In this document: one piece after another, positions 1-53,927 of the stretch
Position numbering within the stretch: position 1 is the first letter of the stretch
Layout of the letters: each line of letters begins with the position of its first letter
NCBI GenBank assembly: GCA_021432655.1
Contig: MU271486.1
Span: forward strand, 1 to 53,927
Length of the DNA: 53,927 nucleotides
Source: Atractiella rhizophila
Lineage: Eukaryota
Direction: 5' to 3'
Notes under the pieces: generated by a model
The model's input: the letters and a program-made list of their open reading frames with translations, nothing else
Told to the model about the DNA's origin: nothing
Databases searched by the model: none
Translations under genes and position numbers: made by a program

Positions 1-623
1 TGCATGCCCACCAGCTGATGGATGACGTCGAATCCACCTATTACATTCTAACGACACATACGTACCCACGTTGGCACCCTAATCGTCGTGCGAAAGCAGA
101 AGAGCTCATCAAATCGTACGATCGCAAGGACGCAGCCGGTATGAAAGAAAAGGAGTTAAAAGGAGACTACGCAGGGTTCGGCGAGGACGAGATTCGAGCC
201 AATATCCATATTCTTGGTCCCATCATTTCCGTCTTTCGCCAATTTCTCGCAGCTCCTTATCACACACAAATGCGGTTTCAGCGAATCCTCGCGACCGATC
301 GCAAGAGTGAAGTAATCCAGCTCTGTTCAACGCTTGAAATCTCACACGACAAACTGGAAGAGTTCCTCCAACCAGGTTTTATTGATGCGCTTGCTTTCGA
401 CACGAATGATAAACAAGAGAAGCTACTGAGATTTCTTATCCAGTTTTTACAAATCGTGATCAAGCAGCACAAGGAACGGTTGGAAGGGCTGACGCACAAC
501 GAACCGAATGTTGTTGATAGTATTTTGGGGAACAATAATAAGAAGAGAAAGGGGGAAGGATTAGAGAGCAGCACATCCAAGAGGCTACAAGTACTTCAAC
601 AGCAAGTCTTTCCGTCTTCGTGA
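1..623 (+). CDS. Last exon (C-lobe and tail) of a FunK1-type fungal protein kinase; the gene begins before the window
   Basis: HQLMDDVES motif, near-identical to 4904-5460, ends with a KKRK basic patch and the TGA shared by the other array copies. Confidence 0.85.
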   Translation, partial: HAHQLMDDVESTYYILTTHTYPRWHPNRRAKAEELIKSYDRKDAAGMKEKELKGDYAGFGEDEIRANIHILGPIISVFRQFLAAPYHTQMRFQRILATDRKSEVIQLCSTLEISHDKLEEFLQPGFIDALAFDTNDKQEKLLRFLIQFLQIVIKQHKERLEGLTHNEPNVVDSILGNNNKKRKGEGLESSTSKRLQVLQQQVFPSS

Positions 624-780
624 TTTGTCAATACCATGTCTTTCTCATGTAAATCCTGTATGGAATGTAAATAGTTTTTTTTTTGGAATGTAAACAGTTA
701 CTTACGGCTGGTACACTTCGTGAGAGTGCGGATTAAGAATGCTTGATTAATATTTCTGAAATGTCATCTGAATCTGGGAA

Positions 781-909
781 CTAAGCACCTCCGTTGAGGT
801 TCATCGTCACCTCCGAATGGCCGTCCTTCACCCCGGCATTCGAATATCCAATACCATTTTCCGTGACCAGCCCAGGCATCATCGTTTCCTTCTTCTTTCC
901 CATCCATCA
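781..909 (-). pseudogene. Short degenerate remnant of the TAF8-like gene 3' end
   Basis: Aligns by eye to 18442-18575; translates to ...GKEEGNDDAWAGHGKWYWI... in a shifted frame. Confidence 0.7.
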
Positions 910-1256
910 GTTCCCTACCCCGAAAACTTTCTCTGAGAAGCCCTTGCGCGTGTTCGTAAGCATCAAGTAATCCAGCTCTGTGCCTCTGTGCAGAAGTCAC
1001 CATGCCACTGGGAGAATTGGAAAAGTTCCTCCGACCAGATTTTCTGGATGCGGTTTCTTTTAAGGCGAAGGAGAAACAAGCAAGAGAAGGTGTTGCAATT
1101 TTTGATTCAGTTCTTACAGGTCGTTATCAATCATCATAGAAAACGATCGTAGGGGATGGTGACCAACGAAATAAATATTGTCGACAATGTTCTGATGTTA
1201 GAAAGAGACCAGAGGGATGGATAGACAGCTGCGCCACGGAAGCGATGAAGGTCTAG
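910..1256 (+). pseudogene. Degenerate FunK1 kinase 3'-end fragment
   Basis: caagtaatccagctctg...ttgattcagttcttacagg homology to the kinase last exon, with indels; paralogous to 5821-6202. Confidence 0.75.
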
Positions 1257-1571
1257 CCGTAGACGAGGGCTCTTTCTGCCTTTCAATGCCATTCTACTTT
1301 TAAACTTGAATCTTTCCTGGTAGGAACAGTGAAGAGCAGGGAAAACAAAGTCATTTAGTCCATTCTTGATCTTACGAAGCTTGCCAGTGAATGAAATAAA
1401 CATTAAGGTTGAAGTTGATCACGTGTTTCAGGCTTGTTGTTTCCTCATCCTATGTTCCTCGTCCCTTGTTCTTCGTCCTTTGTTCCTTTTGCCATAAAAA
1501 CGCGACTAATATCAACCACTTTCTCAACATCAGACTGACCACCACGAGCCGTCGCCATTATTTGTGACACG

Positions 1572-2348
1572 ATGTCCACTCGTACCAGCACGCCAACCAG
1601 CCCCCCGAAACGGCCTCAAACCCAAAGTCGCAATGCGAGCAACCCTTCTCAGAGTACCGAACTTCCCGCTACGGAGAGGCAAAGGATTCGTGAAGAGACA
1701 CAAAATCATTACTACTCTATCAGCATAGACGATTTCCTCAACGAATTCTTCCCTGAGCCTGACCAAGGCAATCAATCTGATGACAGTGAGGAATCTGAGG
1801 CGCAGACGGTCTATTCTGATTCTCAGGGCAATCAACGTGAGGAGAGTGTGGAATCCACGGAGCAGGCGGAGTTGGACTCATGGCAGGAAAAGATGGGAGT
1901 GAAAGGGGCGAAGGAACTCAAAGGGACTGAGGTCTATTCGACTATTGTGAGCTTTGTTTTAGACAAATCGCTGGATCTTTATGGGTATGGGGCACTAGAC
2001 AGGCTTCATGAACTTTCTGTTGCATGATACAGAATTGAAATTCTGTGACGTGCATCTAAATGCCGATCCGAAAATGTATGACGGACGCCCGTCTTGGAAT
2101 AAACCTGATTTCACAGCTGTGAAGAAAGACGAGGTCGAGGGGTGCTGTGGAACCGATGATCACATGTGCTGGCGGCATTGCCAACTGATAGCAGACGCGA
2201 AATTCCAGAACGAGGATCCTTTCCAAGGGTCGATTTGGCGTCAAGAAATTGTTGGCACACTGAAGCAAATTCTCCACTACTTGCTGGACCTAGCATATTT
2301 CCAGCACCGCACGGCATCCTATCTCATCCTCTTCTTCCCTGGCGCAGC
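1572..2348 (+). CDS. Type A REase-like/FunK1 kinase, 5' part, cut by the assembly gap
   Basis: Near-identical to 6517-7293, same first intron (1947-1998), KPDF and ADAK motifs intact. Confidence 0.85.
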
Positions 2349-2373
2349 NNNNNNNNNNNNNNNNNNNNNNNNN
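2349..2373. other. Assembly gap (25 N)
   Basis: Run of N; flanks match positions 7293 and 11521. Confidence 0.99.
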
Positions 2374-2717
2374 GAGAGACCGAAGGGAAGAAGGTAGACT
2401 CAAAGGTAAACCGAAGGTGAGGGATGAACGGAGGTTTTTGAATGTTGTGGGGGAGAGCGAGGTGAGGATTACGAGAGGAAGAAATCTCACGGATGTCGAC
2501 GCTGATGGAAGGATTTGGGGGTCAGAAAGGACTTCAGGTTGAGGAAGAAGTAGAGGAAGCATGGCAGCAAGGGCCAAGCTCGCTCTCCCAGTTACATGCT
2601 GAGGCGCGTTCTTCCTTCCTCTCCGAGGCGGACGCCGAAGAGAAGGAGATTGAGATCAGAATACGGTTGCTGCAAAAGAAACATGAGTTGTTGGGGAGGC
2701 TGAAATCACTGACTTGA
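2374..2717 (+). other. Second copy of the acidic coiled-coil ORF at 11408-11866 (3' part)
   Basis: Near-identical to 11521-11866 with one 1-nt indel near 2485. Confidence 0.5.
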
Positions 2718-3118
2718 GGTGACAGGAGGAGGAGTCTTTATTCTGAGGATGACTGGTCGTTGCATTTCGTGATTCCATTGTGCAATATCTGTATTCATAC
2801 GCCGTTTGTTAATGTGCCTTCCGTCTATGATATATCCTATCTTGGCTTTCTATTACATGATGGCTCCAAGCCAAACCAATGAGCGTGTCCAAGAAATACC
2901 ATCAGCAACTGAGCAAAACCAACGTGTTTGCCAGTGGAACAAGTTTGTGAGGCACCGAAGGCACTGGTACTGGAAGAGAATAGTTGTTGCGATTTCAAGT
3001 CGAGAACTTCCATAGGAAGTTCAACGACGGCAGCAACCATCAACGTTACGTTTATTTCTTTCCCTTGAAACGATCGGAGGACGCGTTGAACAACAACCAC
3101 CAAACAATTTGCTACCCG

Positions 3119-5525
3119 ATGTCCAAGAGTTTAACCAGCAACCATGTTAAGCAGCCGAGCACGCAAAGTTGCATTTGGAGCAACTGTTTCTCACACTTCT
3201 GAGTTTTTGAAGCCTGCTACGGAAAGCTTCATTGAAGAAACTCTAAATCATTACTACTCTGCAAGCATCGTCGCTTTCCTCGAGGAATTCTTTCCTACTC
3301 CAGGAATCAGCAATCGAAGCTCAAAAGAGGAAGAGGAGTGGGAATCCAAGAATGCTAACAAATTGAAATCCTGGCGGAAAGTGATGGGAGTGAAGGACAG
3401 GCAGAAAAGTGAGATGTATCCTGTGATTGTGAGTGAGTATTGTTTCAAACAAGCAACTGGATTTTTATGGCTGTTATTGTTTAGACGAGGTTAATGAACT
3501 TTCTGTGGGGAAGATAAAGAGTTGGAGTTCCGCGATGTGCATGTGCATCCACCAGCCGACGATGAAGAGAACGATGGAGGCAAGTTTGCTCACAAATCAG
3601 GCTTTATGGGCGTGGAGAAAGACGAGTGTTTTGTGGAACCAAGAACCGGATCTGTTGGACTCATTGCCAATTGGTAGCGGACGCGACAACGCAGCAGTAC
3701 GATCCTTTCGACGAGTCAAACTGGAATCAAGATACCGAACAAGTACTCGAACAGGTTCTCTACTCTTTCATGAATCTCACATATTATCAGCATCGAACAG
3801 CATCCTATTACATCCTCTTCTTCTTCCCTGGCGCAGCAAGAATCGTTCGTTGGACTCCGAGGCACATTGTTTACACCGAACTATTCGATTTCACAAGCGA
3901 AGACGAGTTTGACGATTTCTGTCATTTTCGTTCGCTCGTATGGTTCAGCTGGAGCGAATCGCGGCCTCGATTGTCACTTTATCAGAGCCACCGCATTCGT
4001 CGCGGAGGCGGCTCATCAAATCTTTGGAGCGAGGAAAGAGGAGCTCGAGCAGGCTGGATTCAGTGTTCCCAGGGCTCCTGACATTTGGGTGCTAAATCTT
4101 CCAGCATTGTCACCTCCGAACGCTCCGTGTTCGCAGCCGTCGATGCAGTTGATCGTAGGCAGAATCAGTGACTGCTGTCGTCCGTCGCTCTGTGGCAGGA
4201 ATGGAAAGTACTTCATAGGGTACGAAAAGGAGAAGGAGGAATCGATTTATTTTGTGAAAGCCAACTGGACATATATTGGTGAGGGTCGCGCATCGGAATC
4301 GGAAGTGTATGGCAAGCTCAAGAAATCACACTATGTTCAAGAAATGATCTACGGTGGCCACCCCAAAGACGTAGAAGATCATGACTACACGCTCAAAAAT
4401 TCATCACGCATCACGGCATCTGTGCTTGAACTGTTACAGACGGAGGAAGAATCGGTTACGTCGAAGAAGAAGGGAGAACCATCAGATGCAGCTCAGAGGT
4501 TGCACTTCCTTGTCCTCCCGTTTGTTCGCCCATTCTATACGTTTCGGAACGCGTACGAACTCGTAGAAGGAATTCGTGGAGGACTTCAAGGTTCGTTTAT
4601 TTGTCGGACGAAGGACCATCTCCCTGATGTTTGTGTCTAGGCCTTTTGGATCTGTACCGTGCGGGTTACCTTCATCGCGATGTCAGCCACTCCAACATTG
4701 CTCTGGCACGGTCTGGAGATGATGTGAAAGGTGTCCTCCAAGATTTCGATTTTGCTGTCGACTTGGCCGCGACGAGAACAATCAGTCACAGCAAGACGGT
4801 GTGTCCTTCCTCCTTGTCCTCAGTCATCAACATGACTGATAACCTTGACTAGGGAACATACCTTTTTCTGTCTGCTGCCCTCCTTGGCACCGACAGGCAC
4901 GCGCACCAGCTGATAGATGACATCGAATCTTCCTACCACATTCTAACGACACATACGTACCCACATTGGCACCCTAATCGTCGTGCGAAAGCAGAAGAGC
5001 TCATCAAATCGTACAATCGCAAGGACGCAGTCGGTATGAAGAAGGATGAGTTAAAAGGAGACTACGCAGGGTTCGGCGAGGACGAGATTCGAGCCAATAT
5101 CCATATTCTTGGTCCCATCATTTCCCTCTTTCGCCAATTTCTCGCAGCTCCTTATCACACACAAATGCGCTTTCAGCGAACCCTCGCGATCGATCGCAAG
5201 AGTGAAGTAATCCAGCTCTGTTCAACGCTTGAAATCTCACACGACAAACTGGAAGAGTTCCTCCAACCAGGTTTTATTGATGCGCTTGCTTTCGAGACGA
5301 ATGATAAACAAGAGAAGCTGCTGAGATTTCTTATTCAGTTTTTACAAATCGTGATCAAACAGCACAAGGAACAGTTGGAAGGGATGACGCACAACGAACC
5401 GAATGTTGTTGATGCTATTTTGAGGAACAATAATGAGAAGAGAAAGGGGGAAGGATTAGAGCAGCACATCCAAGAGACTTCAATCAATGACTAGCCTTCA
5501 AAAGTAGGTCTTTCCGTCTTCGTGA
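3119..5525 (+). pseudogene. Type B REase-like/FunK1 kinase, frameshifted copy
   Basis: Paralogue of 12270-14670; HRDVSHSNI and QDFDFA are present; frameshifting indels near 3188, 3510, 3628, 3926 and 5460, mostly in homopolymer or dinucleotide runs, so sequencing error is possible. Confidence 0.75.
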
Positions 5526-5685
5526 TTTGTTAATACCAAGTCTTTCTCATGTCAATCCTGTTGGAATGTAAATATTTTGTTTTCTTTTTGGAATGTAAAT
5601 AGTTACTCAAGTTGGTACACTTTGTGACGGCGCGGATTGGGAATGCTTGATTAATATTTCTGAAAATGAATCAGTCAGCTGAGAA

Positions 5686-5820
5686 CTAAACACTCGCACC
5701 GCGATTAAGGCTCATCGTCACCTCTCAGTGGCTGTCCTTCACTCCAGCACCCGAATGTCTAATACCATTCTCCGTGACCAGCCCACGGATCATCGTTTCC
5801 TTCTTCTTTCCCACCCATCA
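5686..5820 (-). pseudogene. Short degenerate remnant of the TAF8-like gene 3' end
   Basis: ctaaacactc...ttctttcccacccatca aligns to 18442-18573. Confidence 0.75.
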
Positions 5821-6202
5821 TTTCCCTGTTTCGCCAATTTCTAGCTCCGCGCTTCTACCCGAAAACTTTCGACGAGAAGCCCTTGCGAGTTGTTCCTAAG
5901 AATCAAGTAATCCAGCTCTGCCCAGAAGTCAGCATTCCACTGGACGAATTGGAAGAGTTCCCGCAACCAGATTTTCTGGATGCGCTTTCTTGCGACATGA
6001 AGGAGAAACAAGAGAAGGTGTTGCAATTTTTGATTCAGTTCTTACAGGTCGTTATCAATCATCACAGAAAACGGTTCGAGGGGATGGTGACCAACGAAAT
6101 AAATATTGTAGACTCGACAATGTTCTGATGGGGACTGTTAAGAAGAGAAAGAGGGATGGATTACTAGTAGACAGCTGCGCCACGGAAGCGATGAAGGTCT
6201 AG
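5821..6202 (+). pseudogene. Diverged FunK1 kinase 3'-end fragment
   Basis: ORF 5883-6128 (QVIQLCPEVSIPLDELEEF...FLIQFLQVVI) is homologous to the kinase last exon; no upstream exons; indels. Confidence 0.8.
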
Positions 6203-6516
6203 CCATAGACGAGGGCTCTTTCCGCCTTTCAATGCCATTCTACTTTTAAACCTGAATCTTTCCTGGTAGGAACGGTGAAGAGCAGCCAAAACAAAGTCAT
6301 TTAATCCATTCTTGTTCTTACGAAGCTTGCCAGTGAATGAAATGAACATTGAGGTTGAGGTTGGTCACGTGTTTCAGGCTTGTTGTTCCTCACCCTTTGT
6401 TCCTCGTCTCTTGTTCTTCGTCCTTTGTTCCTTTTGCCATAAAAACACGACTAATATCAACCACTTTCTCAACATCAGACTGACCACCACGAGCCGTCGC
6501 CATTATTTGTGACACG

Positions 6517-9156
6517 ATGTCCACTCGTACCAGTACGCCAACCAGCCCCCCGAAACGGCTTCAAACCCAAAGTCGCAATGCGAGCAACCCTTCTCAGAGT
6601 ACCGAACTTCCCGCTACGGAGAGGCAAAGGATTCGTGAAGAGACACAAAATCATTACTACTCTATCAGCATAGACGATTTCCTCAACGAATTCTTCCCTG
6701 GGCCTGACCAAGGCAATCAATCTGATGACAGTGAGGAATCTGAGGCGCAGACGGTCTATTCTGATTCTCAGGGCAATCAACGTGAGGAGAGTGTGGAATC
6801 CACGGAGCAGGCGGAGTTGGACTCATGGCAGGAAAAGATGGGAGTGAAAGGGGCGAAGGAACTCAAAGGGACTGAGGTCTATTCGACTATTGTGAGCTTT
6901 GTTTTAGACAAATCGCTGGATCTTTATGGGTATGGGGCTCTAGACAGGCTTCATGAACTTTTTGTTGCATGATACAGAATTGAAATTCTGTGACGTGCAT
7001 CTAAATGCCGACCCGAAAATGTATGACGGACGCCCGTCTTGGAATAAACCTGATTTCACAGCTGTGAAGAAAGACGAGGTCGAGGGGTGCTGTGGAACCG
7101 ATAACCACATGTGCTGGCGGCATTGCCAACTGATAGCAGACGCGAAATTCCAGAACGAGGATCCTTTCCAAGGGTCGATTTGGCGTCAAGAAATTGTTGG
7201 CACACTGAAGCAAATTCTCCACTACTTGCTGGACCTAGCATATTTCCAGCACCGCACGGCATCCTATCTCATCCTCTTCTTCCCTGGCGCAGCAAGAATC
7301 GTTCGTTGGACTCCCAGACAGATCGTTTACACCGAGCGATTCATTTTCACAGTCGACGACCATTTCAACAAATTTCGTCGCTTCGTTCGCTCATACGGTT
7401 CACCAAGAGCGAACCGTGGTCTGGATTGCCACTTTACTAGAGCTGACAAAGCGGTTGCGAAGCAAGCCGTCGCCGTCTTCCTTGCGAACGAAAAGGACAT
7501 CAAGCAGGCTCAATTCAGTGTCCCCCAGGAATCCGATATATGGGAGCTGCACCTTCCAGAGTTGACACGTCCCAACCCTTCTCGTACGCAACCCTCCATA
7601 GAATCAACTGAAGAAGCTTCTGTACAGTCAAAGGAGCCAACCGGAACATCCTCTGCAGCCTCAACGGAACCAACGGTACAACCTTCTGCACCTTCAAGGG
7701 AACCAACAGATCAATCCTCCGCATCCACGGTGGAACCAATTGTTCAACGCTCAATGGAACTAATCATCGGACGAATGGGACGATATCGCCCGTCGCTTTG
7801 TGGAAGGAATGGAAAGTACTTCGTAGGGTACGAAAAGGGGAAACCTGAATCGATTTGGTTCGTAAAAGCCAACTGGGCGTATATTGGTGAAGGTCGCGTA
7901 TCGGAGTCGGAAGTTTACGATAAACTGAAAGGTACACGAAGTGTTCAAGACATGATCTACGGTGGCTACCCTAAAGACATCGAAGATCGTAACTATACCC
8001 TCAAGGACTCAGACTGCGTGAAACCTTCCCCGAAGGAACAGTTACGAAACGATGGAATGGGGACAGGGGGAACGAGCTCAAACGTGGAGACTGAGGGAGA
8101 TCGAAATTATCCTGAACAGCGATTGCACTTCCTTGTCCTCCCCTTTGTTCGCCCTCTTTCCACCTTTCGGAATGGATACGAACTCGTAGAAGGAATTCGT
8201 GGAGGACTTCAAGGTTCGTTTGTTTTGTTGCATGAGGGACCGTCTCCCCTGATCTTTGTGTCTAGGCCTTTTGGATCTGTACCGTGCGGGTTACCTTCAT
8301 CGCGATGTCAGCCACTCTAACATTGCTCTGGTACGGTCTGGAGCTGATGTGAAAGGTGTCCTCCAAGATTTCGATTTTGCTGTCGACTTGGCTGCGACGA
8401 GAACAATCAGTCACAGCAAGACGGTGCGTCCTTCCCTGCTTCTTATCCTCAATAATCAACATGACTGATAACCTTGACAAGGGAACATACCTTTTTCTGT
8501 CTGCTGCCCTCCTTGGCACCGACAGGCACGCGCACCAGCTGATAGATGACATCGAATCTTCCTACCACATTCTAACAACCCATACATACCCGCATTGGTA
8601 CTCTAATTGTCGTGCAGAAGCAGAACACCTCATTAAGTCGTACAATCGCACGGACGCAGCTAGTACGAAGAGAGAGGAGCTAAAGGGAGAGGGCGATTCA
8701 TTCGGTAACGTTGACATTCGAGCGGACATCTATATTCTCGGCCCTCTCATTTCCCTGTTTCGCCAATTTCTCGCAGCTCGTTACTTCAAAGAAGGACGTT
8801 TCCGACAACTCCTCGCAACAGACCGTGAGGAACTAGTGATCGAGCTCTGTTCTGAGATTGGCATTCCATCGGACGGTTTCAGCGAGTTCTTTCAACCAGG
8901 TTTTATTGATGCGCTTGCTTTCGACACGAATGATAAACAAGAGAAGCTGCTGAGATTTCTCATTCAGGTTTTACAAATCGTAATCAAGCAGCACAAGGAA
9001 CGGTTGGAAGGGATGACGCACAACGAACCGAATGTTGTTGATGATATTTTGGGGAACAATAATAAGAAGAGAAAGGGGGAAGGATTAGAGAGCAGCACAT
9101 CCAAGAGACTACAATCAAAGACTAGCCGTCAAAAGAAGGTCTTCCCGCCTTCGTGA
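6517..9156 (+). CDS. Type A PD-(D/E)xK nuclease-like + FunK1 fungal-type protein kinase; introns 6892-6943, 8214-8265, 8424-8481
   Basis: Splicing at GT-AG sites joins the ORFs in frame; kinase motifs GRNG, FVKANW, LHRDVSHSNI, LQDFDFA, KTGT, DDIES; N-terminal KPDF...ADAK...QILHY; C-terminal KKRK. Confidence 0.88.
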
Positions 9157-9321
9157 TTTGTCAATACCAAGTCTTTCTCATGTCAATCCTGTTTGGAATG
9201 TAAGTAGTTTTTTATTTTGGAATGTCAATAGTTACTTAGAGCTGGTACACTTTGTGAAGGGGCAGATTGGGAATGCTTGAATAGTATGTCTGAAAATGAA
9301 TCAGACATCTGCATCCGAGAA

Positions 9322-10671
9322 CTAAATACTTCCACCTCCGATAAGGCTCATGGTCACCTCTCTATGGCCGTCCTTCACTCCAGCATCTGGATGTCCAATA
9401 CCATTTTCCATGACCAGCCCAGGCATCGTCGTCTCCTTCTTCTTTCCCACCCCATCACCCTTACCCTTCTTCAGCCTCGCCCCCCTCCTTCTCCTTCTCC
9501 TTCTCTTTTCCTTTAACCAATGCGGGCACCTCGAGCCTAACCCTCTTCCCCTCCCCCCCCTCTATCCCCCGAACTCCTCCACCTCTCCTCTTCCCATCCA
9601 CTCCCCGGCTCTCTAGGCTGCCAATCGAAGCCCCATCTCAAATACCTACTTCCACCCGGATTCGGGTCCCTCTCAAGCGGCATTCTCGTCACCACCACAT
9701 CCAACGGCGGTTCCTTCTCCGCAACGTCTTTCCCTCCCATTCCTCCCGTTGCTGCTGCGGCAGAGGACGAGGAGGTGGGGATGGGTGGTGGTGGTTCGAG
9801 CGCGTATTCTCTGGAACCACCTCGAGGATCGAGTGCGGCGGGGGGACCGGTGCGGATGGAGACGGGAGATGAAGGATGAGTCGTGCGACCATTCGTTTGG
9901 AGTTTCCATCTTCGCACGGAGGGATGGGAGTGTGAGGGAGGATTTTGTGCGCGATGCCGTGAGCGGGAGCGAGTTGGGGGGTATGGGTATCGAGACTGTT
10001 GCAGGGAGAGCGGTGGAGAAAGGGTGCATGGGTGGGAACGGTTCTGTGTTTGTAAGAGTGGTAGTGACGTATCCAGACGGGATCTGATTCTGAAGATTCC
10101 TTCCCCTCCCAACATCATCTCTCTCTCCCTCTCTTTCTTCTTCCCCTTCTTCTCCCCTGCCCCTTTCTCCTCCGTCCCCTTCTTCACCAACACCTCCTTC
10201 TGCCCACAGGAGGGAAAGGCAGCCAACCGCCGCCTAATCGACCGTGTCGCGGACATAAAGGAGGGATGGAGGTCACGAGCGAGTCTTCTGCGGTGTCAGC
10301 AGCGGAGGTGGCGAAGGCGGTCCATTGTCGTCTCTTGGTGTTATGGCGGGTGTAGGATGGCGGGTGGCGGAGGAGGGAGGAGTCGGCGCTGGAGAGGAAG
10401 GCTGAGGTCTCGGCAAAGTATTTCAAGGATGAGGGTGGAAGAGGACGCCGGCCAGCTTTGGAAGTGGACGGAGATGGAGGTGTGGAGGAATGGAGGGGTG
10501 GAGACGGAGTAGAGGGAGAGAAGAGATGAGATCTTCTTTGTCCGTCGGTTTAACACCTTCTGTGGAAAATAATCAACATCAAACGCGAACTGAGAGTAAA
10601 ACTAACCATTAGCCAAAGGCGTGACCTCCCTAAATATTTGGCATTCCCTCCCTCCCATGCCACTCCTTCAA
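9322..10671 (-). pseudogene. Truncated, frameshifted copy of the TAF8-like gene (last exon, last intron and end of exon 3)
   Basis: Homologous to 18442-19797; 1-nt indels near 9857 and 10203; similarity stops abruptly after cactccttcaa. Confidence 0.85.
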
Positions 10672-11407
10672 AGTACCGTCACCTCTCTCCGCGACAAACT
10701 TCTGCTCTCTCTTCCTCTGACCCCCAAGGAGAGGTCGTTCGACGTTGGAACGAATGCGTACGCGGGATGCACCTGATGCATCCGAAGTTGCAATATTGAA
10801 GGGGGAACGAATGGGACAGAAGATGAGGACAGGAACCCCCACTACGACGCACAAAAGTTTCAAAGAAGACAGCGTAGCAGCAACCATGGGGTATGGGGAT
10901 AAGGATAGGGCTGGAGAGTGATGTAGAGACTTGGTTAGAAGGAACAAGGAGATGGGAAAGTGGTGGATCGCAACTTGAGAAGATTGAGGAGGGCACAGCG
11001 AGGGATAGGAAGGACATGCAACATGATAAGAAAGGGAGAAGGGGAAGAGATGGGAAGAGATGAGCAAAATGGAACGACGAAGGTTACAGCCCCACGATCA
11101 TCGAGGTGAAGGACCTCTACGAAAACGGCATCAGTCCCCAGAAGACGTTCTCCTCTCCTTATTCTGTTCGGAATCCTCAGCCATCACGAGGCGAAACTCC
11201 ACCGTCTCCTCACCTCCCACCTTCCAGCCCTATCTTTCGCGCCTCCTCTCCCACATGCGTTTGTGTAGCCGACCAATGTGGTCATTGCGATCTTGAAGAT
11301 ACACTGAAGAGCAGCTATGTCACGGTGATTGCGCCGTTAGAGGCAGAGAGGTATGGGGTTGTGATTATAACGACGAGGAACACAAGACACCTCGAGCGAA
11401 TCGCACA

Positions 11408-11866
11408 ATGGAGAGCCTTCCGGGAGGACTTTCGCCTCTCGAGGCGGAGCAGGATCTCTCTCTGAAGCCTATCCTGTTGCGATTATCGGTAGAACCTGAA
11501 TCCGACGATGAATGTGCGACGAGAGACCGAAGGGAAGAAGGTAGACTCAAAGGTAAACCGAAGGTGAGGGATGAACGGAGGTTTTTGAATGTTGTGGGGG
11601 AGAGCGAGGTTGAGGATTACGAGAGGAAGAAACTCTCACGGATGTCGACGCTGATGGAAGGATTTGGGGGTCAGAAAGGACTTCAGGTTGAGGAAGAAGT
11701 AGAGGAAGCATGGCAGCAAGGGCCAAGCTCGCTCTCCCAGTTACATGCTGACGCGCGTTCTTCCTTCCTGTCCGAGGCGGACGCCGAAGAGAAGGAGATT
11801 GAGATCAGAATACGGTTGCTGCAAGAGAAACATGAGTTGTTGGGGAGGCTAAAATCACTGACTTGA
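11408..11866 (+). CDS. Hypothetical acidic protein with a C-terminal coiled-coil-like segment (152 aa; may be part of a larger or decayed gene)
   Basis: ATG-initiated ORF, E/R-rich, heptad-like EEKEIEIRIRLLQEKHELLGRLKSL; duplicated at 2374-2717. Confidence 0.4.
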   Translation: MESLPGGLSPLEAEQDLSLKPILLRLSVEPESDDECATRDRREEGRLKGKPKVRDERRFLNVVGESEVEDYERKKLSRMSTLMEGFGGQKGLQVEEEVEEAWQQGPSSLSQLHADARSSFLSEADAEEKEIEIRIRLLQEKHELLGRLKSLT

Positions 11867-12269
11867 GGTGAGAGGAGGAGGAGTCTTTATTCTGAGGATG
11901 ACTGGTCGTTGCATTTCGTGATTCCATTGTGCAATATCTGTAATCATACGCCGTTTGTTAATGTGCCTTCCGTCTATGATATATCCTATCTTGGCTTTCT
12001 ATTACGTGATGGCTCCAAGCCAAACCAAGGAGCGTGTCCAAGAAATACCATCAGCAACTGAGCAAAACCAACGTGTTTGCCAGTGGAACAAGTTTGTGAG
12101 GCACCGAAGGCACTGGTACTGGAAGAGAATAGTTGTTGCGATTTCAAGTCGAGAACTTCCATAGGAAGTTCCAACGACGGCAGCAACCAACAACGTTAGC
12201 GTTTATTTCTTTCCCTTGAAACGATCGGAGGACGCGTTGAACAACAACCACCAAACAATTTGCTACCCG

Positions 12270-14670
12270 ATGTCCAAGAGTTTAACCAGCAACCATGTTA
12301 AGCAGCCGAGCAAGCAAAGTTGCATTTGGAGCAACTGTTCTCACACTCACACTTCTGAGTTTTTGAATCATGCTACGGAAAGCTTCATTGAAGAAACTCT
12401 AAATCATTACTACTCTGCAAGCGTCGTCGCTTTCCTCGAAGAATTCTTTCCTACTCCCAGGAATCAGCAATCGAAGCTCAAGGAGGAAGAGGAATGGGAA
12501 TCCAAGAATGCTAACAAATTGAAATCCTGGCGGAAAGTGATGGGAGTGAAGGACAGGCAGGAGAGTGAGATGTATCCCATGATTGTGAGTATTGTTTCAA
12601 ACAAGCAACTGGATTTTTATGGCTGTTATTGTTTAGACGAGGTTAATGAACTTTCTGTGGGAAGATAAAGAGTTGGAGTTCCGCGATGTGCATGTGCATC
12701 CACCAGCCGACGATGAAGAGTACGATGGAGGCAAGTTTGGCGGCAAATCAGGCTTTATGGGCGTGGAGAAAGACGAGTGTTGTGGAATCAAGAACACGAT
12801 CTGCTGGACTCATTGCCAACTGGTAGCGGACGCGACAATACAGCAGTACGATCCTTTCGACGAGTCAAACTGGAATCAAGATACCGAACAAGTACTCGAA
12901 CAGGTTCTCTACTCTTTCATGAATCTCACATATTATCAGCATCGAACAGCATCCTATTACATCCTATTCTTCCCTGGCGCAGCAAGAATCGTTCGTTGGA
13001 CTCCGAGGCACATTGTTTACACCGAACTATTCGATTTCACAAGCGAAGACGAGTTTGACGATTTCTGTCATTTCGTTCGCTCGTATGGTTCAGCTGGAGC
13101 GAATCGCGGCCTCGATCATCACTTTATCAGAGCCACCACATTCGTCGCGGAGGCGGCTCATCAGGTCTTTGGAGCGAGTAAAGAGCAGCTCAAGCAGGCT
13201 GGATTCAGTGTTCCCAGGGCTGCCGACATTTGGGTGCTAAATCTTCCAGCATTGTCACCTCCGAACGCTCCGTGTTCGCAGCCGTCGATGCAGTTGATCG
13301 TAGGAAGAATCAATGACTGCTGTCGTCCGTCGCTCTGTGGCAGGAATGGAAAGTACTTCATAGGGTACGAAAAGGAGAAGGAGGAATCGATTTATTTTGT
13401 GAAAGCCAACTGGACATATATTGGTGAGGGTCGCGCATCGGAATCGGAAGTGTATGACAAGCTCAAGAAATCACACTATGTTCAAGAAATGATCTACGGT
13501 GGCCACCCCAAAGACGTAGAAGATCATGACTACACGCTCAAAAATTCATCACGCATCACGGCATCTGTGCTTGAACTGTTACAGACGGAGGAAGAACCGG
13601 TTACGTCAAAGAAGAAGGGAGAACCATCTGATCCAGCTCAGAGGTTGCACTTCCTTGTCCTCCCGTTTGTTCGCCCATTCTATACGTTTCGGAACGCGTA
13701 CGAACTCGTAGAAGGAATTCGTGGAGGACTTCAAGGTCCGTTTGTTTGTCGGACGAAGGACTATCTCCCTGATCTTTGTGTCTAGGCCTTCTGGATCTGT
13801 ACCGTGCGGGTTACCTTCATCGCGACGTCAGCCACTCCAACATTGCTCTGGTACGGTCTGGAGCTGATGTGAAAGGTGTCCTCCAAGATTTCGATTTTGC
13901 TGTCGACTTGGCCGCGACAAGAACAATCATTCACAGCAAGACGGTGTGTCCATCTCTGCTTCTTATCCTTAATAATCAACATGACTGATAACCTTGATTA
14001 GGGGACATACCTTTTTCTGTCGGCTGCCCTCCTTGGCGAGGACTGGCATGCGCACGAACTGATGGATGACATCGAATCCACCTACCACATTCTAACAACA
14101 CATACTTACCCGCATTGGCACTCCAGTCGGCGTGCGAAAGCAGAACACCTCATTAAATCGTACGATCGCAAGGACGCAGTCGGTATGAAGAAGGATGAGT
14201 TAAAAGGGACTTACGACCGATTTGGCGACGGCGACATTCGAGCGGACATCGCGATTCTGGGTCATGTCATTTCCCTTTTTCGCCAATTTCTGGCTTCTCG
14301 TTATCACCCACAAAAAGGAATCCTCCAAGAAGTCCTAGCAACAGCTCGTGCGAAGGAAGTAATCCAGCTCTGCTCAAACATTAGGATACCACAAGGAGAA
14401 CTGAAAGAGTTCCTCCAACCAGGTTTTATTGATGCGCTTGCTTTCGACACGAATGATAAACAAGAGAAGTTGCTGCGATTTCTGATTCAGTTCTTACAAA
14501 TCGTGATCAAGCAGCACAAGGAACAGTTGGAAGGGATGACGCACAACGAACCGAATGTTGTTGATACTATTTTGGGGAAAAATAATAAGAAGAGAAAAGG
14601 GGAAGGATTAGAGAGCAGCACGTCCAAGAGGCTACAAGTACTTCAACAGCAAGTCGTTCCTTCTTCGTGA
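12270..14670 (+). CDS. Type B (degenerate nuclease motif) FunK1 fungal-type protein kinase; introns 12585-12636, 13736-13785, 13944-14001
   Basis: Same intron positions as type A and in-frame splicing; HRDVSHSNI, QDFDFA and DDIES intact; KSGF and ADAT replace KPDF and ADAK. Confidence 0.88.
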
Positions 14671-14826
14671 TTTGTCAATACCAAGTCTTTCTCATGTCAA
14701 TCCTGTTTGGAATGTAAATAGTTTTTTTTTTGGAATGTAAATAGTTACTTAGGGCTAGTACACTTCGTGAGGCTGCGGATTGGGAATGCTTGAATAATAT
14801 TCTGAAATGAATCAGACAGCTGAGGG

Positions 14827-15591
14827 CTAAACACTCCCACCCACATTAAGGCTCATGGTCTCTCTTTGGCCGTCCTTCACTCCAGCATCCGGATGTCCAA
14901 TACCATTTTCCATGACCAGCCCAGGCATCGTCGTCTCCTTCTTCTTTCCCACCCCATCACCCTTACCCTTCTTCAACCTCGCCCCTTCCTTCTCCTTCTC
15001 CTTCTCTTTTCCCTTAACCAAAGCAGGCACCTCGAGTCTAACCCTCTTTCCCTCCCCCCCTCTATCCCCTGAACTCCTCCATCTCTCCTCTTCCCATCCA
15101 CTCCCCGGCTCCCTAGGCTGCCAATCGAAGCCCCAACTCAAATACCTACTTCCACCCGGATTCGGGTCCCTCTCAACCGGCATTCTCGTCACCACATCCA
15201 ACGGCGGTTCCTTCTCCACAATGTCTTTCCCTCCCATCCCCCCCGTTGCGGCTGCGGCAGAGGAGGATGAGGAGGTGGGGATGGGCGGTGGTGGTTCGAG
15301 CGCGTATTCTCTGGAACCACCTCGAGGATCGAGTGCGGCGGGCGGACCGGTGCGGAGGAGACGGGAGATGAAGGATGAGTCGTGTGACCATTCGTTTGGA
15401 GTTTCCATCTTCGCACGGAGGGATGGGAGTGTGAGGGAGGATTTTGTGCGCGATGCGGTGAGCGGGAGCGAGTTGGGGGGTATGGGTATCGAGACCGTTG
15501 CAGGGAGGGCGGTGGAGAAAGGATGCATGGGTGGGAACGGTTCTGTGTTTGTAAGAGTGGTAGTGACGTATCCAGACGGGATCTGATTCTG
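14827..15591 (-). pseudogene. 5'-truncated copy of the TAF8-like last exon
   Basis: Near-identical to 18442-19206; switches to kinase sequence after gatctgattctg. Confidence 0.85.
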
Positions 15592-15592
15592 A

Positions 15593-15908
15593 TGAAGTAA
15601 TCCAGCTCTGTTCAACGCTTGAAATCTCACACGACAAACTGGAAGAGTTCCTCCAACCAGGTTTTATTGATGCGCTTGCTTTCGACACGAATGATAAACA
15701 AGAGAAGTTGCTGCGATTTCTGATTCAGTTCTTACAAATAGTGATCAAGCAGCACAAGGAACAGTTGGAAGGGATGACGCACAACGAACCGAATGTTGTT
15801 GATGCTATTTTGAGGAAAAATAATAAGAAAAGAAAGGGGGAAGGATTAGAGAGCAGCACGTCCAAGAGGCTACAAGTACTTCAACAGCAAGTCGTTCCTT
15901 CTTCGTGA
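15593..15908 (+). pseudogene. FunK1 kinase 3'-end fragment (EVIQLCSTLEISHDKLEEF... to stop)
   Basis: Start matches 308-420 and 5204-5320; no upstream kinase exons. Confidence 0.85.
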
Positions 15909-16063
15909 TTTGTCAATACCAAGTCTTTCTCATGTAAATCCTGTTTGGAATGTAAATAGTTTGCGTTTTGGAATGTAAACAGTTCTTTAGGGCTGGTAAC
16001 TTCGTGAGGTGCGGATTGGGAATGCTTGAATAATATTTCTGAAATGAATCAGACAGCTGAGGG

Positions 16064-18019
16064 CTAAACACTCCCACCCACATTAAGGCTCATGGTCTCT
16101 CTGTGGCCGTCCTTCACTCCAGCATCCGGATGTCCAATACCATTTTCCATGACCAGCCCAGGCATCGTCGTCTCATTCTTCTTTCCCACCCCATCACCCT
16201 TACCCTTCTTCAACCTCGCCCCTTCCTTCTCCTTCTCCTTCTCTTTTCCCTTAACCAAAGCAGGCACCTCGAGTCTAACCCTCTTTCCCTCCCCCCCTCT
16301 ATCCCCTGAACTCCTCCACCTCTCCTCTTCCCATCCACTCCCCGGCTCCCTAGGCTGCCAATCGAAGCCCCAGCTCAAATACCTACTTCCACCCGGATTC
16401 GGGTCCCTCTCAACCGGCATCCTCGTCACCACATCCAACGGCGGTTCCTTCTCCGCAACGTCTTTCCCTCCCATTCCTCCCGTTGCTGCTGTGGCAGAGG
16501 ATGAGGAGGAGGTGGGGATGGGCGGTGGTGGTTCGAGCGCATATTCTCTGGAACCACCTCGAGGATCGAGTGCGGCGGGGGGACCGGTGCGGAGGAGACG
16601 GGAGATGAAGGATGAGTCGTGTGACCATTCGTTTGGAGTTTCCATCTTCGCACGGAGGGATGGGAGTGTGAGGGAGGATTTTGTGCGCGATGCGGTGAGC
16701 GGGAGCGAGTTGGGGGGTATGGGTATCGAGACCGTTGCAGGGAGGGCGGTGGAGAAAGGATGCATGGGTGGGAACGGTTCTGTGTTTGTAAGAGTGGTAG
16801 TGACGTATCCAGACGGGATCTGATTCTGCAGATTCCTTCCCCCTCCCATCATCATCTCTCTCTCTCTCTCCTTCTTCTTCCCCTTCTTCTCCCCTTCCCC
16901 TTTCTCCTCCGTCCCCTTCCTCACCAACACCTCTTTCTGTCCCACAGGAGGGAAAGGCAGCCAACCGCCACCTAATCGGCCGTGTCGAGGACGTAAAGGA
17001 GGGATGGAGGTCACGAGCGAGTCTTCTGCGGTGTCAGCGGCGGAGGTGGCGAAGGCGGTCCATTGTCGTCGTTTGGTGTTATGGCGGGTGTAGGATGGCG
17101 GATGGCGGAGGAGGGAGGAGTCGGCGCTGGAGAGGAAGGCTGAGGTCTCGGCAAAGTATTTCAATGATGAGGGCGGAGGAGGACGCTGGCCGGCTTTGGA
17201 AGTGGATGGAGATGGAGGGGTGGAGGAATGGAGGGGTGGAGAGGGAGTAGAGGGGAGAGAAGAGATGAGATCTTCTTTGTCCGTCGGTTTAACACCTTCT
17301 ATGGGAAATAATCAACATCAAATCGTCAAACGCGAACTGAGAGTAAAAACTCACCATTAGCCAAAGGCGTGACCTCCCTAAATATTGGCACTCCCTCCCT
17401 CCCATGCCACTCCTTCAACGTGCTCTCCTCCCACCCGACCTCACTAACATAAGCATCCCACCACTCCGCTTTTCCCGCTCCCTTCTCTTCTTCTTCCTTC
17501 TTCTTAAACCGTACCTCATTCCTAACCTTGCTCAACGGTCCCTCTTCCACACCACCCTCTGCCACTGTACCCCCTTCACCGGATTGAATTCCATCCACAC
17601 CATTGGTCATGTTGTTGGCGTTGGCAGTGGAAAGCAGAAGGGTCTCGTGTCCAGGAAGCGGAGGGAACCAAGCTGGGATGTATTCCGGACGGAGAGAAGG
17701 ATCTTTCCACCCTGGGAAGAGAGGATTCTTCTCTCCCTCTTCTTCATCCTCTGGTACCAACATTTCATCGTCGTCTTGATTCTCGCCCTGGGATGCTGAT
17801 AAGGAGTGACGACGCTTCCGCTTCCCGAGACTGCTGGAGTGTGGAAGGGGAAAGGCGAACGCCTGCTCGACGAGTTTGGAGTGCTCGGATGGAGAGAGCG
17901 AGGAGAACCGGAGACGGGTGCGCTGTCCCTTGGCCGTGTTTTCGCCTTCTTCTCCCTCTCCATCTTCGCTAGAACCGGCGAGCTGGCCGACACTCTTTCC
18001 CAAGCTCTCTACGATGCGA
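16064..18019 (-). pseudogene. 5'-truncated TAF8-like copy (exons 3-4 with open frame, histone-fold exon missing)
   Basis: ORFs 17326-18078 and 16064-17164 match 19729-20409 and 18442-19542; the breakpoint falls in intron 2. Confidence 0.85.
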
Positions 18020-18285
18020 AAGAGTTCCTCCAACCAGGTTTTATTGATGCGCTTGCTTTCGACACGAATGATAAACAAGAGAAGTTGCTGCGATTTCTGA
18101 TTCAGTTCTTACAAATAGTGATCAAGCAGCACAAGGAACAGTTGGAAGGGATGACGCACAACGAACCGAATGTTGTTGATACTATTTTGAGGAAAAATAA
18201 TAAGAAAAGAAAAGGGGAAGGATTAGAGAGCAGCACGTCCAAGAGGCTACAAGTACTTCAACAGCAAGTCGTTCCTTCTTCGTGA
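18020..18285 (+). pseudogene. FunK1 kinase 3'-end fragment (KEFLQPG... to stop)
   Basis: Near-identical to 14405-14670. Confidence 0.85.
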
Positions 18286-18441
18286 TTTGTCAATACCAAG
18301 TCTTTCTCATGTCAATCCTGTTTGGAATGTAAATAGTTTTTTTTTTGGAATGTAAATAGTTACTTAGGGCTAGTACACTTCGTGAGGCTGCGGATTGGGA
18401 ATGCTTGAATAATATTCTGAAATGAATCAGACAGCTGAGGG

Positions 18442-20875
18442 CTAAACACTCCCACCCACATTAAGGCTCATGGTCTCTCTTTGGCCGTCCTTCACTCCAG
18501 CATCCGGATGTCCAATACCATTTTCCATGACCAGCCCAGGCATCGTCGTCTCCTTCTTCTTTCCCACCCCATCACCCTTACCCTTCTTCAACCTCGCCCC
18601 TTCCTTCTCCTTCTCCTTCTCTTTTCCCTTAACCAAAGCAGGCACCTCGAGTCTAACCCTCTTTCCCTCCCCCCCTCTATCCCCTGAACTCCTCCATCTC
18701 TCCTCTTCCCATCCACTCCCCGGCTCCCTAGGCTGCCAATCGAAGCCCCAACTCAAATACCTACTTCCACCCGGATTCGGGTCCCTCTCAACCGGCATTC
18801 TCGTCACCACATCCAACGGCGGTTCCTTCTCCACAATGTCTTTCCCTCCCATCCCCCCCGTTGCGGCTGCGGCAGAGGAGGATGAGGAGGTGGGGATGGG
18901 CGGTGGTGGTTCGAGCGCGTATTCTCTGGAACCACCTCGAGGATCGAGTGCGGCGGGCGGACCGGTGCGGAGGAGACGGGAGATGAAGGATGAGTCGTGT
19001 GACCATTCGTTTGGAGTTTCCATCTTCGCACGGAGGGATGGGAGTGTGAGGGAGGATTTTGTGCGCGATGCGGTGAGCGGGAGCGAGTTGGGGGGTATGG
19101 GTATCGAGACCGTTGCAGGGAGGGCGGTGGAGAAAGGATGCATGGGTGGGAACGGTTCTGTGTTTGTAAGAGTGGTAGTGACGTATCCAGACGGGATCTG
19201 ATTCTGTAGATTCCTTCCCCCTCCCATCATCATCTCTCTCTCCCTCTCTTTCTTCTTCCCCTTCTTCTCCCCTTCCCCTTTCTCCTCCGTCCCCTTCCTC
19301 ACCAACACCTCCTTCTGTCCCACAGGAGGGAAAGGCAGCCAACCGCCGCCTAATCGACCGTGTCGAGGACGTAAAGGAGGGATGGAGGTCACGAGCGAGT
19401 CTTCTGCGGTGTCAGCGGCTGAGGTGGCAAAGGCGGTCCATTGTCGTCTCTTGGTGTTATGGCGGGTGTAGGACGGCGGATGGCGGAGGAGGGATGAGTC
19501 GGCGCTGGAGAGGAAGGCTGAGGTCTCGGCAAAGTATTTCAAGGATGAGGGCGGAGGAGGACGCTGGCCAGCTTTGGAAGTGGATGGAGATGGAGGTGTA
19601 GAGGAATGGAGGGGCGGAGAGGGAGTAGAGGGGAGAGAAGAGATTAGATCTTCTTTGTCCGTCGTTTTAACACCTTCTAGGGAAAATAATCGGCATCAAT
19701 TCGTCAAACGCAAAATGAGAGATAAAAACTAACCATGAGCCAAAGGCATGACTTCCCTGAATACTGGTACTCCTTCCCTCCCATGCCACTCCTTCAACGT
19801 GCTCTCCTCCCACCCCACCTCACTAACATAAGCATCCCACCACTCCGCTTTTCCCGCTCCCTTCTCTTCCTCCTCCTTCTTCTTAAACCGTATCTCATTC
19901 CTAACCTTGCTCAACGGTCCCTCTTCCACACCACCCTCAGCCACTGTACCCCCTTCTCCAGATTGAACTCCATCCACATCATTGGGCATGTTGTTGGTGC
20001 TGGCAGTGGAAAGCAGAAGGGTCTCGTGTCCAGGAAGCGGAGGGAACCAAGCTGGGATGTATTCCGGACGGAGGGAAGGATCTTTCCACGCTGGGAAGAA
20101 CGGATTCTTCTCCCCCTCTCCTTCATCCTCTGGTACCAACATTTCATCGTCGTCTTGAATCTCGCCCTGGGATGCGGATAAGGAGTGACGACGCTTCCGC
20201 TTCCCGAGACTGCTCGAGTGCGGAAGCGGAAAGGCGAACGCCTGCTCGACGAGTTTGGAGTGCTCGGATGGAGAGAGCGAGGAGAACCGGAGACGGGTGC
20301 GCTGTCCCTTGGCCGTGTTTTCGCCTTCTTCTCCCTCTCCATCTTCGCTAGAACCGGCGAGCTGGCCGACACTCTTTCCCAAGCTCTCTACGATGCGATC
20401 CGTTACCAACCGGCTCCAGATTGCACGGAAACAAATGCGAAGAACTTACCAAGAAGAGCGTCAGCCCACTCAGCCCCACGTTCCCTCGCCTCCACCCACC
20501 CTCTCTCCTTCCCTTCACCCCTCCTCTTCCCCGCAAACTCCAACAACTCCTCCGTCTCCCTCGCGCCTCTCATCTCCTCCAACGCCTCCACCACATCCCT
20601 GCCATTGACGAGGGACCGGCCGGAGAGTTCAGCGTTCTCCCTGGAGAGGCTGCCGATGTGGGAGATGTAGGAGGCGAGGAGGTAGGAGAGCACGGTGAGA
20701 GGGACGGTGCGGATGTGGGTGAAGGATTGGGTGGAGGCGGTGGGCGAGGAGGAGGTGAGGAGGTGGAGGATGTTGAGCTGGAGGAGATAGTTGGCGTAGG
20801 CCCCTGCTCCTGCTTGCAACAGTTCACCTGGAGAATGGGCGATAACAAGGACGCGGACGAACCATTTTGCGACAT
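18442..20875 (-). CDS. TAF8: TFIID subunit 8-like protein (Bromo_TP histone fold + TAF8_C-like motif); introns about 20810-20862, 20388-20449, 19677-19733
   Basis: Spliced start MSQNGAGAYANYLLQL...; LSYLLASYISHIGSLSRENAELSGRSLVNGRDVVEALEEM is a Bromo_TP-type helix pattern; RPEYIPAWFPPLPGHET matches the TAF8 proline motif. Confidence 0.75.
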
Positions 20876-21944
20876 TTAGTCTGCTACTTATTGACCTCGA
20901 CGTGAATACCCTCGAAAGCACGTACTCGGAAGAGAAAGTCGTGTTATTGTCCTTGGTCAAGGAGTTTTAGTTATCTTCTAATCAGACCAACCTTCCTCCT
21001 AGAACAATAGACCAGATGGTCAACTAAGCTGCTTGGAAGGGAGAGAATGGAATGGGAAGAATGGCTGGAAGAAAGGAAAGGCGAAAGGTGTGTGCTTCAA
21101 ACTCCCGGGATGGAAAATGAGACACAATCGTCGCTCCCGCTTCATGAAAAGTATGAGCTACTTTCAATATGGGAAATGGATGTGTAGATATTCTATCGGT
21201 CCTAACAAAGATACGATGTAACAAGCTGGCCCTCGAAATAAAGTCTTTCGACATTTGACAATAATCTAGTCTCCCGTCTACGATCCAGTCCCCATCTGCA
21301 TCCCGCACTCCGGGATCTTTCTATCTCTAAGGAGGTTTCCCTTCCTTTGCCTATTTTCCAGGCCGAGAGCAACTGAAATGAGACGAAATGTACGGTCACA
21401 AAGCTTTCTTGCTCATCCAAAGTGGACCGATGCACAATGTCATTAATGCCAGGCCTTGCACGTCCATGCAATATTATGTGTCATCTTTATTCAACTTTGA
21501 GTCGTTAAAATAAATACCCTGGTTGTGAATCTTTCTGCCTCAAGTTGGTGTGGTGCATGAGGAGAGCCGAAAAAAAGGTCCCTTCTTCCTCAGGTGTCCT
21601 CTAAAGGTTTTAGAACAATCTGCATCATTTATATTTCACTACTATTTGGAGAGACTGGATGATTTCTATTGCTTAAAGGATACTGTGTGCTGTCAGAGGA
21701 ATACGAACAAAAAAATATGCTTTGTGTGAAGGACACGTGTAACTGGGTAACGGGCGTTTCTATAAACCAAAGAAAGAGAAGTAATCTAGTCAAGTGATAA
21801 TGTCGGAATGATATGCAAGTGCTGTGTAACCTAAAAATGGACGAAAATGCGGAGATTGAAGAGCAATACCTGGAACGATTCTATGTGACAAAAAGCCTGG
21901 TGTGAGAGAAATGGGACGGGGCCAGTTTGGGCCAATGTGTCTAT

Positions 21945-23065
21945 TCAAGAGTCAAATATACTCCTCATCTCCTCCGCTAAAATGCATTGGCTCGCCTTGA
22001 TATCATCGTGCAATCTCTGGAAAATCGATTCAATGTCTTCGTCTTCCCAATCTTCCGTCCTTGCCGTTGTCGCGAGACCAATTTCGTCTGCTAAACTGCT
22101 TCGCGTAGCTTTTTTGTGGTCGTCCAACTGCAGAAACAACGGATCGAGTTCCTCATCCGCCCCTTCTCCGTTCTTGATTTCTACATCGGGCTCGTGTTCC
22201 TTGAAGTCCCATGGGTAGAGTACCAAGTCTTGGACAATCGTACTTTGGACCAGGTACTCGGACGAGACTCTCTCCCTCATCTCAAGACACGGAAAGTCTT
22301 GAGGACCCCGTACTTTCCCCCACTTTCTTTCCCATTCCAACGTAACTCTCCTAGCTTCTTCTCCTCCAATCCTTCCATCGAACTGCTCTAGGAGTTGAAA
22401 CCAAAGCGCGTTGATCTTCGTCCAAGTGAAATATCGTCCTCCACCAATATTGGCAACATCAGTCCATCCCTGAGCTGTCCAATAACAGTCCTGAACATGA
22501 GCCATGGATAGGATGAGGATAGCAACCCAGAGCTCTTTGGGGTGAGGGAGGATGTCCCGTTCTGAATAGATGGCTGCGAAGCGTTGTAACAGGTAGAGAG
22601 CGTGGAAGAGCGTGACTTCCTGTGTACCAGCTTTTGTGGACGTTAGATACTGCCCAACCATATTAGAATGAAGTTAATCCTCGAGACTGAGCGACGACTC
22701 ACGATGTACTCGTGCATTTCGTTTGCAAAATCCCAGGACGCTTTGGGATAGGGAAGGAGACAAAAGATGACCTCCTGTATTCGCTGAGAGATATTGAACC
22801 TCCTCTCTAATTCCTCTTCTCTTTCCTTCTTTGCATTTGTTTCATCTACCTTTTTCGTCTCTTCCTCTTCTCTCAAATAATTGGGCAAATCTATCAACAA
22901 GGGATGAGCCCTTCTCTTGTTCAAAATTAAAATGAACGCACCATCAGATGTCATGGACATCTTTTCAAAGTCACTAGAGTGGTATCCATTCTCCTCCCAC
23001 GACGATAGAGACAGTCGAGACGAAGGAATTACATTCACATCGCGCTCGGAAAGCGCGGGTACCAT
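21945..23065 (-). CDS. Divergent Pho80/PCL-type cyclin-box protein (about 2 introns; start uncertain)
   Basis: LFHALYLLQRF...LWVAILILSMAHVQDCYWTAQGWTDVANI...INALWFQLLEQFDGRI follows the PCL cyclin-box spacing. Confidence 0.55.
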
Positions 23066-23786
23066 ATTGAACTGAAAGATCTGCCAGTCAGGAGAGGTGT
23101 CTGAATTTCTGGAACCACAATTAGACGAGAGAGGCGGTTATGTGATACACGGAAGGGGAAGCGACGATGGACTCTTTCGTCGAGTTTTTAGAGTTGTTTT
23201 GTTGTCTGTGCGTCACACATGACTCTCATCAATAACAAGGGAATCTCGTCTTCCGCCCGATCCAGGCTCATAAAATACTTCGTTACCATTACTTACTACG
23301 TGACTGGTCCTATCTAGCAGTAGTTCTCGCCTATTCCGATGTGTCCGGCAGGTGAACCCGCTAAAAGTTGATCTCAACTCGTCCGGACCATAGAAGTTCC
23401 ATGGTAAGGAGTCAGAGCCCAAGCTCGACGACGAGGAGTATCCTACAGGAATGTAGCCGTGAGGGAGATATGACACAGGTTTTATTTTATCTCTTCGTTT
23501 CTTCTTGTGATAACCTTCAGGTCACAGTGTCGTACACCATGGAACCCTGATATTTCGCCGAATGTTCTGGTTCATATTTTTCATATGCTGGGAGAAAGGT
23601 GGTATCAACAGCTGTCAGAATTCCCTTGCGTTGTTTGGTTCTAACGTGGATGATTGGAAAACAAAGCACATATATTATTTTACACGTAACCATGATACAA
23701 TTTCGTCCCTCACTGGCAGAACTAAGCGCTTTGACATATCACCCAGACTGGTCACCTAAACTGAGAGAGATTCGATTTTCTGGTCC

Positions 23787-26267
23787 TTACAGCTCACTCT
23801 TCGCCTTGTCCGTAATCTTTGCCTTGACGCTAGCAGCGCTTTTCGATGCGGCGCTCGCCGTTTTTCTTGCTTCATAGTCAACACTCGCAGAAGTGTAATC
23901 GTATTTAGCTGATGAGACAGCTGCGTTCAACTATGGCAAGATTAGAAGAAAAATTTGTGAACAGTGGTAAAAGGACGACTAACGATATCCTGAACTGTGC
24001 CGATTGCTTGCTTGGGAATTTCCACTCCGGAGTGAAGCCAGCCTTGAATTGTTTCCATGAGCGAGGAGAGAGTGCCTTGGGTCGAGACGTCTGAATATCA
24101 GTATCAATTCTGTCAACAGCAATCGGCCTATGTAATGAGAGCCCTACAATTTTCCTTCATAAGTTTGAGAAGTTCTTCACGTTGAGAGGGCATCGCAACT
24201 TTGACACCGTGATCCCTCAGCCAGCCACGAATACGGTTGTTCGACCAGCCGTAATACTCGTTCCCCTTCTTATTAGCGGCCTTATAGTTCTTCTTGATCA
24301 TGTCGTAGATCTCGTCCCTCTTCGCCTCATAGTCGCTCTTCATGTAACCGTTGTCAATCAACCACTTCACGTTCCGTCAGTACTATTTCTTCACGTGTCG
24401 TTGAGCGAAATAGAAGACATACCTGGCGAGCGTCAGACTCCTTCCACGTCCCGTAAACAGTGTCCCAAGAACTGTGATAGCTGTCGGTAAGGTACTTCTC
24501 CATCTGATCTCTCCTGTAAGCCGCGGCGTCTTTAGCACTGGTGACATTATCGACAATTCCCTCCTTCGCGAGCCAGGCACGTTGCTTGGCATCAGACCAG
24601 GTGTCCCAGATGTACTCGTTGGCGTCATAGTCTGTCTTCATCAGTCAGGCTCTGTATGGAAACGAAGAGGACATACAATAGTCCTTCATCAGATCCAAAT
24701 ACTCATCCCTCGTTTTCTCCAAGTCTGAGCGATCGTCGATGACATTCTTCTCAACAAGCCATGAGCGAAGCATGGAGTCGTCCCAAGCAGCATAAGCAGG
24801 GTCTCGCAGCTCGTAGTATTTATCAGAGATCATGTCCAACAGTCTTCTTCGTCAATCACATCAGTTGTTGCGTAGGAAAGCTGAGAAAGGTAGACGCACT
24901 CTTGATGCGTCTTTGGATCTTCTCCTAACAAACCGCGAGACTGGAGCCAATGACGGATCTGGCTATCCGACCAGAAAGAGTAAGTAGTATCGCGCGCTGA
25001 GTAGTAGTTTCTAAACCCTCCGATTAACATAGCCTCGTGTGAAGGAAGACATTCTTACCGGCTCATTAGGTCCAGAAGCTCATCGCGAGTAGTAGCAGTC
25101 TTCGACTTTACGACGCCATGATCTTGTAGCCATTTACGCTATCGAACCTCATCAAATTTTGCTTAACCTAGAGAAGGAAGCTACTAACCAGGTAGGAATC
25201 AGACCACGTGTCGTAGACGTTGTTCGACTGCTCATTGTATGCAATCTTCATCTTCTCAACAAGGTCCTTCTTTGTGTCTTTCGGCGCTGGCTTCAAAGCC
25301 TCAGGAGCGTGAATATTCAGCCATTCCCTGAGAAAGTATCACTCCGTCAGCACTATTGGGGAGGCTTGGCGCAACAAATCCGAACCTAGTAGTCGACTCG
25401 TCCCAGGTACTCCACACATAATCCTTCCCGTCATCGAATTTCTGGGTAACAAAATCCCAGCTCCTCCTAACTCCATCGGTAGCAGCATACCAGCTCTTCT
25501 CGATGGAGTGTCCCCAGCTTTTCCTCTCCTTCTCCGCCTTATCCATCTCCAGCTTAACCTTTGCTACCATCTCATCCCTCGTTTTCCCAGCTTGCACGCC
25601 CTTCTCATCCAGGTACGAGCGCAATTGAGAGTCTTCCCAGGTGTTGATAAGGCGGTCTTGAACCGACGGAGTGGAGGGACGCAAGGCGAAGAAATATTGT
25701 GGGTGTTGTTCTCCCGACGCGAGCGGGTTCAGCGCTTCCATGTACGATTTCAGTTGCTGCTTCGTCGTTTTGGGAGGTGTGATGATTCCATGATCCTGAA
25801 GCCACCCCTTCAATAGCAACCGTCTCAGAAGCCGTCCATCTAGACGCTAAATGAACGGAAGAACGCACCTTCATCTCGGACTCGTCCCACTTCTCCCAGC
25901 TTCCGGCATATGCCCTCCTCATACCCTTCACCATATCATCCTTTGACTGTTGAGCTGAATCAGACCATTCCCCAGTCTTGCCAATCCAAAAATTCTTGAA
26001 GTCGGCATCGCTCCATTTGTCCTATGGAAAAAGGATATTCAAATCAAATTTTCTCGTTGCAGCCACAAAAAACAAGCTTACATAGGCAGAATCATAATTC
26101 TCCCTCACCAACTCTTTGAGTTGTTCCTTATTCAGATCTCCAGAAGGAATAGGGACGTGATGGTCTTTCAGCCAAACCGTCAATTTTTGGTTCGACCAAT
26201 CGTCATAAGGCGCCTTCTTTGCTACCGCAAGCGCGAATAGCAAAGTCGTGATGATCGTTAATCGCAT
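23787..26267 (-). CDS. Ish1/Msc1-like stress-responsive nuclear envelope/ER protein (multi-exon)
   Basis: Signal peptide MRLTIITTLLFALAVA; many W(S/D)xxxLxxWL repeats (WSNQKLTVWLKDH, WEDSQLRSYLDEKG, WSDSQIRHWLQSRG); C-terminal KSEL ER-retention-like signal. Confidence 0.85.
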
Positions 26268-26333
26268 GTTGTGGTTGTCGTTACGAGGTTCAAAAGTTGT
26301 GGACAGAAAAGAAGGACGAGGAGAAGAGAAGTC

Positions 26334-26592
26334 TTTTATATGTGCGGAGGTTGGTGTTGGTGACGTGTTTTGGAACGTCAAATCAACGTGATGTCATATG
26401 CATCATAGTCCCAATTTCACGGTAGTCTTCCCCGGCCTTCTAAGAAAAAATCCCAAAGCTTGCACGTAATGCCAAGCTTGCCAGGGGTTGCTGCTGGTGT
26501 ACGTGTACACGTCAAGTGCAGCATCATTGATCCCCGTGGTGTTGCACCTTTCTTGCGTGGTTGACAGAATCTGCGGGGTTCGGTTGCGACGT
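26334..26592 (-). promoter_or_regulatory. Putative Ish1/Msc1 promoter: TATAAAA plus a cluster of ACGT/CRE-like sites
   Basis: TATAAAA at 26334-26340 on the minus strand; TGACGT at 26361, 26375 and 26509 (either strand); seven ACGT cores. Confidence 0.5.
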
Positions 26593-26884
26593 ACTGTGAG
26601 TCAAGCTTCGGTGAAATGTAAGTGTCAGTGAGACAGTTTCTCACTTCGCTTCACAGACAATTTTGATTCTGACTTATTTATTCAAAGGTCTTGTCTTTTC
26701 CGAGGCCCAAAGAGAATGACGAAAATTAGGCGCAGTCCAGCTCCAGCGGGTTGTAGTCAAGCAAGTTCAGCCGGGTTTGAGACAGCCCCGAACAGAAGGT
26801 CCGGTTGTCTGCGAGTATAAAATCCCAAGCTTTCCTTACTCTCCTCATCCACCTTTCAGCTCACCCACCTGTGGTTAACCAAGG

Positions 26885-28681
26885 ATGCCATCCGCCGCGG
26901 TCGTTCTATCTGTCCTGGGCTTCCCCATCTACCTCTACCTTGTGCGGCAAAGGCTTCTTCGTCCTCTGTTACTGCCTTCAACAGCTCGTCCATCCGTCCT
27001 TCCTTCTCCAGCAGAGCTCGAGAAGCTGTCCGTATACACCCACACAATTTCGAGCATCCTATCTTCATTCCCTGCAGCTTCTTCACCAACTGGGAAGAAC
27101 TATGTGGTGTTGGGTGGTGCAGGATACGTAGGAGGGTGGATCGTGCGCTTTCTGATTGGGAGAGGAGAGAAGAATGTTCGGGTTTTGGACTGGGAGCTTC
27201 CGAAGGGTTTGGACGAGAATGGGATGTTGGATGGAGTGGAATATGTCAAGGTGGACTTGAGGGATCGCAACGGCGTGAAAGAGAAGATGGGGATGGCATG
27301 GAGAAATGGGAGGGGGACGGAGAGGATATTCCATACGATTGCGCTGATGAGGTTTTGGGAGCGAGGGGATCTCACGGTTTGCTCCTTTCTCTCACGTACT
27401 TAGAAAAGTATCAACTTTCTTTTGCGACCAGCTTCCTTATTCATATCGTACAACCGTGGACGGAACACAGAATGTCTTGGACGCCATCAATGCCCTTCCA
27501 ATATCCCCGGAGGCATTGGTGTACACCTCTTCAGCGGGTAAAACCTTTCTCTTGGATTCTTTTGGCCTCACTCAAGAACTCTAAAGGTTGCAGATTAAAA
27601 CCAGCCGAGATTCTGCGCTTGCGAAAACAAAACCCAGTAATCAAGGACGAAGATGAAGAGTTCGAATGCCAGTCCAGTCACTGGAACTATTCGGTACTTC
27701 CCTCGTCCTCTTCCTCTCTCTATCTAACGGAGCAGCTGAAACTATACTTGTGGCAGTATACAAAACAGACGGCAGAGCGACTTGTACTTCGATCAGACGG
27801 CACTAGAGGAATGCGAACGGGCTCTTTACGACCGGGCATGTACGATGCTTCTCTACGAATTATGCTATGTTGACGTTTAACCCATAGGGCGATCGTCGGC
27901 ACAGGGCCGCAAGAGCGTTCGTCTTTCTCACTGCTGCTCAAATTACCCTCTCATCCAGGATCAACTAGAATTCATGTGTCAAGCGTACCGCGACAAGCGC
28001 CTCTATGCTTACTCTGACAACTTTACGCACACCAACATCAACGTGATGGATCTGACAATGGGGCATCTTTTACTCGAAGCAGCACTCACATCTGCTGACG
28101 AAGACAAGCGAAATCAAGTTGGAGGACAAGCCTATCTTATTACTGGCTCTCGAGATATGATCTTTACGGATGGGGACATCAACCAGATTACAAAAGTCAG
28201 TCGACTTCCTTTCATATCTCAATTCTGAGGCAAGAGGTTCATTCTCGACAAAGTTCAATTGTCCCGAGTTGGAGATCGTACAGCTCCCTGTTACCATGCT
28301 CTACGTCTTCTCCCACATCATCGAACTCTTCCTTAATGCTCGACTTCGCTTCCTCAAGCTTTTCACGAGCGCCTTCGAAAACGGAAAGCTCCCCGCGGCT
28401 GCTCCAAAATGGCTAGGACAAGGCCGACTGTTTCAGCCTGCCTTCTTCGAACCTTCCCTTATGGATGTCATAATCGACGACAGTCGTGCAAGGAAGCATT
28501 TAGGGTATGTTTTTCCTTTGATTAGTTGATTGATGTTGACGAATTTGTGAATAGGTATGAGCCGAAGTGGACGACGTTTCAGAGTTGGAAGTGGATGGCG
28601 GATTATGTGAAAGGCGGAGAGGAGAAGTGGCAGAGGGAGATTGGAGGAGGAGACGGGACGTGGAGGGAGAAAATGGATTGA
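26885..28681 (+). CDS. 3-beta-hydroxysteroid dehydrogenase / NAD(P)-dependent epimerase (extended SDR), copy 1, multi-exon
   Basis: N-terminal TM anchor, GGAGYVG Rossmann motif, YTSS, spliced YSYTK (YxxxK), LRPG, ARKHLGYEP; TATAAAA at 26816. Confidence 0.85.
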
Positions 28682-29553
28682 GTTTTCCTCTTGGCACTGT
28701 AATTATTTCGCTTCAACTTCCTGAGGATTCTGCGGAATTTTTCATTTTGCACTGCCCAAGTCGATGGCTCATCTGTATCAAGTGGAAAGAATGGCTGCAC
28801 TCATGGGAGAATGTCACAGGCTGGGAACATTCCAATATCAACTGTGGATGACAACTTGAATGGTTCCTTACGCTTTGCTCCCTTTATTACCATTATTAGT
28901 GCGTTCATATGTCCAGTAGGTCAAGGATATTAGCCAAACCTGTATTAGGAGTGGAGCAGAGCAGGCTCACCGAGACGATGTGGGGCATCAACAAAGGAAG
29001 AGAGTGAGAACAGGGACAGGACTTCAAGTTTTAAGCTTTACTGAGTTCGAAGGTGAAACTGTCGGTACGTGCTTCTCCAATTACTTTTAGAGGTTTTCTT
29101 TAGTTTTCTCTCTCATTCCAAGCTGGCACATCCATTTCTGGCCTTTCTTGGCAAAAATCCCAAAGATTGCTCCGGACCCTCCTGCTTCGCATCTTTCGTT
29201 CTCATTCTGCTGCGCCTTGCGTTCGACTAATCGATACCTGCGTATCTATGTTATCTAATTGAGATGGCATGGGAAAACCTTTGGTTCACTGTCAATGCAC
29301 TGTGCAAGTAAGTTTCTGTGGGCCGCAAGGTCCTCTGGTTCTTTCATACAATGGTGCCTTGCTCCGCTTCCTTATTTTAGCACTTTGGACACGGAATGAC
29401 AAGCGCAGCGGATTATGCGGGCTCCCGGGATTAAGGCAGGCCCAAATAGAAGCAGGATAGCAACATGCCCAGTTGCCTGATGGTTGTTACACGCTGAGCT
29501 GAGCTGTATAAATCCCAGGCTTTCCTCATCGAACTGTCACCGCACAACTGAGG

Positions 29554-31358
29554 ATGCCATCAGTCATGATCTTTCTGTTTATCCTGGGCTTTCTCATCTA
29601 CCTGCACCTTGTGAGGCAAAGGCTTCTTCGCCCTCTGTTATTGCCCTCAACAAGTCGCCCGTCCGTCCTCCCTCCTCCAGCAAAGCTCGAGATGTTATCC
29701 GCTTATGAGCACACAATTTCGAGCATCCTTTCTTCTTTCCCTGTGGCTGCTTCGCCAACTGGGAAGAACTACGTGGTGCTGGGTGGCGCAGGATTGGTAG
29801 GTGGATGGATTGTGCGATTTCTGATCGGGAGAGGAGAGAAGAATGTTCGGGTTTTGGATTGGGAGCTTCCCAAGGGTTTGGATGAGAATGGGATGTTGGA
29901 TGGAGTGGAATATGTCAAGGTTGACGTGAGGGATCGCAACGGCGTGATAGAGAAGATGGGAATGGCCTGGAGAAATGGGAGGGGGACGGAGAGGATATTC
30001 CACACGATTGCGCTAATGAGGTTTTGGGAGCGTGGGGATCTCACCGTTTGCTCCTTTCTCTCTCGTACATGCAAGGATCTCAACGTTCTTTTGCGAGCAG
30101 CTTCCTTACTCTTATCATACGACGGTGGACGGAACGAAGAATGTCATAGACGCTATTGATGCCCTTGCAACGCCTCCGGAAGCCTTAGTCTACACCTCTT
30201 CAGCAGGTAAAAACCTTTGTCTTGGATTTTGGTCTCGCTCAAAATCCAACAGCCTGCAAATTGAATCCAATTAACATCCTACGCTTGCGAAAACAAAACC
30301 CCGTGATCAAAGATGAAGATGAAGAGCTTGAATGTCAGTCCGACCACTGGAATTATTCGGTACGTTCTTCAATCTCCTTTCTGTCTCCACCTACAAGATA
30401 AGGCTGAGACTATGAGGTAGTATACAAAACAGGCCGCAGAGCGACTTGTACTTCAATCCGATGGAACCAGAGGAATGCGAACAGGCTCTCTGCGACCAGG
30501 AATGTAGGGTATTTCAAACTTCATTGTGAAATCGCGCCAGGTTGATGCCTGCCACTCAGGGCTATCATGGGTATTGGACCGCAAGAGCGTTCGTCATTTC
30601 CATGCGCTCGAAATCTCCATTTCAACTAGCATCGGTTAGAATTCATATGTCAAGCTTACCGCGACAAGCGTATCTATGCTTACTCCAACAATTTCACGCA
30701 TATCAATATCAATGTGATGGATCTAGCTATGGGCCATCTCTTGCTTGAAGCGGCTCTTACGTCTATGGACGAAGCGAAGCGAAACCAGGTAGGGGGACAA
30801 GCTTATCTCGTTACTGGCCCTCCAGAAATGTTCTTCACCGACGGAGACATCACCAGAATTGCACAAGTGAGCCGATTCCTTTCCTCAATTCTGTCGCACA
30901 GTGCTCATCGATCGCGTCGCATAACAAAAAAGTTCAATTGTCCCGACCTAGAAGTTGTGCAACTTCCAGTGACAATGCTCTACATCGTCGCCCACGTCAT
31001 TGAGCTCTTCCTTAACGCTCGACTCCGCTTCCTCAAGCTTTTTACTGGTGCATTCGACGACGGAAAGCTCCCTGCTGCCGCTCCAAAATGGCTAGGACAG
31101 GGCAGACTTTTTCAGCCTGCATTCTTCGAACCTACCTTGTTGGATGTCATAATCGACGACAGTCGTGCAAGGAACCATCTAGGGTAACCTTGTCCCCTCG
31201 ATCAGGTCATGATATTGAAGATGTCGGGCAGGTATGAACCGAAGTGGACCACTCTTCAGAGTTGGAAGTGGATGGCGGATTATGCGAAAGGCGGAGAGGA
31301 GAAGTGGCAGAGGGAGATTGGAGGAGGAGACGGGATGTGGAAGGAGAAAATGGATTGA
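29554..31358 (+). CDS. 3-beta-hydroxysteroid dehydrogenase / NAD(P)-dependent epimerase, tandem copy 2
   Basis: Same exon structure and motifs as copy 1 (GGAGLVG, YTSS, YSYTK); TATAAA at 29507. Confidence 0.85.
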
Positions 31359-31679
31359 TTTGACTTGCCACGGTAATTATTTTGCTTTAGCTTTCTTCTT
31401 GGGTATGTTCAGAGTTGTTTCATCTTTGCTCTGTTCAAAAAGACTTAAAGTCCCGTGGGACGATGAAGGACAAGTATGCGACCGAGCTACTAAGACACTC
31501 AACGAGGTATTACAGTATGACTAGAACAAATATATGAGGAGCGGCTAGGCTTTGGAATAAATATTGAGTAATTGAAACATAGGTAATGAAGAAGTGGATT
31601 TGATAAATAGAGGAGAACTAAGCAAACATTTAGATCTAGCGAGAGGCGAATGTAATAACTTAGATAGCTGATATTTCCA

Positions 31680-33263
31680 TCACTCGAAACCGTCGAACCA
31701 AGGATCGTCCAAGAGTTCCTTTGCGCTGGGGCGCGCTCTTGGATCCACCACCAAGCAACGACGCATGAGTTTCGCCATCCTCATGACTTCTTCCAGCGGG
31801 AGAAGTTTGTAGTTGCTGATACACCTTTCTAAGGGGCAGTTTATAATATCAAAACCTTCCTTGAGCTTGAGATTGCCTGTAAAATGGAATTAGTAGTGGT
31901 GCTACATTAGAAAGGAATAAGAATCCCACAGTTGAAATCAAAAAACTCCGCCGCTCTGTCGCTGTTGCCCAATTGTATTCCACTGAACTCCTCTCCCAAG
32001 ATGCACATCATCTGGTAAAGCATATGACCATCTGCAGTCAACCCTTTTTCAGGGTCAGGCTCATGACGAAACAGCGAGCGTCCGATGACGAGATCAAAAA
32101 CCTTTAATGTCTCGTAAACTTGAGTAACAGCATGTTACGTGTACACACCATGCATCCGAAAGACCAAATATCCTAGAATATCCTAAGTCAGTGAAGGAGT
32201 AGGAGTACCAGAGGGAGACGTACAACTGTCTCGCTGTAAGAAGATTGTAGATAGATCTCCGGCGATCTTAGTTCTGGCGTAGAGATGGTGGTAGGTGCCT
32301 TCCGCTCCCATATTTGGCAATGACTAAAATCACCCAACAAAAAAGTCGGCTTTCCCCACTCCTCAAATGCAGGAAGGGGTAAAGGTTGGGAAAGCGCAGC
32401 CTGAATATACCTACCAGGAGGTCCGGGACTGGCTTCAACCTCGTTAAACCTGGAAGGATCATATTCCAAAAGCTGATCGATATCGGCGTAGGACAATGCG
32501 GTCGTGAAAAAGATATTATCGTGCTTAAGGTCGGTATGTGCCACTCTCGTGGACTTCAAATCGGTCATATCATGAATATACGAGAGTCCTCTTAACATAT
32601 GCAGTAGAATCTTCTTCGCTATCGGAAGAGGGAAACCGCCCTTCTTTCCAGGAAGTTTTCTGTGCAGATCTCTTATCGTTCCTCCGTAAACGGGCGTGAC
32701 AAGGCAAATGTGTTGTCCAGTAACATCATCGCCAGGAAGAGTGAAAGAAGAAAGTAAACGAAGGCAATGATTCGATCCTGGAGAACTCAAAACCTCGAGT
32801 GCTTCGAGCTCCATGCTGATGTCCTTCTGAACGAACTCCGTTGCATGTCCTGTCAGAGCTTTAATTGCCACGAATTTGTTCTCTCTTTCAAGATGTAATC
32901 AGTATCCTTTCTTCGTGTTGCACTGCAAAAGGAAACGCACTCTTTATCCCGAGCGAGCCAGACACTCGAGAATCCCCCAAACCCCAACTTTCGCTTCACC
33001 TCAAAACGTCCGCCAGGCCAAATACGATCGCCAAATTTGATGTTGGGGAATCCGAGCCCGTGGGCCGCAGGAATACCAAGGGGTTCTTCTGCAAAGTGGA
33101 AGGCCAATTCTTCTTCGCCAGCAGCATTGGTAGTCACTGTCACGTTTTTCGGAATCGCCATCGGGTCTGGTAGTGCTGCTGGTGGAGGCTTGGAGGCTAT
33201 TCTGCGGGAGATACCTTTGGGGATGAGAGATGGTGAGAAGAGTCGAGGAGCCGTAAAACGCAT
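31680..33263 (-). CDS. SRPK-like (CMGC) Ser/Thr protein kinase, multi-exon
   Basis: RKLGFGGFSSVWLARD, VAIK, HTDLKHDNI, LGDFS, LRSPE, RPSAKELLDDPWF; alternative ATG at 33272. Confidence 0.85.
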
Positions 33264-34112
33264 GACGATCATAAAGAAAAATGTTAAAAACTACCCAAGA
33301 GGAAATTCAGACAGATGCACTGATTTAGGACGAACAGCGAGAGGAGGCGGAACAGCTTCACTCTGCCCTTCTACGACTGACTACATCACGAAAGAGGAAG
33401 ACAGGAAGAAGTGAGGGAATGGGGGAAAGAGTACACACCCTTTATTTTGGGTATTCTAGAAAGGAATACCACCGTGGGAGAAAATATGTGACTTGAGAAA
33501 GCAATAAAGAGTCAGTAAAGCGCAGTAGAACGCAAACTCACCTTCGACGCGAAGCTAGCACAGCCTGCCTGTATAACAGGGAACTCTATTCGACCGGGGT
33601 GCCAATTGAAGCGTGCAAACTTGAACAACAGAAAATATAAAAAAGTGTCGCAAGGCAGGAAACCAACCAAAAACAAACCTATGAATATTCAATTCGAAGG
33701 TGACTTCAAGTTCTGCCTACTAGAGCAAGGATGAGAGGAGAACAAATGGCGGAAGATGTCGATGGTGTAACTCGGTCTAGAGCACTTCAAGTCAACAAAC
33801 ACAGCTTGAGCAGAGCTAGGCAGGGCATTGGCAGGTTCCTTTTCGAACACGAACAAAAACAGATTATATTACGACCTCCATCACTGCAGATGTGCGCAAA
33901 ACTTGGTTTCGATACACGACACTGATGAAAGAACGACATCTCCAGCCGAAAATTGAAAACGCGTCGTTGCGGATGGGACCCTTTTAGTGTAAATAAGATA
34001 CTGCTTGCAACCACCGACGGGAACGAACGACTGTACTGGTTAGCTTAGTAAGGAGAACAGCAACGAAAATCAGCCAGGAAAACAACAAAAACGACGTGTC
34101 TAATAGTAGTTG

Positions 34113-34840
34113 AGCTTACGATCAACCTTCCCTCACTCCCATCCGTCCCATCTTCCTTCTTTTCATCTCATTTATAGATTCTGATAAGGTCCAAGCCTTC
34201 TGCTCTCGCATGCTTCCCAATCATCTGGATTGGGCAGGTAGGAATGCAACGTCCAAGATGGGCTGAGGTCCCGAGAAGGAAGGTGTAGTGGGAATTTTGG
34301 GAAAACGAATGCCTGACAGGCTGACCAACCCTGAAGGGTGCATGTTGAATAAGCAAGACCATGATCTACAGAAGGGGAAGGGGAACGAACAAGATGACGC
34401 ACGGTGGGTAGATAGCGAATCTCCAGACGTTGATGATTGGACTAAGTGAAAATTCAGCGTTATGAGGAAGTAAGAAGAAAGACAACAGATGTGGCGCTCT
34501 CACGTCCATCTACTCTGCCATCTGTATGAGGAACCGAATGTTGGCTCTTCCTACTGTGTCTTGGAGTCTTTGTTCTTCAAGTCGACGATAGCTAGTTTCC
34601 TGTTGTCGAATCTGGGTTTGGAGATAATCGAAGGTACGAACCTTCTCGTAGTTGGGTAAGTTGCGAGGCATCAGTTTCTGCCATCTCAAGGATGGCAGGA
34701 CTGATGGTATAGAATCGACGTCCAAAAGGCGGTCTTCCTGAGCTGATTTGAAAGCTCGCGCGAATTGACATACTTACCCCAATCAAATGCTTGTCACAAC
34801 ATACCAATACTAAAGAGCTAGTGCTTGCGCAATGGCCTCA
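34113..34840 (-). pseudogene. Decayed 3' fragment homologous to the membrane protein gene at 51211-53875, in inverted orientation
   Basis: RRFYTISPAILEMAETDASQ vs SRFYTINPTILEMAETDSSQ; PKFPLHLPSRDLSPSW...NPDDWEA...RLGPYQNL vs PKLPLLLPSRDLSPSSW...NPDDWEA...RLGPYQNL; frameshifts and stops. Confidence 0.8.
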
Positions 34841-35885
34841 TGTCTGATCTTGTTCTATTATAATTAGTATACACATAACTCTCACTTTCCACCATGTCCA
34901 GCAGGTCAAGCTTGATTAACAAGTCATAACTCAGCTTGAGTGGTCACGACTGGAGGAGAGCGGCACTCAAACATTTTAAGACGTATAATCGTTCAATGGA
35001 CGCAACAGATCATAATGCAGATGAGGCAACCTCTTATGAAGTTTAGAACTATACCCTGATGAACAATATATTATATGTGAAAAGAGAATAGAGAAATCTC
35101 GGAATCTCACCGTCACACTTGAAGCGTGAAGGTTTATCTCGACCGCTTTCAACGCATATCCACGCTTTAACTCTTCAGCTTTACATGGTGTGATTGGAAT
35201 GGGGGGGCACTGATACAAAATCCGAATACAGAGGCACCCGCACCCTAGGAAAACGTCACGTAAACATAGCTATTGATTGGACCTCTTGCACACTGCTACC
35301 TCTGAATGTGACAGGTCGGTAGACTATCTTTCCCCGCCTAGAAACGCTTTCAAGAGCTCAATCATAGCTCGAAAGCGATAGGGGTCATGTCTGTGCAGCG
35401 AGTCATGAATGGAGGACGACCAGAGGAAGGGACTGTTTCTTGTATGGATTGCGGAGCGACAATTGTCCTTTGTCCCAGATTCGGGTTCTCTCATCGTCCA
35501 TCCATGCATCTCGATGCATCCGATGAATTGCAAGAACGCCCTTTCATCCACTGACCCAATTCCCAAAATGAGCGTGAATGAAAGCGATCAGACCGACTCC
35601 TTTCTCTGCTCATAATGCTGCATCGACTCTAACTGAAACGAATTCGCAGCGCATAAATTGCGAAAGTTGACGTTTGAGCAGCTGGATCGTTGATGGTGCT
35701 CGGGTGGTCGTTGTGAGGCAGGAGTTTGTCTCCCGTTCTCCACCTGCAAATTCAGTTAGCCGCCCAACGAAAACGAAACGCGAAACGACGACCATCCTCA
35801 CTTTGTGCCCCTTATCCTTCTGGTCTCCCTATTCGCCCCAGCCACACCCATTGTGCACGCAGGAACAGGTTTAGTGGGCTAAAAC

Positions 35886-38800
35886 ATGAATGGAAACGGC
35901 CATACCACCAGGATGGCAATCGATCCAGTGCGTACCCTCCCTTTCTCCAGTGACGTTCAAAGGGAAAGTGGTCTTAATGCGTGACACTATCGTCAGGCCA
36001 CCCTCACAATACCGCCGTTCAACCCGAACAAGCGACGCCAATCCTCCACCTCATCCACCTCCGCACCACCACCCTCCCACTCCCAATCACACTCCCAATC
36101 CCAGCGTCTGCCCGTGCCCCCTCCCTCGTCTTCCTCCTCCTCCGCCCGTCGACAATCCACCGCCCAACGCACCCCACGTATCTACTTCGGTCCATACCTC
36201 CTCTTACAGACGTTGGGGGAAGGAGAGTTCGGAAAGGTCAAACTCGGCGTCTACAACCCGCCCTCGTCCCCTAATGCCTCTTCTCACTCCGCAGCAGCGG
36301 CCGTGCTCGCTGGTGGAAGCGAGGTCGCCATCAAGTTGATCAAGAGGGGAAGTATGGATACGGTCGTTCGACAGGAAAAGGTGAGGCGGGAGATTGACGT
36401 CTTAAGAGCGGTGAAACACCCGAACATCGTGAGGCTTTTCGATGTGATTGAGACTGAGAAGTACATCGGGATCGTGTTGGAGTATGCCTCAGGTTCGTTT
36501 TCTCCCTCCTTTCATTCCCTCCCATCCCCATCCAATTTGCTCCCTCCTCCCCATCTCCGCATTTTTCGACCCCTCACTCATATGCATTTTTTAATTCATT
36601 TAAACCCATACGAATACAGGCGGCGAACTATTTGATCACATCCTCGCACACCGATACCTTCGCGAACGGGACGCGACCCGTCTCTTCTCCCAATTGATTT
36701 CAGGTGTGGCATACCTACATGCCAAAAAGGTCGTCCATCGGGACCTCAAGCTCGAGAACTTGCTCCTGGACCGGAATAGAAATATAATCATTACCGATTT
36801 CGGCTTTGCCAATCGGTTCGCTGACCGGTACGCCCTTTCATCTTCTTTTTCGCTTTGGGTCGGAGGGAAAGTGATGTGATGATGGGACAGTGGGGATGAT
36901 CTCATGTCCACTTCTTGCGGCTCGCCTTGCTATGCTGCTCCTGAGTTGGTTGTACAGGATGGGAAGTACGTCGGGACGGCGGTGGACGTGTGGTCGTGCG
37001 GAGTGATCCTCTATGCCATGCTCGCCGGCTACCTTCCTTTCGACGACGACCCGTCCAATCCGGATGGAGACAACATCAACCTTCTCTACAAATACATCAT
37101 CAGCACCCGTCTCTCCTTTCCGGATTGGATCACGCCCCTCGCTCGCGAAGTCCTCACGCGGATGCTCGTCCCAGATCCGAGGGAGAGAGCGACGTTGGAG
37201 GAGGTGAGGGAGTTGAAGTGGCTGGAAAAGTATAGAGAGGAGTTGGAGAGGGGAGTGGAGGAGTTGGAAGATGAAGCGGATAGGGAGCAGGAGAGGAGGA
37301 AACAAGAGAGGAGGAGGAGCGTCATGAATCAACAACTCTCCTCTTCCTCCTCGCCTCATCGAAGACCGTCTGGTGCAGCGGCTAAACACCAGTCCGCGAT
37401 GGTCGTCCCCGTCACGATGGCTAGAGAGGAGGAAGAACCGATGCCAACGATGTCTGCCCGTCCAACGCCAGAGAGGAGACCGACAGTTCCGACCCCGACC
37501 AGCGTTCCCACTCCTCTACCTCTAGGAGGAGGACTTGGTGCGGTGGGGATGACCTCGAGCGCAACCACAGCAGGCATCAGCCTTGAACCGACCCATCAAC
37601 ACGGCCGTCGTGCAGCGATGTCCGCCATCGTCACACCCGTCTCTGCTCCCCCCGAACCGACCTTCGTCGCTCAAGCTGAGGACGAATTGCCCATCCATGT
37701 GCCCGTCCCGACGAGTAGTACGTTGATGTCGACTGAGGCGGAGATGGAGGCGGATGAGGACCCGTTTGCTGTTGCGAAGGACGTTCGGGAGAGGATGGAG
37801 CGGGAACAGAGGGCGAAGGAGAGGGAGGAGAGGGAGAAGGAGAAGGAGAAGGAGAGGAAGAAGGGCAGGGCGAGGTATACGGTCCAGGTCGAGTATGATC
37901 CTAGGGCCAGTGGCGATCGTGGTATGTCCCTCCCTCATCCTCTTCCAGCGTTACATTTTTATTGATGCTGGTTGGGGAGCAGAAGAGCAAGAAGCGATTG
38001 CGGAGGACTCGGAGCCAAAGACTCCGACGACATCTACCGCCTCTCATTCGCACGCGAACGCGACGAATTCACATTCGCCCTTCGCTCCTTCACCCTCTCA
38101 CACTCCCACTCCTCCCCCTCACGCCAATGGAGAGATGAGCGGACTACCCACTCCTCCGCCAGAGAGGTCGGACAAGGAGTCCTTGCAGGACGGAGACGGA
38201 CCAGTCCTCTTCCCTTCGTCCTCTTCCAAAGCGAGCACGAACACGAACGGATCCATGACGGGTTCGGGGAGGCATAAGAAGGGGCTGAGTATCGATAAGA
38301 CCTTTATCTCCAAGTTTTTGGGAGAATCAGGGGGCGCTGATGAAGGGAGGGAGAAGGAGAAGGAGAGAGAGGAAGAGGGAGCGCCGGTCCCGACGGCTAC
38401 GAAGAGGAAGAAGGCGCTGAGCATGGTCATCGATCCGCTTGGGAGGAGTGCGAGCCGTTTCAAGAGGGGCAGTAAGGCTGTGGATGGCGAGAAAGATAAG
38501 GGAAGAGAAACGACGAAGCCTATGACCGCGACTGGGGTAAGAGATCGGTCGGCTACTATTGTACCCCCTGTGCCGAAGGAGAAGGCGAAGAGGGAAGAGA
38601 ACCAGATGAACAAGAGCCCTACTACTATGGATGTCGCTGGAAGTGGTGGGAAGAAGAAGCCGATGTCTGTTCTGGTGCCTTCGAAAACGAAATCGAGCGG
38701 GACGACAACCGGGGGTGCTGGAGTTGGCGGAGGGGAGGATGGAGAGGGAGACAAGAAGGCGAAGAAGGTGATGGATTGGTTCAGGTGGAAGTCGCTCAAC

Positions 38801-39735
38801 CGTCCAGGTGAAAACACCACGCCCGGAGGAAGTCCTGCCGGTACCATCCCTCCCATCGAAACGGACTTTGATAAATCCCCTCCAGGAGTCATCGTCACGT
38901 CTCCAACGAACGGGGATGGGAACCTGAATGGACCAGGAAGGGAGTCCGGCCCCTCTTCGAGATCGGCGAGCGGAGCACAGAGCCATCTCTCCGCTTCGAC
39001 GACAGCGACCACTATGAATGGGGAGCGGGAGCGGAAGATGGTTGGAGTGCCGAGCGTGGCTGGAGCGACGATAAGGAGCGAGGACGTGTTTATCGAGTCT
39101 AAATTGAGGGTGCATCATGGAGCTATAGATCAGAACGCTGTCACACCTAGACAACCGCAAGAAATCATGGATGAGATCAGGAAGGTGCTGTGGAACCTTG
39201 GAATCGAGGCGCAGAGAGATGGAGAGTTTAAAGTCAAATGTATTAGGAAGGGCAAGAAGAAGGGAGGTAGATTGGGACTGCATTGGGGAGAGGAGAAGGG
39301 GATGGCACCGAGTCCGTCCAGTGGAGGATTCAAGAGTTTCTTTGGGAGACAGAAGAGTTCTAATTCAGTACAGCTGGGAAATAATCCCTCTACGGTAAGT
39401 TTGTTTTTGTTTCGTGACCACCCATGCTCATGAGAGTTCAGGACTCAACCCTTGATCAATCCATCCTATCACCAATGTCACCGTCCATGTCAGATGACAA
39501 CTCACCTTCCGTATCCCATCCTCAGCCCCCAACCGCTTATGGAGAGTCCTCTGTAGACAGCGGCGACGAGATCCGGTTCTCCATCGAGCTTACGCGGCTA
39601 AAGAACTTAACTGGACTCTACTCCGTTGACATCAGGAGGATCAAAGGGCAGCTTTGGGGCTTCGGTTGGGTCTACAACCAGGTCCTTCAGAACATGCAGC
39701 TGAATAACAGTTCTGAGGCTCCAAGGGAAGAGTAG
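35886..39735 (+). CDS. Kin4-like CAMKL Ser/Thr kinase with a C-terminal KA1-like domain, multi-exon
   Basis: [60 protein letters not shown] (Kin4-type); [27 protein letters not shown]; first intron 35928-35996. Confidence 0.88.
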
Positions 39736-41182
39736 GGTGGTAGAGTAAGGAATCATCCAAGCAACCAAACAACTTCACGTGCACGCTTAAACCCTAAACC
39801 CTTCACCCGTCACTCGCCGCCAACATCCAACATCCACCTGCCAACCAGCCAAACCTGCCAACCTGCACCCATCTAATCCACCCACTGCCCCCCCCACCCC
39901 CCCAAAAACCCCTTTGTACGGTGGCCGACAACACTTCTATCAAAATCGTTTCGTTCCAGTCGGTTTCGAATTTTCAGGTACTCTCCGTCTGTCTACATAA
40001 TTACGCTCATACTATTTGCTCTTAATGCCGTCATTTTCAAGATTTCGTTAATTGTGTTCTTTTGCATTGTGTTCGTCTTTTTGTCTTTGTACTCCATTGA
40101 TGAGGAGTGGTAGTATTGTCAATATTGAAAATATTTGCTTATTGCCGTCCCAACTTCGCCTGCATCCAAGATCGTACCAAGATTAACCAGGATTGTAAGA
40201 TGAGCAATTTGTTGCGTTGTAAGCACTGAACGTCCCTGAGTCTTCCGAGACATTTCCGGACATCATTTAAATTTGCTTTTTACTGCTGAGCCCTTAGAGT
40301 CGCTTTTCCACTCCTCTTTCAATGTTGCAACTTCACGTTAAGTCACGTGCTGAAATCGTCCCGTCAAAAGCTTCAGCACTTGGCACTTTGAGAGGGGGTC
40401 GTCTTTTCTTTCCATCAGTCTTTCCATCCGCTTCCATTCTAGCTTGTGCTTGTGGCTCTTACTCCCGCCCATTTTGTTGTTCTTCCTCGTTGACCCATCC
40501 ACAGTCCTCCAAGGACACCCCACGAAACTTGACGGTGTCGCTTCTTCACCTTGATCATTCCCTTCTGCCGACGAAAGCAAGATTCAGTTCGGTCCTTTCT
40601 GGGATTTCTTTTGCTGTTTTTAGTGTCTCTTTAGCCTGGGGACTCGGATTGGCCAGCGAAGGCTGTCGATCTGCCACCAAACAAAAATTGTTCTTGTATC
40701 AATTTGCAACCCAGGTGATAACGTAGCCTGAAATACGGGTGCACTAAAATGTTATATTGCTTGTATGAAGGTATCTTGACGTGACCGCCGGCAAAGCCTA
40801 AAGAAAGGTCTTGCTCGCCAGCTCTCCATGAAAATCTGTGGAAAAGGGAAGGGGAGGATGGAGGAAACCCCCACTGTTCTGTTTCTTCGTGTTGAAACGG
40901 CCTGATGAGCTCAGAATCAGAGGTTAAGGGACGTGTTCGAGTGCTGTTTGTCCCTGCGTTTTGATGAGGGGAATTGAGTCCCGCATGAACGGCCCACCCT
41001 GGATATCTTCCGCACGCGTGCTTCAGCACCGAGTCCACGCAAAACTCCTTCTCCTTCAATCCGAGCATGCTCCCTTGTGCGGCTCTGCTCAAATTCAACT
41101 TCCACAACTTCCACGGTATAAAGCCTGCTCCTTCGTCAGAGACGGCCTCATCTGCCCCTTCTTTTCTTGACAGACTCTGAAG

Positions 41183-43350
41183 ATGGTTGGTGTCAAATCT
41201 TTCCTCCTCTCTTCCGCTATCGCCTCTACCGCCGTCCTCGCTCAGGACGTAACTACTGATGGATATGGCGGTGGTTCTTCCCTCGCTAAATGTTTATCCA
41301 AAGTCAGCGGACTCGAAGTCTTCACTTCTTCCTCGTCGGAGTGGCAGACGGTGATCACTCCCTTCAACAAGCGACTACTCGGTTCGTCTACTATTCTCTT
41401 TAGTTAGCACGCTCAAGTCGAAGACGATTGACCTGGGGATTATGTAACAGGCAAATTCATCCCCGCAGCCCTCGTCAAGCCTGCGAACGCAAAGGCCGTC
41501 TCTGGCGCGATCAAGTGCGCGTCTGCAGCAGGCATTCACGTCTCTGCTCGTTCCGGAGGACACAGCTATGCGGGTGCGTCTTCCCTTTCCTCACATCATT
41601 GCCCCTTGAAGCTGAGAGGACCGAACGAACGAAGCTGCCGGCCTTGGAATGCGCAATGGATCCCTCGTCGTCGACACCTCAAGGATGAACCACGTCTCCG
41701 TCGACTCTAACGGCGTGGCGACCGCTGGCACTGGAACCCTGTTGGGTGATTATGCCCTCACCATTGGACTTGAGGGCTGGGCTATGGCTCATGGCACTTG
41801 GTATGCGTTCATCAACTTCTTTACCTAGGTGGAAGAACTGAACGATGGGTGTGGACAGCCCCACCGTTGGTATTGGTGGACACGTCGGATACGGTGGATA
41901 CGGATTGGACAGCCGTCTTTGGGGGTTGGCCTTGGATCATGTCATCGAGGTGAGCACAACTGGTCACTCTGAAACGGTTGAACTAATACGGAATGAGTGC
42001 AGGCTGAGACCGTCCTCGCTAACGGAGACATTGTCACTGTCAACAAGAATAAGAACCCTGACCTCTTCTGGGTGCGTACTTGGATGATATGAACAAGGAT
42101 CATTCTGATCGAATCATTTCCAGGCTCTCCGTGGTTCCGCTGTCTCTTTCGGTATCACCACTCAGTACAAGTTCCAGACTCACCCTGCTCCGGAGGTAAG
42201 CTGTGTGATTCCATCATATGGGATGGAATGTTTAAAAGATGGTTGGATAGACGTCCATTGAGTTCATCTACCACTACACGTGCGTCTATTCATCTATCTG
42301 ACAAGTGACATTACCATCTGACTCTTCCGCTTGGACTGTGCAGTCCTGACAATGTCGATCAATGGAACGACCTCTTCTTGAAGTATCAAGACTTCGGTAT
42401 CAACTCTACTCCGTCCGAGCTCACCATTGAAGCCAACATTGGAAGGGGAGCAACCTTCAACCTGGTCGGACAGTGGATCGGTGACGCTGCCACCCTCAAC
42501 GCTACCATGAAGCCCTTCCTTGACGCTGCTGGACAACCAGACAGCATCACCTTCATCGAGGATGACTGGCTCGGTGTCCTCCTCTCTTTGGCCGGATCTA
42601 CTTCCCTCAACACCTCCCTCATCACCCACCCTAGTGACACTTTCTACGTTCGTCCAACCTTTATTTCTCAGGAGAGAGAAGATGTTGATGTCTGTGAATG
42701 ATCCGACAGGTCAAGTCCTTGACTATCCCTGAGGCCACTCCTATCACCCTTGAGGCTTCCACCGCCTTCTACAACCACATCACTCAAGCTCCTTCTGATC
42801 AGTTGGATTGGTTTACCCAGTTCCAACTCTATGGAGGCAAGGGATCCAAGATCAACACCGTACGCTCTCCTTTCTTGTGCAAAAGTGCAGAATGTGGATT
42901 AATGGTCGTTGGACCAGTTCTCCACCAACGACAGCGCTTACCCCCACCGATCCACCCTCTGGACCGTCCAGATCTACGCTTCCAGCGCTAACTTCCTCCC
43001 TCCCTACCCCCAACAAGGGTTTGAATTCACTGCTGGCGAGGCTGCTGCCCTCGTTGACAACATCCCCAACAATGAAATCGGAAGGTATGTCGCTCGAATT
43101 TTCGAAAGGAAGGAAGATCTGATGAGTTGTTGACAGCTACCTCAACTACATTGACCCTTACCTCGACAACTGGCAGGAGCTCTACTTCTCTGAGCAATAC
43201 GACAGACTCCTCCACTTGGAGAGGATCTACGATCCCAAGGGTCTCTTTGTCAAGCCACAGGTCTGTTGTCCTGTTGCTTCCCAAGTCATTACTGACAGTG
43301 CCACATTTTAGATTGTCGGAAACCTTACAGATGTCGCACCTGATATTTGA
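41183..43350 (+). CDS. Secreted FAD-linked oxidase, berberine-bridge-enzyme-like (AA7-type), many introns
   Basis: Signal peptide, RSGGHSY, HGTC/PTVGIGGH, LFWALRG, YLNY and YDPKGLF BBE motifs; TATAAA at 41117. Confidence 0.9.
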
Positions 43351-43850
43351 AGGACAGCCTGAAAAGTGGAACATGCCACCCACGAGCGGAAGATAGGAAG
43401 AGAAAGATTGAATGGACTATGCTTTTGACTAGTGATGTTGTATCTACTGCTCTCATCTCATCTGAAAGCCATCGTTTCAATCTGTCATCCTCACGCGCGA
43501 CTCGCGTTTACGTCTGCACCATGCTTTTGCACGAGAACTTTCTCATCGAAGTGGCTAACAGTCGGAAACCATGTTTAAAGGAAAATTGTCCATTTTGGGC
43601 ATTTGAGTACTACATGAAAGTGATGCATTGTGTCTGGATGAGGGCATTATGTAGAACTTGAGCACCACTTGTTACTAAAGAAAATGCTGTAATGTAAGAT
43701 GGGACGTGGAAGGATGGATGGGTGGATGGTCACTAAACATTCACAAAGAAACATTCCAACTTGAATGATTTTCCAAAACCGACAGAACGAAACCAATTTG
43801 TGATTGTCCACAACATGGACGGTTGACGACGTCGTCCATACCTTTTGTGC

Positions 43851-46800
43851 TTACCAACTAGCGTAAGCTTTTGCTTGTTTTCTCGTAACCTATGCAATTT
43901 TCATCAATGTACCGTCAAAGCTGCAACATGAGCAACGCACCCTCTTCATCTCGATTTCGCCTAGGTCGCCTTCAACTCCTACATCGTCTTCTCCACGTTC
44001 GGCTTCAGTCAATTCCACGAAATCGTCTTCTTCGTCCTCGTGATCTCTGTGTCGAGGATCAAGCTTGCCCTGGTGAACCAATCGTTGCTTCTCCAGATCG
44101 CCGACAGCACCTGCACCACGCCATCCATTAGTAATGGTCGAAGGGGCAACACTTTATGCATACCAATTTTACCGGCCATCTCAATCAATACCAAAGCGGT
44201 CAAAACACCTGCAGAGATTCCTAGTAACTCGCTATTGTCGAGGTCGCTCGAATTGACCAGAGGGATGAGAGCAAAGAAGACGGCAACCCCGCCACGGAGG
44301 AGAAGACGTATATTTCGCGGAACGAGAGAACTGCCGTGTTTATCCAAGTCACGGTGTAGCCATCCCATGAGAGCTATTAAAGTCAACGCAGTGGCTACGC
44401 CGCCCCCAAAATACCAACGAATCCCATCCGGTGCTTCTGTCGATTGCACAAGCCGTACCATGGCTGCTGAGATGAGGATGAGAGCGGCACAGAAGGGGAA
44501 GTGTAGGTGACCGTAGCTGATAGACGTGAAGACGTTGCGGCGGAGGGCGTGAATGAAGACGCGAGAAGAGTCGGCGTCTTTGTCACGACCCGTCAAAACC
44601 TGGACAACTGAGGTGAGAGAGAGCTCACCAAAATACAACCAAGCCAACATAAACGCCAAAATGAGACCACAAGCGCTACGTTGAAATTCTGAATGGGGTC
44701 CGATTTGATTAGCTGAGGCAATCTAGAGAATAACATTTCAGTTAGACGCAGAGGATGGTAGCAAGACTGACATAAGTGATGTTGATGATTGTCTCGCCAA
44801 GAACCAAGACGACGAAGGCAGCCATTCGCTGTTCCCAAAATGAACCTCTGCTTCTAAGCAAATAGCAGAACGCTCACTTCAATAAAATGGGCCAAATTGA
44901 GAGCGGGGTAGAACTAGCGACACCATCAGGTACTCGCCCCAAGAACGAAACATGGAAACAGACCTCGAACCAATCCGCCGTCCGTCCCCTGGTGTTATGG
45001 AAAACGCGTCGTTTCCCTCCTTTTTCTCCCAAGTCTTTCTCTGAGAGCCAATTTTTAATATCATTCACATCATGAAAACACAGAATGACGAACCATTCAG
45101 CCACTCCTCGTGGCCTTTTGTCCATCCCTTACGAATCTTCTCCATGCCGATCCCAACCACGTAACGTAGACTCAGTTCGGAAATGATGGCTGCGCTGGTT
45201 AGACCGATCACCCAACCGGTTGGGAGCCCATGGACGACGAGAGGGATGTAGAGCGATGTAACCAGAAAGAGGGTGAGACCATTGAACAGGTGGATGTACC
45301 TGGTGCCGACATTCCCGTCAGCCTCTCATCAATGTAGGAAGATAGAAGCAAACCTGAAATTAGGAAGAGCCCAAGAGTAGTACAGATAGAATCCAAGCCT
45401 GATGAACTTAGCAGCAATGAGATAACCAGCAGTGGCAGCGATGGCAAAGTGAGAGTCTTCTGTGAGTGTATAAGGGCTGACATGCGCCTCGCCTTCAGCA
45501 GCAGTTCCTCCTCCTGTCTCACCTGTTGGCTGACTTTCTGTACCCCCTTCTTCCTGTCGTCTGAAGAGATAGGAGACAAAGTGTCCAACTGCCTCGACTG
45601 CCCCTTCCACGGCTCCTCCCCCCGCTTCAGTTGTCGTCGCGGTTCCCTCTGCTTCCTCAGCTTCGACAAAACGGATACCAGACGCGTTAGACGAATACCC
45701 AATGAGCAGGATCATGATCGCGAGGATGTAAGCGCGCTGGACCACGTCGTCTGTTCCCGAGATGTTGATGAACTGTCCATTCCAGCATCAATATCGAGGG
45801 AAGCGGATGGAGGCAACGACGGGGAGGAACTTACATTTCTTGCGTCACTCCACACGCTCCAGGCTGGGTAGAAGACAAGCAAGAACTTTGCGACGTTCAA
45901 TCCCGTTGCAGATTCAGCGGCAGCTTCGGCGAGCTGGTGAATGACGCCAACGAAAGCCTTCATCCCAACAGCGTCAATGTCCGTCCGTTCTTAACAATAG
46001 AGTCTACAAAACGGATAGAATTATGCACTTACCAAATCGAAGAACAGTTCGAACTTGCTCATTCCTCTGTCTGTCGGTTCGTAATACAACTTCCCTTGAT
46101 AAAGCCATTGTCTGACCACTGGCTTCTTCCACAGATGAGCCCACTTGAGCGGCATTTCATGCGTGATGATATGACCAGCATCCGTCACCGAACTGACTGA
46201 ACTCTCTGACGAGCTAGACGTGTTCGTCCTCGACGGTCTAGAGGGCCTTCGGTGCGCAAGATCGAAATGCGACATGCTACCTGACTTTGATCCACCCGCG
46301 CTGGAACCGTGCTTGCTATGTCCTGGGCGTTTAGGGGCGTCTAGGGGAGGAGTTGTAGACATATCGAAAGTGATACTTTGCCCTGTGGGCTTGCGCGAAT
46401 GCTTCCCCTTCCCACTGCCTTCTCCGGATCCAGATCCAGATCCAGAAGCTTCCTCTTGTACTCTTTGGCTATCCTTCTCCCCTATCGCCAACGACTCCGG
46501 CTCAGTTGTCACATTCTCTCGAGAGCCAGACAGCATCTTCGTCCCTTCATCCCCTAACGGATTTGGCATTCCGAGCAAAGCAGGAGCGAAGTGCTGGTCG
46601 GGAGAAGTGATGTGACCATGGTGTCCGAATCGATCGAAGTGGAGGGGTTGAGAAGGAGCGTTGGGATTTGGAACGTTTTCCGTTTCGTCCCTAGTCACCG
46701 TAGCCACTTTAAACTTATTCGTATTGTAATAGATAATAAACAAACTCCTCAAAAGTAAAAGGTGTCCTATCCTCCGGGTTCAGCAGATCTTGATGCCTGT

Positions 46801-46903
46801 ATTCAGGATTGTGATCTTCCGCGGGACGGGGATAGTGAGGATGGATAGGATGAGACGGGTCATTTGGATTCGGTGCAGTGGGCTCCTCCTTTGGAGATGA
46901 CAT
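43851..46903 (-). CDS. Low temperature requirement A (LtrA)-family membrane protein, multi-exon; 3' end approximate
   Basis: FELFFDLV and IILGET motifs, several hydrophobic helices, low-complexity N-terminus. Confidence 0.8.
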
Positions 46904-49410
46904 ATCGACTTTGATTTTCAAGTTTTAACTACCTGGCAATTAAAGAACTTTAGCAACAGTTTGAGGAGAGAAAGGGAGGGTCCGTTATGGGTCTGAAAAC
47001 TTCATTTTCACGACTCCGAGGTCTCCGGATGGTGCTGGTACTAATGCATGCTTGCATTGCCTGTCATGAGATAACAGTAACAGAACGAAAGGAACAAGAA
47101 GTACATCCCCTTTTGAACGCTCAGTAACCGCGTTCACCTAAGGATCCTGAGTACTCTTCGTCACATCTCATACGAAACCGCTCAAGCAGTATCCACTTCC
47201 CAGATACAAAAACACAGCTCCAATGCAGCAGTTTCATATTCTGCTCAAATGCCCAACTTGCTGAAGCGCTCCAGGCTACATTTATCAAGAACCTCTGGCG
47301 CAAACAGCTGAGAACAGCGCATCGTCCAAATCAGCTGTGAGCAAGCTGCACACAGCCTTGAAGTCTCCCTCCACGCACACTTTGATGGTTTGGCATCAAC
47401 CACACTGACTTCCTCCCATTTTGCAACCAGTACTGACACCGACTCACCTATTGTTAGTCGTTCCCTCGTTTCGCAGATCCAAGCAACCAGTCGTTTGCAA
47501 CAGCGACAACAATCCCGATGAATTTTCCTCGCCCTGCTGGATCTGGAGGCAGCTGGAGGGGCAAGGGCACTGAAAAGAGCGGAAAGGAGTGAAAAGGGAA
47601 ACTGCAGACGAAGGCCAAGCCTTTTATGCTGAGAACAGGCTTGGACGCGAAACGACCTAGCGTCACTTCTCCGACCGCGTGCGTCTTGTTGTGGTGGACC
47701 ACAGCCAACAAGTGCGACAGACGAGGATACCCTCGAAAGAACGCGACTTATAATAAAGCGAGCGTGGGATGTGTGACTGTGAGGAAGGATGTAGCGCAAA
47801 AGCAAAAGTAGGAAAAAGGGTCTCGAGATTACGTATATGTAAGCTGTGTGTTTTTATTAGTGCAGGCAACCTGGGTGTCCGATGTTTTCCTTTAGTTCAT
47901 CGCAAGTATTTACTTTCAATTTTCATGCTTTCATGCTTTCGAAGAAATCTCTACTGTGGAGTCCCGAGTCAGCGAAATTTCATCCAAATGTTCGGTTTCG
48001 GCGTACTCGCCCTGTCCATCCTAAAGACGCGTCTGTCCCTGGTTTCGACTGCTGCGTGTTCCATCCATTTGGGATAGTACCGTTGCGCTTCAATCGGTTA
48101 TCTTGTACGCAGGGAAATGAGCTCTGTGCTGACCTTGGGAGCAAACAAATCCCCAGTGATTTACCATGTCAAGGAGAAGATGGCAGTGAGGGAAAACAGA
48201 CCCGTGCGAATTAAGTGTGACGTCTCTTTTCTGTCTCAGAGACAGAAATATGCCCTGACGAGCCAGCTGTTTACAAAGCAGACGCCCACTTTACGTAGCA
48301 GAGGTCGCTCATGATTGCATGAGCTATGAGCTCTGTCTCTGTTCAAAAGGCCCTCAAAACGACCTGTGGTGGCATAAAGGATATGAAGATAGTTGACGAT
48401 CCCGTCGTTCAATGTAATCGCTGCGAAGCTTGATTCTGACCTCTCGACGATGGCGAGCAAGTTGCTGCCTGATGTCCTTTCGCGGTTGTTCTAACATATC
48501 ACTCTGCGGCACTCCAGACATGAGTTCAGTTGGACTGAAGCGGTAACGGTCAGCTTCCCAATTGCCTTTGAATGCTAGAGCTAGGACTGTTGTGTTTGCT
48601 TTGACGACGTCGCCCTTTCGAGCTGTGTCCACCATTGCACGTTTGTCTTCTCTGTGCTTACTCAAGGTTGTTGATCCGGACAAATCTCACGATTGTGGAA
48701 GCATTAATGAAGGCACTCATCCTGTCTAGAGGGGAATTGTGAATAGCCTTCAACAACTTCGATCGGTCCTTTCCAAAATCGAGAATCGAGGATGTGGGCG
48801 AATCGTTTTGACACATTCGGATTGATATATCGCCATTGTAAGAAGGCTCATGATGCGTAATACAATCGATGAGATGCTCTGCACTTATTGACTATCACAC
48901 CGCCATCAAAAGGTATTTCATTGGCAGAGTGCCAGGTGACACAGCTCAAAGTCTTATCAACTCACATTTTCCGAAATAGTTGACAATTGGATGGGATTTC
49001 GGTACCAACTAGTGATTTCGATATGCACCATTTTCATGGTGGGAAAATCGCTTGTTCAAAGTCAACCAAATGTATATTGTTAGAAGCATCATGGGAAGAG
49101 GAAAGCTCCCCAAAGGACCAGATAGTTTCCAAAAGACGGATAACAAGGTCTGCACTGCTCAAGGGACAATGCAATCCACCCACATTTTCTAGGTCTTTAG
49201 TAAATGGAAACTCTCTTAGTCTTTTCCATTCAAACTAGGTACATTGAGCTCTAGCAGCTATAGCAGGCAGGTTACTGGGGCAGGATTCAGTTTTCTCGCT
49301 TTATGACGAATGTCGAGTCATTTCTTGAAAGCAAACAATCACCAAACATCCGTCCGGAGCTAAGCTTCCTTTGTTAAAGTTCATTCAAGGTCATTTCCTT
49401 CTCCTTCAGT

Positions 49411-50599
49411 ATGACACCATGGTCTATCTGTGCTACATTGACACCAGACAAGGAGGGAGCTTACATTCACTCTTCCATTGCTGTCGATGGAGCTCCAGTT
49501 TTTGGCTCTGATTCCGGAATTCATGTCTTTTCCACCGAGTCGAACAAGATCCAAAAGTCCATTCCGCTCCAAGGAGGATGCATAGCACTTGGAGGAGCTT
49601 CATCTTCTGGAACTGTATATGCTCTGTGCAGAGAAGAATGTAACAAGATCGATTGGCGATCCGGGAAGGTCACTCACAAGTTTCACGGAACAACTGGAAA
49701 GGACTACACGGCTCTTTCTCACGAGTGGGATAATATGGTAGTTCTAGGAACAACTACAACACTGAGGTCAAACGGCAGAGAAGAAGAAGGAGTCGTAGAA
49801 GTTTGGTGCGCTTTAGCTGTCGTCAACCCTTTGCAGTTGTTGAAACTAGTTAGGGATGCACGTAAAGCTACGGTCCCAACGCATTCATATTCAATCCACT
49901 CTGGTGATCTCACGTCCCTCGCTTGGGCCACGTTACCCTCCATAGAAAAGGTGCACCTGCTGTCGGGAGGCACGGACGGCATAGTCAATTTCATTGATCT
50001 CTCGATAGTGGACGAGGAAGATGCTGTCCTCCATACGGTTAACGTCGGAGTCTCTGTCGCAGAGGTCGTTCTCACGTCCCTGGGCTCAGAGCCACCGAGA
50101 AAGAGGCGGAAAGTGGATGTGGAAGGCAAAGAAGACGAGGGGAAGGGAACACTAACTGTTCGGACGGACATTGAAAGTGTAGGGAGTTGGACGTTCCTCG
50201 GCGATGGAGAGGAGGAAGGGTTTGTGGTTAAAGAGGAACTGAAGGAGGTTAGGAAAGAAGGAGAAATCGACTATGTTGTCTCTTTAGAGGTGGAACGAGG
50301 AAGAATGTGGGTTGGGGATAATCAGTAGGTTTCATGGTCGAGTTCCCTTCAGAGACTAATGTCGGTGAGAAGAGGCAACTTGAAGAGTCGTCGTCTGCCG
50401 TGGATATCCAAGAAAACAAATGAAACATGGTCGTTACCTAGTGGAAGTGGACACACGGACATTGTGCGCACGGTCTTATACGACGAACAAGTGCGGATTC
50501 TCTCAGACTGCGTTGCAGAACAATGATGACAGATGAGAATAGAACGACATTTGTTATTCCGGAGGAGAAGATGGAAGAATCGTCTGTTGGAAACGATGA
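49411..50599 (+). CDS. WD40-repeat protein, WDR89-like
   Basis: HSGDLTSLAW, LLSGGTDGIVNFIDLSIVDEEDAV, GHTDIVRTV, LFRRR-frame-shifted SGGEDGRIVCW in the last exon. Confidence 0.75.
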
Positions 50600-51210
50600 A
50601 CCTGCATGAAATAAAGCCGATATCATGGTCCAACACCTCACCAGGTCGGCGATATTTCTCACCGACGCTCACGTTCAAATTGTTGTTTGGTCCCTTTCAT
50701 CAGTTGGTGGCATTCAGCGCTATCTTTCGCCTCTCCAAACTATACATTATGAAGCATTGGATCGATCGACATACCGCTCACGCAATCCGTAATTGCACGG
50801 CTTATCAGTAGGCCATCGCTTTATATTACTTTGAAAAGTTGCATGCGATTCTGCCTTCAGACTCCAAGTATCACAGCCCATTATGGCTCTGCCTATCCAA
50901 GCATGTGGAGGGCAAATGAGCAGTCTAGGGAGAACAAAGGGCATCAAAGTTTGACAGCTCCCTACTTCCTTTCTTTGTTCTTAGCCTAGGGCAGTTCCTC
51001 CGAATAGGCCGCTAATGGCTGGATTATGCTTTACAACCCGTGACGATAACGGTCTGCCTGCACTGCGTTAGCAACTAATGAGTAGCCTGGACAAAGGGAT
51101 GGCTCATAAGTCGTCAACATCCCGATGCCTGAGGGGATCATACAAGTACCTCACCTGCTTCTTCACTCAGGTTTGTTGCACCCTACATCGACGGTTGGAG
51201 CAGAACAGGT

Positions 51211-53875
51211 ATGGCCCGTTCGAAACCTCGCTCTTTCAATGTTATCTCTGTGCGGCGACAGGAGGACGTCAACATCTCCTTCATTGACGTTACGCCAACT
51301 CTTGCGCCGTACACATTTGAACATCCTTCCGTCTCCAAGATCCAATGGATACCGACTTCACACCTTTCTCAAACGTCGCTGCCTCCTCCAGACCTCATAC
51401 AAAGGCGCTTTTGGGACCGTCGAAATTATGAACCAGCGAAAGTGTCGGATCTTTTACTCTTAACCCTCGTGGTGCTATTTGCTTTCCCTTTTGGTTTCGT
51501 TGTACCACAAGTTTTCTTGAAGGGTGTGTCTCTTTTTCAAGGACGGACAGTCATCGCCATAGTTGGAGGTTCTATTAACCTTTTACTCGCCATTCCCCTC
51601 ATCAAGATTGGGAGGAGAATTTACAGTGCAGCCGTTTGGAGCACTATCATTCACTCTGATATTCCGCTCAAAGGTTTGTATTTCTCTTTATAACTTCTGT
51701 TGGGCACATTTTCATGAACATTTAACGTCATCATACAGATCTCGACGCATTTAGTGACGTGGACCCAATTGCTGCAAGCAAGCTACTTTGGCATCGATTT
51801 TTACATCGGTCAAAGTACGGAAGAGAAGTAAGGTGTGTAAACTTCTTTCCAGAGTTTCCTCAAGTCTAATCAGACAACAACAAACAGGAGCTACGATCCG
51901 ACGAGATGGTCTGCTTTCGTCGTCTACTTCATCGCCGTCTGCGTTATTGCAGAGACCGGCGCATTCGCTTATGGAAGACTCGTTGACTTCTCCCTTTTTT
52001 CCGTTATTCAGGTCAGTCTTCCTTGTGATCAAGGAGTTTGATATTCATTGAGAAGAACAGATGGACAAATTTTTCAGCATTCCTGTTGTTGGAGACCTGA
52101 CACCCGCAAACTTGCAAGAGAATGAACTGCTCAGTTCAACAGCCAATCTCATTACATGGACACTAAATTCAGCTGCTTCAATCAATCTGCCCGCTTTACG
52201 GCAACTCGATCTGCAGAATGAGACGATCTACTTCGCTGAGCCAACTTTTGCGACATTTTCACAAGGGGTGCAAGGTATTCCCAGTAATTCTACTCTCATT
52301 CAGTGAGCTCACGAGCTCGTAATAGATACGACACCTGACCGATCTTCAGACACAAACGTGGAAGTCCAGGACAGCCTTTTTAATCTCAACATGCCTGAGG
52401 GTCATGGTCGACCACCAACACTGATACAACACCCAGCTTGGGGTTCACGAGTAAGTGTCGGGACTTCGTTTCTTGTTGTGACGCCTACTAAGTGTCGCTC
52501 AAGGTGGCTTGCTCGAAAATACCAAATATCACCATCGAGAGTAAACACACTGCAGAAACAGGACAGCTGCTCACAGTGCCTGTACCAATGTCAGTGATTG
52601 CCCCGCTCTATGATCGGTTGGACCTCAATGCGACGAATTTTGAGCCTCTCCCAACTTCTAAAACCAGCTCCTCTTCTTTGGACGAGCCCGATGATGGCGA
52701 ATTCTTCTTAGCAGGACCCAACTTCGATAACGGCGCCAGTTTGACGTTCAGGTCACACGACTTATCCTTAGGCAATGACTCTCGAGGATTTGCTAGTCTA
52801 GACTTCGTCTTCATTCGCCTCCATTCCAATCAGACGGAGCTACCAGTCGCAGATCTACCTGCAGTCTTCACCTATCAAGCGACTGAAACGCGAGCGGCCT
52901 TGATGGTTCGCATAGATGCAGCTGTTTGCGTCACATCTATCGAAAGTTATGTTGTGGAAAGCTTGAACACAACGAGTGGGGTAGAGATGAGAAGGGTGCT
53001 TTTTAAGGGAACGGACGCGGTCAATCACGGCGCAGACAACCTTATGAGTGCTAAAGATCTCTTCAAATTCTCGGGAGAGGTCGCTACAACCTTGGATTCC
53101 AATGGCAAGGCTATTGCGTAGGCGCTGTCTAATATTATTAGTATGTTCTGATGGGCTCTTACATTTGCGCAGATACGTCAATTCTCGTACGAGCTCTCGA
53201 AACCAGCTTTTGAAAGACAGCCTTCTGGACGTGCTATCCAGTCGATTCTACACCATCAATCCTACAATCCTTGAGATGGCGGAAACTGATTCCTCGCAGC
53301 CAACTACGAGAAGGTTCGTATCTTCGATTGTCTCCAACCCCAGATTTCATGACAGGAAACTAGCTATGTTCGACTGGACGAAGGAAAACTAGCAGATACT
53401 CTTGGAAGGACCAACGTTAGGTTCCTCATTCCGAACTTGGTCGGGGATGGCAGAGTGGCTGGGCGTGCTTTTGTCGCGGCAGAGCGCACCACGTCTGTTG
53501 ATCTTTCCACTTACTTTTTCAGGACGCTAAAGGTTCATTTAGCCCAATCATCAACATCTGGGGATTCGCTATCTACCTTGCCTCGTCTTGTTCGTTCCTC
53601 TTCCGCACTGTAGACCACGGTCTTGCTTACTTGCCATGCCTTATTCAGGGTTGGTCGGCCTGCTAGGCATTCTTTTTGTCCCAAAGCTCCCGTTGCTCCT
53701 TCCTTCTCGGGACCTCAGCCCATCTTCTTGGATGCTTGCATTCAGAGCTGATAACGTCGTCAATCCAGATGATTGGGAAGCATTTGGGAACGGAAGACTT
53801 GGACCTTATCAGAATTTAGATGAGATGAAGAGAGGAAAGATGGGTGAGGTAAGGGTAAGGTATGGACGATCTTAG
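51211..53875 (+). CDS. Uncharacterised multi-exon membrane protein (N-terminal TM helices, lumenal domain with N-x-S/T sites, C-terminal TM)
   Basis: Chain of + strand ORFs separated by short GT-AG introns; hydrophobic stretches; homologous pseudogene at 34.1-34.8 kb. Confidence 0.7.
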
Positions 53876-53927
53876 AGCTTAACCACAACCTGGGCATGTT
53901 GTTTGTATTGCTTCTCGCTTGTTCTCA

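Follow-up and report, generated by a model that had tools for sequence, protein, structure and literature searches.

The locus described here, an entire 53,927-bp scaffold of the root fungus Atractiella rhizophila (the window), is probably an ordinary birth-and-death cluster of FunK1 genes, tandemly duplicated and recombining, in which erosion is recurrent and the pairing of its two gene types, A and B, is not a designed one. A full gene encodes a short conserved N-terminal segment, a restriction-endonuclease (REase)-fold domain and a eukaryotic-type protein kinase (ePK) with a helical tail bearing KKRK. The original prediction had taken the alternation of A and B as a candidate toxin/antidote, meiotic drive or allorecognition locus. 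Nothing was found here in positive support of these roles.

Gene content and duplication

The window contains two full FunK1 copies, one partial copy, one pseudogene and five fragments. The intact copies are one per type, A2 (825 aa) and B2 (746 aa). Features are listed by position in the window:

3..620, + strand: FunK1 last exon (C-terminal end), from a gene starting before scaffold base 1; tblastn with A2, residues 617-825, 72% identity
1572..2348, + strand: A1, opening 241 codons of a type A gene (exon 1 at 1572-1946, an intron, exon 2 from 1999)
2349..2373, no strand: run of 25 N between A1 codon 241 and the sequence upstream of B1
3119..5525, + strand: B1, pseudogene of type B, its frame broken by several indels relative to B2
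5814..6161, + strand: solitary degenerate FunK1 C-terminal tail fragment; tblastn with A2, residues 689-804, 47% identity
6517..9156, + strand: A2, intact A-type FunK1 gene, 825 aa (exons 6517-6891, 6944-8213, 8266-8423, 8482-9156)
7628..7723, + strand: 33-bp (11-aa) tandem repeat, 2.9 copies, in the A2 linker between REase-like domain and kinase
11408..11866, + strand: small charged ORF of 152 aa ahead of B2; a copy of its 3' part lies upstream of B1 (2374-2717)
12270..14670, + strand: B2, intact B-type FunK1 gene, 746 aa (exons 12270-12584, 12637-13735, 13786-13943, 14002-14670)
15597..15905, + strand: solitary FunK1 tail fragment in a tandem repeat of about 2.4 kb; tblastn 77%
18022..18282, + strand: another lone FunK1 tail fragment, one repeat copy further on; tblastn 83%

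Four genes in alternating pairs had been proposed. The order A-B-A-B stands, all on the + strand, but it arose when a single unit, A-spacer-B, was duplicated in tandem (91-93% DNA identity), with A1 cut short by the assembly gap and B1 a pseudogene. Self-comparison of the window aligns 2-2348 with 4897-7293 (90.9% identity) and 2374-5820 with 11521-14959 (92.7%), and the region upstream of B is 98.8% identical between the two units. Beyond the N run the sequence is already this upstream region, so that the assembly holds no A1 kinase part; the corresponding stretch of the second unit is 7294-11520 (about 4.2 kb). What is left of A1 shares 99% amino-acid identity with A2 over 241 codons (dN 0.005, dS 0.027). 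The tail-fragment repeat appears as 96% matches between 14356-15591 and 15594-16828 and between 15643-18019 and 18020-20398. The 152-aa ORF matched no known family in Pfam or the Atlas; an RNA contig spans this region (11041-11953), but with 25 differences.

A2 and B2 are both transcribed and spliced. RNA contigs (run X2) show GT..AG joints at five of the six predicted introns of the two genes: 6891>6944 and 8422>8481 in A2, and all three in B2, namely 12584>12637, 13733>13784 (cut +2) and 13942>14001 (cut +1). Intron 2 of A2 is based on GT..AG and on agreement with the paralogue P0001. The linker repeat of A2 is absent from B and the A2/B2 alignment shows a 53-residue gap in the linker.

Family and predicted fold

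Both types belong to FunK1 (Pfam PF17667, Pkinase_fungal), a family first described in Coprinopsis cinerea and expanded in Paracoccidioides and Coccidioides. The annotated protein of the window, P0004, carries a precomputed PF17667.8 assignment, and the paralogues P0001, P0002 and P0003 score 87.7, 84.6 and 95.3 bits, the cut-off being 24.1. Exons of the window taken singly gave no match to PF17667 because the introns split the domain. An Atlas search with the N-terminal domain returned PF17667 clusters for 28 of its 30 named hits, and the PF17667 profile itself matches the catalytic regions of solved ePKs (E 7.5e-7). The kinase motifs of A2 are FVKANW, HRDVSHSN and DFD, with KKRK close to the C-terminus. 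They are unchanged in B2 and, as had been noted at the outset, HRDVSHSNI and DFD are kept in A2, B2 and B1 alike.

The N-terminal domains were folded separately:

6944..7543, + strand: A2 N-domain as folded, 200 aa (AF2 pLDDT 84.8, pTM 0.73)
12637..13236, + strand: B2 N-domain as folded, 200 aa (AF2 pLDDT 84.9, pTM 0.74), with the same fold as A

The proposal of a REase fold was supported by AF2, Foldseek and VIA-align for both types, REase-fold proteins ranking top. Both models show the order H, E, E, E, long H, E, E, and with it the PD-(D/E)xK core of a helix, a three-stranded sheet, a second helix and a further strand. For A, the top Foldseek match is 9y1l_B (E 2.9e-3) and VIA-align gives DrdV (Z 8.0), BpuSI (7.7) and 9y1l (7.5); 14 of the best 20 rows are titled restriction enzymes, REase-fold proteins, NucC, Cas4, HsdR or Hjc. 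For B, VIA-align gives 9y1l_B (Z 8.3), BpuSI (8.0), DrdV (7.8) and TT1808 (7.3). Since Z reaches at most 8.3, in the middling range of the tool, and the best Foldseek E is weak, the evidence for a REase-like fold is moderate; the assignment follows from the consistency of the hits and from the placement of the motifs. In the A model D37 stands before strand 2 (38-42) and D66-A-K68 ends strand 3 (63-67), both within one hairpin, whereas B has G and D-A-T at these positions.

By direct reading A1 and A2 both carry the predicted KPDF...LIADAK...QILHY (as KQILHY), intact in the truncated A1 and corresponding in A2 to D162, D191-A-K193 and Q215xxxY219. Type A retains the family consensus D...(D/E)xK...QxxxY. 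In the family alignment, which comprises only 25-26 sequences, the PD-Asp is D in 18 of the 24 rows having a residue there, the next acidic position is D or E in 23 of 24 and the Lys is K in 20 of 24, while QxxxY has Q in 24 and Y in 21 of 26. Type B, said to have lost the Asp and the Lys, has indeed lost both, but the account was incomplete: the Tyr is gone as well (QxxYS in B2, Y to S), and the first Asp of D-A-T is retained. Judging from these residues, A2 may be a metal-dependent nuclease or a nucleic-acid-binding module linked to the kinase in the same protein. In B2 the frame is open, the fold and the kinase motifs are retained and the transcripts are spliced; it would be a nuclease-dead, kinase-competent FunK1 protein.

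Erosion, selection and exchange among paralogues

At least nine further paralogues occur on seven other scaffolds. Several have changed the same signature: the PD-Asp is replaced by A or S in P0003, P0027 and P0007, the Asp has become G in P0020 and the Lys N in P0024, and P0008 shows H-A-R. On the birth-and-death reading such losses recur as the FunK1 family expands, with no designed A-B pairing, and B1 and the scattered tail fragments may represent its "death" side. Relative to B2, B1 carries a 5-bp deletion near 3189, insertions of 1 bp at 3507, 2 bp at 3629-3630 and 1 bp at 3925, and a 2-bp deletion near 5457; its projection shows one in-frame stop and gapped codons. Because of these indels three-frame reading finds its KSGF and LVADAT in separate frames, and the statement that both B genes read KSGF...LVADAT holds for B2 only. 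The annotated model of P0002 omits the surroundings of strand 3 (17 alignment columns), the site of the 2-bp insertion of B1, so that two of the three B copies are damaged or depend on a gene model missing this region.

Such observations could mean that the B type is in the course of being lost, beginning with decay of the nuclease site, and that B2 is the last open copy and has no specific function. The frame-breaking indels of B1 (at least five), the P0002 model and the joint disappearance of three signature residues agree with this. However, the frame of B2 is open over 746 codons, its three introns are correctly spliced, its kinase motifs are untouched, and its dN/dS is 0.38 overall against A2 (0.33 in the REase-like domain) and 0.36 against B1. 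We consider simple decay unlikely.

Purifying selection on B (dN/dS 0.33 in the REase-like domain), together with the retained fold modelled as confidently as that of A, raises the alternative that B acts as a structural or regulatory subunit, itself catalytically dead, forming heteromers with A or other FunK1 proteins by way of its REase-like domain and tuning the nuclease or kinase of A without being selfish. Many REase-fold enzymes work as dimers. B is transcribed from a gene adjoining A, and from locus to locus its N-terminal half has stayed more similar (94-98% identity between B2 and P0002) than that of A (70-79%), which would fit a maintained partner function. On the other hand B1 and the P0002 model indicate that the N-domain of B can be lost, and A-B pairing is not general in the family. 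The three A-B adjacencies of this one genome (A1-B1, A2-B2 and P0001-P0002) are all copies of one ancestral unit and therefore count as a single event. Other paralogues pair with their own type: P0003 and P0027, consecutive accessions, both lack the Asp, and P0005 and P0006, on one scaffold, are both motif-intact. A partner role for B is quite improbable.

The birth-and-death reading also accommodates the history of the sequences, in which A and B would be old paralogues and the A-spacer-B unit, also present on a second scaffold, would have been duplicated in tandem later. In trees of the N-domain and of the kinase N-lobe the B copies form a clade (support 100/99-100/100), but in the last-exon tree A2 groups with P0002 (85/94). 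The N-terminal parts of A and B have diverged most, with amino-acid identities of 40% and 58%. The nucleotide identity of A2 and B2 is 62-72% at the 5' end, followed by patches of 63-94% and by 93-96% in the 3' flank. Last exons have been swapped between A and B types, leaving mosaic genes.

Comparison with Spok, Crinkler and FunK1 proteins

As in the SPOK proteins (Podospora Spok1-4, Fusarium FuSpoks), a PD-(D/E)xK-type domain with QxxxY is followed by a kinase in one polypeptide. In two SPOK studies killing depends on the PD-(D/E)xK Lys and resistance on the kinase Asp, and a Lys mutant retains resistance alone (PMC6660238, PMC9972908). The top HHpred match of SPOK3 is given in the former as HsdR of Vibrio vulnificus, 3h1t (PMC6660238), and 3h1t is also among the structural matches here (Z 4.9 for A, 5.9 for B). 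A could by analogy be a self-protecting nuclease killer and B its co-amplified, resistance-only paralogue, with drive or allorecognition as possible outcomes. Besides the architecture, which parallels that described in these studies, the loss in B is of the SPOK resistance-only kind with HRD and DFD intact, A and B are both transcribed and adjacent in all three copies of the unit, and the KKRK motifs suggest nuclear proteins. However, those adjacencies trace to one event and the other paralogues pair within their own type, two of the three B copies are impaired, and the N-terminal parts of A and B share only 40-58% identity. Moreover, A has an intact kinase of its own, which by Spok logic makes a separate antidote unnecessary. 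At the sequence level the searches give no firm link to Spok: a SPOK2_N (IPR052396) cluster appears in the N-domain Atlas results at rank 30, its score of 0.77 counting by the tool's own standard as no more than a lead, and a relaxed pattern search found no SPOK C-x3-C-x13-C-x5-H-x7-H cluster in A2, B2 or P0001. Pfam at E<=1 returned nothing beyond FunK1 and Pkinase, in a library that possibly does not include SPOK2_N. Further differences from SPOK are a FunK1/ePK-like kinase, a basidiomycete host and three introns per gene. A Spok-like A-B pair is for these reasons very unlikely. Marginally less credible still is the broader idea that FunK1 proteins as a whole are Spok-like REase-kinase conflict proteins, with A2 a killer combining nuclease and self-protecting kinase and B2 an adjoining resistance-only derivative; if true, basidiomycetes would have their first system of this kind and the FunK1 family its first function.

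The coupling of a REase-superfamily domain to a protein kinase also recalls Crinkler (CRN/CR) C-terminal modules such as CRN8 of Phytophthora infestans, whose cell death, according to its description, needs the REase part and not kinase activity (PMC5289972). A2 and B2 contain neither LxLFLAK or HVLVxxP headers nor a hydrophobic N-terminus, the first 30 residues being hydrophilic (mean hydropathy -1.57 and -1.01, respectively), so nothing here indicates secretion or translocation into a host.

REase-kinase architectures had been given at the outset as established in FunK1 proteins; the searchable literature yielded no paper joining FunK1 with a REase. The PF17667 profile of canonical FunK1 already spans the QxxxY helix and the next strands from position ~27, but aligns with the Atractiella proteins only from position ~142. 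The N-domain of the Atractiella clade is divergent (15 proteins match at E<=1e-3 among 1.84 billion representatives), carries a Cys/His-rich insert in the hairpin of strands 2-3 and in some members is without the nuclease-type residues. In common with FunK1, the Atractiella proteins possess HRDxSxxN and DFD-type motifs and a conserved QxxxY-QHR-RW region preceding the kinase. The lineage-specific tandem expansion on small scaffolds found here likewise resembles FunK1, which its description presents as a family of unknown function with lineage-specific expansions in non-syntenic regions (PMC3203195).

Organisation of the FunK1 cluster

The locus, on a small scaffold of Atractiella rhizophila (Pucciniomycotina), is an ordinary tandem birth-and-death cluster of FunK1 (PF17667) genes. 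It comprises two intact genes, one per type, together with a truncated copy, a pseudogene and several fragments. The two intact genes, A2 and B2, were modelled by reading the sequence and splicing at GT..AG introns of 50-58 bases:

6517-6891, 6944-8213, 8266-8423, 8482-9156 (+): exons of A2, intact, 825 aa
12270-12584, 12637-13735, 13786-13943, 14002-14670 (+): exons of B2, intact, 746 aa

Contigs of the public sequencing run X2 skip 6891>6944 and 8422>8481 in A2, and 12584>12637, 13733>13784 (cut +2) and 13942>14001 (cut +1) in B2, all with GT..AG ends. X2 is taken as an RNA library because of these joints at predicted introns, its kind being deduced from them and not from the record. Spliced RNA is therefore seen for five of the six predicted introns; the sixth, A2 intron 2, is based on its GT..AG ends and on the match to an annotated paralogue, P0001. 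Pfam searches limited to one exon or ORF of A2 or B2 gave no relevant match because the introns split the domain.

The model annotated on this scaffold (P0004, BT69DRAFT_537635, 652 aa) repeats the A-type sequence. It is chimeric (1572-8400): it starts in the first A-type copy, A1, runs to ...LILFFP at a stretch of undetermined bases (N) and resumes with IADAKF of A2. Its intron swallows the gap, the first B-type copy (B1) and the 5' end of A2, and its tail is mis-spliced. The present reading of the locus also mends this public model.

The original prediction described alternating A/B pairs. The order A-B-A-B stands, but it results from a single tandem duplication of an A-spacer-B unit in which A1 is partial and B1 broken. 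The first part of the unit (2-2348 vs 4897-7293) is 90.9% identical between copies; beyond the N run, where the B upstream region follows, identity is 92.7% (2374-5820 vs 11521-14959). A1 has only 241 codons and ends at the run of 25 N (2349-2373), which is bridged by no contig of the runs mapped to the window. No run provides contig cover of 1603-2136 within A1, which says nothing on A1 since it is 99% like A2. A misassembled second copy of A2 is ruled out as the source of A1 by uneven divergence: the two differ by 9.7% in the upstream intergenic DNA, 6% in the preceding tail and 1% in the coding sequence. Relative to B2, B1 carries a 5-bp deletion near 3189, insertions of 1 bp at 3507, 2 bp at 3629-3630 and 1 bp at 3925, and a 2-bp deletion near 5457. 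Contigs of the DNA-like runs X1 and X3 give no indel relative to the window inside B1, their cover at each frameshift site being uncertain. Solitary FunK1 tail fragments lie at:

3-620: FunK1 tail fragment
943-1221: FunK1 tail fragment
5814-6161: FunK1 tail fragment
15597-15905: FunK1 tail fragment
18022-18282: FunK1 tail fragment

Downstream, in 14356-20398, a GC-rich low-complexity unit of 1.2-2.4 kb occurs three times in tandem (96-99.7% identity), each copy holding a FunK1 tail fragment. Long ORFs occur there on both strands, e.g. 16064-17311 (-) with 415 aa, without Pfam match. The tandem structure is backed by a DNA contig joint (16000>14774).

A charged ORF of 152 aa precedes B in both units (11408-11866; 2374-2717). 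It gave no Pfam match and no usable Atlas match. Between the two units the B-upstream region matches at 98.8%, where other intergenic DNA reaches about 90%. An X2 contig over 11041-11953 may come from another copy, because it carries 25 differences. Across 10879-11872 the contigs of all three runs share 20 or more positions that deviate from the window, and several small indels, which reflects either a collapsed paralogue or assembly errors. X2 contigs also skip 5556-5722 and 10559-10607 with CT..AC ends, as expected of minus-strand introns, so that there is a spliced antisense or separate transcript between the FunK1 genes. The rest of the scaffold carries a 1.8-kb direct duplication (26882-28722 / 29551-31396, 80% identical) and parts of ordinary genes, namely Ish1 repeats, 3Beta_HSD and, on opposite strands, two Pkinase (PF00069) pieces:

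25301-25846 (-): gene piece
29512-30159 (+): gene piece
32188-32898 (-): gene piece
36883-37965 (+): gene piece

The restriction-endonuclease-like domain of FunK1 proteins

Structural models and the family alignment show that FunK1 proteins have a conserved N-terminal region with a predicted restriction-endonuclease (REase) fold and a conserved D...(D/E)xK...QxxxY signature. Models of the 200-residue N-terminal domains of A2 and B2, built with 25-26 homologues, reach a pLDDT of 84.8 and 84.9 respectively. Both models display the same order of elements: a short helix, three strands, a long helix and further strands. The first Foldseek match is 9y1l, a putative restriction-endonuclease-domain protein (E 2.9e-3, probability 0.99), and the other best matches include DrdV, DUF820 proteins and Hjc. 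A Foldseek-independent search returned DrdV (Z 8.0, rmsd 4.2, 106 aligned), BpuSI (Z 7.7) and 9y1l (Z 7.5) for A, and 9y1l (Z 8.3, rmsd 3.7, 122 aligned), BpuSI (Z 8.0) and DrdV (Z 7.8) for B, values that are middling on the tool's own calibration. Judged by their titles, 14 of the best 20 structural matches of A are restriction enzymes, REase-fold proteins, NucC, Cas4, HsdR or Hjc. The REase fold originally proposed is thus what both models match best, with Z of at most 8.3. The A model places D37 where strand 2 begins and D66-A-K68 where strand 3 of the same hairpin ends, which is canonical. We infer from this topology that the three residues cluster.

The motif difference between the two types is real and was rightly noticed. 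KPDF...LIADAK...KQILHY is read in both A1 and A2, and HRDVSHSNI and DFD are found in A2, B2 and B1. KSGF...LVADAT, attributed to both B genes, holds for B2, but in B1 its two halves lie in different frames. At the five signature positions the B copies have G, D, T, Q and S, the Tyr of QxxxY being lost as well. Across the family alignment scored for the signature (A3), 18 of 24 rows have D at the first Asp position, 23 have D or E at the second acidic position and 20 have K at the Lys position; of 26 rows, 24 keep Gln and 21 keep Tyr. Other family members found by search are eroded in their own way: the first Asp is A or S in P0003, P0027 and P0007, P0008 reads H-A-R with Q changed to R, P0020 has G and P0024 has N in place of Lys. 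The tree of the N-domain leaves the A, B and P0003-type clades in a trichotomy, and the eroded state requires at least two changes on it. FunK1 paralogues repeatedly shed the nuclease signature and keep the kinase.

All the nearest proteins come from A. rhizophila and have PF17667. A rescan of P0001-P0003 scored 85-95 bits (cut-off 24.1), the match covering the kinase part. A profile search of solved-structure sequences detected protein kinase catalytic regions (E about 1e-6) and kinases only, no nuclease; likewise, Pfam at E<=1 gave no nuclease family for any member of a 25-sequence alignment of the family. The N-domain alone is divergent, with 15 matches at E<=1e-3 among 1.84 billion representatives. 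Canonical FunK1 proteins of Agaricomycetes are among these and among the profile matches, PF17667 clusters make up 28 of the 30 named Atlas neighbours, and the stretch covered by the Pfam model in canonical members includes the QxxxY helix and the next strands. The REase-like N-domain is therefore a feature of the FunK1 family and not a fusion peculiar to the Atractiella locus.

Strands 2 and 3 are joined by a loop with a Cys/His-rich insert, CC-x6-C-W-x-H-C (7088-7126 in A2, with its counterpart in B2). This candidate metal-binding knuckle is kept in A, B and the Atractiella clade (P0003, P0005-P0011) and is absent from canonical FunK1 proteins. The A2 linker (7628-7723) holds 2.9 copies of a 33-bp (11-residue) tandem repeat; this region is 12 residues longer in P0001, and B has no repeat.

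Pairing and exchange between paralogues

An A-like and a B-like protein (P0001 and P0002) are encoded on a 31,155-bp scaffold and have accessions that follow one another. Other pairs are of one type: P0003 and P0027, also consecutive in accession, both lack the Asp, and P0005 and P0006, on one scaffold, both have intact motifs. The active-plus-dead adjacency therefore goes back to a single ancestral arrangement that was copied three times, alongside tandem pairs in which both members are of the same type. The P0002 model omits the strand 3 stretch (17 alignment columns), where B1 carries its 2-bp insertion, a hint, at the level of the protein model and not of its DNA, that this copy is damaged too.

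A2 and B2 share 65% amino-acid identity with a dN/dS of 0.38. In the REase-like domain dN/dS is 0.33 and dS 0.89, against a dS of 0.42-0.53 in the kinase and tail. The comparison of B1 with B2 yields a dS of 0.04-0.10 over the first three quarters, against 0.39 for the last exon. B2 and P0002 are 94-98% identical as far as the DFD motif; beyond it the figure is 72-73%. The A2 and P0002 tails are 87% identical. B copies form a clade in the N-domain and kinase N-lobe trees (100/99), whereas A2 groups with P0002 in the last-exon tree (85/94). Compared as nucleotides, A2 and B2 are 62-72% identical at the 5' end, a figure that climbs to 93-96% in the 3' flank. Because dS, identity and tree patterns switch between the 5' and 3' parts, the cluster swaps its 3' parts via gene conversion or unequal crossing-over.

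Comparison with Spok and Crinkler systems

The original prediction suggested that A could be a toxic nuclease and B a catalytically dead partner, antidote or decoy, after the Podospora Spok killers. This toxin/antidote reading is an analogy, and we consider it very improbable. In the cited papers, the PD-(D/E)xK domain of SPOK, with its QxxxY, is required for killing and the kinase for resistance (PMC6660238), SPOK1 works through DNA damage (PMC9972908), FuSpoks act as toxin/antidote in yeast and the nuclease-kinase architecture is called widespread, citing Zhang et al. 2016 (both PMC12693581). About one sixth of Crinkler C-termini combine REase and kinase, and cell death by CRN8 hinges on the REase part (PMC5289972). 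Our literature search, whose scope excluded Zhang et al. 2016, found nothing relevant joining FunK1 with REase, nuclease, Crinkler, CRN8 or Spok.

The cysteine cluster of Spok is absent from A and B, which also show no Crinkler header motif and no hydrophobic N-terminus. By the features tested they are outside both families. They share with them the REase-like plus kinase architecture, the kinase being in this case FunK1. This large fungus-specific kinase family is without known function, as stated in PMC3203195. The predicted fold, the signature and its repeated loss provide a concrete hypothesis for all FunK1 proteins, namely that they join a nuclease to a kinase in the manner of Spok and CRN8.

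Follow-up and report, generated by a model that had tools for sequence, protein, structure and literature searches.

Old paralog divergence between homogenised flanks as the probable origin of a variable C-lobe segment in a FunK1 kinase gene array of Atractiella rhizophila

Kinase gene copies arranged as a tandem array in Atractiella rhizophila differ strongly from one another in one stretch of the kinase C-lobe, and the flanks of this stretch are 94-97% identical. We found that the stretch, hereafter the cassette, is not fast-evolving, since its synonymous divergence matches that of the 5' two-thirds of the gene. The explanation we favor, with a probability of roughly two in three, is that the paralogs diverged long ago in a helical region under loose constraint, which lies between gene-converted flanks and has been exchanged through them. 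The window analysed is a stretch of 53,927 nucleotides (contig MU271486.1), in which the array comprises the following features:

6517-9156, + strand: gene A, intact, 825 amino acids, restriction-endonuclease (REase) fold plus FunK1 kinase
6517-6891, 6944-8213, 8266-8423 and 8482-9156, + strand: exons of gene A, spliced frame open, GT-AG introns
12270-14670, + strand: gene B, intact, 746 amino acids, spliced frame open, B-type core at about 14209-14406
3119-5494, + strand: gene B', frameshifted pseudogene with a B-type front half and an X-type cassette (core at about 5060-5254)
1-623, + strand: last exon X, open frame, X-type cassette with its core at about 165-359
901-1195, + strand: fragment F1, decayed remains of the 3' part of another paralog, with F-type block 2
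5814-6163, + strand: fragment F2, 3' remnant with F-type block 2, joined to a neighbour-gene remnant at a short shared word
1572-2348, + strand: gene A', front part only (99% identity to A), ending at the assembly gap 2349-2373
15593-15908, + strand: fragment T1, end of an X-type block 2 followed by the 3' flank
18018-18285, + strand: fragment T2, 3' flank only

The exon plan of gene A is that of its paralog A0, which is the database protein P0001, and intron 3 of gene A is spliced out in contigs of the sequencing runs X4 and X5. Relative to B, gene B' carries several indels that break the frame. A second contig, C521, contributes F0, to which fragment F2 is 97.6% identical, two further last exons, namely a fifth variant (A0) and a chimera (B0, of which P0002 is the annotated model), and, at its end, the intact front half of gene B1. 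Last exon X probably represents the 3' half of B1, joined to it across the contig break; a search for a read spanning this join found none. C521 is more likely the adjacent contig than the other haplotype: its end is a B-type exon-2 donor, the window begins a short way into exon 4, and identity between its A0 gene and A is no more than about 80%. Altogether, no fewer than five different C-lobe variants occur in the array (types A, A0, B, X and F), one of them on the second contig. Types A, A0 and B occur with open frames in intact genes and type X in a probably intact gene, and the assembly gap leaves A' without a cassette. B0, the only clear internal chimera, is now frameshifted. Intact or open cassette types together with a frameshifted B0 would also be expected under selection against homogenisation, which speaks against our favored explanation. 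The array neighbours are a Bromo_TP-domain gene and its remnants, convergent (tail-to-tail) with the kinase genes; in a Pfam search of nine single exons or ORFs, the one match below E 1e-3 was Bromo_TP.

P0001, P0002 and P0003 match the FunK1 family (PF17667, Pkinase_fungal) with 87.7, 84.6 and 95.3 bits at a cut-off of 24.1, and the exon-3 region of B' scores 39.8 in a genome scan; taken as single exons, A and B did not match PF17667. The HRDxS..N, D-x-D and DDxES motifs agree with the family consensus, and residues K452, E465, H579-D581, N586 and D602, all at least 90% conserved in 108 aligned rows, are present in A, A0 and B. The AlphaFold model (pTM 0.82), with TTBK1 as its top structural match (Z 16.1, rmsd 3.8, 271 aligned residues), predicts a protein-kinase fold with the catalytic Lys, Glu, HRD, Asn and Mg-binding Asp, and, going by the motifs, the enzyme may be active. 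The N-terminal domain (6947-7561) was modelled with a pLDDT of 91.5 as a restriction-endonuclease fold. Its four best matches (Z 8.0-8.6, rmsd 3.0-4.0, 110-125 aligned) are the type IIG-like restriction enzymes DrdV and BpuSI, TT1808 and a putative restriction-endonuclease-domain protein; nucleases of the same fold are also frequent further down the list. The N-terminus itself is rich in Ser, Thr and Pro, shows no obvious hydrophobic leader by eye and is of low confidence in the model over residues 1-30.

FunK1 genes are expanded in this genome, with 125 exon-level matches from 107 scored candidates. Seven of the best 150 matches had their best stretch past residue 710, and six of these seven were Atractiella rhizophila's own proteins. 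A word-index search of longer proteins returned no ortholog outside the species (three matches, all its own), and judged by sequence the FunK1 subfamily of the array appears so far to be known from this genome alone. Among the titles and abstract openings listed, we found no FunK1 array with patchwork conversion or C-lobe swapping.

Within gene A, the cassette and its surroundings are divided as follows:

8160-8600, + strand: homogenised block on the upstream side, running from the end of exon 2 through exon 3 and both adjoining introns (2 and 3) into the start of exon 4; contains the catalytic HRD and DFD
8689-8748, + strand: cassette block 1, A-type, 20 codons, DNA identity between types 0.63-0.70
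8749-8775, + strand: conserved helix ISLFRQFLA inside the cassette, containing the B0 breakpoint (helix 704-721 in the model)
8776-8883, + strand: cassette block 2, A-type, 36 codons, three short predicted helices, DNA identity between types 0.56-0.65
8884-9457, + strand: homogenised block on the downstream side, from the last kinase helix and C-terminal tail through the 3' untranslated stretch to the remnant of the convergent gene

The first-pass annotation had placed a hypervariable cassette at 8575-8895, diverging sharply after DDIES between nearly invariant flanks. A divergent stretch between similar flanks is indeed real. Copies of different types are 0.67-0.77 identical in DNA over 8575-8895; the corresponding values are 0.96-0.97 for exon 3 (pairs among A, B and B') and, with X included in the pairs, 0.94-0.95 for the 3' flank. 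The contrast between A and B exceeds chance at synonymous sites, 23 of 50 differing in the core as against 5 of 40 in exon 3 (Fisher p=0.0006) and 7 of 40 in the 3' flank (p=0.007). The three variants quoted in that annotation were recovered in exon 4 of A (8482-9156), in B (14002-14670) and, for the X-type, at 3-623 and 4853-5494, and the fourth in fragments at about 901-1195 and 5814-6163. Several details needed correction. The copies diverge after DDIES but not sharply, with identity declining gradually from 0.82-0.93 (8536) to 0.57-0.70 (8656), and the true core, at about 8650-8883, consists of two blocks split by the conserved helix, which has 0-2 amino-acid-changing differences per pair. 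Near-invariance of the flanks applies to the main copies (0.94-0.97) but not to the F fragments, whose identity to the full genes is about 70%, nor to A0, where the homogenised stretch begins about 40 nt later. The quoted motifs hold with exceptions (DDVES in the copy at 18, QRT and AFET in that at 5036), and the loose labels 18, 5036, 8356 and 14062 stand for motif starts at 162, 5057, 8686 and 14206. Downstream, self-alignments extend to 9457, and identity over 150 nt of untranslated region is 0.82-1.00.

The assigned position in the kinase C-lobe agrees with the predicted structure, in which the stretch forms helices within the kinase fold; those of block 2 span residues 725-733, 735-745 and 750-757 in the A0 model. 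Of the 65 core columns, 22 are invariant and 77% of these are hydrophobic, while the ten four-state columns are 20% hydrophobic. This pattern is as expected for helices with free surfaces, surface being read here from the hydrophobicity of columns rather than from per-residue solvent accessibility.

We then compared divergence along the gene. Between A and B, dS is 0.85 in exon 1, 0.86 in the REase-like region and 0.76 in the N-lobe (0.76-0.86 over the 5' two-thirds), and 0.67-0.71 in the cassette core; the anomalous values are the low ones, 0.14 in exon 3 and 0.20 in the 3' flank. The upstream homogenised block has a pS of 0.12-0.29, compared with about 0.5 further upstream, and introns 2 and 3 are 0.86-0.90 identical, compared with 0.67 for intron 1. 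Blocks of lowered synonymous and intron divergence are thus present between old paralogs. Core and REase region do not differ significantly between A and B in pS (23/50 vs 67/132, p=0.62) or pN (41/146 vs 119/468, p=0.52), with pN of block 2 above that of the REase region (30/81 vs 119/468) at an uncorrected p of 0.04. Between A and A0, the core pN of 0.30 is well above the 0.12 of the REase region, at a pS of 0.45 vs 0.35.

Comparison with unlinked paralogs gave the same contrast. Amino-acid identity of the core is 0.51 within the array and 0.48-0.51 to the paralogs on C150 and C580, so that the array copies are no more diverged from each other in this stretch than from unlinked genes; for the 3' flank the values are 0.87 and 0.61-0.64. 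Among A, B, C150a and C875, omega (dN/dS) is 0.45 in the core and 0.40 in both the REase region and the 3' flank, and in the exon-3 block and 3' flank the terminal branches of A and B fall from 0.6-0.9 to 0.06-0.15. In 101 outside homologs, the family as a whole is least conserved after DxES, where the modal-residue frequency is 0.17-0.31 vs 0.50-0.57 in the catalytic part.

The array also contains mosaic copies, and the word cassette is apt in the mechanical sense that the stretch is exchanged between copies. The front halves of B, B', B0 and B1 are 97.1-98.8% identical, and despite this B, B' and B0 carry three different cassettes. B' has an X-type cassette, 0.96 identical to X. B0 switches from X-type to A-type between the informative sites 8757 and 8780 (p=0.001, 1000 permutations); in four triplets, clustering of informative sites gave p=0.001 for B0 (two triplets), 0.02 for A0 and 0.51 for B. 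The assembly is fragmented (1998 contigs), with a break within the exon-3 block between C521 and C307 besides the gap at 2349-2373, and collapsed or mis-joined repeats could in principle produce both near-identical flanks and a chimera. We consider such an artefact scarcely plausible. The flanks are not identical, their 3-6% differences being mostly synonymous for A and B; the A-type tract of B0 differs from A at 10 of 108 nt and so is no copy of it; and a contig of run X2, which may come from the same strain, reproduces 8547-8787 (upstream flank and block 1) without a difference in 241 nt.

The first-pass annotation had attributed the cassette to a recognition surface driven apart by recurrent positive selection, as in self/nonself recognition or conflict, a reading that we regard as very unlikely. 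Site models were fitted to the four lineages A, B, X and A0, with the pseudogene B', the recombinant B0 and the partial, decayed F and T fragments excluded. Omega was 0.55 over 8575-8895 (p=0.0005 against 1) and 0.58 in the core (CI 0.40-0.85), significantly below 1 in both, and no positively selected class was found with M1a/M2a, M7/M8 or M8a/M8 in three regions (none of nine tests significant). Simulating 37% constrained and 63% neutral sites gave a median omega of 0.57, close to the observed 0.58. With 30% of sites at omega 3, selection was detected in 17 of 25 simulated runs and omega was at or below 0.58 in one of 25; for 10% of sites at omega 4, detection with four sequences dropped to 12 of 25. 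The divergence peak at the cassette is also present in synonymous sites.

The two blocks differ in these tests. Omega is 0.39 in block 1 (CI 0.2-0.8) and 0.82 in block 2 (CI 0.5-1.4), the latter indistinguishable from 1 although the fold must constrain buried residues. In a branch model of seven sequences, the core shows no acceleration relative to unlinked paralogs (array 0.55 vs outside 0.47, p=0.62); for block 2, omega is weakly elevated on array branches (0.82 vs 0.39, p=0.09), and block 1 shows the opposite trend (0.31 vs 0.99, p=0.06). Recent divergence within a type is purifying, as A and B0 differ in A-type block 2 at 4 of 81 nonsynonymous and 6 of 27 synonymous sites (p=0.015). A dN/dS below 1 with the pattern explained by conversion of the flanks, which the first-pass annotation had named as counting against its own proposal, is largely what we observe, the exception being the 36 codons of block 2, where weak positive selection may act. 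Four of ten sequencing runs were compared, at thin coverage that makes uncovered stretches in X4-X6 uninformative; a contig of run X6 (2019) has the A-type cassette with one difference in 215 nt, at a depth of only 2.6, and so gives no hint of allelic hypervariability. For a role in conflict speak the divergent kinases of the somA allorecognition locus of Coprinopsis (10.64898/2026.06.24.733965) and the REase and kinase plan known from conflict proteins (PMC5289972). Against it, FunK1 is not named in the text of the somA preprint (supplements aside), and the Bromo_TP gene and its remnants are what flanks the array, no NACHT or LRR neighbour having been noticed on inspection of the window's ORF list.

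In other kinases, helices of the distal C-lobe act as docking sites. It is conceivable, though rather unlikely, that the flanks were converted and the cassette persists by selection that removes erasing conversions, each C-lobe type presenting a different partner or substrate surface and the variants being old and each under purifying selection. Several observations fit: local dips in long near-identical blocks, with B' and B 0.91-1.00 identical over the front 2.3 kb (97% for the front half) and dropping to 0.65-0.73 at 5060-5257; three or four types kept in open frames; purifying selection on A-type block 2 between A and B0; and the mostly polar variable columns. A divergence peak between converted flanks is, moreover, a published signature of selection against homogenisation, matching the red/green opsin peak (PMC3924837); by section 2.2 of that source, a passive divergence barrier predicts the same picture. 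Other results weigh against selective maintenance. The 5' two-thirds of A and B are equally unconverted, which makes for two converted islands rather than one protected peak; the cassette was overwritten in B' (by the X-type) and in B0; and no partner gene varying in step with the cassettes was noticed in the window. In the C150 tandem pair, of which C150b is a broken gene, homogenisation is strongest (0.90-0.95 vs 0.67-0.89) in the counterpart of the conserved helix, block 2 and 3' flank. A dip at the cassette between near-identical flanks recurred in none of nine other paralog pairs, a weak test with mostly young or broken pairs; C397/C335 shows a slight dip (0.72 vs 0.76-0.91), and C1/C252a loses similarity from the cassette onward without recovery.

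Under the explanation of old divergence between converted flanks, an old duplication burst would have given rise to at least five paralog lineages, corresponding to cassette types A, A0, B, X and F. We infer that non-allelic gene conversion and unequal crossover then repeatedly overwrote the catalytic exon-3 block, and that the same exchange overwrote the 3' end with its untranslated region and neighbour-gene remnant. The intervening 200-300 bp would encode loosely constrained C-lobe helices diverging at an ordinary rate. Being too different to start exchange, the cassette would keep its original paralog age, an escape from conversion that is probably passive rather than selected. Owing to near-identical DNA on both sides, it could sometimes be transferred whole, or split at the conserved helix, yielding new combinations of front half and C-lobe.

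A bolder proposal, which we consider distinctly unlikely, is that the array forms a modular recognition or conflict system, in which nuclease-fold front halves and C-lobe specificity cassettes are reassorted via conserved flanks and ancient types are kept by selection, each engaging a different partner (self/nonself factor, inhibitor or substrate). Were it true, the FunK1 family, large and unexplained, would gain a mapped specificity element and a built-in diversification route. Natural paralogs with a common front half and one differing 65-codon module are a ready set for the question of partner specificity; if the distal C-lobe sets it, the variable C-lobes of large FunK1 expansions, including that of this genome, would become interpretable. 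Such use lends the array a modest further value, the function of FunK1 kinases being unresolved (PMC3203195). On the explanation we favor, the array also illustrates cleanly that a hypervariable recognition patch can be mimicked by gene conversion among tandem copies, which calls for caution with similar calls.

The lineage-specific FunK1 expansion resembles those of Paracoccidioides and Coccidioides, as described in PMC3203195. With the red/green opsins (PMC3924837) the array shares low intron and flank divergence, chimeric copies and a local peak also seen at synonymous sites. The opsin peak, however, surrounds sites of known function with nearly all else converted, whereas here the peak coincides with a region that varies throughout the family and has no known functional site, and between A and B the gene is left mostly unconverted. 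Crinkler-type CR proteins such as CRN8 (reviewed in PMC5289972) likewise join an N-terminal REase-like fold to a protein kinase and show tandem copies with modular recombination at a conserved motif. In contrast to these, the array proteins, known from sequence and models with no known toxicity or secretion, have no CR header domain identifiable by eye at the N-terminus, and the swapped module is part of the kinase C-lobe instead of a whole effector domain. Finally, the somA locus of Coprinopsis cinerea (10.64898/2026.06.24.733965) is also a basidiomycete cluster with variable numbers of divergent kinases. The somA kinases lie tail-to-tail with NACHT genes beside an LRR gene and vary between alleles over their whole length, whereas the tail-to-tail neighbour here is a Bromo_TP-domain gene and the variation is between paralogs of one genome.

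The first 20,400 bases of the window, which forms the beginning of contig C307 in a 51 Mb fungal assembly, hold a tandem array built from a four-exon gene and fragments of it. A second contig, C521, carries further copies in reverse orientation (B0, F0, A0 and B1).

Array copies and fragments
1-623: X, last exon, truncated by the contig start
1572-2348: A', ends at an assembly gap
3119-5494: B', frameshifted
6517-9156: gene A, open frame after splicing, 825 aa
12270-14670: gene B, open frame after splicing, 746 aa
F1, F2, T1, T2: 3' remnants
C521: B0, frameshifted
C521: A0, intact, the same protein as P0001 in the database
C521: B1, intact front half, stops where the missing part of X would start

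The likely order, for which we infer a join between C521 and C307, is B0-F0-A0-B1/X-F1-A'-gap-B'-F2-A-B-T1-T2. The 25-N gap at 2349-2373 probably hides the remainder of A'. In sequencing run X2, the contig carrying the A cassette had a depth of 151, about twice the 74-78 of two neighbouring single-type contigs; this depth, which is not a copy number, hints that A' has the same cassette as A. The model of database protein P0004 (1572-8550) begins in A' and goes on in A, repeats one segment, has a displaced end, and looks like an annotation bridging the two genes across the gap. Low-depth contigs from two outside runs have intron 3 spliced out, indicating that genes of the array are transcribed.

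The cassette variants quoted in the first-pass annotation were all found in the sequence, and the observation itself held with small corrections. Over 8575-8895, in exon 4 of gene A, different cassette types share 67-77% DNA identity, while exon 3 and the 3' flank share 94-97% among A, B, B' and X. Similarity falls gradually past the DDIES motif rather than abruptly, and the cassette core comprises two blocks (8689-8748 and 8776-8883) flanking a conserved helix. With C521 counted, the cassettes fall into five types (A, A0, B, X and F) plus one chimera, B0. That this pattern is an assembly artefact is highly improbable, since the flanks and tracts are several percent apart, and run X2, possibly of the same strain, yielded a contig that matches exactly over 8547-8787.

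Three spliced paralogs passed the Pfam cut-off for Pkinase_fungal (FunK1). A structural model of A0 (pTM 0.82, from 108 aligned sequences) matched protein kinases over residues ~411-790, with TTBK1 as the best match (Z 16.1, rmsd 3.8, 271 aligned). In agreement with the C-lobe placement proposed earlier, the flagged stretch (A0 residues ~652-758) is a run of C-lobe helices, with a pLDDT of 87-95 in the blocks, modelled downstream of the DDIES helix and upstream of the last long helix. The first half of exon 2, modelled separately, matched restriction-endonuclease-like proteins (Z 8.0-8.6). Based on these profile and fold matches, the gene encodes a protein with a restriction-endonuclease (REase) fold and a kinase, a plan described for Crinkler-type proteins (review PMC5289972). 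A-type genes contain a low-confidence Ser/Thr/Glu/Pro-rich insert between the two domains (7560-7760), to which A0 adds one repeat unit and which B-type genes lack. Within the REase-fold domain (7034-7150 in A, ~12730-12840 in B), a PD...DxK pattern resembling the PD-(D/E)xK nuclease motif is retained in A and A0, whereas B and B1 have lost both PD and K. Judging from these residues, the array may contain both nuclease-competent and nuclease-dead forms.

We then compared the divergence of the cassette with that of the remaining gene. Between the intact genes A and B, synonymous divergence (dS) reached 0.85 for exon 1, 0.86 for the REase-like region, 0.76 for the N-lobe and 0.71 for the core, whereas exon 3 had a dS of 0.14 and the 3' flank one of 0.20. 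The two genes share 67% identity in intron 1 and 86-90% in introns 2 and 3. The core did not differ from the REase region in synonymous (pS, p=0.62) or nonsynonymous (pN, p=0.52) differences, but its pS differed from that of the flanks (p=0.0006 and p=0.007). A four-taxon fit gave A/B branches of 0.62/0.71 for the REase region and 0.78/0.86 for the core, against 0.07/0.15 for the exon-3 block and 0.13/0.06 for the 3' flank. At the amino-acid level, the core is as similar to the unlinked paralogs on contigs C150 and C580 (0.48-0.51) as it is inside the array (0.51), while identity inside the array versus outside paralogs is 0.87 versus 0.61-0.64 for the 3' flank and 0.80 versus 0.46-0.52 for the start of exon 4. 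The anomaly is the young flanks, not the cassette.

The word cassette was itself borne out. B0 is a recombinant, X-type across block 1 and A-type across block 2, with the switch between 8757 and 8780, inside the conserved helix (44/49 informative sites within the tract versus 15/54 outside; permutation p=0.001). Between the start codon and the 3' end of exon 2, B, B', B0 and B1 share 97.1-98.8% identity, yet identity drops to 0.65-0.73 between B' and B at 5060-5257 and to 0.72-0.79 between B' and B0 at 5111-5310, amid long stretches of 0.96-1.00. B-type front halves thus carry differing cassettes, which shift relative to them. In a tandem pair on C150, the most similar part runs from the conserved helix onward, and none of nine other paralog pairs, though mostly young or broken, peaked in divergence at the cassette; elsewhere, the cassette has no systematic protection.

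The conserved helix also marks the start of the F fragments (5790-5830 and 880-920), where it joins a remnant of the neighbour gene at a short shared word, suggesting that a microhomology-mediated deletion removed the front half of the F paralog. In a paralog on contig C252 (~5750-6970 of 21000-30000), an internal duplication in the cassette-homologous region repeats this helix, another rearrangement at the same spot.

We favour, with a probability of about 0.7 and from one genome, the reading that old divergence passively escapes conversion. An old expansion would have produced at least five paralogs, among which exchange would be repeatedly initiated at two places still alike: the catalytic exon, where purifying selection limits change, and the 3' end, to which every copy has a piece of the convergent neighbour gene attached. 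In between, the loosely constrained helices would have diverged beyond the similarity required to initiate exchange, retaining their original age, although they may ride along when both flanks pair. Distal C-lobe helices serve as docking surfaces in other kinases and may do so here. Selection maintaining old functional cassette variants is a possible but distinctly less probable explanation, again from one genome. A theory review (PMC3924837) describes both outcomes: conversion may end passively through accumulated divergence, and selection may also keep a divergence peak.

Diversifying selection, as originally proposed, is improbable. Maximum-likelihood codon models (custom GY94-type implementation, F3x4; A, B, X and A0) gave a dN/dS (omega) of 0.55 over the 107 codons of the flagged stretch (CI 0.40-0.75, p=0.0005 versus 1), 0.58 over the 65-codon core, 0.39 in block 1 and 0.82 in block 2 (CI 0.5-1.4). 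None of nine site-model tests on these sequences detected a positively selected class (smallest p 0.22); the favoured mix had ~37% of sites under constraint and 63% effectively neutral, and its simulation returned a median omega of 0.57 with 0/25 false positives. Simulated power was 17/25 for omega 3 and 25/25 for omega 5 at 30% of sites, but 12/25 for omega 4 at 10%, so that positive selection, if weak or limited to few sites, may have gone undetected. For A, B and the outside paralogs C150a and C875, omega was lowest in the catalytic block (0.19), followed by the N-lobe (0.32), the REase region and the 3' flank (0.40 each) and the core (0.45). The cassette region is the least conserved kinase part across 101 outside homologs, and A and B0, two diverged copies of one type in block 2, differ mostly synonymously (4/81 versus 6/27, p=0.015). 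Contrary to passive escape, A-B pN is higher in block 2 than in the REase region (p=0.04, uncorrected), block 2 omega is 0.82 on array branches versus 0.39 outside (p=0.09; block 1 shows the opposite direction, p=0.06), and A-A0 pN is 0.30 in the core versus 0.12 in the REase region.

The window contains further repeats.

Neighbour gene and other repeats
9232-10674, 14800-15591, 16064-18019, 18442-20966, minus strand: convergent neighbour gene copies, Bromo_TP domain (E 8e-5, just under the cut-off)
26882-28722 and 29551-31396: another tandem gene pair with 80% identity and, by eye, a Rossmann-like GGAG motif
34147-34838 and 53108-53844: inverted repeat pair, 74% identical

The neighbour gene is duplicated together with the kinase 3' end, and a short remnant of it follows each full-length kinase copy in the window. 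Its Bromo_TP part is present in one copy and absent from the others. A motif in the gene is reminiscent of TAF8.

By profile, fold and motifs, the array genes belong to FunK1, for which lineage-specific expansions of unknown function have been reported (PMC3203195); this genome has a large expansion, with 125 exon-level matches from 107/205 candidates scored. Among titles and abstract openings of the FunK1 and fungal-type kinase literature, a scope mostly outside subscription papers, we found no publication on this pattern. The Coprinopsis somA locus, as presented in the preprint 10.64898/2026.06.24.733965, is alike solely in being a basidiomycete kinase cluster: its kinases are paired with NACHT genes next to an LRR gene, and its variation lies between alleles.
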